Assembly: GCA_038841535.1 (NCBI GenBank) | Contig: JAWBTQ010000002.1 | Span: forward strand, 77,463-141,462 | Direction: 5' to 3' | From: Sulfolobales archaeon | Lineage (GTDB): Archaea > Thermoproteota > Thermoprotei_A > Sulfolobales > NBVN01 | DNA: 64,000 bases | Shown here: positions 1 to 64,000 of the stretch, in pieces | Numbering within the stretch: position 1 is the first letter of the stretch | Layout: every line of letters starts with the position of its first letter | The notes under the pieces: model-generated | Database searches by the model: none | The model's input: the letters and a program-made list of their open reading frames with translations, nothing else | What the model was told of the DNA's origin: nothing | Translations under genes and position numbers: made by a program

Positions 1-357
1 TTGTAGCTGTTTCTTTTCTCTAGGTTTCTGTAGGTCTCTCTACGGCTCTTGGAGCTCTTGGTGTAACCAGGTATACACAAACGTTAGCGAGTACCCTGCG
101 TCTATAAACTGTAGTCGGTGACCCCTAGCTCCCGAGCTCTCTCCCCACGGTCTATCGTAGGTCTCGTGGGGAAACCGTGATGGATCACTTGGGAGAAAAC
201 TAAAAACCTTGGGATGGGAAACAGTGTCTATCCCCAAATCCGTACATGCTTTAATCCCGGTTATACCTCGTTTTTGCCGAATCCATTCCTACTTCCTTCT
301 ATGTGCGGATTCATGCGCTAGTGTCTGTTTTGAGATAATGCTTCAGGAGGAGGTCTC

Positions 358-1356
358 ATGGTTCCGGCGGCATTAGCTAGTTCGGTGTTATACATCGTAC
401 TATGCGGAGTAGCTCGTATCGGTATGGGGTCAATAGAGGTGGGGTCTGCCGCAGGCTATTTAGGAAAATTTTTGAGCGAGGAACTACGTTTACGGGGGCG
501 CAAGGTGATAGTCGGCAAGCTGGGGCGTCTAGAGCTCGGAGATGGCCGACCAGTGCGGATAGCTGGCGTCATAAACGTCTCTCCGGAATCCTTCTATAAG
601 GGGTCCGTAGTGCGACCGGAGGAAGCTGGTGGTGTGGCAGTTAGAATGGTCGAAGAGGGAGCTGAATTAGTGGACATAGGTGGGAGGTCGACTGCTCCGT
701 ATTTGAGGACTGACATACCCTTAGAGGAGGAGGTCAAGAGGGTTAGGGAGGCTGTCAAATCCGTCAAGGACGCTGTCAACGTCACGGTGTCTGTGGACAC
801 TTTTCGGGCTAGGGTCGCAGAGGAAGCCCTCAGATTGGGTGCTGAGGTAGTAAATGACGTAACTGGTCTGAGGGATGACGAGGGGATGATCAGAGTTCTA
901 AAGGAGTACCGGCCTTCACTGATTGTGTGTGCTAGGGAGGTTAAACCAGGAGTAGGTAGACCTATAGACAGAGTTGTTAGAGCTCTAGCTGAGACTCTCG
1001 AGTTGTTGCGTAGAATAGACTACGATATAGAGAAAGTCGTAGTAGACCCCTGTATCGGGTTCTTTAGGTATCCTGACATTCCCTGGTATGTCTGGGACCT
1101 TAGCGTGATAGCTAGCTTAAGAGAAATGAGAACTCTAGGTAGACCTATAGCGATCGGGGTCTCTAGGAAATCGTTTATCGGAGTGCTCACAGGGCGCGAT
1201 AAGCCCGAGGAGCGACTCTACGGCAGTTTAGCGCTAACAGCAATCGCTGTACTAAACGGTGCCAATATGGTCAGAACGCACGACGTACTTCCAACCAAGG
1301 ACGCCGTTAGAGCCATAGAAGGTTACGTGAGGTACGCAGGCCAGCAACTAACATAG
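358..1356 (+). CDS. folP: dihydropteroate synthase (pterin-binding DHPS family)
   Basis: 332-aa ORF with DHPS-type motifs GVINVSPESFYKGS, VDIGGRSTAPY, VSVDT, VNDVTG, GVSRKSFIG, MVRTHDV. A GGAGGAGG Shine-Dalgarno-like run lies just upstream of ATG 358. The first ~55 aa are a hydrophobic extension atypical for DHPS, so an internal start (ATG 424) is possible. Confidence 0.85.
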   Translation: MVPAALASSVLYIVLCGVARIGMGSIEVGSAAGYLGKFLSEELRLRGRKVIVGKLGRLELGDGRPVRIAGVINVSPESFYKGSVVRPEEAGGVAVRMVEEGAELVDIGGRSTAPYLRTDIPLEEEVKRVREAVKSVKDAVNVTVSVDTFRARVAEEALRLGAEVVNDVTGLRDDEGMIRVLKEYRPSLIVCAREVKPGVGRPIDRVVRALAETLELLRRIDYDIEKVVVDPCIGFFRYPDIPWYVWDLSVIASLREMRTLGRPIAIGVSRKSFIGVLTGRDKPEERLYGSLALTAIAVLNGANMVRTHDVLPTKDAVRAIEGYVRYAGQQLT

Positions 1357-1390
1357 TCGTCAGTCAATCCATGTTTACGCATTAATTACG

Positions 1391-2185
1391 CTAAGACGAT
1401 ACTCTAAGGTCTCTTTCGATTATTTCAGCAACTCTCTTACCTGAGAGTAGCATGGAGCTAAATATCGGGCCCATTCTCGGGAGTCCGTATAGTGCGGCAA
1501 CAGACATCCCAGACACGTATAGCCCGGGTAGCACTCTACCAGTGTTTTCTACTACCAAGCTCTCGGACTTCTCTGAATAAGCTGCTTTCTCACCTGCTAG
1601 CACTAGGTTCACACCGGGGACTTTTTTCGATACCACTCGTAGTACTTCTGCATCATGACCTGTAGCATCAACTACCGCCCTACTTCTAACGAATAGGGGG
1701 TCAACGTGTAGTCCTGACAGGACTGCGGCACTCCATTGAAGCACCACACCCTCGACTCTAATAGGACTCTCTCTATAGATTACGTCCTCAACGTGAAGTC
1801 CGTGAATTATCTTAGCACCCGCATCGATAGCGCCCACAGCTAGTTTTGCCATAAGCTCTGAAGCGTCTAAGATGTAGAGGTTCTCTTCATCGTCTCTCGA
1901 GTACTTGACCTTAAACTCATCTAGTATCTGGGTAACTCTATCGTCAACAACTATCTTGTGTAAGAGCATGCCTCCTCCTCCTATTCCTCCACCAAAACTA
2001 AGCCTTCGCTCGAAGATGACCACTTTAAATCCTCTTTCAGCTAAGTACTTAGCTGCCGTCATACCTGAAGGACCCGCACCGACTACTGCGACATCAACTT
2101 TAGCTAGGTCTAGCCAATCTCGAGCTGTATTTCTCCAGATCGCCCTAGAGATCCTCTCCTCAAGGCTCCTCATAGCCGTCACCAA
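1391..2185 (-). CDS. thi4: thiamine thiazole synthase, Thi4 family
   Basis: [17 protein letters not shown] dinucleotide-binding motif, [28 protein letters not shown]. The residue aligned with the yeast suicide Cys is Thr, followed by GHD as in methanococcal sulfide-dependent Thi4. The track start is TTG 2185; in-frame ATG 2173 is equally plausible. Confidence 0.9.
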
Positions 2186-2360
2186 GGAATATGTGCTCTT
2201 GTGTAAATAAGCAGATAAGCTCGGTAGGGAGCAATCTGAAGAATTGTGTAATAATAGAGAAGCTTTTTAACCATAGAATACCTTAAGACACCAAAAGCAC
2301 TGCGTAAACGAGGAAAAACCTGGGTAAAGCTTTAACTTTCCGCTAGAGTTACTTAGTGTT

Positions 2361-3473
2361 TTACTCCATTAACTCCCAAGCTCTCGTAAGCGGTCTTAAA
2401 CCATCTTCGGCAACTATGAAAGTGTCTTCAAGCTTCAAGGTTCCATACCCCCGCATTACGAGCGGTGAATGAACTAGAGCTAGCACCATCCCTCTTCTCG
2501 GTTCAGCGGCTCTGTGAGCTGGGACTATAGTAGTTATCGGGTACTCCTCCACCTGAAGCCCGACTCCATGTAGGTATCCGACGAGTCTCTTATCGAGAAG
2601 CCCGTACTTCGTGTAGACAGTGTCTAAGTGGCTGATCACTTGAGTAAACTTAGTCCCAGGTTTTGTGAGATCTTTAGCTACCTCGTAGACTTCTCGCACG
2701 CATTTGAGTGCGTTATCGACTTCCTCTGTCTTAGAACCAATGAAAGTCGAAGCTGAAGTATTTGCGTAATACCCATTGAAGTCCGAGCCAACGACAACTG
2801 TTACAAAGGTATTCTTTCTTACTCTAACTTCTCTAGAAGGTTCTGAGTGGACCCTGGGGTGAGGACCCGCGTTTACGTATACGTGCGGTTCCTCTGAGCC
2901 AAGCTTGTACGCTAGGTAATATGCTTCAGCAGCTATGTCTGTTTCAGAAACTCCCTCACTAACAGATGAAATAGCTTTCTCGAGTACTCTACTAGAGATG
3001 TCACTAGCTCTCGATATAGCGTCCAGCTCGAAAGATTCTTTAATAGCTCTCATCTCTCCGAGAATCCGACTGATGTCCACTACCTCAACACTTCTGTTAG
3101 CCCTCTTGAACATCTCGTAGAACAGTACGTACGAGTCTCTCTCGACGCCGAACACCATACCAACTCTTTTAGACCCGAGAGAACGCACTAGAGCGCTGAC
3201 TTTTCCCATAAGGTCACCCCCCTCTACGTATGTTACGACCTCCAATTTCTTTAGCTTAACCCTCTCTAGAAAGCCGTCTTCTTCACCTTTTGCTATTAAC
3301 GCTATTGGAGAACCTTCTGCTGGCACCAGTAGTGACGGTCTCAACCACTTAGCACCTACTAAGTACTTGAAGTCCGATTGCGTTCTGATGATAGCGCACT
3401 CAATACCGTTCTCAACGAGACTTTTTTGAAGCTTTCTTACTCTCTCTTCGAAGACTTCCTGCGGCATTAGCAT
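2361..3473 (-). CDS. M24 (creatinase/prolidase fold) family protein, Xaa-Pro peptidase-like
   Basis: Creatinase-type N-domain plus pita-bread C-domain (GYLHGVGLQVEEYP, LKLEDTFIV). The start was moved to ATG 3473 (MLMPQEVFEERV...), 11 nt after the stop of the upstream gene; the track ORF extends to 3512. By-eye alignment suggests two metal-ligand positions are substituted (YANTSAS for ysDitRT; VHSP for iEPG). Confidence 0.75.
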   Translation of the reverse strand: MLMPQEVFEERVRKLQKSLVENGIECAIIRTQSDFKYLVGAKWLRPSLLVPAEGSPIALIAKGEEDGFLERVKLKKLEVVTYVEGGDLMGKVSALVRSLGSKRVGMVFGVERDSYVLFYEMFKRANRSVEVVDISRILGEMRAIKESFELDAISRASDISSRVLEKAISSVSEGVSETDIAAEAYYLAYKLGSEEPHVYVNAGPHPRVHSEPSREVRVRKNTFVTVVVGSDFNGYYANTSASTFIGSKTEEVDNALKCVREVYEVAKDLTKPGTKFTQVISHLDTVYTKYGLLDKRLVGYLHGVGLQVEEYPITTIVPAHRAAEPRRGMVLALVHSPLVMRGYGTLKLEDTFIVAEDGLRPLTRAWELME

Positions 3474-3483
3474 TTTTCCATCC

Positions 3484-3876
3484 CTACTGTTGCTTACTGA
3501 AAACTCTAACACATATCTGGCACACCATCGGATTGAAGCGCCTATCTAATTTCTCGTGAAAACTGCATAAAGCCTTCGCCGATAAGAGCTTCACGACTGC
3601 CTTGACTATTTCTTCCTCTATCTTATGTTCAGAGGCTTCTCCAGACTCCACTAAGTACGCTATTTTGTCTACGGCATTTCTAACCACGGGGTGGTGTCCT
3701 ACCTCCAGTAGCTTACCTCTTTCTCCTTTTGCGTATCTACTCACTAGGGACTTAGATATCCCTAAAGCTCTAGATACCTCAACCTTAGAAAACCCTTTAC
3801 GCAGAAGCTCAAGTACTGCCTCCCTCCTAATTGATGGAACTACGTATCTAAAGGCTATTTCAAATACCGTGCTCAT
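3484..3876 (-). CDS. small HTH transcriptional regulator with C-terminal C-x2-H-x11-C-x2-C motif
   Basis: 130 aa. HTH segment KVEVSRALGISKSLVSRYAKG; C-terminal CSFHEKLDRRFNPMVCQIC. The same HTH + CHCC module forms the N-terminus of the ThiR-like protein at 12263-13228. Its start is 2 nt from the stop of the DUF438 gene. Confidence 0.6.
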   Translation of the reverse strand: MSTVFEIAFRYVVPSIRREAVLELLRKGFSKVEVSRALGISKSLVSRYAKGERGKLLEVGHHPVVRNAVDKIAYLVESGEASEHKIEEEIVKAVVKLLSAKALCSFHEKLDRRFNPMVCQICVRVFSKQQ

Positions 3877-3877
3877 T

Positions 3878-5206
3878 TTAGAGTACCACTACCTTTTCCT
3901 TTATTTCCTCTGCCTTATTTATTACTTCAGTTAGGTCCTCAACTACCTCAGCAGTACCTATGATCTCTCCAGCATCGTTCTTTATCGGTACTATAATGAC
4001 CCTCAGTATTCTGTCACCACTCTTCGTCCAGAACTCCCTGTAAGGGGCTTCACCTCTCTTAAGACTGTCTATGACCTTTCTAACGGTTAACTCAAGTCTA
4101 GGCGGGTGGCAGAACTCAACTCTCCTTCCGATGATAGTCCTTGCTCTGTCGAACCCTCGAGACAGCATGCTTTCGCTGTAGAACTTGACTCTATCGTCTC
4201 TATTAGCAAACGTTATCTCAATCGGTAGAGCCCTAAAAAGCCCCCTCAGCTCTTCTGTGTCTAGAAAACCTGTACCTAGGTCTAGGTCTCCACCTCTTCT
4301 GATTTCGTAGTTATCCGGCTCTACTCCCCTAGAAATAGCCATAAACTTAAACTCCGGAGGCAGTTTCTCTATTTGCTCTTCTGACACGGTGGTCGCAAAC
4401 TCGTACGGCATTACGGGTTTCTCTGCAGGATTCCATACTCTGCTATCTATTTGGACTAACCACGGAAACTTCCCCGCTTCTTCAGCTATAGCTACCCATT
4501 CACCCTCGCTCAATAGCGTTAATGCCGCAGGGTAGAGTATTTTGTTTTCTCTAAACACCAGTTCCGAAATCTCTCGAGCTAGCTCCTGAGCTCTCCTAGC
4601 TAAGTCTTTTACAGTGCCTTCAACGTTCTGCTCATTTAATAATGAATCTACGACTTCCTCAAGCTCTCTGAGCTTAACGACCACCTGATCTTCTCTACCC
4701 CACAGAACTCTTGGAACAGCTACGATACCCCTCCTCTCTAGATATGGAAACAGTAGCATCTGTATTTTTCTGTAATGGTATTTAACTTTTCTTAATTCTC
4801 TAAGTACTGCGGCAAGCTCACTTAAGTACTTGACAGCCTCACCTCTCTCCACACTGCCCGATAAGACCATCGAGAGCATCTCTAGTATCTCACTCTTCTT
4901 GAGTAAGAGCTCGTTTTCCTTAATCAAGAAGTAAACGAGGTGTCCGATTGGCACGTTTCCTAACTCTCGGGTCTGTAGGAACTCCCTGAAGAGTTCTACA
5001 TGCAGATCGCACAACTTGAGTATATCGGTTATCGGGATCCCCTCCTTCACTAGTTCTTGCTCTATTAGAGGTATCTCGAAGGGCGATACTGTTTCTAGCA
5101 CCTGTTTAAACCTCTCCTTAAGTTCGTCGACTCCAACTCCTCTGTGAAGGTCCTTCAGTATCGTCTTTACGAGCTCCAGCTTTTTGACATGATCTTGAGT
5201 TGACAC
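3878..5206 (-). CDS. DUF438 / hemerythrin-like / PAS(PAS_10) domain sensor protein
   Basis: 442 aa. The N-terminus LKDLHRGVGVDELKERFKQVLETVSPFEIPLIEQELVKEGIP is typical of DUF438. A central helical hemerythrin-like region contains KILYPAALTLLSEGEW. The C-terminus FANRDDRVKFYSES...IIGRRVEFCHPP...FWTKSGDRILRVIIVPIKNDAGEIIGTAEVVEDLTEV is typical of PAS_10. Confidence 0.8.
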   Translation of the reverse strand: MSTQDHVKKLELVKTILKDLHRGVGVDELKERFKQVLETVSPFEIPLIEQELVKEGIPITDILKLCDLHVELFREFLQTRELGNVPIGHLVYFLIKENELLLKKSEILEMLSMVLSGSVERGEAVKYLSELAAVLRELRKVKYHYRKIQMLLFPYLERRGIVAVPRVLWGREDQVVVKLRELEEVVDSLLNEQNVEGTVKDLARRAQELAREISELVFRENKILYPAALTLLSEGEWVAIAEEAGKFPWLVQIDSRVWNPAEKPVMPYEFATTVSEEQIEKLPPEFKFMAISRGVEPDNYEIRRGGDLDLGTGFLDTEELRGLFRALPIEITFANRDDRVKFYSESMLSRGFDRARTIIGRRVEFCHPPRLELTVRKVIDSLKRGEAPYREFWTKSGDRILRVIIVPIKNDAGEIIGTAEVVEDLTEVINKAEEIKEKVVVL

Positions 5207-5305
5207 GTGTCACACCATTATAAAATCGCAAGAAAGGTTTATAAGCTTTTCCGTAGCTTGAGAATGTGCTAGTTTAATTTTTAATTCGTTTCGCTATCTC
5301 TTCAC

Positions 5306-7081
5306 TTGGATGAAGAATTGGCGAGTTTGAGTGGTAGGAGAGTGTATACAGCCCTGTGGTTGTGGCACTATATGTCTAAGAAGGCTTCGCTATTTCTACT
5401 ACTTATTTCTCTAGTTTTAATTTCTGGATACGCTGGAAGCCTGCCACCAGTCTTTGTCAGATATGCTATAGACAGAGGTGCCGCATCTGGGTCTTTAAGC
5501 GACGTTATTACTTACGCAGCTCTACTTGTCGCGGCAACAGCCGCTGGAGGATTCATTAACTTCTTAGTTAGGTACGCCTCAGCTAGGTATGCTCAAGAAA
5601 TAACTCACACGATTAGATTAGAGGCGTTTGAGTCTGTTTTACGAAAGTACCTCGGATTCTTTGATAGAGCCTCTGTTGGACAGCTAATCTCTAGGATAAC
5701 TAATGACAGTGAAAGAGTAGCTAACTTTTTATCAGATAGGCTTAGGATGATCATTTACGCTACAAGCCTTCTCGCATTCTCGGCGTACAATATGTTCAGC
5801 TTACACCTAATTCTTACCGCTGTCGCAGTATCTTCGATGGTTTTAGTAGTGATCGTTTACGCGCGCTACTCTATGGTCATAAGACCTCTCTATGACTCGA
5901 TAAGACAGCAGCTAGGTGTGATTGCCTCGGTGGCAACCAACAATTTAGTCGGTATAAAGACTGTAAAAGGGCTTAACATAGTTGATAGCGAGCTGGAAAG
6001 ATTTGATGAAGAGAATATCAAGTTTGCCGAACTCAACATAAAGGCCGCAAAGGTTAGAGCGATATACGGTAACTCAACTATCCTTATATTCGGTATCGCC
6101 ACTGCCCTAGTGATACTCTACGGTGCGTATGCTATTGAGGGAGGAGTGCTCACGGTAGGAGGGCTCGCCATGTTTTTGACCTACATAGCTACACTATCAA
6201 GACCACTAAATATGTTGGGCTTCTCGATTACTGATATCCAGAGAGCTTTCGCATCTGCTAGAAGGCTTTTCGAGCTCATAGAGTCTGAAGACGTGGTCCA
6301 AGAGAGACCTGACGCGTTGACCCTAAACAAGGTAGAGGGCTCTCTAGAGTTCGTTAATGCGTCGTTTACGTACCCCTCAGGTAAAAAAGCCCTCAAGAAC
6401 GTCAACCTGAGAGTAAGACCTGGAGAAGTGCTTCTCGTACTAGGACCCCCGGGCTCCGGAAAGTCAACCTTAATGAAGCTGGTTATGAGGTTCTACGACC
6501 CAGATGAGGGTGCTATACTGCTAGACGGCGTTGACGTAAGGAACCTAAAGCTCTCCACAATAAGAAATAATGTTGGGTACGTTCCGCAGGAGCCATTCAT
6601 ATTTAACGGCACAATATATGATAACGTCGTATTAGGGAACCCTAGTGCGACATTCGAAGATGTAGTTAGAGCGACAGAAGTCGCTAAGATACGTAAATTC
6701 ATAGAGAGCCTTCCCAGAGGGTTTAACATGATCGTTGGTGAGAGAGGTATAGACCTATCCGGTGGTCAGAGGCAGAGAATAGCTATAGCGAGAGCTCTAG
6801 TGAGAAACCCAAAGATTCTCCTACTAGACGACCCAGTTGCCAACCTCGATGCCGAGACAGAGAAAGCTCTTGTCGAGGACCTTAAGGAAATCCTGAAGAA
6901 TAGGACGGCTATAATAGTTACTCAAAGGCTTTCTCTAGTACCTCTCGCAGATAGGATCGTAGTTATGAATGACGGGGAGATAGTGGAGGAGGGAACGCAC
7001 GAGGAGCTTATGAGGAAAAGAGGGATGTACTACAGGATGTACATATCTATGATGGGTGAAAGCAATGAGTCAGCAAACTAG
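5306..7081 (+). CDS. ABC exporter fused permease/ATPase subunit (degenerate-site half of a heterodimer)
   Basis: 591 aa: six-TM exporter domain plus NBD. Walker A GPPGSGKST, signature LSGGQRQRIAIARAL. Walker B is LLLDDPVANLD (Asp where the catalytic Glu normally sits) and the H-loop is IIVTQRLS (Gln instead of His). TTG start. Confidence 0.9.
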   Translation: MDEELASLSGRRVYTALWLWHYMSKKASLFLLLISLVLISGYAGSLPPVFVRYAIDRGAASGSLSDVITYAALLVAATAAGGFINFLVRYASARYAQEITHTIRLEAFESVLRKYLGFFDRASVGQLISRITNDSERVANFLSDRLRMIIYATSLLAFSAYNMFSLHLILTAVAVSSMVLVVIVYARYSMVIRPLYDSIRQQLGVIASVATNNLVGIKTVKGLNIVDSELERFDEENIKFAELNIKAAKVRAIYGNSTILIFGIATALVILYGAYAIEGGVLTVGGLAMFLTYIATLSRPLNMLGFSITDIQRAFASARRLFELIESEDVVQERPDALTLNKVEGSLEFVNASFTYPSGKKALKNVNLRVRPGEVLLVLGPPGSGKSTLMKLVMRFYDPDEGAILLDGVDVRNLKLSTIRNNVGYVPQEPFIFNGTIYDNVVLGNPSATFEDVVRATEVAKIRKFIESLPRGFNMIVGERGIDLSGGQRQRIAIARALVRNPKILLLDDPVANLDAETEKALVEDLKEILKNRTAIIVTQRLSLVPLADRIVVMNDGEIVEEGTHEELMRKRGMYYRMYISMMGESNESAN

Positions 7082-8828
7082 TGAACTTAAGTCAAGGACG
7101 GTATCAATACGTGAAATAGTCGAGCTGGTTCTAGCAAGCAAGAGAGATGTAGTAGTTGTTGCTATAGCGATAGTATCAAGCAGTATAGCTCTACTCGTTT
7201 CTCCTTACCTACTGGGTCTTGTAATCGATGAGAGTATAGCGAAGGGAAGGCTAGACTTACTCCCGCAGCTAGTGTCCCTCCTAGTTGTTACAGTGCTTGT
7301 GCAGTGGGCTGCTATGGTAGTTAGAACGATTAAAATCGAAACTATAGGTCAGAGGGTTCTTAGAGACCTTCGCCGATCTCTATTTAGAAAATATATTGGG
7401 GCAACACTGGACTTTCACAAAGAAAACCAATTAGGGGACTTAGTGTCTAGAGTGGTCAATGATACGTCAGTAGTTAACGAAGCGATCGTCACTGGATTAC
7501 TGAACGTCCTAGGGGATATAGTGTCGATGACGGGCTCTTTAGTGGTCATGGTATACTTAAGTCCTCAGCTAACTCTCGTATCTTTAACAACGGTTCCCTT
7601 AATGGTGTTTATAGCTAAGAGGCTCGGAGTTAGATTAAGGAGAACCTGGCGAGAAGTAAGAGAAAGAGTATCTAAGATGACTACAGTAGTTGAAGAAAAC
7701 ATTTCCGGTATCGAGGTAATAAAGTCTTTTGGACTGGAAGAGAGTGCTCTCACGAGGTTTGATAGAGTTTCCCGAGAAGTTTACAGGTTTTCGATTAGGG
7801 CTTCAGTATTGGCGGGACTGTTCTTCCCACTCATGAACGTCTCGTCATCTCTCTCACTAGCTATAGTTATAGCGTATGGAGGTTACTTGTGCCTGACTGG
7901 CATGCTCACTGTTGGGCTACTAGTGGCCTTTACGCAGTACGTAAGTAGGCTGATGGCTCCAATTAATGAGCTCGTATTCGTTTATGATGCCCTTCAGTCA
8001 GCTCTCGCTTCTCTAGACCGAATATTTGAGGTTCTTAGAACTGAGAAGGTGGAAGTTGATGAAGGGCTAGAGCTTGAGAATGTGAGAGGTGATGTAATGT
8101 TTGACCACGTATGGTTCGAGTACGAGCCGGGTGTCCCGGTACTAAAGGATGTGACATTCAACATTAAGCCTGGCGAGATCGTTGCTGTAGTAGGGCACAC
8201 GGGTGCTGGTAAGACGACTATGGCTAACCTCTTGGTGAAGTTCTACGAACCGTCTGGGGGTAAAATAAAGATTGATGGAATCGACATCAAGAAGGTCAAG
8301 CGGAGTAGTCTCAGGAAGTTTGTCAGCTACATACCTCAAGAGACCTATCTATTTACGGGTACAGTTATAGAGAACATCAAGGTTGTAAAGCCTAGCGCAA
8401 CTGACGAGGAGGTCGTGGAAGTCTGTGAGAAGCTAGGTATACATAAATTTATCGAGAGACTTCCCAACGGGTACTACACCGATGTCGGTGAAATAGGTAA
8501 GAGGCTGTCCCTAGGGGAGAAGCAGCTAATAGCTATAGCTAGGGCTATGCTGAAAGACTCCAAGATCGTGATATTCGATGAGGCTCTCTCAAGCGTTGAC
8601 GCTGAAACTGAGAACATCATCAAGAGCGCACTCCGCGAGTTGCTTAGAGGTAGGACGGGAATTGTGATAGCTCATAGGTTGTCTATAGCTAGAGACTGTG
8701 ATAGAATACTAGTTCTATCCGACGGTCGGGTAGTCGAGTATGGTACATTCGAGGAGCTAATGGGGAAGCACGGGATGTTTTATGATATGTATAGGTCTCA
8801 GATCGAAGAAAGCGCGAGTATTCAATGA
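7056..8828 (+). CDS. ABC exporter fused permease/ATPase subunit (consensus-site half)
   Basis: 590 aa. Walker A GHTGAGKTT, Walker B IVIFDEALSSVD (Glu present), H-loop IVIAHRLS, but a degenerate signature LSLGEKQ. Overlaps the upstream subunit by 26 nt; ATG 7065 is an alternative start. Confidence 0.9.
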   Translation: MKAMSQQTSELKSRTVSIREIVELVLASKRDVVVVAIAIVSSSIALLVSPYLLGLVIDESIAKGRLDLLPQLVSLLVVTVLVQWAAMVVRTIKIETIGQRVLRDLRRSLFRKYIGATLDFHKENQLGDLVSRVVNDTSVVNEAIVTGLLNVLGDIVSMTGSLVVMVYLSPQLTLVSLTTVPLMVFIAKRLGVRLRRTWREVRERVSKMTTVVEENISGIEVIKSFGLEESALTRFDRVSREVYRFSIRASVLAGLFFPLMNVSSSLSLAIVIAYGGYLCLTGMLTVGLLVAFTQYVSRLMAPINELVFVYDALQSALASLDRIFEVLRTEKVEVDEGLELENVRGDVMFDHVWFEYEPGVPVLKDVTFNIKPGEIVAVVGHTGAGKTTMANLLVKFYEPSGGKIKIDGIDIKKVKRSSLRKFVSYIPQETYLFTGTVIENIKVVKPSATDEEVVEVCEKLGIHKFIERLPNGYYTDVGEIGKRLSLGEKQLIAIARAMLKDSKIVIFDEALSSVDAETENIIKSALRELLRGRTGIVIAHRLSIARDCDRILVLSDGRVVEYGTFEELMGKHGMFYDMYRSQIEESASIQ

Positions 8829-8875
8829 CTGCTCTTAATCCCACTTATTGCCAAGCTAATAGTGCTTCACTATAT

Positions 8876-10306
8876 TTACGTAAGGGATAGCTTTAGTAGG
8901 AAGTCCGATATCTCGTCAAGACACGATCTCAGCTCTTTCTCGCCTATCGTGTATGGGGACCTAATCCTCCTAGATATAGTAAACTCGACCGAGAGTGGTC
9001 CAGCAGTATCCTTCGGGTTGATCGTTACTATTATGTCTGCTATAGAACTCATAACGCTTGAGAACTCGCTCGTTCCTGTCTCAATAACTATCCCAATAAG
9101 CTTACGGCTCTTTAAATGTAGAAGCAGGTTGATCAGTATATCTTTGTACTCCCTCAACCGCAGATCTCCAGGGGTGACGTCACCTATCGGATTCCCCAAG
9201 AACAGCATGACCATCGGCTTGTAGTGGTCGGCTAGTACTATAGCCTTTTGGTAGAGGTCTTCCGGCAGGTAAGCTGCTGGATTGTAGGCCTCTATTTTAA
9301 TAAACTCACCAAGCACGCTCTCAAGCTTCGAAGGCTTGATCTCGATCCTAAACATATCTTTCATCATTTCTGAGAGCTGATACCAAATGTATGCTGGCGA
9401 GCTCTCGTAGCTTACGATCAAGAGTTTCCCCTTATTATGAAGCGCACTAAGTAGTGCGTATGCTAGAACGTAGTAGTGAAAGTGAAGTCCTGGACTCTTA
9501 ACGTAAACCAGCTCACCTCTATATAAGGGACCTATCCTCCTGTCTATAGTTCTGCACCCCATGGTCTCGAGAGGTCTCTCTAGGGCAGGTGCCGGTATTT
9601 CGCTGAGAGCTGGTGGAGTAAATACTTTGAATCCGAAACCTTCTGTAATTGTGAATACCACCTTAGCTACAGACACGGGGGCACCCCTTGCCTTACGGAC
9701 TTCGAGCTCGCGAAGTAAAAGCCGCCTCACTACCGAGTGTCTAAGGACTATGATTACGTCAGAAACAAACTCTATATCACCTAGCTCTATTCTCTCTTCT
9801 GATAGGGGTATTTCCGCTATGAGAACCACTACTCCACTAATTAATCTAGATAACCCAGTGAAATAGTTCTGAAGGACCGCTCTAGCTTTGATCTCGGAGC
9901 CCAGAGACTTTAGGATAGGAGTTACGGAGTCTACGATTATTACGTTAGGGCTGAATTCTTCTATACTCTTATTTAGTACTTCAATAATGACGCTGCTTAC
10001 AGTATTCTCGGATGCTGTGAGAGGGAGATGTAGAAACTTTAAGTACCCTTTTCTCTCGGCACTCTCTAGGTCAAGCCCTAAGCTCTTCATGTTTTTAAAG
10101 AGTTTTTCTCTATCTTCCTGGACTGATGTATACAGGCACTTATACCCTTTTAACGCGTTATGGTAACAAATGGTAGACGCCAGAGTGGTCTTACCGGAAC
10201 CAGGGTGACCAGCAACTACAACCAGGGTCCCACTGCTTAAAGCACCTCTTAGAAGGGAGTCGAGACCGTCGACACCAAAAGTGTAATTATTCAAACCTTT
10301 ACCCAA
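8876..10306 (-). CDS. KaiC-like / RecA-superfamily ATPase, two-domain
   Basis: FGVDGLDSLLRG...VVVAGHPGSGKTTLAS (Walker A) ...VIIVDS (Walker B-like). The second RecA-like domain has no recognisable P-loop (VKSPGLHFHYYV). The track ORF runs to ATG 10399, but a strong TATA-like TTTATATA (10326-10333, coding strand) lies inside that extension, ~23 nt upstream of TTG 10306 (MGKGLNNYTFGVDGLD). I therefore favour 10306. Confidence 0.75.
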   Translation of the reverse strand: MGKGLNNYTFGVDGLDSLLRGALSSGTLVVVAGHPGSGKTTLASTICYHNALKGYKCLYTSVQEDREKLFKNMKSLGLDLESAERKGYLKFLHLPLTASENTVSSVIIEVLNKSIEEFSPNVIIVDSVTPILKSLGSEIKARAVLQNYFTGLSRLISGVVVLIAEIPLSEERIELGDIEFVSDVIIVLRHSVVRRLLLRELEVRKARGAPVSVAKVVFTITEGFGFKVFTPPALSEIPAPALERPLETMGCRTIDRRIGPLYRGELVYVKSPGLHFHYYVLAYALLSALHNKGKLLIVSYESSPAYIWYQLSEMMKDMFRIEIKPSKLESVLGEFIKIEAYNPAAYLPEDLYQKAIVLADHYKPMVMLFLGNPIGDVTPGDLRLREYKDILINLLLHLKSRKLIGIVIETGTSEFSSVMSSIADIIVTINPKDTAGPLSVEFTISRRIRSPYTIGEKELRSCLDEISDFLLKLSLT

Positions 10307-10325
10307 GAATAATATGGGCAAAGGG

Positions 10326-10333
10326 TATATAAA
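10326..10333 (-). promoter_or_regulatory. TATA-like box upstream of the KaiC-like gene
   Basis: TTTATATA on the coding strand, centred ~23 nt upstream of TTG 10306. The spacing fits an archaeal leaderless promoter. Confidence 0.35.
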
Positions 10334-10817
10334 GCATGTTTGTATATTTTGACCTTTTTCTTGCCTTAAGGACGAGCTATTAGGCATCGATCTCTCCAAT
10401 ATAGACTGCGACCATCATAACATAACCGATGTATTATCTGGGCCCAAGCTCTTAGCCTTTCCATGCTACTTCTCCCTACCCCAATTAATATCTCTCCCGA
10501 TAGTTAAGAGAGCCTGATACAAGCTTGATTAGTTCTTCCTCTAGATCTAGCTCGTTGCATGCTTCTGGATAGTTCAGAGGAAGCCTAGCTTCTTCAATAC
10601 TACTCGAGGGCATAAGCTCCTTGGTGAGTACTACGGACTCGGCAACTCGTTACGCAACTAGAAAAAATGGGCAGTATTGGACATAGTTACGTTCACAGTC
10701 TGGTTTCATTATCATGTCGTTTCCCCAAGCTCTTTAAAAGCGAATAGAGACCAGCTGAAGATAAGATGCTGAAAACGCTATTTATAGTCACGAGACTCGT
10801 TAAGCTAGTCCCACGTT

Positions 10818-12059
10818 TTACATCATGAATGTAGATATAAGATCCGCAAAGCTTTCTCTCCTACGTGTAAGCCTTACCACACCATCGTACACCAATACTT
10901 CAGCAGGTCTAGGCCTCATGTTATAGTTCATACTCATGCTGTAGGTATACGCTCCAGCATTCAAAAATGCCAGCACGTCTCCCTCCTCTAATGGGGGTAG
11001 ATCTCTTGCCCTAGCTATTATGTCTCCAGCCATGCAGAGATTGCCGACTACGTCGACTTCGACTTTGTGCTGAGTACTCGCCTTAGATACGGCCACCACT
11101 TCGTAGTACGTGTCCATCATTACTGACCTAACGAGATGGTTAATGCTGGTATCTACTATAGCGAACGCTTTTCTCAAGCCACCGAACTCTACGACTTTGA
11201 TTTCTACTACCCTAGTTAATAAAATACCTGCATTACCGACAATGAACCTTCCAGGCTCGACTCTCAGCTTGACCTCGCCAGCCCTCTTAGAGTAACCCTC
11301 CACTAGTTCTGAAACCATGCGTCCAAACGCGACGTAGTCGAACTCAGTTTCTCCAAGCTTGTATGGAACCCCCATCCCACCACCTACGTCAATAAACTCT
11401 AGGTCGCGGAGGTTTACTGCAATATCTAAAAGCAGTTTTATTACTTTGAGGTACGGCTCTACAGCGAAGACTCCGGACCCTATATGTGTGTGAAGACCTA
11501 CAATCCTAAGTCTATGCTCTTTAGCTATCTCTAAAGCTTTACTCAATGAATCTAAGTTTATGCCGAACTTGGTGAGACCTCCCGTAGTAGTGAACTCGTG
11601 ATATCCGCAACCAAAACCAGGGTTTATCCTTATCGATACCTCTGTCTCCGGGAACAGCCTGCCGTACTTTCTCAACTGGGATATGGAATCTATATTTACT
11701 AGAACACCTAGCTCTCCGCGAACATACTTCATTTCTTCATCGGTAACACCACTTCCAGTAAACATGATCTTCTCTTTTTGGAAACCAAGCATGAGGCCCA
11801 GCATTACTTCCCACGGTGATGAAGAATCCAGTCCAGCCCCGAGGTCTCTGAGGGTAGTCAGTATTCCGGGGTTATTGTTTGCTTTGCAAGAATAAAGTAC
11901 CTCAACGTTTTTATAGGTAAAGCTTTTAGCGATTTTATTAAAGTTATCTATAACAACTCCTTTGTCGTATGCGTAAAGGGGGGTCCCGAATTTTTCCGCT
12001 AGATCGATAGCTCTCATACCTCCGATGTAGAGATGCGGGCCTCTTACTTCTATCACCAT
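10818..12059 (-). CDS. PLP-dependent Orn/DAP/Arg decarboxylase family (diaminopimelate decarboxylase-like)
   Basis: 413 aa. YSCKANNN (PLP Lys), HTHIGSG, DVGGGMGVPY, EPGRFIVGNAG, GNLCMAGD, NAGAYTYSMSMNYNMRPRPAEV. GAGGT lies directly upstream of the ATG. Substrate cannot be assigned from sequence alone. Confidence 0.8.
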   Translation of the reverse strand: MVIEVRGPHLYIGGMRAIDLAEKFGTPLYAYDKGVVIDNFNKIAKSFTYKNVEVLYSCKANNNPGILTTLRDLGAGLDSSSPWEVMLGLMLGFQKEKIMFTGSGVTDEEMKYVRGELGVLVNIDSISQLRKYGRLFPETEVSIRINPGFGCGYHEFTTTGGLTKFGINLDSLSKALEIAKEHRLRIVGLHTHIGSGVFAVEPYLKVIKLLLDIAVNLRDLEFIDVGGGMGVPYKLGETEFDYVAFGRMVSELVEGYSKRAGEVKLRVEPGRFIVGNAGILLTRVVEIKVVEFGGLRKAFAIVDTSINHLVRSVMMDTYYEVVAVSKASTQHKVEVDVVGNLCMAGDIIARARDLPPLEEGDVLAFLNAGAYTYSMSMNYNMRPRPAEVLVYDGVVRLTRRRESFADLISTFMM

Positions 12060-12262
12060 ACCTCATCACTTAGTCTGTAGCAGAAAACCTAATAGGAGTG
12101 CTTAATACGTAAACACTCTAACCACACCTTAGAACCTCTATCCTAGTAATTCGAATAAATCGTTTGCCATATTTTAAGGTAGTCTATAAGATAGAGCCTG
12201 CTTGGCGCAGTAGTGTACTGAGCTAATCGAGTTCAGACTCACCAGTGAAGGAAAGCAGTTAC

Positions 12263-13228
12263 TCAGCTTTCAACGCACATCAACGCTTTTTTCACAGCCT
12301 TAACGGCACTTGAGGCGAAGACGTACATTACCGGTTCAATTCCTATACCACCTGTATCAGCTATGGCATCAGGAGCTTTATCTAGAATCTCCATTGCCTT
12401 CTCGAGCTCACTAAAAAGCTCTCGCTCAGAAGTGTGGGGACCAACTTTAACTACACTATACCCCTTAGTGACAAGTCTTTGAATACACTCATTATTGTAC
12501 TTAATAACTATGACAGACTTTATGCTGGGGAACCTCTTCATTACGTTTAGCAGTACGCTGGCCGTGTGTCTACTACCTCCTCTAGTTGGATCACCTGCTG
12601 CTACAACTTTGTTATACACCCGGACTATCCTACCCGCAAATCCGACAACATCTCTAAAATCAACTGCTTCTGGTGGGGCTGAGGCAATGTTCATTCCCAC
12701 CTCTGGGACAAGCTCGTGGCCTCTGGGATGAAGACTTAAGACCTCATAAGCAGTCTTAACTTCCTCGACGTAGGGATCCGCAATTTCTTCAAAAAGCACG
12801 CGGCACACACCGCAATCCAGAGGTATAGTGGGAGTAGTCTTCCTATGGATACAGCACATGAGACCTCTTTTCAATATCGAGTTAATGTAGTTACCTAATA
12901 GCTTTAGATACTCAAGGTAGTTACCATTAACTAGCTTCTCTACTAAAGCGTCAGTAATTCTGACAACATCATCTACGTCTAGACCTAACTCCCGGAGGTC
13001 TTCTAAGAGTTTAGGTATGGGAACGCTTAAATACCTACTTACCATAGGTTGTGAAATACCCAACAATCTGGAGATCCTCATCTGACTCAGACCTTTATCG
13101 CTCAGTTTATGAGATAAGATCCCCCTAAACACCGGAATAACTAGCTCACTAACTAGCTCGTACGGCAGCAAACTCCCCCCGAAAACCGCTTCTACACCGA
13201 AAGAAAAAAAGACAAAGAGATCGACCAA
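12263..13228 (-). CDS. thiR: ThiR-like regulator: HTH + CHCC module fused to a ThiN (thiamine-phosphate synthase-like) domain
   Basis: N-terminus: MRISRLLGISQPMVSRYL HTH and CCIHRKTTPTIPLDCGVC. C-terminus: EVGMNIASAPPEAVDFRDVVGFAGRIVRV...GGSRHTASVLLNVMKRFPSIKSVIVIKY...DTGGIGIEPVMYVF, matching the ThiN domain pattern. TTG start at 13228; a later TTG is possible. Confidence 0.7.
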   Translation of the reverse strand: MVDLFVFFSFGVEAVFGGSLLPYELVSELVIPVFRGILSHKLSDKGLSQMRISRLLGISQPMVSRYLSVPIPKLLEDLRELGLDVDDVVRITDALVEKLVNGNYLEYLKLLGNYINSILKRGLMCCIHRKTTPTIPLDCGVCRVLFEEIADPYVEEVKTAYEVLSLHPRGHELVPEVGMNIASAPPEAVDFRDVVGFAGRIVRVYNKVVAAGDPTRGGSRHTASVLLNVMKRFPSIKSVIVIKYNNECIQRLVTKGYSVVKVGPHTSERELFSELEKAMEILDKAPDAIADTGGIGIEPVMYVFASSAVKAVKKALMCVES

Positions 13229-13379
13229 AACACTTTGTCCGTATCTTCAATAGCACAGTAAGACAGCATTATTTAGCCTGATGTGGTTACAGTGCCAGTT
13301 TCTTTGAGTTAGGTGGCTTCCTAGGCAACTTTGCGTAAGGCTTTGTTATATAGCAGTACTTCTTTTTCCCTAGCTACTA

Positions 13380-15044
13380 GTGGTAGTGGGTGTTGGCGTG
13401 AGGGAGTTGCGTAAGGTGGTCGATCCCTATGAAGCACTAAGTACTATTAAGGACGGTTCTATCGTAGCGATTTCCGGGTTCAACATGATCGCTACTCCGG
13501 CTTACCTACTGCTTAAGCTATATGAGCTATACGAGCAGACAGGGCACCCAAGGAACCTCTTCATTATAGCTGAAACCTGTCCTGGCACTCCGGGTAGAGG
13601 ACTCGACGCTATAGGGAGAAAGATGATCGAAAACATGGATTATGCCTTTTTACGTGGAGTTTTAATTCCGTACTATGGATGGGTTCCAAGCATCTCAAAG
13701 CTAGTTGAGGAAAACTTAATTGAAGGATATAACTGGCCGATCGGTGTAGTTTCCCACTGGTTCAGAGAAGTAGCTGCCGGGAGACCTGGTCTAATCACTA
13801 AGGTCGGGCTTAACACTATGTTTGACCCAAGATTAGAGGGAGGGTTTCTCAACGAGCTCGCAGCTAAGAAGCGCACATGTAGGGTTGACGTAGTCACGAT
13901 AGCAGATGAGGAGATGCTACTATACTCTTGCCCGAAGCCTACAGTAGCTCTAATTCGTGCTACAACAGCTGATGAAGAAGGAAACCTATCGATGGAACAC
14001 GAGAGTGCTGTTCTTAACGTATTAAGTATAGCCCAAGCAGCAAGGTCTTCACCAGATAGAGGGATCGTTATTGCTCAAGTGAAGAGGCTTGCTAAGTTGA
14101 GGTCCATAAAACCTAGAGAGGTCCACGTTCCTGGGCCTTTAGTAAACTACGTAGTCACATCTCCAGAGCTCTTGGAGTACCACGGGCAGACGTACTCAGT
14201 TTTGTACGACCCAGCACTCTCTGGGGAACTTATGCCCCCAGAGGAAGCAACGAGAGCTTCCATGCTCCCACTGAGCGTCAGAAAGATTATCGCTAGAAGG
14301 GTTGCCATTGAGCTGGTAACACTCGTAATAGAGGTAGGTAGACCTATCCTTGTAAACCTAGGGATAGGGATTCCTGCCGAAGTAGCGTCGGTCCTTGCCG
14401 AGGAAGGTATTGGAGACTTCGTCTTTACAACAGTCGAATCGGGCCCGTTCGGCGGCATAGCATTAACAGGACCGGACTTTGGAGCGTCAAGAGGGTTCTT
14501 TGCTTTAGTACCTATGGCGGACATGTTCTCTCTATACGAAGGAGGGATAATCGATGCAGCCTCCTTAGGGTTCTTACAGGTAGATCCTCAAGGAAACGTG
14601 AACCCGGCTTTCCTCCCAGGTAGAATGCCGGGAGCTGGCGGATTTCCAGTCATAGCCTTTGGAGCACCAAACCTATTATTTGCTGGAGAGTTTACTGCGG
14701 GTAGCAGGCAAGTGAAAACCTCGAGCGGTGGTCTCGAGATAATCGATGATGGTGACGTAATTAAGTTTGTAAAGAGAGTGTACAAAGTAGTCTACAGCGG
14801 TTCTCATGGAGTACTTAGAGGGCAGAACGTGCTATATATAACCGAGAGAGCCGTCTTTAGGCTTACCGAGGGCGGTCTAGAGCTAGTTGAAGTAGCACCA
14901 GGGATAGATATAGATAAGCACATTCTCTCTAAAATGGAGTTCAAACCTAAAATCAGCAGGAACGTTAGGGAGATGAATAAGGAGTTATTCTATGAAAAGC
15001 CTATCGGACTTCGAAATATAATCCTTTCGTTACTAAAGAGGTAG
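13380..15044 (+). CDS. family I acyl-CoA:carboxylate CoA-transferase (propionate/acetate CoA-transferase-like)
   Basis: 554 aa. An N-terminal EALSTIKDGSIVAISGF and a second-half TTVESGPFGG (catalytic Glu in an E-x-G context) fit a fused alpha/beta CoA-transferase. A TATA-like TGTTATATAG lies ~30 nt upstream of GTG 13380. Confidence 0.8.
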   Translation: MVVGVGVRELRKVVDPYEALSTIKDGSIVAISGFNMIATPAYLLLKLYELYEQTGHPRNLFIIAETCPGTPGRGLDAIGRKMIENMDYAFLRGVLIPYYGWVPSISKLVEENLIEGYNWPIGVVSHWFREVAAGRPGLITKVGLNTMFDPRLEGGFLNELAAKKRTCRVDVVTIADEEMLLYSCPKPTVALIRATTADEEGNLSMEHESAVLNVLSIAQAARSSPDRGIVIAQVKRLAKLRSIKPREVHVPGPLVNYVVTSPELLEYHGQTYSVLYDPALSGELMPPEEATRASMLPLSVRKIIARRVAIELVTLVIEVGRPILVNLGIGIPAEVASVLAEEGIGDFVFTTVESGPFGGIALTGPDFGASRGFFALVPMADMFSLYEGGIIDAASLGFLQVDPQGNVNPAFLPGRMPGAGGFPVIAFGAPNLLFAGEFTAGSRQVKTSSGGLEIIDDGDVIKFVKRVYKVVYSGSHGVLRGQNVLYITERAVFRLTEGGLELVEVAPGIDIDKHILSKMEFKPKISRNVREMNKELFYEKPIGLRNIILSLLKR

Positions 15045-15051
15045 AAGCGAC

Positions 15052-15291
15052 CTAACCCCCCATAACGAGAGGCAAGAGTAGGACACGTGCTCCCGCTTGA
15101 ACGCATTCCTCCATAGAGAGGATTCTGCCTTCCGCCGCTATTACGTAGTGGTCACGCGGGATTCCAGTTTCTTCAAGGACCTTAAGGAGGTCGCGGACGC
15201 TAATTAACGGAGAGTTCGTCTTCACCTTAAGCAACCTTCCATCAGGGTATACTAACACCTCTAGTTCGTAACTATCCTCTCCGTTAGTCAT
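15052..15291 (-). CDS. small beta-grasp (ThiS/MoaD/SAMP-like) protein ending in Gly-Gly
   Basis: 79 aa ending ...LLLPLVMGG followed directly by the stop. Its ATG overlaps the AOR stop by 1 nt (TAATG on the coding strand), implying co-translation with the AOR. The family assignment is tentative and rests on size, C-terminal GG and context. Confidence 0.5.
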   Translation of the reverse strand: MTNGEDSYELEVLVYPDGRLLKVKTNSPLISVRDLLKVLEETGIPRDHYVIAAEGRILSMEECVQAGARVLLLPLVMGG

Positions 15292-17159
15292 TATAATCCC
15301 ACATCTAGTCCCAACTCCCTCAGCTTAGCGGGATCCGGATAGCCGCTTTCCACATCAAGTTTTCTATATTTATAGAAAAGCTTAACCATGTCCTCTATGG
15401 GGCATACCGAGCCCCTGACCGGTCCCTCGTTGAGCGGCTCTCTTGAGAACCTACTAGGCAATATATCCTCAAGTACCTTAAGCCCCAGGTTTAAGTTGAG
15501 TAATCTCTCCAGATACCATATTCTCTCCCCTAACCTTATTACTTCATCCTTATTGGCGCTGTACCCAGTTATGGTGAAGTAGACCTTAGCCACATGGTCG
15601 AAGTCTATAACACCAAACACCGGGAACTTGCACATACCCACAGAGTCTAAGAAGTTACAGAGGTTCTGTGTTATTACAACCGACTTAACCTTATCTTCAA
15701 GGCCCTTCGGGGGCTCTCCTATGCCGTACTCAGGTAGTAGTGCTACACCTCTCTCTAAAAGAAACGTCATGCCCTGTAGGTGGCTTGCCCCGATATTGGA
15801 CGTAGCATAAACTAGTCCTATAGTGTGGTACCTCCTTGGGTGGTGAGCTGGTACTTCGAGACCCTTGACATGTGGTGCGAAGTCGCATGTATCTGGGTGT
15901 ATATTCTTGCAGGCTCTAGCCACACCGTCGGCTAGAATATTGCCTATACCTTCTCTGTAAGCAATCATGTTAACTAACTTTAGCGCAGACTCTACATCAC
16001 CCCACTTTAGTTCAAAACCTGCATCGTATTTCTTTATGTACCCTCTTTCATAGCACTCCATAGCCCAACCTATTACGGCACCAGTGGATATAGTGTCGAG
16101 ACCTAGTTCATCGCAAGCTCTATTGATAGTTATGAGAGCACTCGGGTCGTTGATTAGTATGTTTGTTCCCAATAATGCTAAAGTCTCAAACTCGGGATGC
16201 TTAAACCAAGCATTATCCAAGTAAACCTCCCTGTGGCATTGAATGATGCAGGGAACTTCTGTACCACAGGGCTTTCCTCTAGACTTATAGATCTGCTGCA
16301 TTACTTGGCCAGTTATTTTAATTCTAGCAGGGTCCTGGTCTTCGAAGACCCCCTTAGACCAATTCTTTATAGGGACGTTACCGTCTAGAACGTAGGTAAC
16401 TAAACCTCCAGCAGTGCCGTAAGACTTAAGGGCGCTAGCTCTCGGGGACTTAAGGCAGGCCTCTCCATGCTTCCTGATAAGTTCTGATAGAGATTTCCTA
16501 TCTGTGACTGAAATAGTGGACTCACCGTATACTGCTATAGCCTTCACCTTCTTAGAGCCCATGACCGCTCCTACCCCTGTCCGCCCCGCAACTCTGTACT
16601 CGTTGGAGATTACGCAAGCGAACCTACAAAGGTTCTCACCAGCCGGCCCGATGGCTGCTATCTTTAGGTTCTTAACTCCGACCTCTTCTTCTATAGATTT
16701 AAAGGTTTCAGAAGTCTTCTTTCCCCAAAGGTGGTCGGCGGGTCTGATCTCAACTGTTCCGTTAACTATCGAGATGTAGACTGGTGAAGCAGATAACCCA
16801 CGTAGCACTATACCGTCATAACCAGACTTCTTGATCATAGTGCCAAAAGAACCTGCCATCATGCTTTTCCCTAAGTAACCGGAGAGAGGAGAAATGGTTA
16901 CAAAAGCCGTTTTAGACCCAGATAGGTAGGTTCCAACGAACGGTCCAGCGACTATAATTAGGGGGTTCTCACTTCCTAGCGGGTCTATCCTACCCTTTTG
17001 CTTAACATCTTCGTACAAGAGTCTGACGGCATAGCCCATCATCGAGTACAGCCTTACCCAGTCTTCTCTAAGTGACTGTATGCTGTAAGTCTGCCTAGTT
17101 AAGTCTATTTCTAAGATTTTGCCGGCGAATCCGCCCATACTCAACACTCCCAGAAACAA
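15291..17159 (-). CDS. tungsten-type aldehyde:ferredoxin oxidoreductase family protein (divergent member)
   Basis: 622 aa. The N-terminus GKILEIDLTRQTYSIQSL, then GPAGENLCRFACV, HPEFETLALLG, YATSNIGASHLQG and CKFPVFG match the AOR-family layout. The cluster-Cys spacing is C-x5-C-x3-C (PCGTEVPCIIQC) rather than C-x2-C-x3-C. Confidence 0.9.
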   Translation of the reverse strand: MFLGVLSMGGFAGKILEIDLTRQTYSIQSLREDWVRLYSMMGYAVRLLYEDVKQKGRIDPLGSENPLIIVAGPFVGTYLSGSKTAFVTISPLSGYLGKSMMAGSFGTMIKKSGYDGIVLRGLSASPVYISIVNGTVEIRPADHLWGKKTSETFKSIEEEVGVKNLKIAAIGPAGENLCRFACVISNEYRVAGRTGVGAVMGSKKVKAIAVYGESTISVTDRKSLSELIRKHGEACLKSPRASALKSYGTAGGLVTYVLDGNVPIKNWSKGVFEDQDPARIKITGQVMQQIYKSRGKPCGTEVPCIIQCHREVYLDNAWFKHPEFETLALLGTNILINDPSALITINRACDELGLDTISTGAVIGWAMECYERGYIKKYDAGFELKWGDVESALKLVNMIAYREGIGNILADGVARACKNIHPDTCDFAPHVKGLEVPAHHPRRYHTIGLVYATSNIGASHLQGMTFLLERGVALLPEYGIGEPPKGLEDKVKSVVITQNLCNFLDSVGMCKFPVFGVIDFDHVAKVYFTITGYSANKDEVIRLGERIWYLERLLNLNLGLKVLEDILPSRFSREPLNEGPVRGSVCPIEDMVKLFYKYRKLDVESGYPDPAKLRELGLDVGL

Positions 17160-17293
17160 CTAAAAACTAAAATAATAGCTTGAGCACGACGAACCTTCAT
17201 CAGTAAATTTCAGACCTCTTCTTTTGCGTTTCTCATGTATGCAGGATAGAGTGCTTTGATTCATGAAAAAGTACTTATATCTGTCTAACGTGG

Positions 17294-18307
17294 TTAAGTC
17301 CTCGTCTTCAGCCTCTCAATTAGCTTAGGTACGACAACGAAGAGGTCGCCCACGATTCCGTAGTCAGCTATCCTAAATATCGGTGCTTCTGGGTCCTTAT
17401 TGATGGCGATCACTATTTTCGAGTCCTTCATTCCGACAACGTGCTGAACAGCACCAGAGATCCCAATAGCTACGTAAACATCCGGTTTGACTGTCTGACC
17501 CGTTAGGCCGACTTGGTGGTCGTACGGTATCCAGCCAGAATCTACTGCTGCCCTAGATGCTCCAACCTCACCGTTAAGTACTTTAGCTAGCTCTCTTAAG
17601 AGCTCGAAGCCTCTAGCACCGCAGCCTCTGCCTCCAGATACTATCACTCTAGCAGACTTGAGGTCCACCTTTCTTTTCTCTCTCTTGACTTCGAGTACTT
17701 CAACTAAGCTTTGCTCGCTTTCCGGTATATTCACGTTCCACTCAACAACTTTTCCAGTTCTAGACTCGTTCCTTGGAGGGACTGGAAACAAGCCTGGGCG
17801 AACTGTTGCCATTTGAGGTCTACGCTGAGGTGTCACTATGGCGGCCATGATTTCGCCGCCGAACGTAGGTCTTATTTGGTATAAGATCTTCTCGTATTTT
17901 CTACCTGTTCCAGGGTCTACCCAGTCACCTATATCTACATCAGTGCAGTCAGCAGTAATCCCGGTTCTAAGTCTCGCGGCAACTCTAGGAGCTAGCTCGC
18001 GACCAATTACGGTAGCTGAGAACAACACGATTTCGGGTTCCACTTTCTTGATTACTTCTACTATGGCACTAGTATACGGTAGCAGCTTATAAGAGTCAAG
18101 TCTCGGGTCGTCAACTATGTGTACTTCGTCAGCACCCCTGTATATCAGCTCTTCAGCGACATCTCTAATCTTGTGACCTACTAGTATCGCACCGATATTA
18201 AGTCCTGCCTTATTAGCGAGGTCTCCAGCTTTACCTAGAAGCTCGAGGGAGTGGTCCGCCGGCAGTCCCTCCAGGGTCTCTACGTAGACAAGTATCTTTT
18301 TCGACAT
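17294..18307 (-). CDS. etfA: electron transfer flavoprotein alpha subunit (clostridial/FixB-like group)
   Basis: 337 aa. RTGITADCTDV, IRPTFGGEIMAAI, PQMATVRPG, VIVSGGRG, AVDSGW, QVGLTGQTVKPDVYVAIGISGAVQH. Confidence 0.9.
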   Translation of the reverse strand: MSKKILVYVETLEGLPADHSLELLGKAGDLANKAGLNIGAILVGHKIRDVAEELIYRGADEVHIVDDPRLDSYKLLPYTSAIVEVIKKVEPEIVLFSATVIGRELAPRVAARLRTGITADCTDVDIGDWVDPGTGRKYEKILYQIRPTFGGEIMAAIVTPQRRPQMATVRPGLFPVPPRNESRTGKVVEWNVNIPESEQSLVEVLEVKREKRKVDLKSARVIVSGGRGCGARGFELLRELAKVLNGEVGASRAAVDSGWIPYDHQVGLTGQTVKPDVYVAIGISGAVQHVVGMKDSKIVIAINKDPEAPIFRIADYGIVGDLFVVVPKLIERLKTRT

Positions 18308-18312
18308 TTCTG

Positions 18313-19137
18313 CTACACCCCTAGCGAGACTCCATCTTTCTTTAGCTCGCTTATGAGCTTCTCAATAGCGACATCGACATCTGAATCGGTGAATATTTTA
18401 CCTCTCCTCCTGATCTCGATCCTCCACATTCTTACTACTCTAGTAGGAGATCCTACCAAACCAACTAAGGACGGGTCTAGACCGACCGCATCAGCGTTCC
18501 ACACGTCTATATGCTTTCGCCTAGCGGCTAGTACTTCCCTCAGTGATGGAATCCTGGGCTGATAGCTGGTGCCAGCAACACTCAAGACCGCAGGGAGCTT
18601 TACCTTCATAACAGAGTATCCTCCTTCAATCAGTCTCTTGACCACAGCATAACCATCGTGAATCTCCAAAATTCTGTCGACATATGATACAGTAGGTATA
18701 CCGAGCCATTCACCTACTTCAGGTCCTATGTGCCCTGTGTTGCTGTCTGAGGACTCGATTCCGCAGAGAACAAGGTCTACTATTCCCAGCTCCTGCTCAA
18801 TCTTCTTAACAGCTAATGAGAGAGCGTATGAAGTAGCTAGAGTGTCAGACCCTGCTAACCGAGGGTCACTGAGAAGAACTACTTCGTCAACACCCATCGC
18901 TAGCACTTCTCTGAGAGCGTCTACTGCGTGCGGGGGCGCCATGGCTACACCCACTACTTTACCACCGAGTTTCTCCTTGAGCTGAATAGATGCTTCAACA
19001 GCGTACTTATCGTAGGGGTTCACTACGAGCTTTACAGCCGACCTATCTATCGTTCCGTCTGGTCTGAATCTTACTACTGCTTTTGGATCTACGACTGGCT
19101 TAACCAACACGACTATGTTTACTGGAATAGCACTCAC
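18313..19137 (-). CDS. etfB: electron transfer flavoprotein beta subunit
   Basis: 274 aa. VLVKPVVDP, NPYDKYAVEA, DLVLCGIESSDSNTGHIGPEVGEWLGIP. Five nt separate its stop from the etfA start. Confidence 0.9.
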   Translation of the reverse strand: MSAIPVNIVVLVKPVVDPKAVVRFRPDGTIDRSAVKLVVNPYDKYAVEASIQLKEKLGGKVVGVAMAPPHAVDALREVLAMGVDEVVLLSDPRLAGSDTLATSYALSLAVKKIEQELGIVDLVLCGIESSDSNTGHIGPEVGEWLGIPTVSYVDRILEIHDGYAVVKRLIEGGYSVMKVKLPAVLSVAGTSYQPRIPSLREVLAARRKHIDVWNADAVGLDPSLVGLVGSPTRVVRMWRIEIRRRGKIFTDSDVDVAIEKLISELKKDGVSLGV

Positions 19138-19172
19138 CCGTAGTACTAGTAGCTTTGAGCTGTTATACTCAA

Positions 19173-20393
19173 CTACCTTCTTCTAGCTATGTATTCTTTC
19201 CCTAGTACTTCGCGAGCAACTATAAGCCTCATGATATCGAGAGAACCTTCAGCCCAGTCGTAGCTCTTAACAGCTTTGAGAGCTAGTGCCACTGGGTTCT
19301 CTTCAGTGTAGCCGTACGCACCATACCATCTGAGAGCGTCGTCTATAGCTGCCTTAGCGGCCTGCACAGCGAAGAGCTTTGCTGAAGCAGCTATCTTAGT
19401 GACCTCGAACCTACCGATTCTACCTTCCTGCTCCATCTTTAGAGCCCACAGGGCCTTATACGCTAGAGCGTGAGCTGCCTCAAGTCTAGCCCAGTTGTCG
19501 GCTAACTGGAACTGTATGCCCTGGAACGTGGCCACAGGCTCTCCAAACGCCCTCCTCTGTTTAGCGTATTCAGCCGCAAGCTCTATAGCTCTCTTACCTC
19601 CTACAGCACATGCTAAAGCAATATAGGCTCTCGCATGGTCGAATCCCTCCATAGCTATGTAGAAGCCTCTGCCCTCATCTCCTATTCTATAGGTTTCGGG
19701 TACTCTAACGTTGTTGAGTACGAAGCTACCGAACGACCAACCCTTCCTCCCGAACTCTTTCTCTAACCTAATCGTAATGTTAGGGTCAGTTAGCGGTACG
19801 AAGAACAAGCTCATACCTTTATGCTGCTTAGTCTTATCTGTATAAGCCAGTGTAACATGTCCACCACCTAGCTCAAACCAAGCATCCTTCTCTCTAGCTT
19901 CTCTAACTCCGGAAATGTACGCTTTCTCACCTGAGATTACATACCCGTCTCCATTCTTCTTAGCTGTAGTAGTTATTCCCACAAGGTCTGAGCCAGCCCC
20001 AGGTTCTGTAGTAGCTATACCGACCCAGAGGTCGCCTCTAGCAGCTTTCCGTATAACGTCCTCCCTGAAATCATCGCTGCCGTACTTATACGCGACATAA
20101 CCCCACGATGTGTGAACCAAATAAGCCACAGCTAGTGAAAACGTTATGTCAGCTCTAACTATCTCCTCTAGAACTATACCTGCTGTAACCGGGTCTAGCC
20201 CCAGGCCATCGTATTTCTCAGAAAAGAGAATTCCGAATAAACCAAGTCTTGCCATCTCCCTAGTGATTTCTATAGGTATTTCCTGCTTTTCCTCAAACTC
20301 CACAACCTTCGGAGCAATATACTTTTCCGCAAATTCTCGTACTGTCGACCTTATGTCCTCCTGCTCTTTAGTAAACTCAAAATCTAGCGGCAA
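19173..20393 (-). CDS. acyl-CoA dehydrogenase
   Basis: 406 aa. The N-terminus PLDFEFTKEQEDIRSTVREFAEK, then TEPGAGSD, YISGV, AFGEPVATFQGIQFQLAD and YEGSLDI-like WAEGSLDIMRLIVAREVLG match the ACAD family. TTG start. Confidence 0.9.
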   Translation of the reverse strand: MPLDFEFTKEQEDIRSTVREFAEKYIAPKVVEFEEKQEIPIEITREMARLGLFGILFSEKYDGLGLDPVTAGIVLEEIVRADITFSLAVAYLVHTSWGYVAYKYGSDDFREDVIRKAARGDLWVGIATTEPGAGSDLVGITTTAKKNGDGYVISGEKAYISGVREAREKDAWFELGGGHVTLAYTDKTKQHKGMSLFFVPLTDPNITIRLEKEFGRKGWSFGSFVLNNVRVPETYRIGDEGRGFYIAMEGFDHARAYIALACAVGGKRAIELAAEYAKQRRAFGEPVATFQGIQFQLADNWARLEAAHALAYKALWALKMEQEGRIGRFEVTKIAASAKLFAVQAAKAAIDDALRWYGAYGYTEENPVALALKAVKSYDWAEGSLDIMRLIVAREVLGKEYIARRR

Positions 20394-20582
20394 CTACTAC
20401 ACCATTACAGAATTATCGAGTTCAATATAAGCTAGAGTATTACTTATCTCTCTTCGCTATGAAGCACCAGATTGCCCCCGAGTTCCCAGTGATAACCACT
20501 CCTGCTTCAAAAGCCCACGCACGTGCGCTAACCCAGCTGTTTCTAAAAAGAAGAATTGATGAAGGGAAGTCTACTGGGGAAG

Positions 20583-21350
20583 TTAGCTTTGCCACTTAGG
20601 CTTCCTCTTCTCTAAGAAAGCCGACACACCTTCCCTAGCTTCCTCAGATGATACAGCCACGTAGAACATCGACCTCTCGAGTTCTAGGCCGGGTGCTAGG
20701 ATAGCCCTTACGGACCTATTGATTACTAACTTGGCTATAGAGAGGGCTACCGGGCTCTTCTGGCAGAGCTTTGTTGCGAGAGCTATAGCTTCATCCATTA
20801 GTCTCTCCGGTTGAACAACTTTATGTACTATTCCCAGCTTTAAGGCCTCCTCTGCTGAAAATACCTCACCGAGCATGACGATCTCTCTCGCTTTAGCTAG
20901 ACCAGCTATAGCGGCTAGTTTCTGAGTAGCACCCCACCCAGGCGTAATTCCGAGATTAATCTCCGTAGACCCGAATGCCGCGTTCGAGGACGCAACTACG
21001 AAGTCGCAGGAGAGAGCAAGCTCGAATCCACCTCCTAAAGCATAGCCGTTAACAGCTGCTATAACAGGCTTAGACATGTTCTCGATGAACTCGAAGACCT
21101 CTCTACCTAGCTCAATAAACCTTCCGATGTCTGCAGAACCTCTAGTAAACTCTGTGATGTCTGCACCAGCACAAAAACTCTTACCAGTTCCCGTAATAAC
21201 CACCGCCCTAACCTCTGGATCCCTCTCTGCTTCCTCTAATGCCTTTCGCAGATCTGCCAGAACCTCCCGATTTAGCGCGTTAAGCTTTTCAGGCCTGCTT
21301 AGGGATATGATGGCTACCCTTTCCCTCTTCTCGTAAGCTACGTACTTCAT
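20583..21350 (-). CDS. enoyl-CoA hydratase (crotonase family)
   Basis: RPEKLNAL, FCAGADI, AAVNGYALGGGFELALSCDF, GITPGWGATQKL. The start was moved to ATG 21350 (MKYVAYEKRERVAIISL), 16 nt after the stop of the upstream gene; the track ORF extends to 21425 and would overlap it. Confidence 0.9.
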   Translation of the reverse strand: MKYVAYEKRERVAIISLSRPEKLNALNREVLADLRKALEEAERDPEVRAVVITGTGKSFCAGADITEFTRGSADIGRFIELGREVFEFIENMSKPVIAAVNGYALGGGFELALSCDFVVASSNAAFGSTEINLGITPGWGATQKLAAIAGLAKAREIVMLGEVFSAEEALKLGIVHKVVQPERLMDEAIALATKLCQKSPVALSIAKLVINRSVRAILAPGLELERSMFYVAVSSEEAREGVSAFLEKRKPKWQS

Positions 21351-21366
21351 CTCCGTACCGATCACC

Positions 21367-22233
21367 CTACCTATAGGTATGGAACCCCCTGCCCGACTTT
21401 CTCCCAAGGTACCCCGCAGCGACAAGCTTCCTTAATAGAGGGGGTGGGTGGTAAGCTTGGCTTCCAGTTTCTCTATATAGTATCTCTGCAATCCCTAAGA
21501 GGACGTCGAGACCTATGAAGTCTGCTAGCTCTAGTGGCCCCATCGGCCAGTTATAGCCTAACTTCATAGCTTGATCGATATCAATAGCAGTTGCGACACC
21601 ACTCTCGTATAGCCTTATGGCCTCGAGAATAGGTAGCACACCGATTCTATTAGCTATAAAGCCCGGTGAGTCTTTACACACTACAGGGACCTTACCAAGT
21701 TTCTCAGCTAGGGACTTCACTGTCTCAACCGTTTCGTTAGATGTGAGAACCCCTCTCACAACCTCAACTAGCTTCATAACCTGCGGAGGGTTGAAGAAGT
21801 GCATACCCACTACTCTATCCGGTCTCCTAGTTACTGCTGCGAGAACCGTTACGCTGAGAGTCGAGGTATTGCTAGCCAGGATTGCGTTAGGTGGAGCAGC
21901 ATCATCTACTTCCTTAAAGACTTTCCTCTTAACATCAAGGTCCTCGAAAACGGCCTCAATAACTAAGTCAGAGTCTCTTACAGCCTCTTGAATGCTTGTC
22001 GTACTGCTAATCCTAGACAAAGCTTCGCGTGCCTGCTCCTCTGTTAGCTTACCTCTCTCGATGGCTTTCTTTAAGCCGAACGGTCCCTCCCATACGAGGT
22101 TTAACCCCCTCTTTAGCGCTTCCTCAGAGACATCTACAGCTACAACTGTAAAGCCTGCCTGAGCAAAGACTTGAGCAATACCTGAACCCATAGTGCCGAA
22201 CCCGACAATAGCTACCTTACGAATTTCTACCAA
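21367..22233 (-). CDS. 3-hydroxyacyl-CoA (3-hydroxybutyryl-CoA) dehydrogenase
   Basis: 288 aa. VAIVGFGTMGSGIAQ Rossmann motif, ASNTSTLSV, GMHFFNPP, PGFIANRI, GYNWPMGPLELADFIGLD. TTG start. Confidence 0.9.
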   Translation of the reverse strand: MVEIRKVAIVGFGTMGSGIAQVFAQAGFTVVAVDVSEEALKRGLNLVWEGPFGLKKAIERGKLTEEQAREALSRISSTTSIQEAVRDSDLVIEAVFEDLDVKRKVFKEVDDAAPPNAILASNTSTLSVTVLAAVTRRPDRVVGMHFFNPPQVMKLVEVVRGVLTSNETVETVKSLAEKLGKVPVVCKDSPGFIANRIGVLPILEAIRLYESGVATAIDIDQAMKLGYNWPMGPLELADFIGLDVLLGIAEILYRETGSQAYHPPPLLRKLVAAGYLGRKSGRGFHTYR

Positions 22234-22402
22234 GGCTTAAACCCACTACAGGAATTAGCAGAAAAATTATATCTATTCTCAGTCTCGGGTTAGGTGGGAC
22301 CGCAAGACAGATTGTGGAGGCTTTAGTTGCTCTAGTGAGCAATGGTTTGAGACTCGCTCCTTAGTTTGCGTACTATAGCGTCACAGAGTGAGTACACCAG
22401 CT

Positions 22403-23119
22403 CTATATGACCATGCCTGTCAGGAGTCCGGCTACGAACCCGAGTGTAGCGTACTCGTCGTGTTCATGTCCGAAGATTTCGGGAGCTACCTCGTGTACTA
22501 CTACGTACAGCATGGCGCTAGCAGATAGAGCTAGGAGTACTGGGAGAGTAACTGCTGTATCGACAAGCCCTATGAGAGAAGCTATTGCGGAGAAGAACTC
22601 TGATACTGCGCTAAGCACTCCAGCGAGGAAGCCTAGCGAGGCCTTCCTCGACGAGGCTACGACGGATAGAGACACTATTAGACCCTCAGGAACGTCCTGT
22701 ACTGCTATTGCTATAGCAGTAGCTAGGCCCGCCTCCGGGCTGTGTATAGATGTGGCGCCAACTGCTAGACCTTCTGGGATATTGTGTATTGCTATAGCTA
22801 GGGCGACAAGAACCAGGTTCCGGTTCTCCTTCTTGCGAACGACCCAAGTATGTGGGATGAAGACGTCTATGGACTTAATTAAGATAAAACCGAGCGTAAA
22901 CCCCAGTAGCGAAAGCCGTAGCCCCCCAATTTCAATCGACGGGATGAGGAGCTCTACAAACGCTACGTAGACCATGAGACCGGAGCCGAATCCTAGGGCA
23001 ACATCAATGAACCTCTCGTCCAGACTTACGCGAAGAAAAACGAGGACAGAACCAAAAACAGTTGCTATGGTTGGTATGAGGCCGTAGACTACAACCCTCA
23101 GCACTAAGTCCTCAATCAC
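22403..23119 (-). CDS. ZIP-family divalent metal (zinc) transporter
   Basis: 238-aa polytopic membrane protein with the paired ZIP motifs HNIPEGLAVG and QDVPEGLIVS. The antisense 187-aa ORF is a shadow. Confidence 0.85.
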   Translation of the reverse strand: MIEDLVLRVVVYGLIPTIATVFGSVLVFLRVSLDERFIDVALGFGSGLMVYVAFVELLIPSIEIGGLRLSLLGFTLGFILIKSIDVFIPHTWVVRKKENRNLVLVALAIAIHNIPEGLAVGATSIHSPEAGLATAIAIAVQDVPEGLIVSLSVVASSRKASLGFLAGVLSAVSEFFSAIASLIGLVDTAVTLPVLLALSASAMLYVVVHEVAPEIFGHEHDEYATLGFVAGLLTGMVI

Positions 23120-23198
23120 TTGCTACAACACCCCGCTTTACTGAGTGCTTACTGCGTTAGCAGGCTATCTCGAACTGGAGTGCCAGCTATTTCGCACC

Positions 23199-23732
23199 CT
23201 AACTCTTGCTTAAGAGCCGGCTTCCATACTTGTTTATGTGGACTATATCCTCAACCGGCTTTCTAGGTCTCGGCTTAGGGCTTTCGTCTGGCCAGCCTAT
23301 GGCAACTATGGCTATAGGAATCTTGTGTTTGGGGGCTCTCACTATTTCTTGAACTATAGGTTTCTCCCTTTCTCCTACGCCTAGCCACACAGTCCCCAAC
23401 CCGAGCGCGTGCGCTGCCAGCATTAGGTATGTTACAGCGTTAGCGCAGTCCAACATGTAGAACGTGGGCGAGGCGGTTTCATCGCAGAGAACAACTATAC
23501 CTGCTGGTGCGTCGTGAAGTGCCTGCCTCCAGGGGTAGATGGATGCTAGGTCGTGCTTTGTCTTTAGGTCTACTACTATAACGAACTCCCATGGCTGACT
23601 ATTTCTCGCACTGGGAGCGAATCTAGCGGCATCGATAACTTTAATCAGCTGGTCTAGTGTCACAGGATCCTTTCTGTATTTCCTAATACTCCTTCGAGTA
23701 GTCAGGAACTTAAGGTAGTCTTCTAAACTCAC
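23199..23732 (-). CDS. nitroreductase-family FMN oxidoreductase
   Basis: 177 aa. TRRSIRKYRKDPV, AARFAPSARNSQPWEF, LGLGTVWLG. Confidence 0.8.
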   Translation of the reverse strand: MSLEDYLKFLTTRRSIRKYRKDPVTLDQLIKVIDAARFAPSARNSQPWEFVIVVDLKTKHDLASIYPWRQALHDAPAGIVVLCDETASPTFYMLDCANAVTYLMLAAHALGLGTVWLGVGEREKPIVQEIVRAPKHKIPIAIVAIGWPDESPKPRPRKPVEDIVHINKYGSRLLSKS

Positions 23733-23960
23733 GCTATCACCCGAGAACGACGCGCTTATTGCATTATATTCTTTCTACTTTTAGCTACGTATCGTAGAGA
23801 CCTTACTGGTCAAGCTCTAGCTAACTATGATATGCTGGTAGAGATTAGAGCCGTCAGTGAACTCAGTCCCGAACAAACCATCTCCTCTTGTAGATAGAGA
23901 TGAGACCCGGTCCATAGGAATCTTTAATACCTGTTTTCATATATTACATGGGTTATTGAG

Positions 23961-24224
23961 TTGAGAGTTAAGATAAGGGTTTACATGGACCTAGCAGATA
24001 AGGTCGGGTGGAGGGAAAGCGATGTACCAGTTAATGGCGAAACTTCCACCCTTAGAGAAATTCTTGAGAAAATCCAAGAACTTAGAGGCTTACTTGACGA
24101 GGGATTTACGGAGAGGTTCATCGTTTTAGTAAACGGAGTAAACTCGAGGCTATCTGGAGGCTTACTCACTAGAGTTAAGGACGGTGATGTCATAGACGTT
24201 TTTCCTCCAGCAGGAGGAGGCTAG
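23961..24224 (+). CDS. moaD: MoaD/ThiS-family sulfur-carrier (SAMP-like) protein
   Basis: 87 aa. The MRVKIRVYMDLADKVG... opening and the ...VKDGDVIDVFPPAGGG C-terminal Gly-Gly are classic MoaD layout. TTG start. Confidence 0.75.
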   Translation: MRVKIRVYMDLADKVGWRESDVPVNGETSTLREILEKIQELRGLLDEGFTERFIVLVNGVNSRLSGGLLTRVKDGDVIDVFPPAGGG

Positions 24225-24621
24225 AAGACGCATTACGACCCGATCTCGCAGCCATTCAGGTCTCAGAACTTTGAGTATTTTAACCTGTAGGCCGATTACG
24301 TTGTTATTAAGATAGCTAAAGCTAGTTTAAGAGTTCCGGCTATAACAGGTCGACTGAGTTAATTTCGTCTCTCCACATAAAACCGCCTCTGTTTCGAGTT
24401 CGTACTACCTTGAAGACGTTAAGGGGTACTTCAAGTATTTCACATAGCGATTATCCCTCAGGAAGAACTCCAGCGGGTTCTTTGATGTAGACGTCGACTC
24501 TCGTGAGTAAGCGGTTGAAACCTTTACAGATTTTTCCCAAAATAAGTAACAACATCAATCGATATAGGTCGGTATGATATATGGGGTCGGCTCTTTGAAC
24601 CCGATCGTGCTCAGGCAGTTC

Positions 24622-25719
24622 TTAAAGGGGGCAGAACGTTAACCCGTGGTAGAATGGGCAGTGCGCACACGTTGGGACGTTGCCTAGGCAGTCCCCATCG
24701 TTACTCCTAGTTAGAGCGCAGTAGCCTGCTAGTATGCACGTAAAGCACGATGGCATTTCATTAAAGGATAGTTTGTAGTAGAGCTTGGAGTATTCGTTTC
24801 TCCAGATATCCACTAGGAGCTCTTCGGTTGCGCTACCTAGCACGATTTCGTTTATAGATCTCTCAACACCTAATAGCCTAGTCCTCCATGTGCGCGAGTA
24901 GTAGAGGCATGGAGTAACCGAACCATCTACTCGAATGTAGAGAGCTTTGTTTTGAGCAAACGGACACGATCTATATGATCCGAGGGGAAGCTGGGGTACT
25001 GAAATCCTCAGTCCCATCTCTGGATACTCTCTCTTTGCTTTCTCTATGGACTCCTCAAACTTCTTAACGCAGCAAGTATCACCTAAGCAGTCAAGTCCAT
25101 GCTCTCCCTCTAGTGGTACGTAGTAGCTATACATTACCTCGTTAACTCCCAGTTCTCTAGCTAGCTTGAGTAGGTCTCCCGCCTCATGAGAGTTTAGCTT
25201 CGTAATAGTGAAAATAACCTTTATGGTCGGTCTCGTAACTAACTCAAGCCTCTTTAGCTCTACGACTTTCCTCAAGCTTTCGACTACCTCCGGTAGAACA
25301 CCTCCAACGCGAACTCTGCCGTAGAGCTCGAGAGTAGCCGCATCGATACTGACCACTATCTCGTCAACGTTCTCGGCTACAACTCTATAGAGCTTAGATA
25401 ACCTGTACCCGTTAGTATTCAGCACTATCTGAAGTCCCCGGCTTTTGAGAGACATTAGCACTTGCTCGAAGTGCGGATGGGTCGTAGGCTCACCCCAGCC
25501 AGTCAGAGTGACCTTCTCGATGCCTGACTGAACTAGGTTCTCTAAGATCTTGGAGAACTTACCCATATCCATATAGGTTTCAGTGAAGTTTCTCGCACTC
25601 CACCTAAAGCAGTGAACACACCTAAACTCACACAGTGTAGATATCTCCATAACGATTTCTCTAGGGCGTGCTTCACTTTTCAGCTCTATGACCCAGTTAG
25701 TAGTCTCGAACTTACCCAT
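24622..25719 (-). CDS. radical SAM / SPASM-domain protein, tungsten-oxidoreductase maturase-like
   Basis: 365 aa. A CEFRCVHCF (CxxxCxxC) radical-SAM cluster motif, GWGEPT, and a Cys-rich C-terminus (CPFAQ...TPCLYY...CFTCILAGYC...CLGNVPTCAHCPF) consistent with SPASM. The gene is divergent from an AOR gene, as for the cmo gene next to aor in Pyrococcus. Confidence 0.8.
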   Translation of the reverse strand: MGKFETTNWVIELKSEARPREIVMEISTLCEFRCVHCFRWSARNFTETYMDMGKFSKILENLVQSGIEKVTLTGWGEPTTHPHFEQVLMSLKSRGLQIVLNTNGYRLSKLYRVVAENVDEIVVSIDAATLELYGRVRVGGVLPEVVESLRKVVELKRLELVTRPTIKVIFTITKLNSHEAGDLLKLARELGVNEVMYSYYVPLEGEHGLDCLGDTCCVKKFEESIEKAKREYPEMGLRISVPQLPLGSYRSCPFAQNKALYIRVDGSVTPCLYYSRTWRTRLLGVERSINEIVLGSATEELLVDIWRNEYSKLYYKLSFNEMPSCFTCILAGYCALTRSNDGDCLGNVPTCAHCPFYHGLTFCPL

Positions 25720-25782
25720 CTTCGCTTACCTAGCTAATCCTGAAACAGAAAAAGTTTAAAACTGCTAATATAGTTTATAGAT
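25720..25782. promoter_or_regulatory. 63-nt divergent promoter region between the radical-SAM gene and AOR
   Basis: AAAGTTTAAAAC (25751-25762) is centred ~26 nt upstream of ATG 25783 and ~37 nt upstream of the minus-strand ATG 25719. TATAAACTATATTA lies on the other strand at 25766-25780. Confidence 0.4.
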
Positions 25783-27690
25783 ATGGTGGAATCTTTGCCA
25801 ATCGGAGGTTATATGGGTAAAGTTCTCAGAGTAGACTTGACAAACCAGAGAGTTATCGACGAGCCACTCCCTCCCGAAGACATCCTGAGGAAGTGGATAG
25901 GCGGTAGAGGTCTAGGGGCTTACTACATACTCAAGGAGGTTGATCCTAAGGTCGACCCACTTAGTCCAGCAAACAAGGCCATCGTAGCTACCGGACCTCT
26001 CACGGGTATAGTGGGGATACCTTCGTCTGGTAGATGGTGCTCCGTAACGAAGTCTCCACTTAACAACACTCTACACGATTCCCAGAGTGGTGGGAAGTTC
26101 GGTCCTGAGCTAAAGTTTGCCGGCTACGACGCAATAATAATTGAGGGTGCGTCTGAGAGGCCTGTGTACCTCTGGATCCATGACGGAAAAGCCGAGCTTA
26201 GGGACGCTAAGCACCTTTGGGGTAGAGATACTCACGACACTACCGACATCATACAGGAAGAACTAGCTCCTGTAGTAGGTAAAGACGAGGCTGCGAGAAT
26301 CAAGGTGGCCTGCATCGGACCTGCGGGCGAGAGACTTGTTAGGATAGCCTGTATAATCAACGACAAGAGTAGGGCCGCCGGTCGAGGAGGACATGGCGCC
26401 GTATGGGGTAGCAAGAAGCTTAAGGCTATAGCAGTAAGAGGACATATGAAGCCCCCCATAGCTAATGAGGCTAAGTTTAGAGAAGTTGTCGTAAAGTCTA
26501 TGGACCTCATAAAAAGGTCGGCGATTACTAGTGAGGCTTTACCGAAGTACGGTACGGCTGTTCTAGTCAACATAATAAACGCTCACGGGATCTACCCAAC
26601 TAGGAACTTCCAGACCGGTGTGTTCCCGACGGCAGATAAGACTAGTGGTGAAACTATTGCTAGAGAAATAATGGACTGGGAGAAGCAGAGGGAAGAGGTT
26701 TGCTGGGGTTGTCCGATTGCGTGCGCTAGATACACTAAGATAACTAAGCCACCATTCACAGGAGAGGGGGGAGGACCGGAGTACGAGACGGTTTGGGCTC
26801 TCGGTGCTCAAACCGGTACAGACGATCTAGCAGCTATATCTAAGGCAAACTATCTGTGCAATGAGCTAGGACTAGACACTATATCTATGGGTCACGTAAT
26901 AGGGACGTTCATGGAGCTTGTTGAAAAAGGGAAGATTCCTCCAGAGAAGCTACGCGGTCTAAGAGCAACATGGGGTAGCGGAGAGGCCTTAATCGAGCTA
27001 ACGTGGAGAACCGCTTACCGTAGCGGCATTGGAGACGACATAGCCGAGGGGGCTCTCAGGCTAGCCCAGAAGTACGGAGCACCCGAGTTAGCTATGGTCG
27101 TTAGAGGCCAGGAGCTACCAGCGTATGATCCGAGAGGTGCGCAAGGCCACGGGCTAGCGTACGCTACGAGTAACAGGGGTGGCTGTCACCTCAGGGCCTA
27201 CATGATCTCTCCTGAGATCTTAGGAGTTCCACAGTTACTCGATAGGTTCGAGACTAAAGGTAAGGCAGGGTGGGTTAAGCACTTCCAGGACGTATTCGCA
27301 ACTATAGATAGCTTAATTGTCTGCAAGTTCGTTACGTTCGCCTATTGGTCGGACGTCATGGCCGAGCAGCTATCAGCGGTAACAGGGTGGGACATAGCCA
27401 AGGAGGAGTTCGAGAAAATAGGTGAGAGAATATACAACGCGGAGAGAGCCTTCAACGTGTTGTCCTTTGAAGATGGAGAGCAGTACGATACACTACCCAA
27501 GAGGCTACTAGAGGAGCCCATGCCTGAGGGACCGGCTAAAGGGCATGTAGTTAGATTGAGCGAAATGCTCCCGGAGTACTACAGCTTGAGAGGTTGGGTA
27601 AGGGGTAGACCGACAAGAGCGAAGCTGGAGGAGCTAGACCTGAAGTGGTTAGCGGATAAGCTATCTGAAGCTAAATTACTCCTAGAGTAA
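25783..27690 (+). CDS. aor: tungsten-containing aldehyde:ferredoxin oxidoreductase
   Basis: 635 aa. GKVLRVDLTNQRV, GPAGERLVRIACI, canonical CWGCPIAC (C-x2-C-x3-C), GGPEYETVWALG, YATSNRGGCHLRAY, LIVCKF. Confidence 0.95.
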   Translation: MVESLPIGGYMGKVLRVDLTNQRVIDEPLPPEDILRKWIGGRGLGAYYILKEVDPKVDPLSPANKAIVATGPLTGIVGIPSSGRWCSVTKSPLNNTLHDSQSGGKFGPELKFAGYDAIIIEGASERPVYLWIHDGKAELRDAKHLWGRDTHDTTDIIQEELAPVVGKDEAARIKVACIGPAGERLVRIACIINDKSRAAGRGGHGAVWGSKKLKAIAVRGHMKPPIANEAKFREVVVKSMDLIKRSAITSEALPKYGTAVLVNIINAHGIYPTRNFQTGVFPTADKTSGETIAREIMDWEKQREEVCWGCPIACARYTKITKPPFTGEGGGPEYETVWALGAQTGTDDLAAISKANYLCNELGLDTISMGHVIGTFMELVEKGKIPPEKLRGLRATWGSGEALIELTWRTAYRSGIGDDIAEGALRLAQKYGAPELAMVVRGQELPAYDPRGAQGHGLAYATSNRGGCHLRAYMISPEILGVPQLLDRFETKGKAGWVKHFQDVFATIDSLIVCKFVTFAYWSDVMAEQLSAVTGWDIAKEEFEKIGERIYNAERAFNVLSFEDGEQYDTLPKRLLEEPMPEGPAKGHVVRLSEMLPEYYSLRGWVRGRPTRAKLEELDLKWLADKLSEAKLLLE

Positions 27691-27704
27691 ACATTAGCTT
27701 AAAC

Positions 27705-27711
27705 TTTTTTT
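27705..27711 (+). terminator. oligo-T tract downstream of aor
   Basis: A T7 run begins 15 nt after the aor stop. Archaeal termination commonly occurs at oligo-T tracts. Confidence 0.3.
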
Positions 27712-28240
27712 ACAGCTCCACACGATTCTTAACTGAGGACCATATTCGTTCTGTTGCGGATCTTCGCGACGACTACGTACTTTAGCCTAGGGAAAGTCTC
27801 GCGTGGATGAGCGCATTAAGCCGTTTAATCCTCAAGAACAAGCCTCGCTCATTACGAGCAAGCTGATTATAATGGTATGACCCCACTAGCTCCCACCCTT
27901 CATTCTCCCTCACTTAGAGGGTGTCTGGAGGGTTCCATAACCATATGTTCTACAGACTTTTAAACCTCTACTTATATACCTTACCTACATCAAGCCGGTA
28001 AGGCGATAATACAGTTCAAAAAGTGTTTCCTTGGATTACCCCCCAAATTAGCTCAGAAGTCGTTTTTAAACTACGAAGACTGGAAGAATGGTGAGTTCCA
28101 CTAGAGATTGATTGTTGGCACCTCGAAGAGCGTTTAATTCTTGGCTAAGGATAGAAAAGACGCAACTGCAGAAAATGATGGGCTCGATCTCCAAGGCAGT
28201 ACGGTATGGGCTCGGCCTCTTCTTATTGGAAGTCAAGTTC

Positions 28241-28256
28241 TTAAAAAGCTTTAAGG
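28241..28256 (+). promoter_or_regulatory. TATA-like box upstream of the HerA-like gene
   Basis: TTAAAAAGCTTTAAGG lies 19-34 nt upstream of ATG 28275. The spacing fits a leaderless or near-leaderless archaeal promoter. Confidence 0.35.
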
Positions 28257-28274
28257 TTAAGAAGCTCTAAAAGT

Positions 28275-29816
28275 ATGGCGAAGGTCTTGAAGCCCATTGG
28301 TGTAGTTGCTAGTGGATCAAAGTCGTTTTACGCCCCCGTATTGGTGTATAAGGACGCTGAGAGGTTTCTTCGTGAGGAGTCTCTTGCGTTTATTAGAGAT
28401 AGAGTAACGGGTAAGCAGTACCTCGGTTTAATAAGGTGGTTATCTAAAATAGACCCCCTCTTGCCTGCGACCCAGAGGTCCGGAGTAGTGGATAACCCTA
28501 GACTTGCGGAAATAGCTACGAACATTCCATTCGAGACCTCATACGTCAGGATCATCGGGGAAATAAGTAGCGGAAGGCTTGAGCCTCCGGTAGACCCACC
28601 AACTCCAAGGAGCGAGGTGTTGCTTGTCGAGTCCCCCGAGGACCTCGCGCTCGAAGTTGGTGAGGGACTGACAATAGGGGAGCACAAGTACTCGGGGGTC
28701 AAGATACCCCTGAACCCCAGGTACCTGCCCTATCACATTGGGGTAGTTGGGGCAACCGGGACCGGCAAGTCGAGGCTTGTGAAGGCCCTCATAGACGAGG
28801 TGCTAGCCAAGACGGATTGGAGAGTGATAGTGTTCGACCACTCCGGGGTAGACTACGTATCTTACTACCCTCACAACGTAGTAGACGCATCCCTAGTAAT
28901 GCCCGACCCCATAACCCTCGGCGAGCTAATATCAGAGAGGTCCATGCTTGAGAGACAGGAAGAGTACATACTGGCAACAGTGTATGCTTACATAGCTTCT
29001 TTCAAGAGAACTTCTGCTACAGCAACAACCCACGGCCCTCAAAGGGTCGATAAAGCTCTTAGCTCATCTGGAACCTCGTTCGCCTGTAGCATGAGATTTA
29101 CCGAGGGCTTAGACTTCACAAATGCCGAGAAGCTTATGACCGAGATAACGTGGGACATACACTTGTTCCGTAAGTGCGTCGAGAGGGTAGGCAAAGAGTT
29201 TGAAGCCAAGGACCCAACCGTAGCTAAGATGAGTTTACTCGTAGGGACCTACTCCAAGGAGCTGATAGAGTCTCTTAACGAAAAGAAGCTCACGGCCCGT
29301 GACGCAGTCGATCGAGCTCTAAGGGAGAGGTTGGTCGTTATTGACTTGAGTAGCGTCGAGATAGTCGTGAGGAGATATATAGTGAAATCCGTTTTAGACG
29401 AGCTGTGGAAACTCGTAGACGAGCGCGGAGAGAGGCCCAGGACGCTGGTGATAGTAGACGAAGCACACAACTACGCCTGCATGGGGTGTGGAGCCTCTTT
29501 ACGTTCGATTGAGAGAACCGCGAGAGAGGGGAGGAAATGGGAGATCGGGTTGGTGCTGGCTAGCCAGAGGACAATCGACTTCTCGACTGACATCAGAAAC
29601 AACATAAACACGTTCTACTTCAGCAGGCTACAGACCCCCGGAGACTTCGAGAATCTTCGGGGAGTCTTAGACTTAGGGGGCTTGGGTCCGGAGTCCCTGT
29701 CAGTTCTCGGAATACGAGAGTTCTTCTTCGCCGGCCTCGGGAATCCTCTAAGATTTCCAATACTCATTCGGGTGAGGGAAGTTGGGGAGCCAACTCTGGG
29801 GGGAAGAGCAGCCTAA
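28275..29816 (+). CDS. HerA-like (DUF87/FtsK-HerA superfamily) ATPase
   Basis: 513 aa. An N-terminal barrel-like region (IGVVASGS...YLGLIRW...YVRIIGEI), Walker A HIGVVGATGTGKS (28749-28772), Walker B TLVIVDEAHNY (from 29445), and LVLASQRTIDF. Confidence 0.8.
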   Translation: MAKVLKPIGVVASGSKSFYAPVLVYKDAERFLREESLAFIRDRVTGKQYLGLIRWLSKIDPLLPATQRSGVVDNPRLAEIATNIPFETSYVRIIGEISSGRLEPPVDPPTPRSEVLLVESPEDLALEVGEGLTIGEHKYSGVKIPLNPRYLPYHIGVVGATGTGKSRLVKALIDEVLAKTDWRVIVFDHSGVDYVSYYPHNVVDASLVMPDPITLGELISERSMLERQEEYILATVYAYIASFKRTSATATTHGPQRVDKALSSSGTSFACSMRFTEGLDFTNAEKLMTEITWDIHLFRKCVERVGKEFEAKDPTVAKMSLLVGTYSKELIESLNEKKLTARDAVDRALRERLVVIDLSSVEIVVRRYIVKSVLDELWKLVDERGERPRTLVIVDEAHNYACMGCGASLRSIERTAREGRKWEIGLVLASQRTIDFSTDIRNNINTFYFSRLQTPGDFENLRGVLDLGGLGPESLSVLGIREFFFAGLGNPLRFPILIRVREVGEPTLGGRAA

Positions 29817-30948
29817 AACGGAGGGAGCCGTTGGTATAGCCCCCGAGCTACTAGGGGAAGCTCTTGACTCCGTAGTTATTAAGATAGATAGAGTCGCCTC
29901 AATAGCTGGGATAGCATCTAGAGCTAGAGAGAGATTGGTCTCGAGCGGTGCCATAAGGAGAGCCACCTACATTGGAGATAAGTGCTTCTTAAGCATAGAC
30001 TCGAGCTATACTTCTCCCCCTCTAGAGCTTGTCGGGGGATATCTCGGCCTCATCTTCGTAGTCAGCGTCCTCTACGGCAAGGAGTGTCGCTCTGCCTTAT
30101 CGGAGTTTGAGGTCGTGGCTCACGCAACGTACGATCCGACTAGGGATTTAACTAGGGTCGAAGCCAGAAGACTCGAGAGGGAGAAAGCCATAGAGGCCCT
30201 AAGGAGGAAGTCTAGAGGGGAAGTCTACTTCGACATCATCATACTCGACGGTGAGGTTCTACCCAGACTGTCGCCAAGGCTCCTCGCTGGAGCTGGCGTA
30301 GAATCAGAGAAAGCTAGAGAGCTAGTGAGACTAACTGACACCATGGTCCTTCTGGCCGAAAAAACTAAAACTCCGGTCGTGGGAGTACTCAAAAGGAGCT
30401 ACTCCAAGGATGCACTAGCAGTGCTCGGGTACTTCCTAGACGTCGACTTAAGCGATAGAGCCTTCATGACGTACGTTTTAGAGCCCGGGGAATTCGCTGT
30501 CATAGGGGACTATAGGTCCATAGCATCTGCTTACCAGAGTCTAGTTGACGACTACGGAGATGCTTACCCTAGAGAGGTTTCGCCTGCTAGGTACAGGCTC
30601 GCTTGGCTAAAGCAGATGCTTAGGTATTCAAACATAGCCGATAGGATGAAAATGGCGTTCTACAGACCCCATTCAGGGATCAGCACTACTGCAGTCAAGA
30701 TAGAGTACGACTCGGTAGACCTAAGTGACGAGGAGCTAGTCTCATCAGTAACGTCTGTGAGCGAGGCGACGGGCTTCCCGGCGCCAGTGGATTACGCCGA
30801 TACCTTATCGCAGATACCGAGTGACGTTAGGTTTACATTGTACCAGCTAGTGCTACAGAAGATAAGTGAAGCTAATCCGGACGTAGCGCAGAAGTTATTT
30901 ACGCTGGTAAACCCGCAGAAACTCGCCTCGATAGGGTTGAGGACGTAG
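29782..30948 (+). CDS. NurA-like nuclease domain protein
   Basis: 388 aa. The ordered acidic motifs FLSIDSS, RRLEREKA, IIILDGEVLPRL and C-terminal PAPVDYADTLSQI follow the NurA pattern. The TTG start overlaps the HerA-like gene by 35 nt, and the start is uncertain. Confidence 0.6.
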   Translation: MGSQLWGEEQPKTEGAVGIAPELLGEALDSVVIKIDRVASIAGIASRARERLVSSGAIRRATYIGDKCFLSIDSSYTSPPLELVGGYLGLIFVVSVLYGKECRSALSEFEVVAHATYDPTRDLTRVEARRLEREKAIEALRRKSRGEVYFDIIILDGEVLPRLSPRLLAGAGVESEKARELVRLTDTMVLLAEKTKTPVVGVLKRSYSKDALAVLGYFLDVDLSDRAFMTYVLEPGEFAVIGDYRSIASAYQSLVDDYGDAYPREVSPARYRLAWLKQMLRYSNIADRMKMAFYRPHSGISTTAVKIEYDSVDLSDEELVSSVTSVSEATGFPAPVDYADTLSQIPSDVRFTLYQLVLQKISEANPDVAQKLFTLVNPQKLASIGLRT

Positions 30949-30990
30949 CGGACCCATGAGACGCACCAGAGGCTCGCCTAGGTTGTCAGC

Positions 30991-31000
30991 TATATAATCT
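30991..31000 (+). promoter_or_regulatory. TATA-like box upstream of the small membrane protein
   Basis: TATATAATCT is centred ~35 nt upstream of ATG 31030. This suggests a transcription unit separate from the HerA/NurA-like pair. Confidence 0.3.
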
Positions 31001-31029
31001 CTACTAAACTACGTACTCGGCTGGCGACT

Positions 31030-31368
31030 ATGTCGAGAGGAGGAAGCATTCCCCTCGGAACCTTGGTAGGCTTCATAGTGCTTCTGATGTTTGGTTGGGT
31101 GCCCATCTTGGGGCCTCTCGTGGCCGGCTTTGCGGCTGGACTCATAGCCAGGGGAGCATTACGGGGCTTTGCGGCCGGGTTCCTAGCCGGTATTCTCGGG
31201 GCAGTACTCGTCGGACTATCACTGAGTCTACTTGGAGCGCTACTATGGGGACTGATGGGGGCGTTAATCGGGTGGATAATAGGGTTTGGAGGAGTACTGT
31301 TGCTGTCCATTAGTATAGCCATACTCACTGCGCTAGGGGGTCTAATAGGCGGCGCTCTTAGGAGCTAG
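31030..31368 (+). CDS. small Gly/Leu-rich integral membrane protein
   Basis: 112 aa, about 4 predicted TM helices with repeated GFAAG/GxxxG-type segments. The fully antisense 112-aa ORF (30990-31328) is Pro/Ala/Ser low-complexity and is judged the shadow. Confidence 0.5.
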   Translation: MSRGGSIPLGTLVGFIVLLMFGWVPILGPLVAGFAAGLIARGALRGFAAGFLAGILGAVLVGLSLSLLGALLWGLMGALIGWIIGFGGVLLLSISIAILTALGGLIGGALRS

Positions 31369-31578
31369 CGACAGCGCGAAGCGTCCTAGGTGGTGTACAA
31401 ACTCGTCTATATAGTGCTCATTCCGACCTATATTTCACGTCTCCGGACCTTCACGAACTTAGAGCACGTAGAATACATAGGTTCATGGCCTTGATTAGCG
31501 ATATGCGGAGAGAGAAACCCTCAGGTACTCATTAGAGCGGACTCGTCGAGGGACTGAAGCAACCCCGCTCGGGAGTCG

Positions 31579-32706
31579 TCAGCACACCCTATAATACCTA
31601 ACCTTTCGCCTTCCCTTGGACTTAAACTCGCTGCACACTTTACCCATCTCCTCCATCGACTCTAGGACCTTATAGATTCCGCGAAGGGAATAAGCGGGAA
31701 AAACCTTCCATACTTCGTACGCCGTAGCCTCCCCACTTCTCTCTAGTACGCGAATTATCTCTTTACGCACATCTTTATCTGCCTTCCTGCTAGCCGAAAG
31801 AGGTCTAAAGCCCATAGTTACGACTGCTATGGAGTTCCCCATGTTTTCGGCTACAGTGTAGGCAGATGCGGATAGAGACTTCGTTTTGACTCCACTTTTC
31901 CAGAGCCTCACCAAGGAGTTAAACGCTTCATCCCTACTTATCTCGACGAGCTTGATCGACCTAGCGAACTCGGGTAGAATGAGGTTCTTCACTCCTTTAA
32001 TCGAGGTAGCCACTACTTCGTAGGATGCGTTTACACCCACATCCTCTAGGTCTCTAAAGCCCTTCCAGATCGAGTAAGCTAGCAATCCTGTCCTCGCTGG
32101 AACAACTACTCTATCTACTCTAAGCCTCCTCTCATATATCTCGAGAGCGATAGTTTTCAGCCCCTCCACAGTGAGAGGGGTTGCGTAGCCTAATAGGGAG
32201 GCCTTCCCATTCTCGCCGAAGACCAGCTTCACATTCCCGGTTCGCAACAGTATGTCTACATCTAAGTAGTCAAGCGATAAAGGATCCTCCACGACTACTT
32301 CGACAGAGGAGACTCCGTTAAGGTAGTAAGCGAGGGAGTAGGTGAAGTCTTCCTCGAACTTCGTTCTAATGGTTACGAATCCCTTTGAGAGTACGTAGCT
32401 CGCTATGACGGAGGAAGCTCTATCAGAGTAAGTGCCTGTGGGATTGTAACGCTCGTTTTTGACTAGCACTCCTCCAACAGTGTTTACTGGAGTCAACCCC
32501 TCTCCCTTCGAGATAACCTTCTCTAATTTAGGTAGCACAGACCTGTATCTCCAAATGCCCGGCCCTGCTCTTTCCACTCTAAACACTCCATACGGGTACT
32601 TGAAGACCGTAAGCCACCCACAACTCGGGCAGGTAAAGACCTCTTCGCTGTACGCTCTTCCACACTTTCCGCAGACCAGCAATTCCTGAGCTACTGCCGT
32701 ACTCAA
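31579..32706 (-). CDS. threonine-synthase-fold (PLP fold type II) protein lacking the PLP lysine, with C-terminal winged HTH
   Basis: 375 aa. Zinc ribbon CGKCG...CPSCG, GIWRYRSVLP, GEGLTPV, and ERYNPTGTYSDR, where the consensus is NPTGSFKDR (Lys to Ser94, codon at 32425-32427). The C-terminal ~65 aa (31582-31779) have a wHTH pattern. It starts 11 nt after the pdxT stop. Confidence 0.75.
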   Translation of the reverse strand: MSTAVAQELLVCGKCGRAYSEEVFTCPSCGWLTVFKYPYGVFRVERAGPGIWRYRSVLPKLEKVISKGEGLTPVNTVGGVLVKNERYNPTGTYSDRASSVIASYVLSKGFVTIRTKFEEDFTYSLAYYLNGVSSVEVVVEDPLSLDYLDVDILLRTGNVKLVFGENGKASLLGYATPLTVEGLKTIALEIYERRLRVDRVVVPARTGLLAYSIWKGFRDLEDVGVNASYEVVATSIKGVKNLILPEFARSIKLVEISRDEAFNSLVRLWKSGVKTKSLSASAYTVAENMGNSIAVVTMGFRPLSASRKADKDVRKEIIRVLERSGEATAYEVWKVFPAYSLRGIYKVLESMEEMGKVCSEFKSKGRRKVRYYRVC

Positions 32707-32717
32707 GGCTAGGACCG

Positions 32718-33326
32718 CTACTTCCTCACTAACGAGACCATGTACTCGTACAGTCTTGTGTCTCCTGAGATCTCTGGATGGAACGTTACAGCGAGAACAT
32801 TATTCTGGATAGCCACCGTACCCACTTTACCGATATCTGGGTGGTCGAGATAGCCCACTATCCTCGCATCACCCCAGGCTTCAACTATCGCAGGCGCTCT
32901 TATGAAGACCGCCCTCACAGTGCCTATTCCATCGACGAAGACCTCCGTTTCAAAAGACTCTCTTTGTCGGCCGAAGGCATTTCTTCGTATAGCTATATTC
33001 ATCAACTCGAGGAGAGGTTGCCCTGTCTCGCCAACCACTCTATCTACTACTTTCTTAGCTAGGAGTACTGCCCCAGCGCAAGTCCCCATTACAGGCTTTC
33101 CTTCTCTCGCTAGGTCTGCGATAGCTACGTCCATTCCCGTGACTCTCATTAAACTACCTATGGCGGTAGACTCGCCCCCGGGTATGATCAGAGTATCTAT
33201 ACCTACTAAGTCTCTAGGTGACTTAACCGGTACAGCCCTAACCCCGCTGAGCTCGGAAAGCAACTGCAGGTGCTCTAGGAAGTCTCCCTGGAGGCTCAGC
33301 ACTCCGACTACTACCAAGTTACTCAC
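32718..33326 (-). CDS. pdxT: pyridoxal 5'-phosphate synthase glutaminase subunit
   Basis: 202 aa. [40 protein letters not shown]. Confidence 0.9.
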
Positions 33327-34332
33327 CCCTCACTTGCATGAGCTCCTCCGGCTTCAGCCTCCTCACGTCCATCCCCGTCATTGAGGACCTCTCGGAAACC
33401 ATTTTCTGAGCTTCGGCAACGATCTCCGGGTCGTCGTAATAGGTAGTAGCCAGTACTATAGCTCTAGCCCTAGCCTCCGGGTCTGAGCTCTTGAAGATCC
33501 CAGAGCCCACGAAGACCCCATCGGCCCCCAACCACATCATGAGCGCAGCATCTGCCGGTGTAGCGATGCCTCCAGCAGCAAAGTTTACGACGGGCAGTCT
33601 ACCGAGTCTCGCAGTAAGTAGAACTAGTTCATAGGGAGTCTTGTTCTCCTTCGCGTATACCCAAAGAGCCTCGATGTCTCTCGATGTGTAGTATCCTTTC
33701 AGTGTTGCGATATCTCTATTAACGAGCTTCATGTGCTTTACTGCCTCCGCAACGTTACCCGTACCGGGCTCTCCCTTCGTTCTTATCATAGACGCTCCCT
33801 CAAATATTCTCCTCAGTGCTTCCGGGAGGTTTCTTGCTCCGTTCACGAACGGCACTCTAAACTCCCACTTGTTAATGTGGGCTCTCTCGTCTACTGGAGT
33901 GAGGACCTCGCTCTCATCTATGAGGTCTACACCTACCTCTTCGAGCAGCCTTGCCTCCTCGGTGTGCCCTATTCTGCACTTAGCAGATACGGGTATTGTA
34001 ATAACATCCGTAACTCTCTGAATGACGTCCAACCCAGCCGTTCGGGCAACACCTCCAGATACCCTGACGTCGTAGGGGAGCTTATCGAGGACCATGACAC
34101 CCACAGCACCAGCGTCTTCAGCTATTTCAGCCTGCTTCTCGCTAGTGACATCCATTATTACTCCTCCCTTAAGCATTGACACGAAGCCTAGCTTAACCAG
34201 AGTACCCCCTAACTTAATAAGCGGGAGCGAACCACCCTCCGCAGAAGACCTATCCCTAAGTTCCAGTAGTTGGTATATCAAGTCGCGAAGCTTCTCGATA
34301 AATACGTAAGAGTCAGTGAGCTTCACTTGCAC
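33319..34332 (-). CDS. pdxS: pyridoxal 5'-phosphate synthase lyase subunit
   Basis: 337 aa. [83 protein letters not shown] start; overlaps pdxT by 8 nt. Confidence 0.95.
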
Positions 34333-34372
34333 ACCGCCAGTATAGCTTTCGGCCTCCCTGAAATAACTGTTA

Positions 34373-34384
34373 TTGAACGTTCAA
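34373..34384. promoter_or_regulatory. perfect 12-bp palindrome TTGAACGTTCAA upstream of pdxS
   Basis: Lies 41-52 nt upstream of the pdxS GTG (34332) and immediately upstream of an A/T-rich TTATTT (coding strand, 34361-34366) that could be the TATA box. Candidate operator only. Confidence 0.3.
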
Positions 34385-34534
34385 CAGGTTTCCCAAAAAT
34401 TCGAAACTTCGGTAATCTAAGGGGTAGGTAGGCGAAGGTCAAAAAGTGAAGCAATGTCCAAGCCGGCTTGTTTTAAGTACTTGTGACAGGATCTACTGGG
34501 GATAGCAATATCTGCTGCTCTACTAGTACTACTT

Positions 34535-35401
34535 GTGCTTGTAATCCTGTCAGTACTAGCATTAGCTCTCAGAGAGATTCGCCGCTCGAGACTTGCTAAG
34601 GCTGTTGTTGCTGTTAAAAAAATGCTGGTTACTGGTGAGGAGGGAGTCTCCTTTTCTAGACCTCTGAACGCTGAGCTCGGCAGGCTAACGATTGTTGGGA
34701 TAGTTGGCAGGAAAGGTTACAGAGCCCTCGCAGAGTTCACACCTTCATCTAAACTCCTGCTCGGCAGTATTCGCTACCGTGACCTATGCTCAGGGGGTTA
34801 CCTACTCGCCGTAGACAGTGTAGGTAACGGCTACTTGAACACGCCAGCCGTCAGGATTTTGATAAAACCATTCGAAAACGTTCTTGTCGCATGTTTAGAC
34901 CCGTCGGAAGTCCATACAGTAGCGAAGTCCATTGAAATAGTTGAGGAGAATTCGACAGCAAAAAGCGTTATTCACGTCTCCGGCGGTAGGTACTCAGCTA
35001 GAGTCTCATGGGAATCTTTCGTGCTGCCCTCCTGGAGGCTAGTCTACGAGCCGATGAGAGGGTCCTACAGAATCGTGAAAGAACCCGGGGTTGGAGTAAG
35101 AGTAAGGAGCGTGCGCGTAGAAGTCTGTGCTAAGTCTTTAAGCTACTTCACTCCCGAGATCTGCGCTACCATTACTAGGCTGGCAAAAGTGGATAGTGAA
35201 GCCTCCGGCACACTAGAAGGACTAATAGGTAGGAGGCTCGTGGTTGTGCACATGGCTTACGTAAACCTCCTCGACCTAGCTAGAGAGCTCGGGATAGCTA
35301 GATACCCACACATATCTGGGTACTCTAGCGGCTATATTAAAGCTAAGTTAACTATGGAGGTACCGATGGCTAAGAACATAGTAAGGGAAGAACCGGTCTA
35401 G
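34535..35401 (+). CDS. hypothetical protein, possible N-terminal membrane anchor
   Basis: 288-aa ORF with no motif I recognise. The reading frame is open from 34487 and encodes more hydrophobic residues upstream of GTG 34535, without a canonical start codon. Confidence 0.45.
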   Translation: MLVILSVLALALREIRRSRLAKAVVAVKKMLVTGEEGVSFSRPLNAELGRLTIVGIVGRKGYRALAEFTPSSKLLLGSIRYRDLCSGGYLLAVDSVGNGYLNTPAVRILIKPFENVLVACLDPSEVHTVAKSIEIVEENSTAKSVIHVSGGRYSARVSWESFVLPSWRLVYEPMRGSYRIVKEPGVGVRVRSVRVEVCAKSLSYFTPEICATITRLAKVDSEASGTLEGLIGRRLVVVHMAYVNLLDLARELGIARYPHISGYSSGYIKAKLTMEVPMAKNIVREEPV

Positions 35402-35476
35402 ATAGCTTACTTATCCGTCACTACGTTTACCCATGTTCTGAAATTGGTATATTTACTATGGCTAAAAAGAATACCT

Positions 35477-36715
35477 TCATTTAACTAGGTTCTCAGCTAC
35501 TTTAGGAAGTGAGACCTTTCGCAGCATTCGCGATACTACCGGAAGGAAGACTGTTGCTGTAGTAGTCAGTAAAGCAGAGCCTGCCACTGTCGCGAGGTAG
35601 GTCTTAGTGGTGTCCCTGGTTAGTCCACCTAATGCCGGGCCGACTATGGATGATACCATTACAACCGAGATCTGCATACCTATGAGCCTCCCAACCCTCC
35701 TGTTACCGAAGAGAGCTGGGACGATGCTCATGTGTGCTACTGGCTCGCCTCCGAACGCAAATAGTCTTATGAGTAGAGCGAGTACAGCTGGCCACGCATA
35801 AGCGTGGGGCAGTAGACTGACAGCATAAGATGATGCGGCTTGAGTAGCGTATAGAGCTAATATGGTCTTCAAAATACCTACTCTAGTAGCTAGTAGCCCC
35901 CAGAAGAACCCGCCCGCAGTTTGTAGAATGCCCGAAACTCCCATTACCGCAGGAGTGTATACTGCCAAGGCTTCCTCACTGGGCAAGCCGGAGGATTCGT
36001 AGATCTCTGAGATTATCGGGGCGAGGTAGCTTATCAACATAGTCGATGAGGTAGCTACTAAGAAGATCGGCACTAGCATAGTTAAATACGCTCTGCGGCT
36101 CGCATGGTCAGTATATGACTCTCTAGATCTCTGCTTAGGCGGGACCATGCCTCTGTATAGTGCTGCGCAGACCATAGTCACCGAGCTAGTGACAAGCGAC
36201 GCAGTAAAGAAAGTGTAGAACGGGCCTGTCCTTGTCAGAAGGTACGTGATTATGGGAGACCAGAGAGTGAGCGCCATATATGACCCGCTCTGGACTACAG
36301 CTAGAGCTAGCTGAGGTCTAGACGGTAGAGAGCTTATGACCGCAGGGTTTACCGACGTAGAGACGGCTGAGAAAACAAGTCCATAGGCTACTGCCGAAGC
36401 GTACCAGTACCACATGGCCTCGCTCCACGGTTTTGACCTCATGGGTAGTACCAATATCCCTGAGGTGAGTTGCGATAGTGCACCAATAGCTAGGAGGATT
36501 GAGGGACCTCTTGCATCGTAGAGCGCTCCAAACGCCGAGGAGGTGAATATTCCTACACCGCTCGATATTATTATGAATGCTGCTACCTGCGTCACGCTGT
36601 CGACTCCGTAGAGACTCATCAAGTGCTGGTAAAACATAGAGATACTGCTCCTCCAGCCTACAGCGAGTAGGGCCAGAATACCCGCTACCACGTAGCTATA
36701 GCTTCTCTTGACCAC
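35477..36715 (-). CDS. major facilitator superfamily transporter
   Basis: 412 aa, ~12 hydrophobic segments in a 6+6 arrangement with a central basic loop (PPKQRSRESYTDHASRR). Confidence 0.8.
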   Translation of the reverse strand: MVKRSYSYVVAGILALLAVGWRSSISMFYQHLMSLYGVDSVTQVAAFIIISSGVGIFTSSAFGALYDARGPSILLAIGALSQLTSGILVLPMRSKPWSEAMWYWYASAVAYGLVFSAVSTSVNPAVISSLPSRPQLALAVVQSGSYMALTLWSPIITYLLTRTGPFYTFFTASLVTSSVTMVCAALYRGMVPPKQRSRESYTDHASRRAYLTMLVPIFLVATSSTMLISYLAPIISEIYESSGLPSEEALAVYTPAVMGVSGILQTAGGFFWGLLATRVGILKTILALYATQAASSYAVSLLPHAYAWPAVLALLIRLFAFGGEPVAHMSIVPALFGNRRVGRLIGMQISVVMVSSIVGPALGGLTRDTTKTYLATVAGSALLTTTATVFLPVVSRMLRKVSLPKVAENLVK

Positions 36716-37263
36716 GGCTTACGACCTTAGTAGAGGTCGTTAAGCAGAAATAAGCTCCTGCACTCATCAAGCAGGAAAGCTCTCTAACCTTAGCAAGGGA
36801 GATATAGTTCACGCAAGAGCTAGTGGAAGATCATGCGCACTCCCAGTCTTTCTTAAAGTCTAACACGCCGCAGTACTTGACGGGGCACTTACCTAATGCG
36901 CTGTTTAACTGGAGTTTCTAGGGACAAATGTTCAGGGCGGGTCACGCTTAGTAAGCGCTACTCTCTATTATGCTGGATATTAATATCCGGTGTTGTAGCT
37001 AAGAAGAAGCTAGAGAAACTTGGACATAAGTCCGGTGCTTGGTTGAGGGAGTGTTCGCAGATTTTGGAGAGAATGTTGTGGCAGCACTCAGTGAGGGGCT
37101 TGTGGAGAACTCGAAGAATGCGCGATAAGGCAGACATAGTCGTTCATATATTCTACAGCTACTATCTACTTCTAGACCTTTCAGTACGTAGGGTAGGTTA
37201 TGAGGAGTTCAAATAAGTAGAATACTTAACTTCTACTCTACAGCATCAAGTTGGTGACCTAGT

Positions 37264-37887
37264 TTGGAGGTTTTGAGGGGAGTACACCTAGTTAGGGGAG
37301 AGGTATCAAACATATATGTAATAGAAACAAGCTCAGGGAACATCCTAGTTGACGCAGGAACCCCGAACGACCCTGAAAGGATTCTCTTATATCTTAGATC
37401 TTCCGGGCTTAAGGTAGAGTTCATTTTCGTAACTCACGCCCACTGGGACCATGTCGGAGGACTCAAAGCAGTGAAGGAAGTTACGGGTGCGAGTGTTGTA
37501 GCCCACGTAGATGAGGCTCCCTATATACGCGGAGAGAGTTCTACAAGACGCAGATTCGAGCCAGTTAACGTAGATATCTTAGTGAAAGATGGAGACAGCA
37601 TTTTAGGGCTTACAGTCATTCATACTCCTGGACACACTCCTGGTAGTTCATGCCTCTTCGACAGTGGGAGGAGGACCATCTTCGTGGGGGATCTAGTTTA
37701 CGAGGAGGGTGGAGAAGTTCGTGAGATGCTCCACCAGTATTCTCGCGATCCTTACATGAACAGGGAGTCTATAGCTAAGCTAATTGCATACGACTTTGAC
37801 CACTTGCTGCCAAGCCACGGGAACCCAGTGCTGGGAAAGGGTAGGGAGATGCTGAAACTTCTTGTCGAGAGCTTTCACCCGATGTAG
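37264..37887 (+). CDS. metallo-beta-lactamase-fold hydrolase
   Basis: 207 aa. VTHAHWDHVGG (HxHxDH), HTPGHTPGS, LLPSHG. TTG start. Confidence 0.85.
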   Translation: MEVLRGVHLVRGEVSNIYVIETSSGNILVDAGTPNDPERILLYLRSSGLKVEFIFVTHAHWDHVGGLKAVKEVTGASVVAHVDEAPYIRGESSTRRRFEPVNVDILVKDGDSILGLTVIHTPGHTPGSSCLFDSGRRTIFVGDLVYEEGGEVREMLHQYSRDPYMNRESIAKLIAYDFDHLLPSHGNPVLGKGREMLKLLVESFHPM

Positions 37888-38014
37888 GGGCAATATAGAT
37901 GCTGATCTCTCTGTTAAGCAAACTTCATTCACTCATAGCCTCTAGTATCCAATACCTTACCTATGGGTAACCTATTTATAATGTTTCTTCTAGAGTAGTA
38001 GTTGGTGGTTTTAC

Positions 38015-38569
38015 GTGGTTAGACCTATGACTAAAGATGCTTTACTAACTGCTTTCGGAGGAGAGTCTATGGCTCACACAAGGTACTTAATTTTTGCTGA
38101 TGTAGCGAGGAAAGAAGGCTTTAGCAATGTTGCGAGACTTTTTGAAGCTGTAGCTTACGCTGAGTTAGTTCATGCCAGTAACCACTATAGGGCTCTTAGA
38201 GAGTACAATGAGGATGCCAAGGTGGCTGCCGGGACTCCCATAGGACCTGGAAACACCAGTAAGAACCTGGAGCTGGGGATCACGGGTGAGGATTACGAGG
38301 TTAGTGAGATGTACCCGGTATTTCTAGAGATAGCTAAACACCAGGGAGAAAAAGAAGCCGAGAGGAGCTTCTACTATGCGTACATGGCGGAACAAATCCA
38401 CGCGAGGTTATATAGGGAAGCGAAGAGCTATGTAGACCAAAAACGAGATTGGCCTCTAGAGGGTAAAGTATGGATATGTCCGGTCTGCGGGCATACTCAC
38501 GTCGGGGTCGACCCCCCAGAGAAGTGCCCAGTCTGCGGTATACCTAAGAACCTCTATAAGGGTTTCTAA
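38015..38569 (+). CDS. rubrerythrin
   Basis: 184 aa. Ferritin-like diiron helices (GESMAHTRY, AYAELVHASNH, EVSEMYPV, AEQIHARLY) plus a C-terminal rubredoxin-type CPVCGH...CPVCG. GTG 38015 or ATG 38027 start. Confidence 0.9.
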   Translation: MVRPMTKDALLTAFGGESMAHTRYLIFADVARKEGFSNVARLFEAVAYAELVHASNHYRALREYNEDAKVAAGTPIGPGNTSKNLELGITGEDYEVSEMYPVFLEIAKHQGEKEAERSFYYAYMAEQIHARLYREAKSYVDQKRDWPLEGKVWICPVCGHTHVGVDPPEKCPVCGIPKNLYKGF

Positions 38570-38571
38570 AC

Positions 38572-39765
38572 CTAGGTCAAGTTTTTAACTAAGTAGTTAT
38601 ATGCTAGAAGAGCGTGGAGTGCCGTTCCCTTCCAAAGGGCTTCTTCATCAACGTCGAACCTGGGGTGGTGGTGAGGATATACTATGCCCTTACTTTCGCT
38701 TCGAGTTCCCAAGATTACGAACGCTCCCGGAACCTTCTGGAGGTAGAACGAGAAGTCCTCAGACCCCATACTCATAGGTGCTTCGGAAGTCGGCCCCAGC
38801 TTGCTGGCAACCTTCATGACGAAATCGGCTAGCTCGGACGTGTTTATTACTGGCGGGTAAGGAATCCCAGTAACCTCGACTTTGCCCTCACACTCCCAAG
38901 CTGCCGCATAGTGCCTTACTATTGCCTCAATTCTAGATAGCACCCTGTCTCTCACAGACATGTCGAAAGCTCTGAGTGTGCCGTAGATCTCGACGGAGTC
39001 AGGTATTACGTTACTAGCCTTACTTGCCTCGATTCTAGGCGTTGAGACGACGATAGGTGTGAGAGGGTCTACGTTTCTGGCCACTACCTTCTGGATAGCG
39101 TTGTATATGTCTGCAGCTGGCACCGTGGGGTCCTTGGTTAACTCAGGGTGGGCAGCATGACCTCCTAAACCCTTGATCTTTATTACGAATGACGTAGAAG
39201 ATGCGTTCATAGATCCCTTTCTTGTAGCTATCACACCAGACGGAAGCTCTGACCACACGTGAATACCGAAAACGGCGTTTACGTCATCAAAAAAGCCCTC
39301 TTCTACGATTTTCTTCGCTCCAGCACCTCCTTCTTCAGCGGGTTGAAATACTAGCTTAACTGTTCCCCTTAACTTACTTTTAATAGAGGATAGAACTCTA
39401 GCTGCTCCTAGAAGCATGGCTACGTGAGCATCATGACCACAAGCATGCATTTTCCCCGGAATCCTTGATTTATACGGAACATCGTTTTCCTCCTGTATTG
39501 GGAGAGCGTCCATATCGGCTCTTAGTGCGAGAGTCCTCCCTTCACTAACCCTTAGTATACCAATAACTCCCGTACCAGCGGTACGGGCGACTTGAAACCC
39601 TAAACGCACTAACTCTTCCTCAACTAGCTTCGATGTCCTGTACTCCTCATACCTTAGCTCGGGATACGAGTGGATATCGCGTCGAACTTTAATGATGTAG
39701 TCGCTCATAAGCTTAGAGGCATTAATAATCTCTTCCTCTACGGGATCTAAGCTCATTTTTATCAC
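38572..39765 (-). CDS. M20D-family amidohydrolase / carboxypeptidase
   Basis: 397 aa. RRDIHSYPELRYEE, LRADMDALP, MHACGHDAH, FQPAEEGGAGA, HHPRFDVDE. Confidence 0.85.
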   Translation of the reverse strand: MIKMSLDPVEEEIINASKLMSDYIIKVRRDIHSYPELRYEEYRTSKLVEEELVRLGFQVARTAGTGVIGILRVSEGRTLALRADMDALPIQEENDVPYKSRIPGKMHACGHDAHVAMLLGAARVLSSIKSKLRGTVKLVFQPAEEGGAGAKKIVEEGFFDDVNAVFGIHVWSELPSGVIATRKGSMNASSTSFVIKIKGLGGHAAHPELTKDPTVPAADIYNAIQKVVARNVDPLTPIVVSTPRIEASKASNVIPDSVEIYGTLRAFDMSVRDRVLSRIEAIVRHYAAAWECEGKVEVTGIPYPPVINTSELADFVMKVASKLGPTSEAPMSMGSEDFSFYLQKVPGAFVILGTRSESKGIVYPHHHPRFDVDEEALWKGTALHALLAYNYLVKNLT

Positions 39766-39914
39766 AAGTACATTTCAACTAATCAGGTAAAAACCTTCGA
39801 ACTGTTTTGATGATACTAGAAATAGCTAAGAAATCCTCTGTTCTGTTTGGATTTCCAAACCTGTGAGGAGTTAAGGTTTAATAACTTTGTTTTACTAATA
39901 GTAACGGTGATAAA

Positions 39915-40358
39915 ATGTCTTTAAACCTTATAAAGTACGCTAAGGAAGTCGAGGAGAGAGCTTTAGACTCTTACCTTCACAATACGAGGGTTCTGAGGCT
40001 TAGTGGGATAGACTTAAAAGACCTCGAGGACGTGGTTAAGAAGGTGTCGATCGAGACATGGATCCACAAAGAGATTGTAACTGGGATGCTGAAGGCGTAT
40101 CAGGAAGCTCTAGATAGAGTGGTTGAAGTCATGCGGGATGTTGAAAGTATTACACCTACCGCTATCGAGAGAGCAGTTCTCGTGAAAATCCTGAAAGAAC
40201 ATCTACAGATAGAGACCGACATGATCGAAACATATAAGAAGCTTGCTAATGAACTCAAGTACCCAGTCCTTAAAGCTATTGCCGAGGCTTTAGCAAGAAA
40301 CGAAGAAGAGCACCACAAAATGATTAGCGACCTAATCAGAAAGTACGAAGAAACGTAA
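39915..40358 (+). CDS. hypothetical all-helical protein, possibly ferritin-like
   Basis: 147 aa. Heptad-rich, with E/H-containing segments (ETWIHKE, LQIETDMIETY, NEEEHHKM) loosely reminiscent of diiron four-helix bundles. Weak assignment. Confidence 0.4.
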   Translation: MSLNLIKYAKEVEERALDSYLHNTRVLRLSGIDLKDLEDVVKKVSIETWIHKEIVTGMLKAYQEALDRVVEVMRDVESITPTAIERAVLVKILKEHLQIETDMIETYKKLANELKYPVLKAIAEALARNEEEHHKMISDLIRKYEET

Positions 40359-40436
40359 AAACATGTGAGTAGCAATTAACTCGCCACATTACTCTTATAT
40401 TTACCTACATCGATAGTTTTTACTTGGAGATAAGCC

Positions 40437-40631
40437 TTGAAGTGCCCCTTCTGTGGCTATGATGGTCAGCCCGAAGTAGCTAAAGAGTGGAAATTCAGGT
40501 TCTATACGGTTCAAAGGGTTAAGTGCCCTAGGTGTGGTGGGATATTTAATCACTACGCTGGAACAACACCAGCGGGGAGGTTCTCAGAGTTTATAATTAG
40601 AGTTAAACCAAGGCCAAAGAGTGGAAGATAG
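40437..40631 (+). CDS. small zinc-ribbon protein
   Basis: 64 aa with CPFCG ... CPRCGG pairs 26 residues apart and a basic C-terminus. TTG start. Confidence 0.5.
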   Translation: MKCPFCGYDGQPEVAKEWKFRFYTVQRVKCPRCGGIFNHYAGTTPAGRFSEFIIRVKPRPKSGR

Positions 40632-40756
40632 GTCTATTGCTCCAGCCTCATCACTTTATCAACCCTAATTTTGTTTTAGCAGCAAGCCCTTACTCTTTTA
40701 GTGTAGTGAAGAGGTCAAATTTATATAGTTATGTTGGCTATTAAGGCGGTGGAACG

Positions 40757-41740
40757 TTGAGAATAGGTGTTTACGGTTTTGGAGCCATTGGGAGGTTAGC
40801 TTCTAGGCTGATCCTAGAGCGCGGGCATGAGCTCGTAGGGGCTGTAGATATCGATGAGAAAATTGTTGGTAAAGACGTCGGTGAGCTTCTGGGCGTAGGT
40901 AGTTTAGGAGTCGAGGTGACTAAAGACGTTAGTGAGCTTGCCGATGCCGACGTAGTGATACATGCTACTGGGTCCTACCTTGATAGAGTCTTCGACCAGA
41001 TAGCCTCCTTAGTAAAGATAGGTGTTCACGTAGTCTCTACGTGTGAAACTCTCTCCTATCCCTACTATAGATACCCAGTTCTTGCCTTAAGGTTAGATGA
41101 ACTGGCTAGAGCTTTCGGGTCTGTAGTAATTGGGACGGGCATAAACCCAGGTTACTTACTTGACACTTTAGTAGCGGTCCTAGCGGCTTCGGTTCCGTCA
41201 GTCAAGAGAGTGAAGGCTGTGAGAAGTCTAGACGCAGCTAAGAGAAGAGAGCCGTTTAGAAAGAAGATAGGTATCGGTGACGACCCAAGAGTTGTTGAAG
41301 AAAGGATAGCTAGAGGTGAGATCACAGGGCATGTAGGGTACGCTGAGTCGGTATACCTCATAGCACTAGCTGGGGACCTTAACCTCACGAAGGTGGTCGA
41401 GTGGCAGGGTAGTGTACCGGCTGAAGCAGATATCGAGTCATCAGGGATTAAAGTAGAGAAAGGCAAGAACAAGGGGATCGTAGGGTATGGTGCCGGTTTT
41501 GTGGGCGAGCGGGAAGTAGTTAAAGTCGTTTTTGAGGCTTACGTTGGCGCCCCAGAGCACGAAGAAATTGAGGTTGAGGGTCATGAGTACTCAGTTAAGT
41601 GGAGGAGTACTGGAACACCTGGGGACTTAGGTACAGTAACTGTAGCTTTAAACGTAGCTGAGAGAGTCCCGTATATGTTGCCCGGGCTTAGGCTAATGAC
41701 TGACATGCTACCATTTAAGATCAGGTTTGTTAAGGGGTAA
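40757..41740 (+). CDS. DapB-like NAD(P)-dependent amine dehydrogenase family protein (2,4-diaminopentanoate dehydrogenase-like)
   Basis: 327 aa. MRIGVYGFGAIGRLASR Rossmann N-terminus, IGTGINPGYLLDTL, GHVGYAESV. The family call is from overall pattern only. Confidence 0.6.
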   Translation: MRIGVYGFGAIGRLASRLILERGHELVGAVDIDEKIVGKDVGELLGVGSLGVEVTKDVSELADADVVIHATGSYLDRVFDQIASLVKIGVHVVSTCETLSYPYYRYPVLALRLDELARAFGSVVIGTGINPGYLLDTLVAVLAASVPSVKRVKAVRSLDAAKRREPFRKKIGIGDDPRVVEERIARGEITGHVGYAESVYLIALAGDLNLTKVVEWQGSVPAEADIESSGIKVEKGKNKGIVGYGAGFVGEREVVKVVFEAYVGAPEHEEIEVEGHEYSVKWRSTGTPGDLGTVTVALNVAERVPYMLPGLRLMTDMLPFKIRFVKG

Positions 41741-41746
41741 TCTCAG

Positions 41747-43111
41747 GTGGACTACTCAACCTTAGAGAGCAGGCTGAGTAGCCTAATAAGTGAGCTCGAG
41801 AGCGAGTACCTCAAGAGAACACCGAAGAGTAAAGAGCTCTTTGAAAAGTCAAAGAAGCTTACTCCCGGTGGGGTAACCTACTCGATTAGATACTTCAGAC
41901 CACACCCTGTTTACGTTTCGAGAGCTGAGGGAACTAGGGTTTGGGACGTCGACGGTAATGAGTACGTAGACTACTGGATGGGTCACGGAACCCACATCCT
42001 GGGTCACGCACCAAAGTTCGTTCTCGATGCTGTAGTAGAAGCTATGAGGTCGGGAACTCACTTAGGCTACGAGAACCCCTACGCTGTGGAGTACTCTGAG
42101 CTACTAACGAAGGTCGTGCCTGGCCTAGATATGGTTAGGTTCGCTAACAGTGGAACTGAAGCCAATATGTACACGCTCAGGCTTGCTAGAGCGTTTACAA
42201 AGAGAAAGTACGTAGTTAAAGTCGAGGGTGGTTGGCACGGTGGATACGATGCATTACATACAGCTGTTTCTCCCCCGTTCACTGGTCCTGAATCAGCTGG
42301 ACTCCCCGATGAGTACTTAAGGTATACTCTATCTGCTCCATATAATGACTCAGAAGCAGTTGAGGAGCTATTGAGGAAGCACTCTGTTGGGGCTGTTATA
42401 GTTGAGCCTGTACTCGGGGCTGGTGGTTGCATAGCTCCTGTAGGTAATTACCTCAAGGAGCTTAGGGAGCTTACATACAGGTACGGTTCTCTACTAGTAT
42501 TTGATGAAGTGATTACGGGGTTTAGGCTCGCACTAGGAGGAGGTCAGGAGTACTTTGGTGTTAAAGCAGACCTAGTGGTCATGGGAAAAGTTGTTGGTGG
42601 AGGCTTTTCGGGCGCAGGTGCCTTTGGTGGGAGAGCAGAAATCATGGAGTTACTGGATCACTTGAAGATTCATGATCCAAGGTCTAGAGCCTTCCACGGA
42701 GGGACGTTTGTCGGTAACCCAGTCAATATGGTAGCTGGGTATACCTTGGTTAAGTACCTAGCTGAGAACAAGTCGCTTTATGAGGTTGCAAACAGAATGT
42801 GGGAAGAGTTTAGGAAGTACGTGGATAAAGTCTGTGAAGAATACGGAAGAATATGCTGGTCGACTGGTGCTGGAACCATGACCGGTATACACTTCACTAA
42901 GTTGAGGCCGCGAAACACTAGGGAGGTTTACGAGCTAAGGTGGAGTAAGCAGATTGAGTACGCTTACCACCTCTACTCGAGATTAAGTGGTGTACTCTAC
43001 ATAAGCGAGAAACTAATACATCTTCTGCCGTCACTAGCTCACTCGAGAAAAGAAGTTGAGCTATTTACAGATGTCTTTAGAAGCTTTTTAGCTAGAGTTC
43101 TCAAGGCCTGA
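41747..43111 (+). CDS. class III PLP aminotransferase / glutamate-1-semialdehyde aminomutase-like
   Basis: 454 aa. FANSGTEANM, FDEVITGFRLALGGGQEYFGVKADLVVMGKVVGGGFSGAGAFGGRAEIME (PLP Lys in MGK), GGTFVGNP. GTG start 6 nt after the upstream stop. Confidence 0.85.
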   Translation: MDYSTLESRLSSLISELESEYLKRTPKSKELFEKSKKLTPGGVTYSIRYFRPHPVYVSRAEGTRVWDVDGNEYVDYWMGHGTHILGHAPKFVLDAVVEAMRSGTHLGYENPYAVEYSELLTKVVPGLDMVRFANSGTEANMYTLRLARAFTKRKYVVKVEGGWHGGYDALHTAVSPPFTGPESAGLPDEYLRYTLSAPYNDSEAVEELLRKHSVGAVIVEPVLGAGGCIAPVGNYLKELRELTYRYGSLLVFDEVITGFRLALGGGQEYFGVKADLVVMGKVVGGGFSGAGAFGGRAEIMELLDHLKIHDPRSRAFHGGTFVGNPVNMVAGYTLVKYLAENKSLYEVANRMWEEFRKYVDKVCEEYGRICWSTGAGTMTGIHFTKLRPRNTREVYELRWSKQIEYAYHLYSRLSGVLYISEKLIHLLPSLAHSRKEVELFTDVFRSFLARVLKA

Positions 43112-43123
43112 TTCAGTTCTGCT

Positions 43124-44131
43124 TTAAGGAGCTTTCTCCTCAAACTCTACGTATCCTTGGTGAGTGCTAATGCTAACCGTTATCCTGAGCTCAACTCTAC
43201 CTCTCCATACCTCACTTACGGCTTTAAACACCTCTTTAGTGATGTCTTTCGAGACGGTTCTATAGGACGTGGGTACGAGCTGCACTACCCTATTAAGGGG
43301 GATAACTACGCCTATGCTTAGCTTCAGACGGTCCTTCTTAAGCTTGTAGTCTAGGTTCTCCACGACGAAACCGAACCTCTCTGACGTTTTCAGTATAGCA
43401 GCTAGAACCCTCCATAATGCGGGGTCATCGGATTCTAAGTAGGTTCGGTAAGTTTCCATTACCCTTCCACTAACGTGTTCTTTAACTCTAGACTCCAACT
43501 CTACCCTCCTAAAGTACAGGTTTCTCTCGACTAGATCTTTTATTACTGATAGCGCTACATGTAGAGGGTAGCGCAGATTCCCAACCCACTCGACCACTAA
43601 CTTGATGTCTTCTTCTCTCTGTTCTATATGTAAAGAAGATAGTGTGAGACCTTGAGCTCTAAGCTCACTTAGAAGTCGTACTTGAACATCAAAAACTTCC
43701 TCTATCGAAACTCGTGGGGGTAATGGCTTGGGTGGAGCGGCTTTATGCTCCTTGATTCTTCTCACGACGTCAGAGTATTTTGCCTCAAAATCCTGTTCTG
43801 ATAGCTCGTACACTATCACTTCACCTCCGGAAGTCCCGGCAGCTTCAACTATCTTGTCCAAGGCCTCACCTCCTGTAAGGTCTTCACCGATCGACTTAAA
43901 GTAGGCAGCTATGAATAGACCGCGAAGTATTACTATACTCCCCTCAGCCTCTCTAACACGTACTCTAGCAAAACATAGCTTCTCAGCACAGACACTCATC
44001 AAGACCTTTGCTAAATCTTCTCCCGCGCTTATACTCTTGACTAGCACTATCGAACCTTTTAGTAATGCTTCTAGCCGTAAAGACATCTCATCGATAGTAT
44101 CGCTAGCAAATCTCAATACGTCTTTCTCCAA
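43124..44131 (-). CDS. hypothetical protein
   Basis: 335-aa ORF with protein-like composition, a Pro-rich linker (KAAPPKPLPPRV) between two halves, and no motif I recognise. Confidence 0.55.
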   Translation of the reverse strand: MEKDVLRFASDTIDEMSLRLEALLKGSIVLVKSISAGEDLAKVLMSVCAEKLCFARVRVREAEGSIVILRGLFIAAYFKSIGEDLTGGEALDKIVEAAGTSGGEVIVYELSEQDFEAKYSDVVRRIKEHKAAPPKPLPPRVSIEEVFDVQVRLLSELRAQGLTLSSLHIEQREEDIKLVVEWVGNLRYPLHVALSVIKDLVERNLYFRRVELESRVKEHVSGRVMETYRTYLESDDPALWRVLAAILKTSERFGFVVENLDYKLKKDRLKLSIGVVIPLNRVVQLVPTSYRTVSKDITKEVFKAVSEVWRGRVELRITVSISTHQGYVEFEEKAP

Positions 44132-44227
44132 CTTTACACCACAAACAGTCGAGTTTAGTAACTAATTAATTGATATATGACCCGTATAATTTCTTAATTT
44201 ACTACGCAATAACCTATTGGTGAGCAA

Positions 44228-44524
44228 ATGGTGACTCACGAGTTTCTCAAGGTTAAGAGGCTTGAACACGGTGTTTTAGGACTAGAGGTAGCTCTACCTA
44301 ACTCTCCACCACTAATACTCCTCGCGGGTAGGAAGGCCTTCATAATGTGCGGATACCTTAATATAGAGCTAGCAGAAAAGCTAGGTGTCCCGTGCGTTCG
44401 CGTAACGGGAGTAAAAAGCGTTGAGGACTTGCTAGAGAAAGAAGTTCAAGAAGTAACAACTAAAGCCAGGGACATGAGTATCTCCCCTGGACTTAGAGTA
44501 AGGGACATACTAGATAAGCTCTAG
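44228..44524 (+). CDS. DUF1805 (YunC-like) family protein
   Basis: 98 aa. LILLAGRKAFIMCGYLNIELAEKLGVPCVRVTGVKSVEDLL closely follows the YunC/DUF1805 pattern as I recall it. Confidence 0.7.
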   Translation: MVTHEFLKVKRLEHGVLGLEVALPNSPPLILLAGRKAFIMCGYLNIELAEKLGVPCVRVTGVKSVEDLLEKEVQEVTTKARDMSISPGLRVRDILDKL

Positions 44525-44750
44525 CCGTAATGAGAGCGTCTCCTAGTTCTCCCCTCATATTATAAACATTTTTGATTAGAAAGCGGAAACGGGATCTTTA
44601 GCTCTCTGCTGTGTTAACGATCCGAAGCCTATGACCTTCAGCCTCTCGAGGTTCGGCTGAAGCAGTGCAGAGCTAAAAGTCCCGCCCTTTTCTCCAACTT
44701 TCATTGGTATCTAGAAACTGCCTATAGTGTCATTGGTGGCTTTGGGTTAA

Positions 44751-45344
44751 CTATTTCGGTACTTCGTGGTGTTTTCTGCACCTGGCTTCGTAGCTCTCTC
44801 GACCGCCGATCAGTACCCTGGGGCTATCGTAGGGAGCTGGTCTTCCATCTAGTAACCTCTGGGTTCTAGTTGCGGGTCTTCCACACTTTTTTCCGTCTTT
44901 ACCCGTGTGTGTACAGACAGCTCTCAGGACTCTAATGTCGTCTGCGTGCGGTAGGATCTCTTTGACTACCTCCCACGGCTCTCCTCTGAAGTCAAGGTTC
45001 AGAGCTGCTACTATGACTAGCCTATCGCTACTTAAGTCCAGCAGGAACTTTACGAGCTCTTTTGAGTATTCGAAGAACTGGAACTCGTCTATCCCGATGA
45101 CGTCGTGCTCTAGTAAGATGTCTCGTACTCTGTAGAAGCCAGCGATGTCGGACTCTACGACTAGTGCATCCATCTCGAGACCGTCGTGGCTGACGACCTT
45201 GCTACTCGAATACCTAGTGTCTGTGGAGGGCTTGACTAGTACTACTCTATACCCGGCGATAGCATATTTTCTCAGAACTCTGAGTAGCTCAGTAGTCTTA
45301 CCGGAGAACATAGGACCCACGATTATGCGCAACCCACCTACCAT
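44751..45344 (-). CDS. tdk: thymidine kinase
   Basis: 197 aa. GPMFSGKTTELL P-loop, IGIDEFQFF, and a C-terminal zinc-site pattern C...C(x26)C..HH. Confidence 0.9.
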   Translation of the reverse strand: MVGGLRIIVGPMFSGKTTELLRVLRKYAIAGYRVVLVKPSTDTRYSSSKVVSHDGLEMDALVVESDIAGFYRVRDILLEHDVIGIDEFQFFEYSKELVKFLLDLSSDRLVIVAALNLDFRGEPWEVVKEILPHADDIRVLRAVCTHTGKDGKKCGRPATRTQRLLDGRPAPYDSPRVLIGGRESYEARCRKHHEVPK

Positions 45345-45561
45345 ATGCTCCCTATTTCTAGCTAACTGAGGATACTTCTTAAAACAGCTCTAGTTCTAGG
45401 CTTGGGTAGATCGTATAGTAGGTTTCCCATGTCGCAGCTCACGGAGAATCTCTAGTGATGTATAGGTACCCTATCTCCTCGAACTTAAAATAGTTTCTGA
45501 TCTCTAGGTTACGTAATCTTCCCTTTATTAGCAGCCTGGTTTTCGCGATTACGGACGTGGC

Positions 45562-47721
45562 ATGGCGCACACGCATTCTCGGACTAGGGTTTACCCCCTA
45601 GGTTTATGGTATGGAGTCGGCAAAGTTACACCAGTCTTCGATGCGTCTAAAATCCGCGATGACCTGAGGAAGGTCAAGGATCTGGGTGTAGGCTTTGTTA
45701 GACTTTGGGTAAACTGGAGAGATATCGAGCCGAGACCGAGTGCGTACGCATTTGGAGAGTTGAAGGAGGCTATGGACGAGGCCGAGGAGATCGGGCTTTC
45801 CGTAGTAATCCAAGTCTACTTAGAGTTTGGACCAGATTGGCTTCCGAAACTCTACCCCGATGCCGTTTTTATTTCTGAGTCCGACCTAAAGCTGTATCAC
45901 CAAGGTAGCCCAGGAGTTTGCCTAGACCACCCCTCTGTGAGAAGGCATGCTGAGAGGTTTCTTGTGGAGCTAGCTGGGTTCGCAAAGAAGTACAGCAGCC
46001 TATATGCTTGGGACGTATGGAGCGAACCACAGATAGTCCAATGGGTGTTCAGGCTTGGGTTTCCTAAGTCAGTCTACTGCTACTGTGAGCACAGCGTGAA
46101 GAGGTTTAGGGAATGGCTTAAGGAGGTCTACGTAAGTATCGACGCGCTAAACGCGGCATGGCATAGGTCCTTCAATTCGTTTGAGGAGGTTCAGCCACCT
46201 AGGTTTGTAGTCCTTCACTATGCTAAGGAGAACATTGACTGGGTAGAGTTTAACGTCTGGAAGCTCAAGGAGGATCTGCGTTGGAGGGTCGAGACTATCA
46301 AGAAAGTCGACCGGGAGCATCTCGTAGCAAGTCACGCAGCTACGTCGTCAGTTCTATTGAACCCCCTATTTGGGCACCCAGACGACTGGGAAATGTCTAA
46401 AGTCGTAGACGTTTGGGGTACGTCTCTATACCCTAAGCACGCTCACAGAGTCCCTGATCCAGCTGTAGATAGCTTCATTCTAACCTCAGTAAGGTCTTCT
46501 GCTGACGCATGGGGAAAGAGCTTTTGGATAGGGGAACTCCAGGGAGGCCAAGGAGTTGGGGGCCTAAAGATAGCGGACGTAGTACACCCAGAAGACATTA
46601 ACGTATGGTTCTGGCAGTCCGTAGCCCACGGCTCTAAGGGAGCCTTCGTATACCACTCCTATCCAATGATGTGGGGTTACGAGTCTTCGGGATACGGTCT
46701 ACTAGACCCCGCTGGCAATTTAACGAATAGAGCAAGGGCTTTAGCGTCTATATCAAACATAGTGAGAGAGTACGGAGACATGCTTGCAGAAGCTAGACCT
46801 TTGAAAGCTAAGTGCGCACTATTATATAATAAGCACTCGTACAGACTGCTGTGGGTTCTTCAGGAGGAGTCGGCAGCAGCATTCTCTAGGTCTCTCCTGG
46901 GTGTGTACAGAGTTCTATACAAGCATAACGTTCCTGTAGATGTGGTCTCCATAGAGCAGTTCATGAACGACCCGAGTAGCTATGTGCTACTGATGGCTCC
47001 CTTCTCGATAGCTGTTTCCAAAGAATTCTCTGGTGCTCTAGAGAGGTTTGTATCGAGCGGAGGTGTGCTTTTGGCGGATGCTAGATTTGGGTGGTTCAAG
47101 GAGGACGGCTGGATAGACGGAGAGATACCGTGCTACAACCTCTCAAGAGTTCTCGGTGCAAGAGAGAAGTCCTGCAGAAGCTTAACTGAGTCGAAGGCTG
47201 TTATGAGGGTCGTGAACGAGGTAGTCCCAGGGCTCAAGTGTGGCGACATCGTGGGGATGTGGCACTATGCTGAAACCATGGAGTTATTAAGTGAGAACAC
47301 TATCCCTGTAGCTGAAGTAGGTAGTGCAGAAACAGCTCTAACGATTAACAATTACGATAGGGGTTTCGCACTGTGGGTTGGCACATCCATAGGGTTAGCC
47401 TATGAGAACATGCGTGACCTAGGCATAGAGAAGCTTATTAAGGGAGTTGTGGAGCTTGCTGGAATACGTCCACCCGCAATAGTGGATCCAGTAGGTGCTC
47501 TCGAAGTTAGAGTTCTTACTGTGGGAGGAGGAGGCGAGAGACTAGTGGTAATGATAAACCAAGGCTTAGAGGAGGTGAGAGCGAAAATAGCTTTCCCGGA
47601 GGACAAGTGGTTAGAGAAAATAAGAGACATAATAACGGGCAAGTCCTACGTGGTTAGAGGAGGTGAGCTCGAGCTGTCTGTGCCCCCTAGAGGTGTAATC
47701 GTTGGGTACTCAAGGCAGTAG
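45562..47721 (+). CDS. clan GH-A glycoside hydrolase, GH42/GH35-like (beta-galactosidase or exo-beta-glucosaminidase-like)
   Basis: 719 aa. VRLWVNWRDIEPRPSAY, YAWDVWSEPQ (candidate acid/base Glu), FWIGELQGGQG (candidate nucleophile Glu), followed by trimerisation-like and C-terminal beta domains. Confidence 0.75.
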   Translation: MAHTHSRTRVYPLGLWYGVGKVTPVFDASKIRDDLRKVKDLGVGFVRLWVNWRDIEPRPSAYAFGELKEAMDEAEEIGLSVVIQVYLEFGPDWLPKLYPDAVFISESDLKLYHQGSPGVCLDHPSVRRHAERFLVELAGFAKKYSSLYAWDVWSEPQIVQWVFRLGFPKSVYCYCEHSVKRFREWLKEVYVSIDALNAAWHRSFNSFEEVQPPRFVVLHYAKENIDWVEFNVWKLKEDLRWRVETIKKVDREHLVASHAATSSVLLNPLFGHPDDWEMSKVVDVWGTSLYPKHAHRVPDPAVDSFILTSVRSSADAWGKSFWIGELQGGQGVGGLKIADVVHPEDINVWFWQSVAHGSKGAFVYHSYPMMWGYESSGYGLLDPAGNLTNRARALASISNIVREYGDMLAEARPLKAKCALLYNKHSYRLLWVLQEESAAAFSRSLLGVYRVLYKHNVPVDVVSIEQFMNDPSSYVLLMAPFSIAVSKEFSGALERFVSSGGVLLADARFGWFKEDGWIDGEIPCYNLSRVLGAREKSCRSLTESKAVMRVVNEVVPGLKCGDIVGMWHYAETMELLSENTIPVAEVGSAETALTINNYDRGFALWVGTSIGLAYENMRDLGIEKLIKGVVELAGIRPPAIVDPVGALEVRVLTVGGGGERLVVMINQGLEEVRAKIAFPEDKWLEKIRDIITGKSYVVRGGELELSVPPRGVIVGYSRQ

Positions 47722-48508
47722 TGGAGCGAAAATCCGCGACTTGCCCCAGGAGTGGTACGAAAGAGTGCTCGGACTGCTCGACTACATCGCTAAAACCCAG
47801 CGCAAAAATATTGAGAAAGCAGCCGAAATCGTCGCAGACTCTATATTCAAGGGACATGTGTGTTTTCTGTTTGGGTCAGGTCATGCTGCTATACCAGTGA
47901 TGGAGATTTTTCCTAGATATGGGTCGATGGTTGGGTTCGTGCCCATAGTAGACCTCCCTCTAATATCCTTCCTTAGGCTAGTGGGGGATATGGGCTATCC
48001 GCAGTTTGATTGCATAGAGAACTCGCCTGAGTATGGGCGCAGAATAGTTGAGAACTACGAGATTCACAGAGACGACTGCGCCATTGTCTTCTCTCATTCT
48101 GGTACTACGCCCGTCACCTTAGAGGTAGCACTACAGATTAAGAGCAGGGGTTCTAAAGTGATTGGGATAACCTCGGTAGCTCATTCGTTGAGGGCTAGAC
48201 CACGACATCCGTCTGGATTAAAGCTATTCGAGGTTGCTGATGTGGTTATAGATACAGGAGTACCACCGGGAGATGTTTCCATAGAGGTATTTAGCGGGGG
48301 AAAGCCTATCAAAGTAGGACCTCTCTCCACAATAGCGTTCGTGTTCGTAGCTAATTTTGTGCTCTTAAGCACCTATGAGCAATTGCTCAAAGCCGGTTAC
48401 GACCCTATAACGCTGCCAGTTAGAGGTTTCGACTCAGATGCCGACATCCTCATGAGGAAAGCCCTCAGTAAGTACAGAGAGCTATACTCTAAACACATCT
48501 CTAAGTAG
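47702..48508 (+). CDS. SIS (sugar isomerase) domain protein, UPF0309-like
   Basis: 268 aa. IEKAAEIVADSIFKGHVCFLFGSGHAA, AIVFSHSGTTPVTLEVALQIKSRGSKVIGITS, HPSGLKLFEVADVVIDTG. The start is uncertain (TTG 47702 overlaps the upstream gene by 20 nt). Confidence 0.7.
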   Translation: MGTQGSSGAKIRDLPQEWYERVLGLLDYIAKTQRKNIEKAAEIVADSIFKGHVCFLFGSGHAAIPVMEIFPRYGSMVGFVPIVDLPLISFLRLVGDMGYPQFDCIENSPEYGRRIVENYEIHRDDCAIVFSHSGTTPVTLEVALQIKSRGSKVIGITSVAHSLRARPRHPSGLKLFEVADVVIDTGVPPGDVSIEVFSGGKPIKVGPLSTIAFVFVANFVLLSTYEQLLKAGYDPITLPVRGFDSDADILMRKALSKYRELYSKHISK

Positions 48509-48516
48509 GGGATGGA

Positions 48517-49473
48517 ATGGTGTTGCGCAACGTCGTATTGTCAATAGACGTTGGTGGAACTAAGATTGCGTACGCGTTTATCGACTCCGGAGGAGGAGTT
48601 CATGATTACGGTATCGTAAAAACTAGGAGAGCTGGGGGAAGGCAGGTTATCAACCAGCTCAGAGAGATCGTTAGATCCTGTCGCTACAAGAAGGTTGTTG
48701 GCGTGGGGGTGAGCGTGCCAGGCATAGTTAGAAACGGATCGGTTACCTGGGCACCTAACATTAGGGAATGGAGGGACGTCCATTTAGCCGATCTGATAAG
48801 CAGGGATATCCCCGAGGGAGGCCTAATAGAGGTCGTAGACGATAGGACGGCTAGCGCTCTGGGTGAGATGTGGCAGGGGGCGGCAAAGAGTCTATCAAAT
48901 TTCATAGTGCTAGTCATAGGGACGGGAGTCGGTGCCGGCGTAGTTATTGACGGTAGGCCTGTCCATGGCTCAGCTGGTGTTTCGGGAGCTGTAGGTTGGT
49001 GGTTACTATCGCGAAGTCTTCCACATCGGAGTACCCGGAGAGGTTTTCTCGAAGAAGAGATAGGGGGATTAGCTCTCGATAGAATCGCCAGAAGGTACTC
49101 TTCATCAAGAACCTCAACAGGCTCTCCACTTCGCGAGCTATGCGAATTCGTCGATTCGACTTGCTTGTTTAGAGCTTACGACCTTGGGCACGATCTCGCA
49201 AAAAACACCCTAGAAAGGAAAGCAGTATTACTCGGGATCCTCATAGCTAACTTACTGAGCCTGCTTAACCCCGAGGCCGTTATACTAAGTGGTAGCGTCG
49301 GAGTTGAGCTAGGTAAAAGGTTTATGCCGCTCATCAGGAGAGTAGTTGAGGCAGTAGCGCAACCGTACGCCACCAAGAGCTACCGCTTAGAGGTATCAAG
49401 CCTAGGTCACTTGTCCTGCTTATACGGCTCTGCCTACTTCGTATTGAAAAGAATGGGGAGCATAGGTAAGTAA
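48517..49473 (+). CDS. ROK-family (ASKHA) sugar kinase, zinc-motif-less
   Basis: 318 aa. LSIDVGGTKIAYAF, VDDRTASALGE, VIGTGVGAGVVIDGRPVHGSAG. The ROK signature GE[IL]GH...CxCGxxGC is replaced by GAVGWW...HRSTRRGF. Confidence 0.75.
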   Translation: MVLRNVVLSIDVGGTKIAYAFIDSGGGVHDYGIVKTRRAGGRQVINQLREIVRSCRYKKVVGVGVSVPGIVRNGSVTWAPNIREWRDVHLADLISRDIPEGGLIEVVDDRTASALGEMWQGAAKSLSNFIVLVIGTGVGAGVVIDGRPVHGSAGVSGAVGWWLLSRSLPHRSTRRGFLEEEIGGLALDRIARRYSSSRTSTGSPLRELCEFVDSTCLFRAYDLGHDLAKNTLERKAVLLGILIANLLSLLNPEAVILSGSVGVELGKRFMPLIRRVVEAVAQPYATKSYRLEVSSLGHLSCLYGSAYFVLKRMGSIGK

Positions 49474-49482
49474 TAAGACCAC

Positions 49483-49488
49483 TTTTTT
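49483..49488 (+). terminator. oligo-T tract after the ROK kinase gene
   Basis: A T6 run 10 nt after the stop, 29 nt before the GH84 start. It could be a partial terminator or simply part of an A/T-rich promoter. Confidence 0.2.
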
Positions 49489-49516
49489 GTTCTGTTAGTT
49501 TCTAACTCGTGAGACT

Positions 49517-50731
49517 ATGCTGCTTGGAGTAGTTGAGGGGTTCTATGGGCCCGCCTGGGACTGGGTTGAGAGGATTAACATTATGGAGTTTCTGAGTAGG
49601 GTAGGTCTCAATGCCTACATATACGCACCTAAGTGGGATCCTCGTCATAGGGATTGGTGGAGGATTCCATACGAACCTGTCTTTGCTGATAGACTAAGCA
49701 TGCTATTAGACTCGGCTTCTAGGTACGGAATCAGAGTTGTTTTCGCCCTAAGCCCGGGCTTAGACATGGACTACTCGTCAGAGCACGATGTTAGATTGCT
49801 AGTAAAGAAGTTCTCTTGGGTTATGGAGCTGGGGGTTGAAGATTTAGCCGTGTTTTTAGACGATATCCCGCCGGTTCTTAGAGGAAAAGGGTTCAAGACT
49901 CTAGCAGAAGCTCAGTCTTCCTTAGTGAACAAGTTGCTTAGGGAGCTGAGACCTAAGTCGCTGGTGTTCTGCCCTACCTATTACCACAGTCTGCGGGAGG
50001 ACTACATGAGAGAGATAGGCGATCTCGTTGATCCCGAGGTATACATAGTTTGGACTGGTATGTGGGTAGCCTCACACAAAATAGACGTAGGGGACTTAGA
50101 ATCCGTGGCCAAGCTCTTAAAGAGAAAGCCGTTCATATGGGATAACTACCCAGTTAACGACTACTTCACCGTTTACGGAATTACGAGGCTACACCTAGGG
50201 CCCCTAAAGAACAGACCTAAAGAGTTCACCAAATATATCTCCGGCTACGCATCTAACCCCATGAATCAGTATGAAGCATCTAAGATACCTCTATACACTA
50301 TCGCAGAAGCCTTACTAAGTACGTCATACGACCCCGAAAAGAGTTTATCGGACGCTATAGACAGCATACTCAATAAGAACTCTAGGTACTGGTTTAAGAG
50401 GTTTGTGGAGTTTAACCGAGCTAACTTTATGGACTTAACGGAACGTACTATAACTAGAGAAAATGCTGACGAGGTGATCGAGCTAGTCAGAGAACTTCGT
50501 GAATCTATAGGAAACAAGAAGTTGGTTAGAGAAGTTGACTCAGTGTTAAGCAAAATGGAGTCCATAGCCAGGTACTCTAAAAACGAGGTATCCTATCTAA
50601 GCTGGCGAGTTCAGACTGCAGGTGAGTACAGTCCCCCAATAACAGCTGAGAGAATGTTGAAGGAGGTGTTCGGAGTAGTAGCCCGACTCACTCCTTGGTA
50701 CAGTAAGGCCTACGTAAAGCCCGAGGTGTAG
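49517..50731 (+). CDS. GH84-family beta-N-acetylglucosaminidase (O-GlcNAcase/NagJ-like)
   Basis: 404 aa. GVVEGFYGPAW, NAYIYAPKWDPRHR, AVFLDDIPP (catalytic Asp-Asp, codons 49859-49864), CPTYY, VWTGMWV, FIWDNYPVNDY. Near-colinear with the NagJ/OGA catalytic domain. Confidence 0.85.
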   Translation: MLLGVVEGFYGPAWDWVERINIMEFLSRVGLNAYIYAPKWDPRHRDWWRIPYEPVFADRLSMLLDSASRYGIRVVFALSPGLDMDYSSEHDVRLLVKKFSWVMELGVEDLAVFLDDIPPVLRGKGFKTLAEAQSSLVNKLLRELRPKSLVFCPTYYHSLREDYMREIGDLVDPEVYIVWTGMWVASHKIDVGDLESVAKLLKRKPFIWDNYPVNDYFTVYGITRLHLGPLKNRPKEFTKYISGYASNPMNQYEASKIPLYTIAEALLSTSYDPEKSLSDAIDSILNKNSRYWFKRFVEFNRANFMDLTERTITRENADEVIELVRELRESIGNKKLVREVDSVLSKMESIARYSKNEVSYLSWRVQTAGEYSPPITAERMLKEVFGVVARLTPWYSKAYVKPEV

Positions 50732-50734
50732 AAA

Positions 50735-52018
50735 GTGATAATTAGGGCGTATAGGAGAGGTGATGAAGAGGAAGTCGTTGAGCTACTCAAGATGTGCTTT
50801 GATGACTTCAATAGGTGGGGTGTGTCAGCGGAGGACTGGCTTTCGTATGAGGAAGGAGACTACGGCTTTAAGATAGATAACGCTCTTGTTGCTGAAGTCA
50901 GTGGTAGATTGGTAGGACACCTTCACTTAGTGATACGGAATGCGTACATAGGTGAAGGTTCCTTTGATATCTGCGGAATAGCTAATGTTTCAACTCACCC
51001 GGACTTCCGAGGTAGGGGTATAGCTACCGCCCTCGTGAAGAGAGCTATAGAGGTGTGTAGAGAAATGGGTTTACCTGTAGTTTCACTACTTACCGGCTAT
51101 GGAGGTGAGGGGTATCGCGTATATAGGTCCGTGGGTTTTTCGAACACGGCTTTTCTGAGAGCATACGTAGGTGCTCGAGATAGTGTCGAAAAGTTTTTAG
51201 AGAGTTATGGGAAGATCAGGCTAGAAGTTGAAGAAATAGGCTACGGGAACATCGATGAAGTAGCTAAGCTTCACGATACGTTACGGAGGAAAGTAAATCT
51301 TGTCATATCGCGTCCCAGAGACTACTGGGTCAGCAAGGTACTGAAGAGATTCTTTTTCTATAGCTTCTTTTACGATCGCTCCGAGGAAGCTATAAAGCTA
51401 CTCTTCAGAGACTCCTCCGGTCCGGTGGGTTATTCTCTGGCTTTTAGTGGGCAACGCGCCTCGAGGAACTACTGGCAGAAAGATGCAGGAGTAGTACTTG
51501 AAGCTGTAGCTATCAACGAGAAATACTTGAAGAGCGTAATCTCCGAGACCCTAAGGCGACTACTCGATAGTGGGGCGAAGTTGTTCAGGCTCTACGTGCC
51601 ACCATTATACAGGCCTATATTACGCTATAGCTTTGAGGAGTTCAAGGGGGGTTTACTAATGGACTACGTAATCGACTTAAAGAAGCTTCTGAGCAGTATG
51701 AGGGATGAACTCTCGAGGAGAGCAGCTTCCGCAGAGCTTAGGGGCCCTATGGACATCAGCATAAGGAGTCCATATGGATGCGCAAATGTTAATGTAGTTG
51801 ATTCTAATGTGGAGATAAGTAGTTCCTGTAAGTTCGAGAATGAAGTGGAGTTCACCAGAGATGGCATCGTTAAAACTATCTATGGAGTAAGCTCCATAGG
51901 CAAACTAGTAAATAAGGACCAGGTAATGAGAATAAACCTTAGCTCACAAGCTTTTAAAGCAGTAAATGCCCTCTTTCCGGCTAGACCAATATACATCCCA
52001 AGGATGGACCAGTGGTAG
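50735..52018 (+). CDS. GNAT-family N-acetyltransferase, Eis-like multi-domain
   Basis: 427 aa. The N-terminal GNAT core includes HPDFRGRGIATALVKRAIE (Q/RxxGxG/A acetyl-CoA loop). Length and extra C-terminal domains resemble the Eis-type architecture. GTG start 4 nt after the GH84 stop. Confidence 0.65.
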   Translation: MIIRAYRRGDEEEVVELLKMCFDDFNRWGVSAEDWLSYEEGDYGFKIDNALVAEVSGRLVGHLHLVIRNAYIGEGSFDICGIANVSTHPDFRGRGIATALVKRAIEVCREMGLPVVSLLTGYGGEGYRVYRSVGFSNTAFLRAYVGARDSVEKFLESYGKIRLEVEEIGYGNIDEVAKLHDTLRRKVNLVISRPRDYWVSKVLKRFFFYSFFYDRSEEAIKLLFRDSSGPVGYSLAFSGQRASRNYWQKDAGVVLEAVAINEKYLKSVISETLRRLLDSGAKLFRLYVPPLYRPILRYSFEEFKGGLLMDYVIDLKKLLSSMRDELSRRAASAELRGPMDISIRSPYGCANVNVVDSNVEISSSCKFENEVEFTRDGIVKTIYGVSSIGKLVNKDQVMRINLSSQAFKAVNALFPARPIYIPRMDQW

Positions 52019-52393
52019 TCGGAGAATCTGCGAGTCCACACGACTTCGAGCCTCTTAGGGAAGTACGAAACGGAGATCTCGTAATTTTAAAGCCTCTTCA
52101 ATATTCTATTCATAAAAGCAGAGCTATGTCGAGGTTCCCCAAAGAGATGTTAAAACTAATGTGCTAAGCGTTATTACGAGAAGACTAAAGTAGAGTAGAA
52201 CGTGTGGATCATTACGCTCATATTGGGACCTACAGTACTCAGTTACTAGTGGAGGGTTAATCAGCAAATAGAATCTTAGAGTATGGACAGCACTTATAGC
52301 CACACCATGTACGGCAGCAAGTCACAGATTTTTCCAGTGTCCTGGGTCCTCTCTTAGTCTTGGGAGCTCTGGTTACGTAACTCTGTGGTTTAA

Positions 52394-54448
52394 ATGATTC
52401 TAGCGATCAACTCACGGGTGCTAACTACGCCTCTACAGAAGTGGGTGATTTATGTTATAGTTGTAGTAGTCATAGCTGCAGTTGCTGTCGGTATAGCAGC
52501 CCAGTTACTCCTTCCGCCACCAGCCGTTCAACCAACTCCCACACCTACCCCTACCGCAATTACCCCCGCAACAACACCGACTCCCACAACACCTCCAACA
52601 GTGACACCTACGACTACTCCTTTACCTACAACACCGACTCCCACACCGACTCCTGGGGAGAAGGTAGTATACTTGTACGGTAGTTGGCCGCCCCCTGAGA
52701 ACTATATTACTAACCCCCTGGTAGGTACCATAGGGATGCTTCACTACTATACCCACATGCCACTAGTGTTTCTAATACCCGCTGATAGAGCACCATTACC
52801 TGGGTTACTCGGTGAGTACCCTAAGCTCATTTCGCTCTTAGCTGATGCCTGGGTATTCAAAGAGTATCCAGGTTCGAATTTAACTATAGCGGAGGTAAAG
52901 CTTAAGAAAACTGGTTGGAGTGATGGTAATCCGCTAACAGCTGAGGACGTTTTTATTAGTATAGTGTACTACGGATGCTTCTACAACTCATTTCCCGGCT
53001 ACTATGAGGTAATTAATGAAACAGCTATAAGGAGGTACTGGAACGCTACGGGCATTAGATTCGAAACACTCACCTCGTGGATGTGGTCTTGGTACGGGAT
53101 TTGGGCATCAAGAGAATACTACAAAGTGGAGCCATTGTGGCCGATCTGTATAGAGCAGTACAGGCTACTAAAGGAGCGCTACTACCTAACAACAGTGGGG
53201 AAGCCTGTACCTAAGGAATTAACGGATAGACTTACTCTGCTCAATAAGTGGTTCAGGGGGAACCTAACGGAGATAGCTAAGAAGGTCCCAGCATACCTAG
53301 CTAATGGACCCTTCTATCCAGCTAAGATCACAGAGTCCCACATTATTTGGGAGAAGAACCCGTACTTCTGGAACACTAAAGGTATGGCAATAGATAGATG
53401 GGTGATGCTAAGCACTCCTGAGACTGCAGTCATAATAGAGAACATCGGTCGCGGAGCCGTTACGTGGTCGACGCTAACATCAATAGTGCCAGACATCGTT
53501 GACGCACTTAAAGCTATAAACAGAGACCTATTGGTGTACCCACTAACTCACTATCGCATGGTCGGCATACTCTTCAATTTCCAGAGATACCCGATGAACG
53601 ATACACACTTCCGTAGAGCGATCGCTTACCTTGTAAATAAAGACGCCATTTTCCAAACTCTTCCCTTCTACGCTAAGGAGACCATACTAAACATAGGGCT
53701 ACCGGAGGAGTTCTTGTGGAAATGGATCTCAAGCGACGACTTAAAGTACTTCACAAGGTACACCTACGACCCCAAGAAGGCGGAAGAAGAACTGCTCGCC
53801 GGAGGCTTCAGAAAAGACCCTAGAACTGGTAAGTGGCTTCTACCGAACGGTACTCCCATATCCATTACCATAACGATTACCTCTGATCCCATGTATGTAA
53901 TACCAGCTGAAGCTATTGCCGGGATGCTTAACAGCTTCGGAATCACGACGCAGATAAGTGTTGTTCCATCAGCTGTTTGGACGACACTCGTTCGGACCTA
54001 CGCTACTACCTACGCCGTAGAGAGAAATTACGACATAACCATCTGGATATCTAGCTTGATGTACGCTACTGCTCACCCGTACTGGACATGGTCCCACATA
54101 CTCATGCTCGGATGGGGTGCTGGAGGAGCAATAGCTTTCCCGAACTGGTGGAACATACAGCATCCGTGGAAGAGCTGCACTAACGACGAAAACATATCTA
54201 GGTTGTTCACTATACTCTACAACAACCCTGGTACAGACGTCGAGAAGTGCGCCATTAAGGCGTTCGCATGGGTCGTCAACGAATATGTGCCTGTCTTACA
54301 TTTGTACGAATATGGTGTCTGGGTATTCATGAACAGTAAGGACATCAAGGGATGGCCCCCGGAGGAAGACCCGGTTTGGAGCGTAAGATTAATGGACGCT
54401 GGCTACTATCGAGCTCTCCTGCTACTCTCGATATATTACCTGCGTTAA
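52394..54448 (+). CDS. ABC transporter substrate-binding protein, family 5 (Opp/Dpp type), membrane-anchored
   Basis: 684 aa. An N-terminal TM helix is followed by a 47-aa Thr/Pro linker and then a large SBP_bac_5-like body. The position directly upstream of two Dpp-type permeases and two ATPases supports the call. Confidence 0.85.
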   Translation: MILAINSRVLTTPLQKWVIYVIVVVVIAAVAVGIAAQLLLPPPAVQPTPTPTPTAITPATTPTPTTPPTVTPTTTPLPTTPTPTPTPGEKVVYLYGSWPPPENYITNPLVGTIGMLHYYTHMPLVFLIPADRAPLPGLLGEYPKLISLLADAWVFKEYPGSNLTIAEVKLKKTGWSDGNPLTAEDVFISIVYYGCFYNSFPGYYEVINETAIRRYWNATGIRFETLTSWMWSWYGIWASREYYKVEPLWPICIEQYRLLKERYYLTTVGKPVPKELTDRLTLLNKWFRGNLTEIAKKVPAYLANGPFYPAKITESHIIWEKNPYFWNTKGMAIDRWVMLSTPETAVIIENIGRGAVTWSTLTSIVPDIVDALKAINRDLLVYPLTHYRMVGILFNFQRYPMNDTHFRRAIAYLVNKDAIFQTLPFYAKETILNIGLPEEFLWKWISSDDLKYFTRYTYDPKKAEEELLAGGFRKDPRTGKWLLPNGTPISITITITSDPMYVIPAEAIAGMLNSFGITTQISVVPSAVWTTLVRTYATTYAVERNYDITIWISSLMYATAHPYWTWSHILMLGWGAGGAIAFPNWWNIQHPWKSCTNDENISRLFTILYNNPGTDVEKCAIKAFAWVVNEYVPVLHLYEYGVWVFMNSKDIKGWPPEEDPVWSVRLMDAGYYRALLLLSIYYLR
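52514..52654 (+). repeat. low-complexity Thr/Pro-coding repeat (linker of the binding protein)
   Basis: PPPAVQPTPTPTPTAITPATTPTPTTPPTVTPTTTPLPTTPTPTPTP. The DNA shows reiterated ACACCGACTCCCACA-type units. Confidence 0.7.
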
Positions 54449-54471
54449 GATCAGTCTACAGGCTGGTGTAA

Positions 54472-55500
54472 ATGGAGTTAACGGGAGTTTTTCCGTTCAT
54501 TAAGTTACTCTCGAAGAGGGTTTTATATGCGATTTTAACAATTATGGTAGCCGTCTCGGTAACTTTCGTGGCTATAAGGTCTATGCCTGGAGATGTGCTT
54601 TACACGCTGGCAGTATCGCTAGCAGAAGAGCTGAGGATCTCCGTAGAGGAGGCCAAGAAGATAGTGTTCTACATATACTATGGGATTGACGTCGAAGAAC
54701 CGATCTACCTACAGTACCTTAAGTATGTCATTGGGTTACTGCAGGGGAACCTAGGGTACTCGACATACTTCAAAAGACCCGTTACTTACGTTGTAGCCAG
54801 GGCGCTAGGCTGGACAGCGTTTACTCTTTCCGTGGGGATCTCTCTGTCTTTCGCTATTGGGATACTGATAGGGATGCTGGCAGGTTTTAAGCGCGGAACT
54901 AAGTTTGACGCCATAGTATCTCTGACCTCGACAGTACTGTCGGCTATACCGGGATACGTAGTAGCGCTACTACTGTACATCATGCTATCTGCGCGACTAG
55001 GACTCCTACCAGCAAGAGGAGCCTACTCACCGCACGTAGAACCGGGACTAAACCTAGCGTTTATGATCGACGTACTCTACCACGCAGCTCTCCCAGTACT
55101 CACATACGTAGTGATAACTTTCTCTGGCTGGACGCTACTCATAAGATCGAACGTGGCGAAGATACTGGAGGAGGACTTTCTCAAGTACGCTGAGGCGCGG
55201 GGAATTAGCAGGAGGAGAATAGTGACTACCTACATAGGTAGAAACTCCATACTGCCAATAGTGCCTCTCCTGGCTATAAGAGTGGGGAGCATGATTGGCG
55301 GCTCTACCCTCATAGAAACGATCTTCGCGTATCCCGGTATGGGGTATTACCTATCTCTAGCTCTTAGCATTAGAGATTACGGTCTTCTCCAGGGCATATA
55401 CTTTATGATGATAGTCGCAACTATAGTTGCGGTAATAGTGGTCGAGTTCCTCACCCCGTTAATAGATCCAAGAGTTCGACGCGAGGTAGTAGCAACATGA
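54472..55500 (+). CDS. ABC transporter permease (DppB/OppB-like)
   Basis: 342 aa, 6 TM, with a BPD_transp_1 EAA-type loop (LKYAEARGISRRRIVTTYIGRNSILP). Confidence 0.9.
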   Translation: MELTGVFPFIKLLSKRVLYAILTIMVAVSVTFVAIRSMPGDVLYTLAVSLAEELRISVEEAKKIVFYIYYGIDVEEPIYLQYLKYVIGLLQGNLGYSTYFKRPVTYVVARALGWTAFTLSVGISLSFAIGILIGMLAGFKRGTKFDAIVSLTSTVLSAIPGYVVALLLYIMLSARLGLLPARGAYSPHVEPGLNLAFMIDVLYHAALPVLTYVVITFSGWTLLIRSNVAKILEEDFLKYAEARGISRRRIVTTYIGRNSILPIVPLLAIRVGSMIGGSTLIETIFAYPGMGYYLSLALSIRDYGLLQGIYFMMIVATIVAVIVVEFLTPLIDPRVRREVVAT

Positions 55501-56384
55501 CTTCCTACAGGAGTTCTAAGTCGAGACTTAAGCTCATATACTTAGACTTCGTGAGACCAGTAATCCTAAGCGGTAGAGGAGTCCTAGGTATCGCTATCAT
55601 AGTCTCCATGATCTTTATGGCTACATTAGGGCCCGAGCTCATACCTCTAGATACGGGTGTTAAGCCGCAGATGAAGTGGTGTCAGCCCTCTCTTGAGCAT
55701 CCGCTAGGGTGCGACTACCTCGGCCGCGACCTGTTCTCACTGGTAGTTCACGGTTCGAGAGAGGTCTTCCTTATACCCTTCTGTGCTACTTTGATTGGTG
55801 TGGTCGTAGGGCTATCTATAGGTCTGTTAGCAGGTTATATTGGCGGGTTGGCTAGAAGAGCTCTAACCTCAGTAACTGACACGTGGTTAACAATACCGTC
55901 GTTTCCAGTAATATTTATATTAGCCTACGCTTTACCTAAGTCTCCGGTCTCCATAATACTTCTACTAACTCTCTTTAGCTGGCCCGGGCTAGCTAGAGCG
56001 GTAGCCGCTGAAGTATCCTCATTGAAGCGCAGAGACTACATCGAGGCGTGCGTTAACCTAGGCCTTGGGAGGGGCTACATACTGTTCAGAGAGATAGGAC
56101 CTCACATACTCCCATTTGTAGCAATCAACTTCGCCTCGGTTTTCGTCGCAAACATGACGTCTCTAATAGGCATAGTCCTCCTCGGGGTAGCCCCACTGAA
56201 CCCAACTAATTGGGGCTACTTACTAAACCAGATGATATTTACTTACAAGGGACTGCTCCTAGCTAATGCATCAGTAGTGATAGTGTTGATGATACTCATG
56301 TTGGTTTTTATAAAGCTGGGTGTAGTGTTCTTTGCTCAATCCCTCGAAGAGGTCTTTAACCCAAGGTTGAGGAGGTATGAGTGA
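55497..56384 (+). CDS. ABC transporter permease (DppC/OppC-like)
   Basis: 295 aa. HPLGCDYLGRDLFS, typical of the OppC N-terminus, and YIEACVNLGLGRGYILFREIGPHILP. The ATGA start/stop overlaps the upstream permease. Confidence 0.9.
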   Translation: MTSYRSSKSRLKLIYLDFVRPVILSGRGVLGIAIIVSMIFMATLGPELIPLDTGVKPQMKWCQPSLEHPLGCDYLGRDLFSLVVHGSREVFLIPFCATLIGVVVGLSIGLLAGYIGGLARRALTSVTDTWLTIPSFPVIFILAYALPKSPVSIILLLTLFSWPGLARAVAAEVSSLKRRDYIEACVNLGLGRGYILFREIGPHILPFVAINFASVFVANMTSLIGIVLLGVAPLNPTNWGYLLNQMIFTYKGLLLANASVVIVLMILMLVFIKLGVVFFAQSLEEVFNPRLRRYE

Positions 56385-57384
56385 AAAACTCGATAAGAAC
56401 CAGAAGCTGGTTATCCGTGACCTGAGAATGGAGTACCTAGTGAGAGAAGGGACCGTAAAAGCGGTAAACGGAGTCAACCTCACTATACCTGAGGGGAGGA
56501 TTACCGCTATCGTGGGCGAGAGCGGCTCCGGGAAAACCTCTCTGGTTGAGACCTTTCTTAAAATTTTACCTAAAAACGCGAGAATAAGGTCCGGTAAGGC
56601 CCTTCTCAAGCTCTCCAACGGAACAGCTGTAGACCTGATAGAAGCGAGCGATAGCTTAATGAGAAAGCTAAGAGGGAGAGTCGTGGGATATATACCTCAA
56701 GGAGCGCAAAACTCTTTAAACCCTGTCTTAACCATCGAGCAGCACTTCCTCGAAACCCTCAGGGAGCATGGGACTCACTCTAAGGAGGCTATCGAGGAGA
56801 GAGTTCGCGCAATGCTTTCTCTCGTTAGGCTAGACCCTGAGGTCGTCTTGAAGAAGTACCCTCATGAGCTAAGTGGAGGCATGAAGCAGAGAGTTGTGAT
56901 AGCATTGACTATGTTACTCCAACCGGAACTAGTAGTTCTAGACGAGCCAACTTCGGCTTTAGACATCTTCTCTCAAAGGGTTCTGCTGAACATACTCTAC
57001 AAGATCCAGTCCACTTATAAGAATACCATGGTTTTGATCACACACGATATCCCGATAGTATCAGAGCTAACCGATAGGGTGGCGGTTCTCTACGCAGGAG
57101 CTATAGTAGAGTCCGCAGATACGTACGAGGTATTCAAGGAGCCTATACACCCCTATACCTCTATGCTTATATCTGCCATACCTTCGGTAGTAGACGTCTA
57201 CCTAAAGAGGGTGCCTAAGCCGGTACCTGGAGAGCCCCCCAGTCTTCTAAATCCACCACCAGGCTGCAGATTCCATCCTAGATGTCCTCACGCTTTTGAG
57301 AAATGCAGGCTTAAGGAGCCTCCTACGGTAGAAGTGCACTCAGGTCACTTCGTTAGTTGCTGGCTGTACGCCGAGGGTGTGTAG
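56377..57384 (+). CDS. ABC transporter ATPase (DppD/OppD-like)
   Basis: 335 aa. GESGSGKTS, LSGGMKQRVVIA, LVVLDEPTSALD, and a C-terminal oligo_HPY region HPYT...PPGCRFHPRCPHAFEKC. Confidence 0.9.
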   Translation: MSEKLDKNQKLVIRDLRMEYLVREGTVKAVNGVNLTIPEGRITAIVGESGSGKTSLVETFLKILPKNARIRSGKALLKLSNGTAVDLIEASDSLMRKLRGRVVGYIPQGAQNSLNPVLTIEQHFLETLREHGTHSKEAIEERVRAMLSLVRLDPEVVLKKYPHELSGGMKQRVVIALTMLLQPELVVLDEPTSALDIFSQRVLLNILYKIQSTYKNTMVLITHDIPIVSELTDRVAVLYAGAIVESADTYEVFKEPIHPYTSMLISAIPSVVDVYLKRVPKPVPGEPPSLLNPPPGCRFHPRCPHAFEKCRLKEPPTVEVHSGHFVSCWLYAEGV

Positions 57385-57386
57385 AG

Positions 57387-58421
57387 ATGAAGAGGGTTGT
57401 CGCAGTAGAGAAGGTAAGTAAGACCTACTCCAGAGGGTTATTTAAGAAGAGGCTTATCAGTGCAGTGCAGAGCGCTTCTCTCGAGGTATCTAGCGGTGAG
57501 TTAATTAGTATCGTTGGTGAGAGCGGCTCCGGAAAGACTACTCTGGGAAAGTTGATGACTGGCTTAGTCCTTCCTAGTAGCGGGAGGCTAATCTGGAGAG
57601 ACGTGGACGTAATTAAGAACGGAAGAATAGTCAATAGAGAGTTCTACTCTTCGAATAGACATAGATACGTATACGTCCATCAAGACCCGTATAGTGCTCT
57701 AAATCCTTCTAAGAACGTATGGGACACTCTCAACCCGGTGATCAGTAAGTACAAGAAGCACTTAGGAACATCGGATAAGTATAAAACAGTGATAGAGCTC
57801 CTAGAGGAGGTAGGACTAGTTCCAGCAGATTACTTCATCGATAAGTATCCTCACCACCTCTCTGGAGGTATGAGGCAGAGACTTGCTCTAGCGAGAGCTC
57901 TGGCAGCTGATCCTCACTTCATAGTGGCAGACGAAATAGTGAGCATGGTAGACCCGTCAATAAGGATATCGCTAGTGAACCTCCTCAAGGATATAGTGAA
58001 GGCGCGCAATATCTCGGTAGTGTTCATATCTCACGACCTCGGAATATCTATTTATGCCGCTGAAAACAACTTCATGTACGTGATGCTTAACGGGGTGGTC
58101 GTAGAGTACGGTCCTGCCTACGAGATAGCTTACTCCCCCGAACATCCGTATACAAGAGCCCTAATATCTAATACATCCGTTCCACTACCCTCACGAGAGA
58201 AGCGTGTGAGAGAGCTAGATGGCGTTGCGGTCGAAGACAGTAAACCCAGGCCAAACACACTGTGCCCATTTGCTTCTCTATGCCCGTTTGTTGATTCAGA
58301 GTGCTCTTCTTTTGAGCTTGGGTTTTACTTAAAAGCAGGTGCTAAGCACTTCTCAGCGTGTTTAAAGACTGGAAAGCTACCTAAGTGGAAGCCCAGCTGG
58401 CTCCAAACCCTATCTGGGTAG
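57387..58421 (+). CDS. ABC transporter ATPase (DppF/OppF-like)
   Basis: GESGSGKTT, LSGGMRQRLALARAL, FIVADEIVSMVD, HPYT. The start was moved to ATG 57387 (MKRVVAVEKV), 3 nt after the upstream stop; the track ORF starts at 57357. Confidence 0.9.
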   Translation: MKRVVAVEKVSKTYSRGLFKKRLISAVQSASLEVSSGELISIVGESGSGKTTLGKLMTGLVLPSSGRLIWRDVDVIKNGRIVNREFYSSNRHRYVYVHQDPYSALNPSKNVWDTLNPVISKYKKHLGTSDKYKTVIELLEEVGLVPADYFIDKYPHHLSGGMRQRLALARALAADPHFIVADEIVSMVDPSIRISLVNLLKDIVKARNISVVFISHDLGISIYAAENNFMYVMLNGVVVEYGPAYEIAYSPEHPYTRALISNTSVPLPSREKRVRELDGVAVEDSKPRPNTLCPFASLCPFVDSECSSFELGFYLKAGAKHFSACLKTGKLPKWKPSWLQTLSG

Positions 58422-58426
58422 AGCAG

Positions 58427-58627
58427 ATGAGAGCACACCCAATTATTCTAGTCGACCTTCTAGCATTAGCCGTAGTCACATTAGTACTTTCCGCTGTAGC
58501 TCTAGCAATACTACAGCCATCTGATGAAGCATATCTGCCGGCACTCTCAGCCTTATTTATTTCTTTAGTCCTCGTCTTTGTAGCCCTAGTCGGGTTTAGG
58601 AGAGCTATTAAAGTAGAGAAAACGTAG
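58427..58627 (+). CDS. small two-TM membrane protein (hypothetical)
   Basis: 66 aa from ATG 58427 (MRAHPIILVDLLALAVV...), 6 nt after the ATPase stop. Two hydrophobic helices. Support comes only from position and hydrophobicity. Confidence 0.35.
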   Translation: MRAHPIILVDLLALAVVTLVLSAVALAILQPSDEAYLPALSALFISLVLVFVALVGFRRAIKVEKT

Positions 58628-58673
58628 AGTCGTTACGTAATCCTTTCCCTTTAAACTTCTAACCCCAAAAAGT

Positions 58674-61343
58674 ATGGGGGAAATATTGAGAACTATTTAT
58701 ATCGTAATCCTGACTATAGTAGTGGTCGCGGCTATAGTCACCCCCACAGTTTTCCGGGTTCTTAAGCCTGAGACGTCGGAAACATCTACACCTATAGAAA
58801 CTACGGCAGTAGCTTTCACTCTAGTACAGCTACCGCTTAGAAAAAGACCATTCGTGTGGACCTGGATCTACAGCACGAAATCCAGCGAAGTCGCCGAGCT
58901 CCTGAGCAGATTCGGAGGTCGCGCGATAGATGTGGTCTCACCTGATTGGTACTATCTTACCGAGGACTTGAGTCTAGGTTTATACTACGAGAGAGGGGCG
59001 GAAGACCCAGGTTTTGTGAAACTTAGTAAAGACTCAGGAATCTTGATAGTCCCGATGGTTGTTTCTTCTAAAGGAGATAGAGTAAAGAACCTAATAACGA
59101 GTCGGGAAGCTATCGAGAGGTTCTCCAGGCAACTCGTAGAGACAGCAGCTAGAATGGGATACTCCGGCTTTAATATAGACTTCGAGGTAAGCCTCCCACT
59201 CTACTCTAGAGAGTTCGCTGAATTCATAGACTATCTTGCTAAGAGGCTTCATGAGGCTGGACTTATATTAACTGTAGCAGTGCCCGCCAAGAGGGCTGAG
59301 ATCCGTAGCGACTATCTAATGACTTACGACTACCAACTTCTAGCAAAAACAGACGCTGACTACATTATGATCATGGCATACGACTACTACGAGATAGTGG
59401 GACCTAAGCCGGTCGCCCCCATGCCTTGGGTAGAGGACTGTATTGAGTACTCCCTAAGGTTCTTCCCTAGAGAAAAACTCGTTCTCGGCGTCCCTAATTA
59501 CGGAAAAGTTTGGGACGACAAGGGCAAGTTAGTGAAGTGGTTACTGCACCAGGATTATCTGTCCATGGTATCCCAGGGAGAGCGCTTTGTAGTAGACCTA
59601 AGCTCGAGAGAGCTTATGGCTAAAACAGCCGAGGGAGTAGCATACTACGTTGATGGAGAGATGGCGTACTACCGAGCAAAGCTCGCACTCTCCCATCGCT
59701 TAGCCGGTGTAGCAATATGGAGACTCGACGGGGGAGACCTCGGCTTATGGGAGCTTCTCGAGGATTTCCGTCTCTCGCATGCGGGACCCCCCGACTACCC
59801 TCTAGCTAAGTGGATAGAGGCCTACTCAGGTAATTATCAAAAGTCAAACAGAACGGAAGTCAACTGGATAGTGGTCCACGTCACCGAGGGCTCGACTCAG
59901 TCTGCTATTAACTGGTTCCTAGACCCACGATCCGGAGTTTCAGCCCATTATATAATCTCGTTGGGAGGATCGGTCTATCAAATGGTTATGGAGAAAGACA
60001 TCGCTTGGCATGCGGGTAACAAGCAGTACAACCTACTGTCTATAGGTATAGAGCATGAGGGCTTCGTTAAGGCAAGGATGTTTACGGAATCTCAATACAG
60101 ATCGTCCGCCCGCTTAATAGCATATCTAGCCTATAAGTATGGCATATCATTAGATCACGTAGTCGGCATAGCTCCTCCGGATCCCGCGGAAAGTAAAGGG
60201 ATAATAGGGCACGACCAAGTTCCTGACCCGAGGAATCAGACGATAGGTGGAGGAATCTCCCACCACACTGATCCTGGACCATACTGGGATTGGCGTTTAT
60301 ACATGGAGCTCGCGAGGAAGTACTACGAAGCCTTAGTAAGTGGAAATTATGAGAAGGCCTTTATCGCAGTGTGGTGGGGTGTTTACTCGGATAAGTGGAG
60401 CATGAATAGAGATGTCTGGCTTAAGCAGGTTAATGAAGCTCTAGCTAAGCTCAAGAGAGCTGGGGTTGACGCTGTGTTCTTTCTAGTTAAGGACCCCTGG
60501 GGCTACGTATATTACAATAGCTCCTACGCACCTCTGAACCCGAAGTATTCTTGGGACGTTCTCGGCGATGTAGTGAAGGTCGCTAAAAAATATGGAATAG
60601 AGGTTTACGTATATATAAACGCTCTATCCGAGGGAGAGACCAGTCCCGGGTTCTATTTACAGCAGAACCCCCACTTCGCTCTCTATGATGAGTACGGAAA
60701 CATGCTCGGTTGGGTAGACCCCTACTGTGAAGAATACGTGCAGAGGCTCCTCGACATAGTAGCTGAGATATTGACTAAGTACCCCGAGGTCAGAGGGGTA
60801 CAACTAGATAGAATAAGAGCTCCTCAGAGCAACGTCATCGGAAAATGCTCTTCGGAGGGTTTCTGGAAGCAATATGGTAAGAACCCCAAAGACGATATAC
60901 GACTCTACCAGAAGTTTCTAGTTGACGGTATAACTAGCATAGTCAAGAGAGTTTCTGCTTTAGCTAAGAGCGCTAGGCCCGGCATTCACGTGTCTGCCGC
61001 AGTATTCCCGAGTCCAACCGCCGTTCATACCGTACTCCAGGATTGGATTTATTGGGTTAACGAGGGTGTGGTCGATGCTGTCGCAACAATGACCTACACA
61101 ATAGACTTTACAACGTTTAAGAGTTACGTGACATCACAGCTCGGAACTATTAAAGACCCTAGTAAGCTCCTTATAGGTGTAGGAGCGTGGCAGCTATTAG
61201 ACGAAATGCTGGTATCCCAACTGAGTTATGTGATAGAGGAGCTTAATCTCAAGGGAGCTGTTCTGTTTAACTTAGACAGCCTAATAGACAAGAACCTGGC
61301 CGAAACCCTTACCAAGTTCAGACTTACATACTATTGCCGATAG
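58674..61343 (+). CDS. membrane-anchored three-domain glycan hydrolase: GH18-like + N-acetylmuramoyl-L-alanine amidase (Amidase_2) + GHL10/DUF187-like
   Basis: 889 aa.
- TM anchor: aa 8-27.
- GH18: aa ~58-362 (nt ~58845-59759), with GFNIDFE (DxE at 59178-59186), MIMAYDY, GVPNYG, AIWRLDGGD.
- Amidase_2: aa ~393-545 (nt ~59850-60308), with NWIVVHVTEG, VSAHYII, IAWHAGN, LSIGIEHEG, IGHDQV, HHTDPGPYWDW.
- GHL10-like: aa ~560-840 (nt ~60351-61193), with GVDAVFFLVKDPWGYVYYNS, GIEVYVYINA, VRGVQLDRIR, QDWIYWVNEGVVDAVATMTY. Confidence 0.85.
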   Translation: MGEILRTIYIVILTIVVVAAIVTPTVFRVLKPETSETSTPIETTAVAFTLVQLPLRKRPFVWTWIYSTKSSEVAELLSRFGGRAIDVVSPDWYYLTEDLSLGLYYERGAEDPGFVKLSKDSGILIVPMVVSSKGDRVKNLITSREAIERFSRQLVETAARMGYSGFNIDFEVSLPLYSREFAEFIDYLAKRLHEAGLILTVAVPAKRAEIRSDYLMTYDYQLLAKTDADYIMIMAYDYYEIVGPKPVAPMPWVEDCIEYSLRFFPREKLVLGVPNYGKVWDDKGKLVKWLLHQDYLSMVSQGERFVVDLSSRELMAKTAEGVAYYVDGEMAYYRAKLALSHRLAGVAIWRLDGGDLGLWELLEDFRLSHAGPPDYPLAKWIEAYSGNYQKSNRTEVNWIVVHVTEGSTQSAINWFLDPRSGVSAHYIISLGGSVYQMVMEKDIAWHAGNKQYNLLSIGIEHEGFVKARMFTESQYRSSARLIAYLAYKYGISLDHVVGIAPPDPAESKGIIGHDQVPDPRNQTIGGGISHHTDPGPYWDWRLYMELARKYYEALVSGNYEKAFIAVWWGVYSDKWSMNRDVWLKQVNEALAKLKRAGVDAVFFLVKDPWGYVYYNSSYAPLNPKYSWDVLGDVVKVAKKYGIEVYVYINALSEGETSPGFYLQQNPHFALYDEYGNMLGWVDPYCEEYVQRLLDIVAEILTKYPEVRGVQLDRIRAPQSNVIGKCSSEGFWKQYGKNPKDDIRLYQKFLVDGITSIVKRVSALAKSARPGIHVSAAVFPSPTAVHTVLQDWIYWVNEGVVDAVATMTYTIDFTTFKSYVTSQLGTIKDPSKLLIGVGAWQLLDEMLVSQLSYVIEELNLKGAVLFNLDSLIDKNLAETLTKFRLTYYCR

Positions 61344-61479
61344 AGCTTAAACTTAATACAGTACAACGAGTTCTATTTCGGTTATTTGCTGCGGATTTAA
61401 GTGGCCTAATCGAGTTGGGGTTCAGCTCTGATATAGGTTTGTATTGGTTGATTTTATTGCCTCATCTCTTACTCCCGCA

Positions 61480-61663
61480 TCCTGCTCGGGTCCTCATCGG
61501 GCTCTGGGGCGTCCGGGGAATCCTAGGCCGTATCACATCTCGGTTTATCCTCGGGAGAGCCCGCACTTCATCTACGTAGCTCTCGACCACTCATCGAGTA
61601 ACCTTCGCACATCGATCCACGCCGAGACACTCATAAACGTCTTTGTTGCATCCATCAAGCAAC
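61480..61663 (+). repeat. copy A of a diverged ~170-185-nt direct repeat (by-eye alignment)
   Basis: Ordered blocks: TCCTGCTC (61480), CTCTGGGGCG (61502), CTACGTAG (61572), ATCCACG (61615), CATCCATCAAGCAAC (61649). The same order recurs in copy B. Confidence 0.3.
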
Positions 61664-61702
61664 ATAAACCAACACGAAACTAGAAACAGTCACTTGAGGA
61701 AC

Positions 61703-62422
61703 CTACTTTGAGGGCAGTCTAGACCTTAGTGCTTCGACTAAGCTGTCTACTGAGGAGTGTGTCGACACTATTAATGGCAGCATCTCCCTATCCGCTAGCC
61801 TTATCGCTAGAACGTCCACAGTTTTCGGCTGATGTATGACTACAGCCGCAGGTTTTGTTGGTGCTACTCGAACAGCTACCATCGGGGAGCGCCCAGTGCT
61901 TACCGCAGTAAAGATTAGTGCCCTTATGCTAGAAAGTCCCATTATACTCCAAAACTCGTTACCCCTAAGTCCCTCAATTGCCTCATAGCTGTTAATGACA
62001 GTGTAGCCGTATATGGGTAAAGCTATGAACCTAGAGTTAACAATGTACCCTTCTACAGCAGTAACTAGTTCGTCGAGCTTTATAGGGCGACTGAACTCTC
62101 TGATATCTAGAACACCCGCAATAAGCAATCCCATGCTCTGAGCTAAACCCTTAGTTACGGTATAGCCTGAGAGTTCATCGTACGTCATTAGGGCCTCAAT
62201 AAACGTCTTAACGAACTTCATACCGGGTCTCCTCCTGCTTTTCTCATAGTCACTGATTACACTAGAAGCCACCTTAAGGTACTTTGCTAGCTCTACTTGA
62301 CTCAGTCCGAAAACAGTCCTCCACTTTCTAACCGCTTGACCTGGGTTATCGCTGAACACTATATCGCCAGCGATCTTCTTTTTAACTTCATCGACTACGT
62401 ACCTAGGTATCATCTTATCCAC
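61703..62422 (-). CDS. XRE-type HTH transcriptional regulator with uncharacterised C-terminal domain
   Basis: 239 aa. AVRKWRTVFGLSQVELAKYLKVASSVISDYEKSRRRPG is a classic XRE/Cro HTH. The C-terminal ~150 aa are conserved-looking but unassigned. Confidence 0.7.
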   Translation of the reverse strand: MDKMIPRYVVDEVKKKIAGDIVFSDNPGQAVRKWRTVFGLSQVELAKYLKVASSVISDYEKSRRRPGMKFVKTFIEALMTYDELSGYTVTKGLAQSMGLLIAGVLDIREFSRPIKLDELVTAVEGYIVNSRFIALPIYGYTVINSYEAIEGLRGNEFWSIMGLSSIRALIFTAVSTGRSPMVAVRVAPTKPAAVVIHQPKTVDVLAIRLADREMLPLIVSTHSSVDSLVEALRSRLPSK

Positions 62423-62661
62423 CCCGTAGTACAGCTACTGAGTAGAGCACCATAAATCTAACTCTACTACCTAGTGGTATCACTAAATTTTTCCATGTTA
62501 CTATTTGCGGGCAATCGCGCAGAGCCAATTCCAACATCAATCATAGCTATGCCTGACTCCTTAATAAATACTCTCTATGAGTTAAACCATAAGTTGTTGT
62601 AGGACTAGCATGAGAGCGTTACTTATCAGAAACACTACTTAGGGTATTGATCTAACCTCCT

Positions 62662-62830
62662 TCCTGGTCTGATGGGTGAAGGTTCCTCTGGGCGGGGAGG
62701 TCTGAGTTAAACTCCCTCCTACTAGAGGGTCTAGCCCTAGCAGAGTCTCTAGAGCATTACGCCAGCTACGTAGAGCGCGGGACTCGGGGATATGCTTTAA
62801 CTACATCCACGAACACATCCATCAAGAAAC
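62662..62830 (+). repeat. copy B of the diverged direct repeat
   Basis: Ordered blocks: TCCTGGTC (62662), CTCTGGGCGG (62686), CTACGTAG (62766), ATCCACG (62805), CATCCATCAAGAAAC (62816). Confidence 0.3.
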
Positions 62831-62937
62831 CTAAAGACAAAAGAATGAGCACACTCACAACAAACGAACGCCACAATCCTTCTGCTTATCTACCTTCACT
62901 TCTTTTATTAGTTAAGACCTAGATGTAGGAGGGTGAC

Positions 62938-63468
62938 GTGGGTTCAGTTAAGGCTGACTGGGTTTACCTGCTTCATCCCAGACCTGCTTTCGCTATATGT
63001 TCCTCGGCCGAGAGTGCTTACGACTGTCTAGCCGCATCTTGGGTCACACCCGTGTCTAGAGAGCCACCGATATTGATGGTAGCTCTATCTCCGAGGAGAG
63101 CTACTTACTCACTGATTAAGTCGTCGGGAAAGGCCACTGTTAACGTTCTCGATTGGAGTATGCTGGAGGCGCTACATTACTTGGGATCGACTAGCCTACA
63201 TAAGAATCCCAACAAAATGGTTGATTCAGGCGTCAAGGTCTTACTCTCAGATGGCTACGTGAGGATCGAGGGCGCTCTGGCGGTTCTATACTGTAGTGTG
63301 AGGATGATTTTGACTATGGGCGACCACGATGCCGTATTCTTTGATGTAGTTGGCGTAGACGTGAATAAAGGGTATAAGCCTAAGGCTGAAGTAACGAAAT
63401 ACAATTACATAATGCACGTAGGTGGTGGCGAGTACACTACAAACGTAAATAGCGTGATAGTTCTTTGA
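62938..63468 (+). CDS. flavin reductase-like FMN-binding split-barrel protein
   Basis: 176 aa. LLHPRPAFAICSS...CLAASWVTPVSREPPILMVALSPRRATYSLIKSSGKATVNVL follows the Flavin_Reduct domain pattern. GTG start. Confidence 0.75.
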   Translation: MGSVKADWVYLLHPRPAFAICSSAESAYDCLAASWVTPVSREPPILMVALSPRRATYSLIKSSGKATVNVLDWSMLEALHYLGSTSLHKNPNKMVDSGVKVLLSDGYVRIEGALAVLYCSVRMILTMGDHDAVFFDVVGVDVNKGYKPKAEVTKYNYIMHVGGGEYTTNVNSVIVL

Positions 63469-64000
63469 TATCAGTAGAGTCACCCCTGAAAATCGCAGTT
63501 ATAGTCTTAGGTGTGCTATCTGCTGTAAGCTTTTTTGCTATTCCGGCCGCCTCGTTTCTAGCACTAGTTTTTGGGGTTCTAACGACTGCGATAACGTTGA
63601 GTGAGTCGAGAATTGCGGTACTGATGCCACTGCTTCAAACAGCTGTCTGTATAGCGAGCCTCTACTACCTTGGGGAGGCACTCATATACGAGTCTCCCAC
63701 TTCGCTCGTAACGGGAGTAGCACTATCTTTAGTCTCTATCCTCATGATGTATGTAGAAAGTAAGCTGCTAGTATTAAGGACTGGAATCGGGAAAACAGGG
63801 GTCGTAGTTGTTACGGCTGTCCTGGCTACTTTGCTCTATACCTACACCGTATCCATTCCTGCTGTTAGTAACTTCATGAAGGAGGGTCTCTATGGGATAA
63901 TTGAGTTAATAGCTTATAGCGGCCTTCTATATATTGGTGCGTCACTACCTTACTCCTCGACCATCCTATTCGGTCTCGTATATCTTATTTATGACTTACT
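63465..64000 (+). CDS. polytopic membrane protein, 3'-truncated by the window end
   Basis: The frame is open from 63453 to the window end and is not in the ORF track because no stop is reached. It encodes continuous hydrophobic helices (IAVIVLGVLSAVSFFAIPAASFLALVFGVL...). The start is uncertain (TTG 63465 or GTG 63513). Confidence 0.45.
   Translation, partial: MISVESPLKIAVIVLGVLSAVSFFAIPAASFLALVFGVLTTAITLSESRIAVLMPLLQTAVCIASLYYLGEALIYESPTSLVTGVALSLVSILMMYVESKLLVLRTGIGKTGVVVVTAVLATLLYTYTVSIPAVSNFMKEGLYGIIELIAYSGLLYIGASLPYSSTILFGLVYLIYDL

Follow-up and report, generated by a model that had tools for sequence, protein, structure and literature searches.

What would an archaeon whose own envelope contains no murein do with an enzyme assembled from domains of the bacterial peptidoglycan-cleaving type? 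The question is raised by a gene of a Sulfolobales archaeon located in the 64-kb stretch of DNA analysed here (hereafter, the window), where it closes a co-directional cluster of 15.8 kb on the + strand (45562-61343). A first-pass annotation, drawn from the sequence alone, had described the product as a membrane-anchored fusion of GH18, amidase and GHL10 domains, and had proposed that it is displayed at the cell surface, is directed at murein and feeds the adjacent importer.

Domain organisation and surface anchoring

The open reading frame (58674-61343, + strand, ATG start) encodes a hydrolase of 889 amino acids (AF2 model, pLDDT 90.4), and an exact sequence look-up at NCBI identified it as MEM2551156.1 / MEM4985180.1, 'MAG: N-acetylmuramoyl-L-alanine amidase [Sulfolobales archaeon]'. 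From the N- to the C-terminus, the protein consists of a membrane helix, a Thr/Ser/Pro linker and the GH18, Amidase_2 and GHL10 domains. All three domain types named in the first-pass annotation exceeded the Pfam curated cut-offs in the HMM check (29.6 bits for Glyco_hydro_18, 26 for Amidase_2 and 27.9 for GHL10), and every motif that it had quoted was located: GFNIDFE at residues 165-171, MAYDY at 234-238, GVPNYG at 272-277, VVHVTEG at 400-406, IGHDQV at 511-516 and HHTDPGP at 530-536. The GHL6 model also scored 36.4 bits against a cut-off of 35, overlapping the GHL10 match. Each domain is under purifying selection, with dN/dS values, calculated against a 91%-identical orthologue, of 0.18 for GH18, 0.14 for Amidase_2 and 0.08 for GHL10. 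No cell-wall-binding, LysM or chitin-binding module was recognised in the hydrolase by the Pfam scan.

The exact coordinates and the N-terminal transmembrane anchor of the earlier description were both recovered. The anchor (residues 2-26; 58677-58751, + strand) is a helix in the AF2 model and coincides with the lone Kyte-Doolittle peak of the protein (residues ~1-27), and an N-terminal hydrophobic segment is common to all full-length homologues. It is followed by a disordered, Thr/Ser/Pro-rich stalk (residues 27-55; 58752-58838, + strand), which was delimited by pLDDT, below 50 in residues 27-52, and by family alignment A1, in which the segment is T/P-rich, varies in length and is longer in the homologues. 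Sequence and model together support the predicted display of the hydrolase at the cell surface via its N-terminal helix.

The three catalytic domains

The GH18 domain (58839-59777, + strand) matches Pfam PF00704 over residues 140-352 with 66.4 bits; the homologues score 31-79 bits, with values down to about 31-32 bits in the most divergent members, P0008 and L005. Foldseek recovered a (beta/alpha)8 barrel closest to 5jh8 (TMt 0.84, E 6e-21), then to SleL, YdhD and class V chitinases, while by sequence the nearest PDB entries are 5jh8, YdhD (3cz8), 4q6t, 4wiw and YaaH (4s3k), all of which share with it the motif G-x-(N/T/V)-(I/V/L)-D-F-E. Within the active-site motif S-G-F-N-I-D169-F-E171, the D-x-E core of DxxDxDxE is present and the first two Asp are S and N, as likewise in YdhD, 5jh8 and 4q6t; D169 and E171 are conserved in the family, but P0008 lacks D169. 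Weak, sub-threshold GH85-like matches were also seen around this motif.

By both sequence and fold, the domain belongs to the same GH18 subgroup as SleL/YaaH and YdhD, the cortex-lytic N-acetylglucosaminidases of Bacillus spores that are its nearest characterised structures, although identity is about 15-22% and the hydrolase has neither LysM nor a sporulation context. Moreover, several of the nearest bacterial GH18 relatives (P0146, P0148, P0151 and P0158) bear the peptidoglycan-binding domains PF01471, PF09374 or PF08823. Counting against a murein-directed role, four of the five closest solved sequence matches (5jh8, 4q6t, 4wiw and 3bxw, the last being the human chitinase-like protein SI-CLP) are proteins without demonstrated peptidoglycan- or chitin-cleaving activity.

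The central Amidase_2 domain (59787-60317, + strand), of the AmpD / T7-lysozyme / PGRP fold, matches Pfam PF01510 over residues 394-536 with 104.8 bits, and its PDB sequence matches are AmpD, AmpDh2 and AmiD. The presumptive zinc-ligand pattern read in the first-pass annotation (H402, H513 and D533) corresponds to H34, H154 and D164 of E. coli AmpD, and the catalytic E460 to AmpD E116, equivalences that were established by motif correspondence with the AmpD sequence rather than by structural superposition. These four residues are invariant in 9/9 family members, and Y426 and H531 are likewise invariant in the family. The domain has presumptive zinc ligands and a catalytic Glu corresponding to those of the AmpD, AmiD and T7-lysozyme amidases. 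It also shows differences: at the position of AmpD K162 (T7 K128) it has H531, a His that the closest bacterial homologues have too; a 13-14-residue insertion, found in all archaeal members sampled and in three sequences of unassigned origin, precedes the second zinc-ligand His; and its predicted location is extracellular, between two glycosidases. The nearest bacterial Amidase_2 relatives share 45-50% identity with it and have a golvesin-C-like domain instead.

The C-terminal domain (60339-61340, + strand) is a TIM barrel of the GHL10 (DigH/Cwp19) family (domain model pLDDT 94.6), which matches Pfam PF02638 over residues 584-816 with 65.0 bits and in which the invariant D712 sits at a beta-strand end within the motif GVQLDRIR. 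Among solved folds, Cwp19 (5oq3; E 2e-20, TMq 0.77, TMt 0.74) matches it best, with the PNAG hydrolase PgaB as the next structural neighbour. Pairwise, it is 25% identical to E. coli DigH (E 5e-9), which itself reaches 453 bits against the GHL10 model. This family is no longer one of unknown function, as both of these members cleave peptidoglycan glycan strands, at the MurNAc-GlcNAc bond: Cwp19 is a lytic transglycosylase/muramidase whose reducing-end products terminate in unsubstituted MurNAc (PMC6016235), and DigH (YddW) is a hydrolase specific for denuded peptidoglycan glycan, from which amidases have removed the peptides (PMC12288456). In the light of these activities, the joining of an amidase to GHL10 gains mechanistic logic, and by analogy the three-domain fusion suggests an enzyme that would "strip peptides, then cut glycan". 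In contrast to DigH and Cwp19, a bacterial lipoprotein and a CWB2-anchored wall protein respectively, the hydrolase resides on the membrane of an archaeon without murein, and the amidase expected to make the substrate of its GHL10 domain is part of the same polypeptide.

The gene cluster and its conservation

The first gene of the cluster, which is co-directional on the + strand throughout, encodes a GH42-family glycosidase (45562-47721; Glyco_hydro_42 and 42M) with GH42 beta-galactosidases as its PDB matches. The following gene encodes an SIS_2 protein of the UPF0309/NagS family (47702-48508; NCBIfam PRK02947, 219 bits), matched in the PDB by 3cvj and by 9eol (SCO4393, which is NagS; E 1.5e-18), and NagS is a GlcNAc-6P dehydratase (PMC12680351). 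An assignment of this gene as MurQ was rejected, the MurQ model scoring 24 bits against a cut-off of 168. A ROK-family sugar kinase (48517-49473; ROK 132 bits, under all NCBIfam equivalog cut-offs), a GH84 beta-N-acetylglucosaminidase (49517-50731; NAGidase 278 bits) and a 427-aa Eis-like GNAT acetyltransferase (50735-52018; Acetyltransf_9) complete this part of the cluster. The last of these, closest in the PDB to the Eis-like 3n7z, 4my0 and 2ozg, is a candidate glucosaminide N-acetyltransferase.

Directly upstream of the hydrolase, on the same strand, lies an Opp/Dpp-type ABC importer that is complete by Pfam (5/5 components). It comprises a solute-binding protein that is anchored at its N-terminus and has a Thr/Pro stalk (52394-54448; SBP_bac_5, 104 bits), two permeases (54472-55500 and 55497-56384; BPD_transp_1, 137 and 72 bits) and two Opp/Dpp-type ATPases (56377-57384 and 57357-58421; ABC_tran and oligo_HPY in each). 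The structures nearest to the binding protein, DppA and a Thermotoga mannoside-binding protein, are uninformative on the ligand. Between the ATPase and hydrolase genes, an 80-aa ORF with two hydrophobic helices (58385-58627, + strand) gave no family match in the profile search; a gene of 65-80 aa is also called at its position in the related contexts L001 and L002-L004. A TTTAAA box (58650-58655, + strand), read 19-24 nt upstream of the hydrolase ATG, may be an archaeal TATA element serving a leaderless or near-leaderless transcript. Within the 64-kb window, neither the MurNAc-specific genes MurQ, MurK and AnmK, nor NagA or NagB, nor a second SIS gene was found. The remainder of the window is archaeal, with HerA-NurA and two AFOR genes.

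The hydrolase adjoins an Opp-type ABC importer in 6/6 contexts (the window, L001, L002-L004, L005, L085 and L086), an adjacency that spans 44-91% identity and persists where gene order is rearranged; in L005, hydrolase and importer lie on opposite strands. The pair is usually accompanied by GH42, NagS-like SIS, ROK kinase and GNAT genes: GH42 is present in every sufficiently long context, including L005, L085 and L086, and GNAT is kept in L002-L004, L085 and L086. The GH84 gene is limited to the window and L002-L004. In L001, the gene directly downstream of the three-domain gene encodes a GH18 of the same subtype (50% identity) fused to a Peptidase_S13 domain (D-Ala-D-Ala carboxypeptidase/endopeptidase; 312 bits). 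Two-domain archaeal relatives of the hydrolase do not adjoin importers. A stand-alone S13 homologue was also observed beside FEN-1 on contig L097.

Origin of the fusion

The three-domain architecture is rare, accounting for 2 of 1.84 billion cluster representatives. The first-pass annotation had regarded the protein as a bacterial-type hydrolase and asked after a bacterial donor. The bacterial type of the domains holds, while a recent import from Firmicutes does not: with a composition (GC and GC3) that matches the host's, the gene did not arrive recently. Furthermore, its nearest relatives are archaeal. Those of the GH18 domain are stand-alone archaeal GH18 proteins of Sulfolobales, Zestosphaera, Ignisphaera and Korarchaeota, and bacteria occur only among the more distant relatives, chiefly Actinomycetota, Dormibacterota and Bacillota in the case of the amidase. 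Assembly of the protein apparently took place within archaea, through the joining of a stand-alone GH18 lineage and an Amidase_2-GHL10 lineage, both archaeal.

Discussion

The hydrolase is probably, though well short of certainly, a cell-surface murein depolymerase that forms the front end of a murein/amino-sugar scavenging locus in an uncultured hyperthermophilic Sulfolobales/Desulfurococcaceae archaeon. The original idea of a surface-displayed, murein-directed enzyme feeding the adjacent importer is supported in silico by the domains, the catalytic residues, dN/dS and the conserved linkage, and the conserved adjacency to the importer and to amino-sugar genes suggests feeding on bacterial walls. 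In the order of action that we infer, the N-terminal helix would tether the enzyme and the flexible Thr/Ser/Pro stalk would present the three catalytic domains outside the cell. The Amidase_2 zinc amidase would then cut the MurNAc-L-Ala bond, freeing stem peptides and leaving denuded glycan strands. On these strands, the SleL/YdhD-type GH18 would act as an N-acetylglucosaminidase, and the DigH/Cwp19-type GHL10, as a muramidase or lytic transglycosylase, would cleave the bonds alternating with those of GH18. The resulting mono- and disaccharides and/or stem peptides would be taken up by the adjacent Opp/Dpp-type importer and processed in the cytoplasm by the GH84 and GH42 glycosidases, the ROK kinase, the NagS-like SIS enzyme and the GNAT. 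We counted against the murein reading the absence of MurNAc-specific catabolic genes such as MurQ from the window, the replacement of AmpD K162 by His, the lack of a recognisable wall-binding domain, the uninformative binding-protein structures, the separation of the two-domain archaeal relatives from importers, and the low GH18 scores of P0008 and L005 together with the missing D169 of P0008.

Murein recycling and scavenging loci are known in bacteria, such as murQ-murR-murP-amiE-nagZ of B. subtilis and AmpG/AmpD/NagZ/MppA-Opp of E. coli. The cluster follows the same logic, with amidase and glycosidases, a transporter, and then a cytoplasmic glycosidase, a kinase and SIS enzymes. However, it is without MurQ, MurP and AmpG, relies for transport on an Opp/Dpp-type ABC system of archaeal kind and has an SIS protein of the NagS/UPF0309 type; moreover, the extracellular activities are fused in one polypeptide, and the archaeal host recycles nothing of its own. 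The closest archaeal parallel is with hydrolases such as Halogranum 'Woldo' (Strock et al. 2025), which likewise combine bacterial-type peptidoglycan-cleaving domains and export signals in murein-less archaea. To be included in the survey that described them (Strock et al. 2025, PLoS Biol), a protein had to pair a catalytic domain with a cell-wall-binding one, and the present hydrolase falls outside that set because the Pfam scan found no wall-binding domain. In contrast to that set, it has three catalytic domains, is membrane-anchored and belongs to a nutrient-uptake locus instead of being a secreted weapon.

The catalytic evidence would serve equally for an antibacterial weapon, whose main use would be to lyse live bacteria, either competitors or prey, when the cells touch, with uptake being secondary. 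Killing of bacteria by archaeal peptidoglycan hydrolases has been documented (PMC12352652), and three lytic activities in one protein are predicted to be strongly bacteriolytic. Precedents for such a weapon are the Halogranum peptidoglycan hydrolases and the Aciduliprofundum GH25 lysozyme. Such a use is nevertheless unlikely: by hydrophobicity and the AF2 model the hydrolase is membrane-tethered and not secreted, a targeting or cell-wall-binding domain is absent from the Pfam scan, and the chromosomal setting, of host-like composition, is stably linked to importer and sugar-catabolic genes and not to toxin/immunity genes or a plasmid. In addition, both glycosidase families favour strands that are denuded or already fragmented, a preference more in keeping with debris than with whole sacculi. 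Membrane anchoring and the catabolic neighbourhood speak for harvesting rather than for a diffusible weapon. The harvested polymer might also be chitin, chitosan or PNAG, in which case GH18 and GHL10 would cut a non-murein polysaccharide and the amidase-like domain would have a non-murein role, e.g. binding or attack on another amide bond. GH18 is chiefly a chitinase family, PgaB stands right behind Cwp19 among the fold neighbours of GHL10, so that another GlcNAc polymer is possible as substrate, and the GH84, ROK kinase and NagS-like SIS genes are GlcNAc-oriented, with MurQ not found in the window; in Thermococcus, chitobiose is imported by Opp-type ABC systems. Yet the amidase fold has no known substrate in chitin or PNAG, although its catalytic and zinc residues do not vary within the family and purifying selection acts on it. 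In L001, a GH18 of the hydrolase's subtype is joined to a D-Ala-D-Ala peptidase, the bacterial GH18 relatives bear peptidoglycan-binding domains, the Pfam scan detected no chitin-binding module, and the GH42 gene matches beta-galactosidases, with no exo-glucosaminidase structure among its PDB matches. Taken together, these points leave a GlcNAc polymer a rather doubtful target.

It is improbable that the enzyme trims the cell's own surface glycans or S-layer N-glycans, with the importer recovering the products. Anchoring at its own cell surface and the GH85-like matches near the GH18 catalytic motif agree with such remodelling, and the N-glycans of Sulfolobales have a chitobiose core. Against it, the top 50 fold matches include SleL and YdhD and no ENGase-type GH18 (EndoH, EndoF or EndoS), the characterised members of Amidase_2, GHL10 and the S13 partner are all murein-directed, and a housekeeping role in the envelope would hardly be expected of a family confined to few lineages. 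Geothermal systems also harbour thermophilic methanogens with pseudomurein, a polymer that contains GlcNAc, and the walls of co-resident Methanobacteriales or Methanopyrales could be considered as a target. Pseudomurein, however, has beta-1,3 links and neither a MurNAc-L-Ala bond nor D-amino acids, and therefore provides no substrate for Amidase_2 or for the S13 D-Ala-D-Ala peptidase partner; the enzymes known to lyse pseudomurein come from another family, and this target is highly improbable.

Beyond surface depolymerisation of murein, we tentatively raise the possibility that the entire region 45562-61343 makes up a complete archaeal locus for peptidoglycan utilisation, permitting a hyperthermophilic archaeon to grow on bacterial walls. 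A single surface enzyme would perform the denuding and both glycan cuts, muro-saccharides and/or stem peptides would enter through the Opp-type importer, MurNAc catabolism would be non-canonical, with the NagS/UPF0309-type SIS enzyme in the place of MurQ, and the Eis-like GNAT would re-acetylate de-N-acetylated GlcN residues. The dehydration of GlcNAc-6P by NagS is taken to be 2,3-elimination chemistry like that of MurQ. If true, a pathway of murein catabolism would be known for the first time from an archaeon, and in hot springs the necromass of bacteria would feed archaea directly.

Domain architecture and conservation of the hydrolase

The open reading frame lies at window positions 58674..61343 (+), begins with ATG and encodes 889 aa, just as the first-pass annotation had placed it, and the motifs quoted there were all found where expected. 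The three domain types it had named were recovered as Pfam matches, each above the curated threshold: Glyco_hydro_18 at residues 140-352 (66.4 bits vs 29.6), Amidase_2 at residues 394-536 (104.8 bits vs 26) and GHL10 at residues 584-816 (65.0 bits vs 27.9), the last overlapped by a GHL6 match. The claimed N-terminal membrane anchor also holds, the sole hydrophobic segment of the protein being its N-terminus. In the AlphaFold2 model, computed from a 48-sequence alignment (mean pLDDT 90.4), this segment forms a helix (2-26), followed by a disordered Thr/Ser/Pro linker (27-52) and by three folded domains. Identical NCBI entries (MEM2551156.1 and MEM4985180.1) are named 'MAG: N-acetylmuramoyl-L-alanine amidase [Sulfolobales archaeon]', and the 90%-identity cluster has one member assigned to a 'Desulfurococcaceae archaeon'. 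An 81-aa TTG-start ORF (window 61334-61579, +) overlaps the 3' end of the gene and is probably not a gene itself, since orthologous loci have no called gene at that position. Rfam and tRNA scans found no RNA genes in the window.

Residue conservation was scored in an alignment of nine three-domain proteins sharing 50-92% identity. The GH18 catalytic core N167/D169/E171 is conserved, with D169 retained in 8/9 and missing in P0008, the three-domain protein of contig L001. The amidase residues H402, Y426, E460, H513, H531 and D533 are conserved throughout, and GHL10 has many conserved positions, including D712 of the motif GVQLDRIR. The zinc ligands presumed from the sequence, H402, H513 and D533, match AmpD H34, H154 and D164 by motif correspondence, not by structural superposition; counted along the AmpD sequence in the same way, E460 corresponds to E116 of the E. 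coli enzyme. His occupies the position of AmpD K162, a substitution shared with the closest bacterial homologues. Nei-Gojobori dN/dS values against the 91%-identical orthologue of L002 were 0.18 for GH18, 0.14 for Amidase_2 and 0.08 for GHL10; all three domains are kept by selection, including an amidase with no substrate in the host's own envelope.

Gene cluster and linkage to the importer

The hydrolase gene is the last of a tight, co-directional cluster of twelve genes. The cluster opens with a GH42 glycosidase (45562-47721), followed by a SIS_2 protein (47702-48508, +), a ROK kinase (48517-49473), a GH84 beta-N-acetylglucosaminidase (49517-50731), an Eis-like GNAT (50735-52018) and an Opp/Dpp-type ABC importer (52394-58421), which has a binding protein, two permeases and a pair of oligo_HPY-containing ATPases. 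Between the last ATPase gene and the hydrolase gene lies an 80-aa ORF (58385-58627, +). Similar small ORFs of 65-80 aa with two hydrophobic helices occupy this place in three contexts, namely the window, L001 (4722-4919) and L002 (9700-9942); no family matches were obtained for them, and they may encode an accessory membrane subunit. The closest structures found for the GNAT and for the binding protein point to no particular substrate or ligand.

The adjacency of the importer, which the first-pass annotation had mentioned, recurs in all the contexts of three-domain genes examined. Gene order is unchanged in L002-L004 (91% identity to the hydrolase) and in L085 and L086 (65-70%), the latter two without GH84. 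The importer is also present in L001 (50%), and in L005 (44%) it lies on the opposite strand, with a GH42 gene beyond it. No importer was found next to the two-domain Amidase_2-GHL10 relatives or the stand-alone GH18 of Zestosphaera in the contexts examined, indicating that the linkage is specific to the three-domain clade.

Relatives of the individual domains

By sequence and fold, the nearest solved structures to the GH18 domain are uncharacterised bacterial 'chitinases' (5jh8, 4q6t, 4wiw), YdhD (3cz8) and SleL/YaaH (4s3k, 4s3j), all sharing with it the motif G-x-(N/T/V)-(I/V/L)-D-F-E; YdhD and SleL/YaaH are Bacillus spore-cortex enzymes. An ENGase-type GH18 gains no support from the fold comparison, as EndoH/F/S-type enzymes are absent from the top 50 fold matches. 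The closest sequences are stand-alone, N-terminally anchored archaeal GH18s from Sulfolobales MAGs, Zestosphaera, Ignisphaera and Korarchaeota (40-60% identity), followed by a second, bacterial tier at ~30% identity, in which some proteins contain PG_binding_1/2/3 or SH3 domains and the name 'spore germination protein YaaH' is attached to others.

The PDB relatives of the amidase domain are AmpD, AmpDh2 and AmiD. The bacterial sequences closest to it (45-50% identity) come from Actinomycetota, Dormibacterota/Chloroflexota, Armatimonadota and Bacillota, and in them the amidase is joined to a golvesin-C-like domain. The GHL10 domain, modelled separately (pLDDT 94.6, pTM 0.92), has as its best solved neighbour C. 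difficile Cwp19 (5oq3, E 2e-20, TM 0.77), followed by the PNAG hydrolase domain of PgaB. Cwp19 was the first GHL10 enzyme to be characterised, a peptidoglycan lytic transglycosylase/muramidase whose reducing-end products terminate in unsubstituted MurNAc (PMC6016235). E. coli DigH, a hydrolase which matches the GHL10 model at 453 bits and shares 25% identity with the GHL10 domain of the hydrolase (E 5e-9), is specific for denuded glycans, i.e. strands whose peptides have been removed by amidases (PMC12288456).

Origin and rarity of the architecture

The gene has a GC content of 0.477 and a GC3 of 0.52-0.54 by domain, the same as its neighbours, and is therefore neither a recent import nor a mis-binned bacterial fragment. 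Recent horizontal transfer was likewise rejected, given this composition together with the single clade formed by archaeal amidase domains (eleven three-domain and three two-domain proteins) in a neighbour-joining tree, which holds the domains that passed a coverage filter, drawn from hits to the three-domain hydrolase only, and carries no support values. Common to this clade is an insertion of 13-14 residues before the second zinc-ligand His, which is also seen in three sequences of unassigned origin outside it. For the GHL10 half, the closest relatives (41-51% identity) are two-domain proteins, Amidase_2-GHL10, which are 520-594 aa long and encoded in 'Thermoproteota/Thermoprotei archaeon' MAGs; hydrophobic segments are present at the N-terminus of most of these proteins and at the C-terminus of nearly all. 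This two-domain family comprises P0121-P0134 and P0192 (e.g. L087 3194-4951 and L091 8001-9713). Judging from the stand-alone archaeal GH18s, the two-domain relatives and the single amidase clade, the three-domain protein looks like a fusion within archaea of a GH18 lineage with an Amidase_2-GHL10 lineage, both ultimately of bacterial derivation.

The three-domain architecture is rare. A profile of amidase plus GHL10, searched against 1.84 billion cluster representatives, found both domains in only four, two with three domains (P0005, P0193) and two with two (P0121, P0192). The same search also returned two proteins without GHL10, P0215 (989 aa) and P0223 (1322 aa), in which Amidase_2 occurs three times in tandem; P0223 has a trypsin-like peptidase domain as well. 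The full three-domain protein is present in at least one GTDB species representative, the Sulfolobales MAG of L005, according to a census with two patterns, one of which also matches bacterial amidases.

Murein-peptide peptidases in related genomes

Directly downstream of the three-domain gene of L001 is the gene for P0010 (7738-10563), a 941-aa archaeal fusion of GH18 with Peptidase_S13. Its GH18 is of the same subtype as that of the hydrolase (50% identity, motif GYNIDFE); in P0008, encoded in the same genome, the GH18 has lost D169. The peptidase part (312 bits) is a PBP4-type D-Ala-D-Ala carboxypeptidase/endopeptidase, and S13 enzymes are not known to have substrates apart from murein peptides. 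Stand-alone homologues, 58-61% identical to the P0010 peptidase, were found in L097 (7773-9446) and L094 (52-1320), at 361 and 313 bits. The L097 gene adjoins a FEN-1-type flap endonuclease gene on a 348-kb contig, which points to an archaeal genome, so archaea of this kind appear to carry stand-alone murein-peptide peptidases. No S13 peptidase was found in the window by tblastn.

Cytoplasmic genes and the remainder of the window

The SIS_2 protein was rejected as MurQ (24 bits vs a cut-off of 168) and belongs to PRK02947/UPF0309 (219 bits), with solved relatives in B. halodurans (3cvj, 1.2e-26) and in SCO4393 (E 1.5e-18). SCO4393 is NagS, which acts as a dehydratase on GlcNAc-6-phosphate and is a relative of MurQ, and orthologues of NagS are said to be confined to Streptomycetaceae (PMC12680351); an archaeal homologue in an amino-sugar locus suggests that related chemistry is more widespread. 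Taking the dehydration of GlcNAc-6P by NagS as similar to the elimination of lactate from MurNAc-6P by MurQ, we infer that the protein may be a MurQ analogue. Its apparent identity ties the cluster to N-acetyl-amino-sugar phosphates, short of demonstrating MurNAc catabolism. As a candidate role, the GNAT might re-acetylate GlcN residues of de-N-acetylated murein; the analogy is with a glucosaminide N-acetyltransferase that Reith and Mayer reportedly described in 2011 from a murein-recycling cluster in Clostridium acetobutylicum. The PDB matches of the GH42 protein are GH42 beta-galactosidases and no glucosaminidase, and it was rejected as a counterpart of the exo-beta-glucosaminidase, of Thermococcus type, that acts in archaeal chitin breakdown. 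No NagA, NagB, MurK or AnmK was found within the 64-kb window.

A 413-aa protein (10818-12059, -) scores above the NCBIfam equivalog threshold for diaminopimelate decarboxylase LysA (372 bits vs 298). As archaea of the Sulfolobales type are expected to make lysine via the LysW/alpha-aminoadipate route, such an enzyme could yield lysine from meso-DAP recovered from the stem peptides of murein. Just upstream of the cluster, positions 38572-43111 encode a CpsA-like M20 carboxypeptidase, which falls short of its cut-off (479 bits vs 500), an Ord-like 2,4-diaminopentanoate dehydrogenase, likewise under its cut-off (198 bits), and a protein resembling class-III aminotransferases/aminomutases. The three may form a module for diamino-acid or peptide catabolism. 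The window also holds a HerA-NurA pair, a KaiC-like ATPase and two paralogous tungsten-type aldehyde:ferredoxin oxidoreductases (15291-17159, -, and 25783-27690, +), enzymes typical of peptide- or sugar-fermenting hyperthermophiles. A beta-oxidation-like cluster (17294-22233, -) comprises ETF alpha and beta, acyl-CoA dehydrogenase, enoyl-CoA hydratase and 3-hydroxyacyl-CoA dehydrogenase. The gene content fits an anaerobic, peptide-fermenting hyperthermophilic archaeon.

Proposed function and alternatives

The first-pass annotation had read the protein as a bacterial-type wall hydrolase possibly feeding the adjacent importer, an interpretation which is supported and can be sharpened. The identities of the domains, their conserved residues, the selection on them, the anchor and the importer linkage were observed, whereas what is cut, at which bonds and in which order, and what the transporter binds are inferred. 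We consider it fairly probable that the protein is a surface-tethered 'denude-then-cut' murein depolymerase. The central amidase would remove stem peptides from murein, after which the flanking SleL/YdhD-type GH18 and DigH/Cwp19-type GHL10, of two families known or inferred to work on peptide-poor glycan, would cut the GlcNAc-MurNAc and MurNAc-GlcNAc bonds. The importer would take up the products, and the enzymes of the cluster would break them down; cleavage of peptide cross-links would be added by the GH18-S13 fusion in at least one of the relatives.

The same catalytic evidence would serve an antibacterial weapon, a role which nevertheless fits poorly with a tether to the membrane, a stable place among catabolic genes of the chromosome and the lack of a targeting domain, and which we regard as unlikely; scavenging of murein and killing are compatible and not mutually exclusive. 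Chitin or another GlcNAc polymer is a similarly improbable target: the presence of a GH18 domain, the position of PgaB as next fold neighbour of GHL10, the GlcNAc orientation of the cytoplasmic genes and the missing MurQ all speak for it, but it would account neither for an amidase that is conserved and under selection nor for the S13 fusion. Turnover of the cell's own glycans appears less probable still, and the degradation of pseudomurein very improbable indeed.

Conclusions

An archaeal murein hydrolase is already known as a concept, the GH25 lysozyme of Aciduliprofundum being an archaeal peptidoglycan hydrolase. Modular peptidoglycan hydrolases occur in ~5% of archaeal genomes and two were shown to kill bacteria, according to one systematic survey which deliberately required a wall-binding domain and in whose main text 'Thermoproteota' and 'Sulfolobales' are absent (Strock et al. 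2025, PMC12352652). The hydrolases of that survey thus have a cell-wall-binding domain by definition, whereas the three-domain hydrolase has none. Literature searches returned no paper on this architecture in archaea or on archaeal GHL10, in agreement with the first-pass view that the combination is uncharacterised as far as known. An anchored protein with three catalytic domains, a broader archaeal family of Amidase_2-GHL10 proteins and, in a hyperthermophile, the conserved association of such a hydrolase with genes for an importer and for amino sugars all appear to be undescribed.

An ecological frame, without assignment to archaea, is provided by a metagenomic study of geothermal systems, which concluded that the heterotrophs of these systems depend heavily on bacterial necromass, and in which MurNAc-L-Ala amidase is among the most abundant EC annotations of the predicted-secreted enzyme set (PMC10437873). 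For specialists, the notable features are the nutrient locus in which the gene is conserved and the pairing in cis of an amidase with a DigH-type domain, the activity itself being predicted. If the proposal is true, the protein would be of interest to biotechnology as a thermostable enzyme that depolymerises murein on its own, would put the 'amidase first, DigH-type glycosidase second' model, which comes from E. coli cell division, to a natural test in cis, and would possibly reveal a MurQ-independent MurNAc route. Archaea with wall hydrolases have hitherto been discussed as bearers of antibacterial weapons; this locus, in which a single anchored enzyme joining an amidase with two glycosidase types for peptide-free glycan is tied to importer and amino-sugar genes, suggests murein as food for a hyperthermophilic archaeon, and would give bacterial necromass carbon and nitrogen a concrete path into geothermal archaeal heterotrophs.
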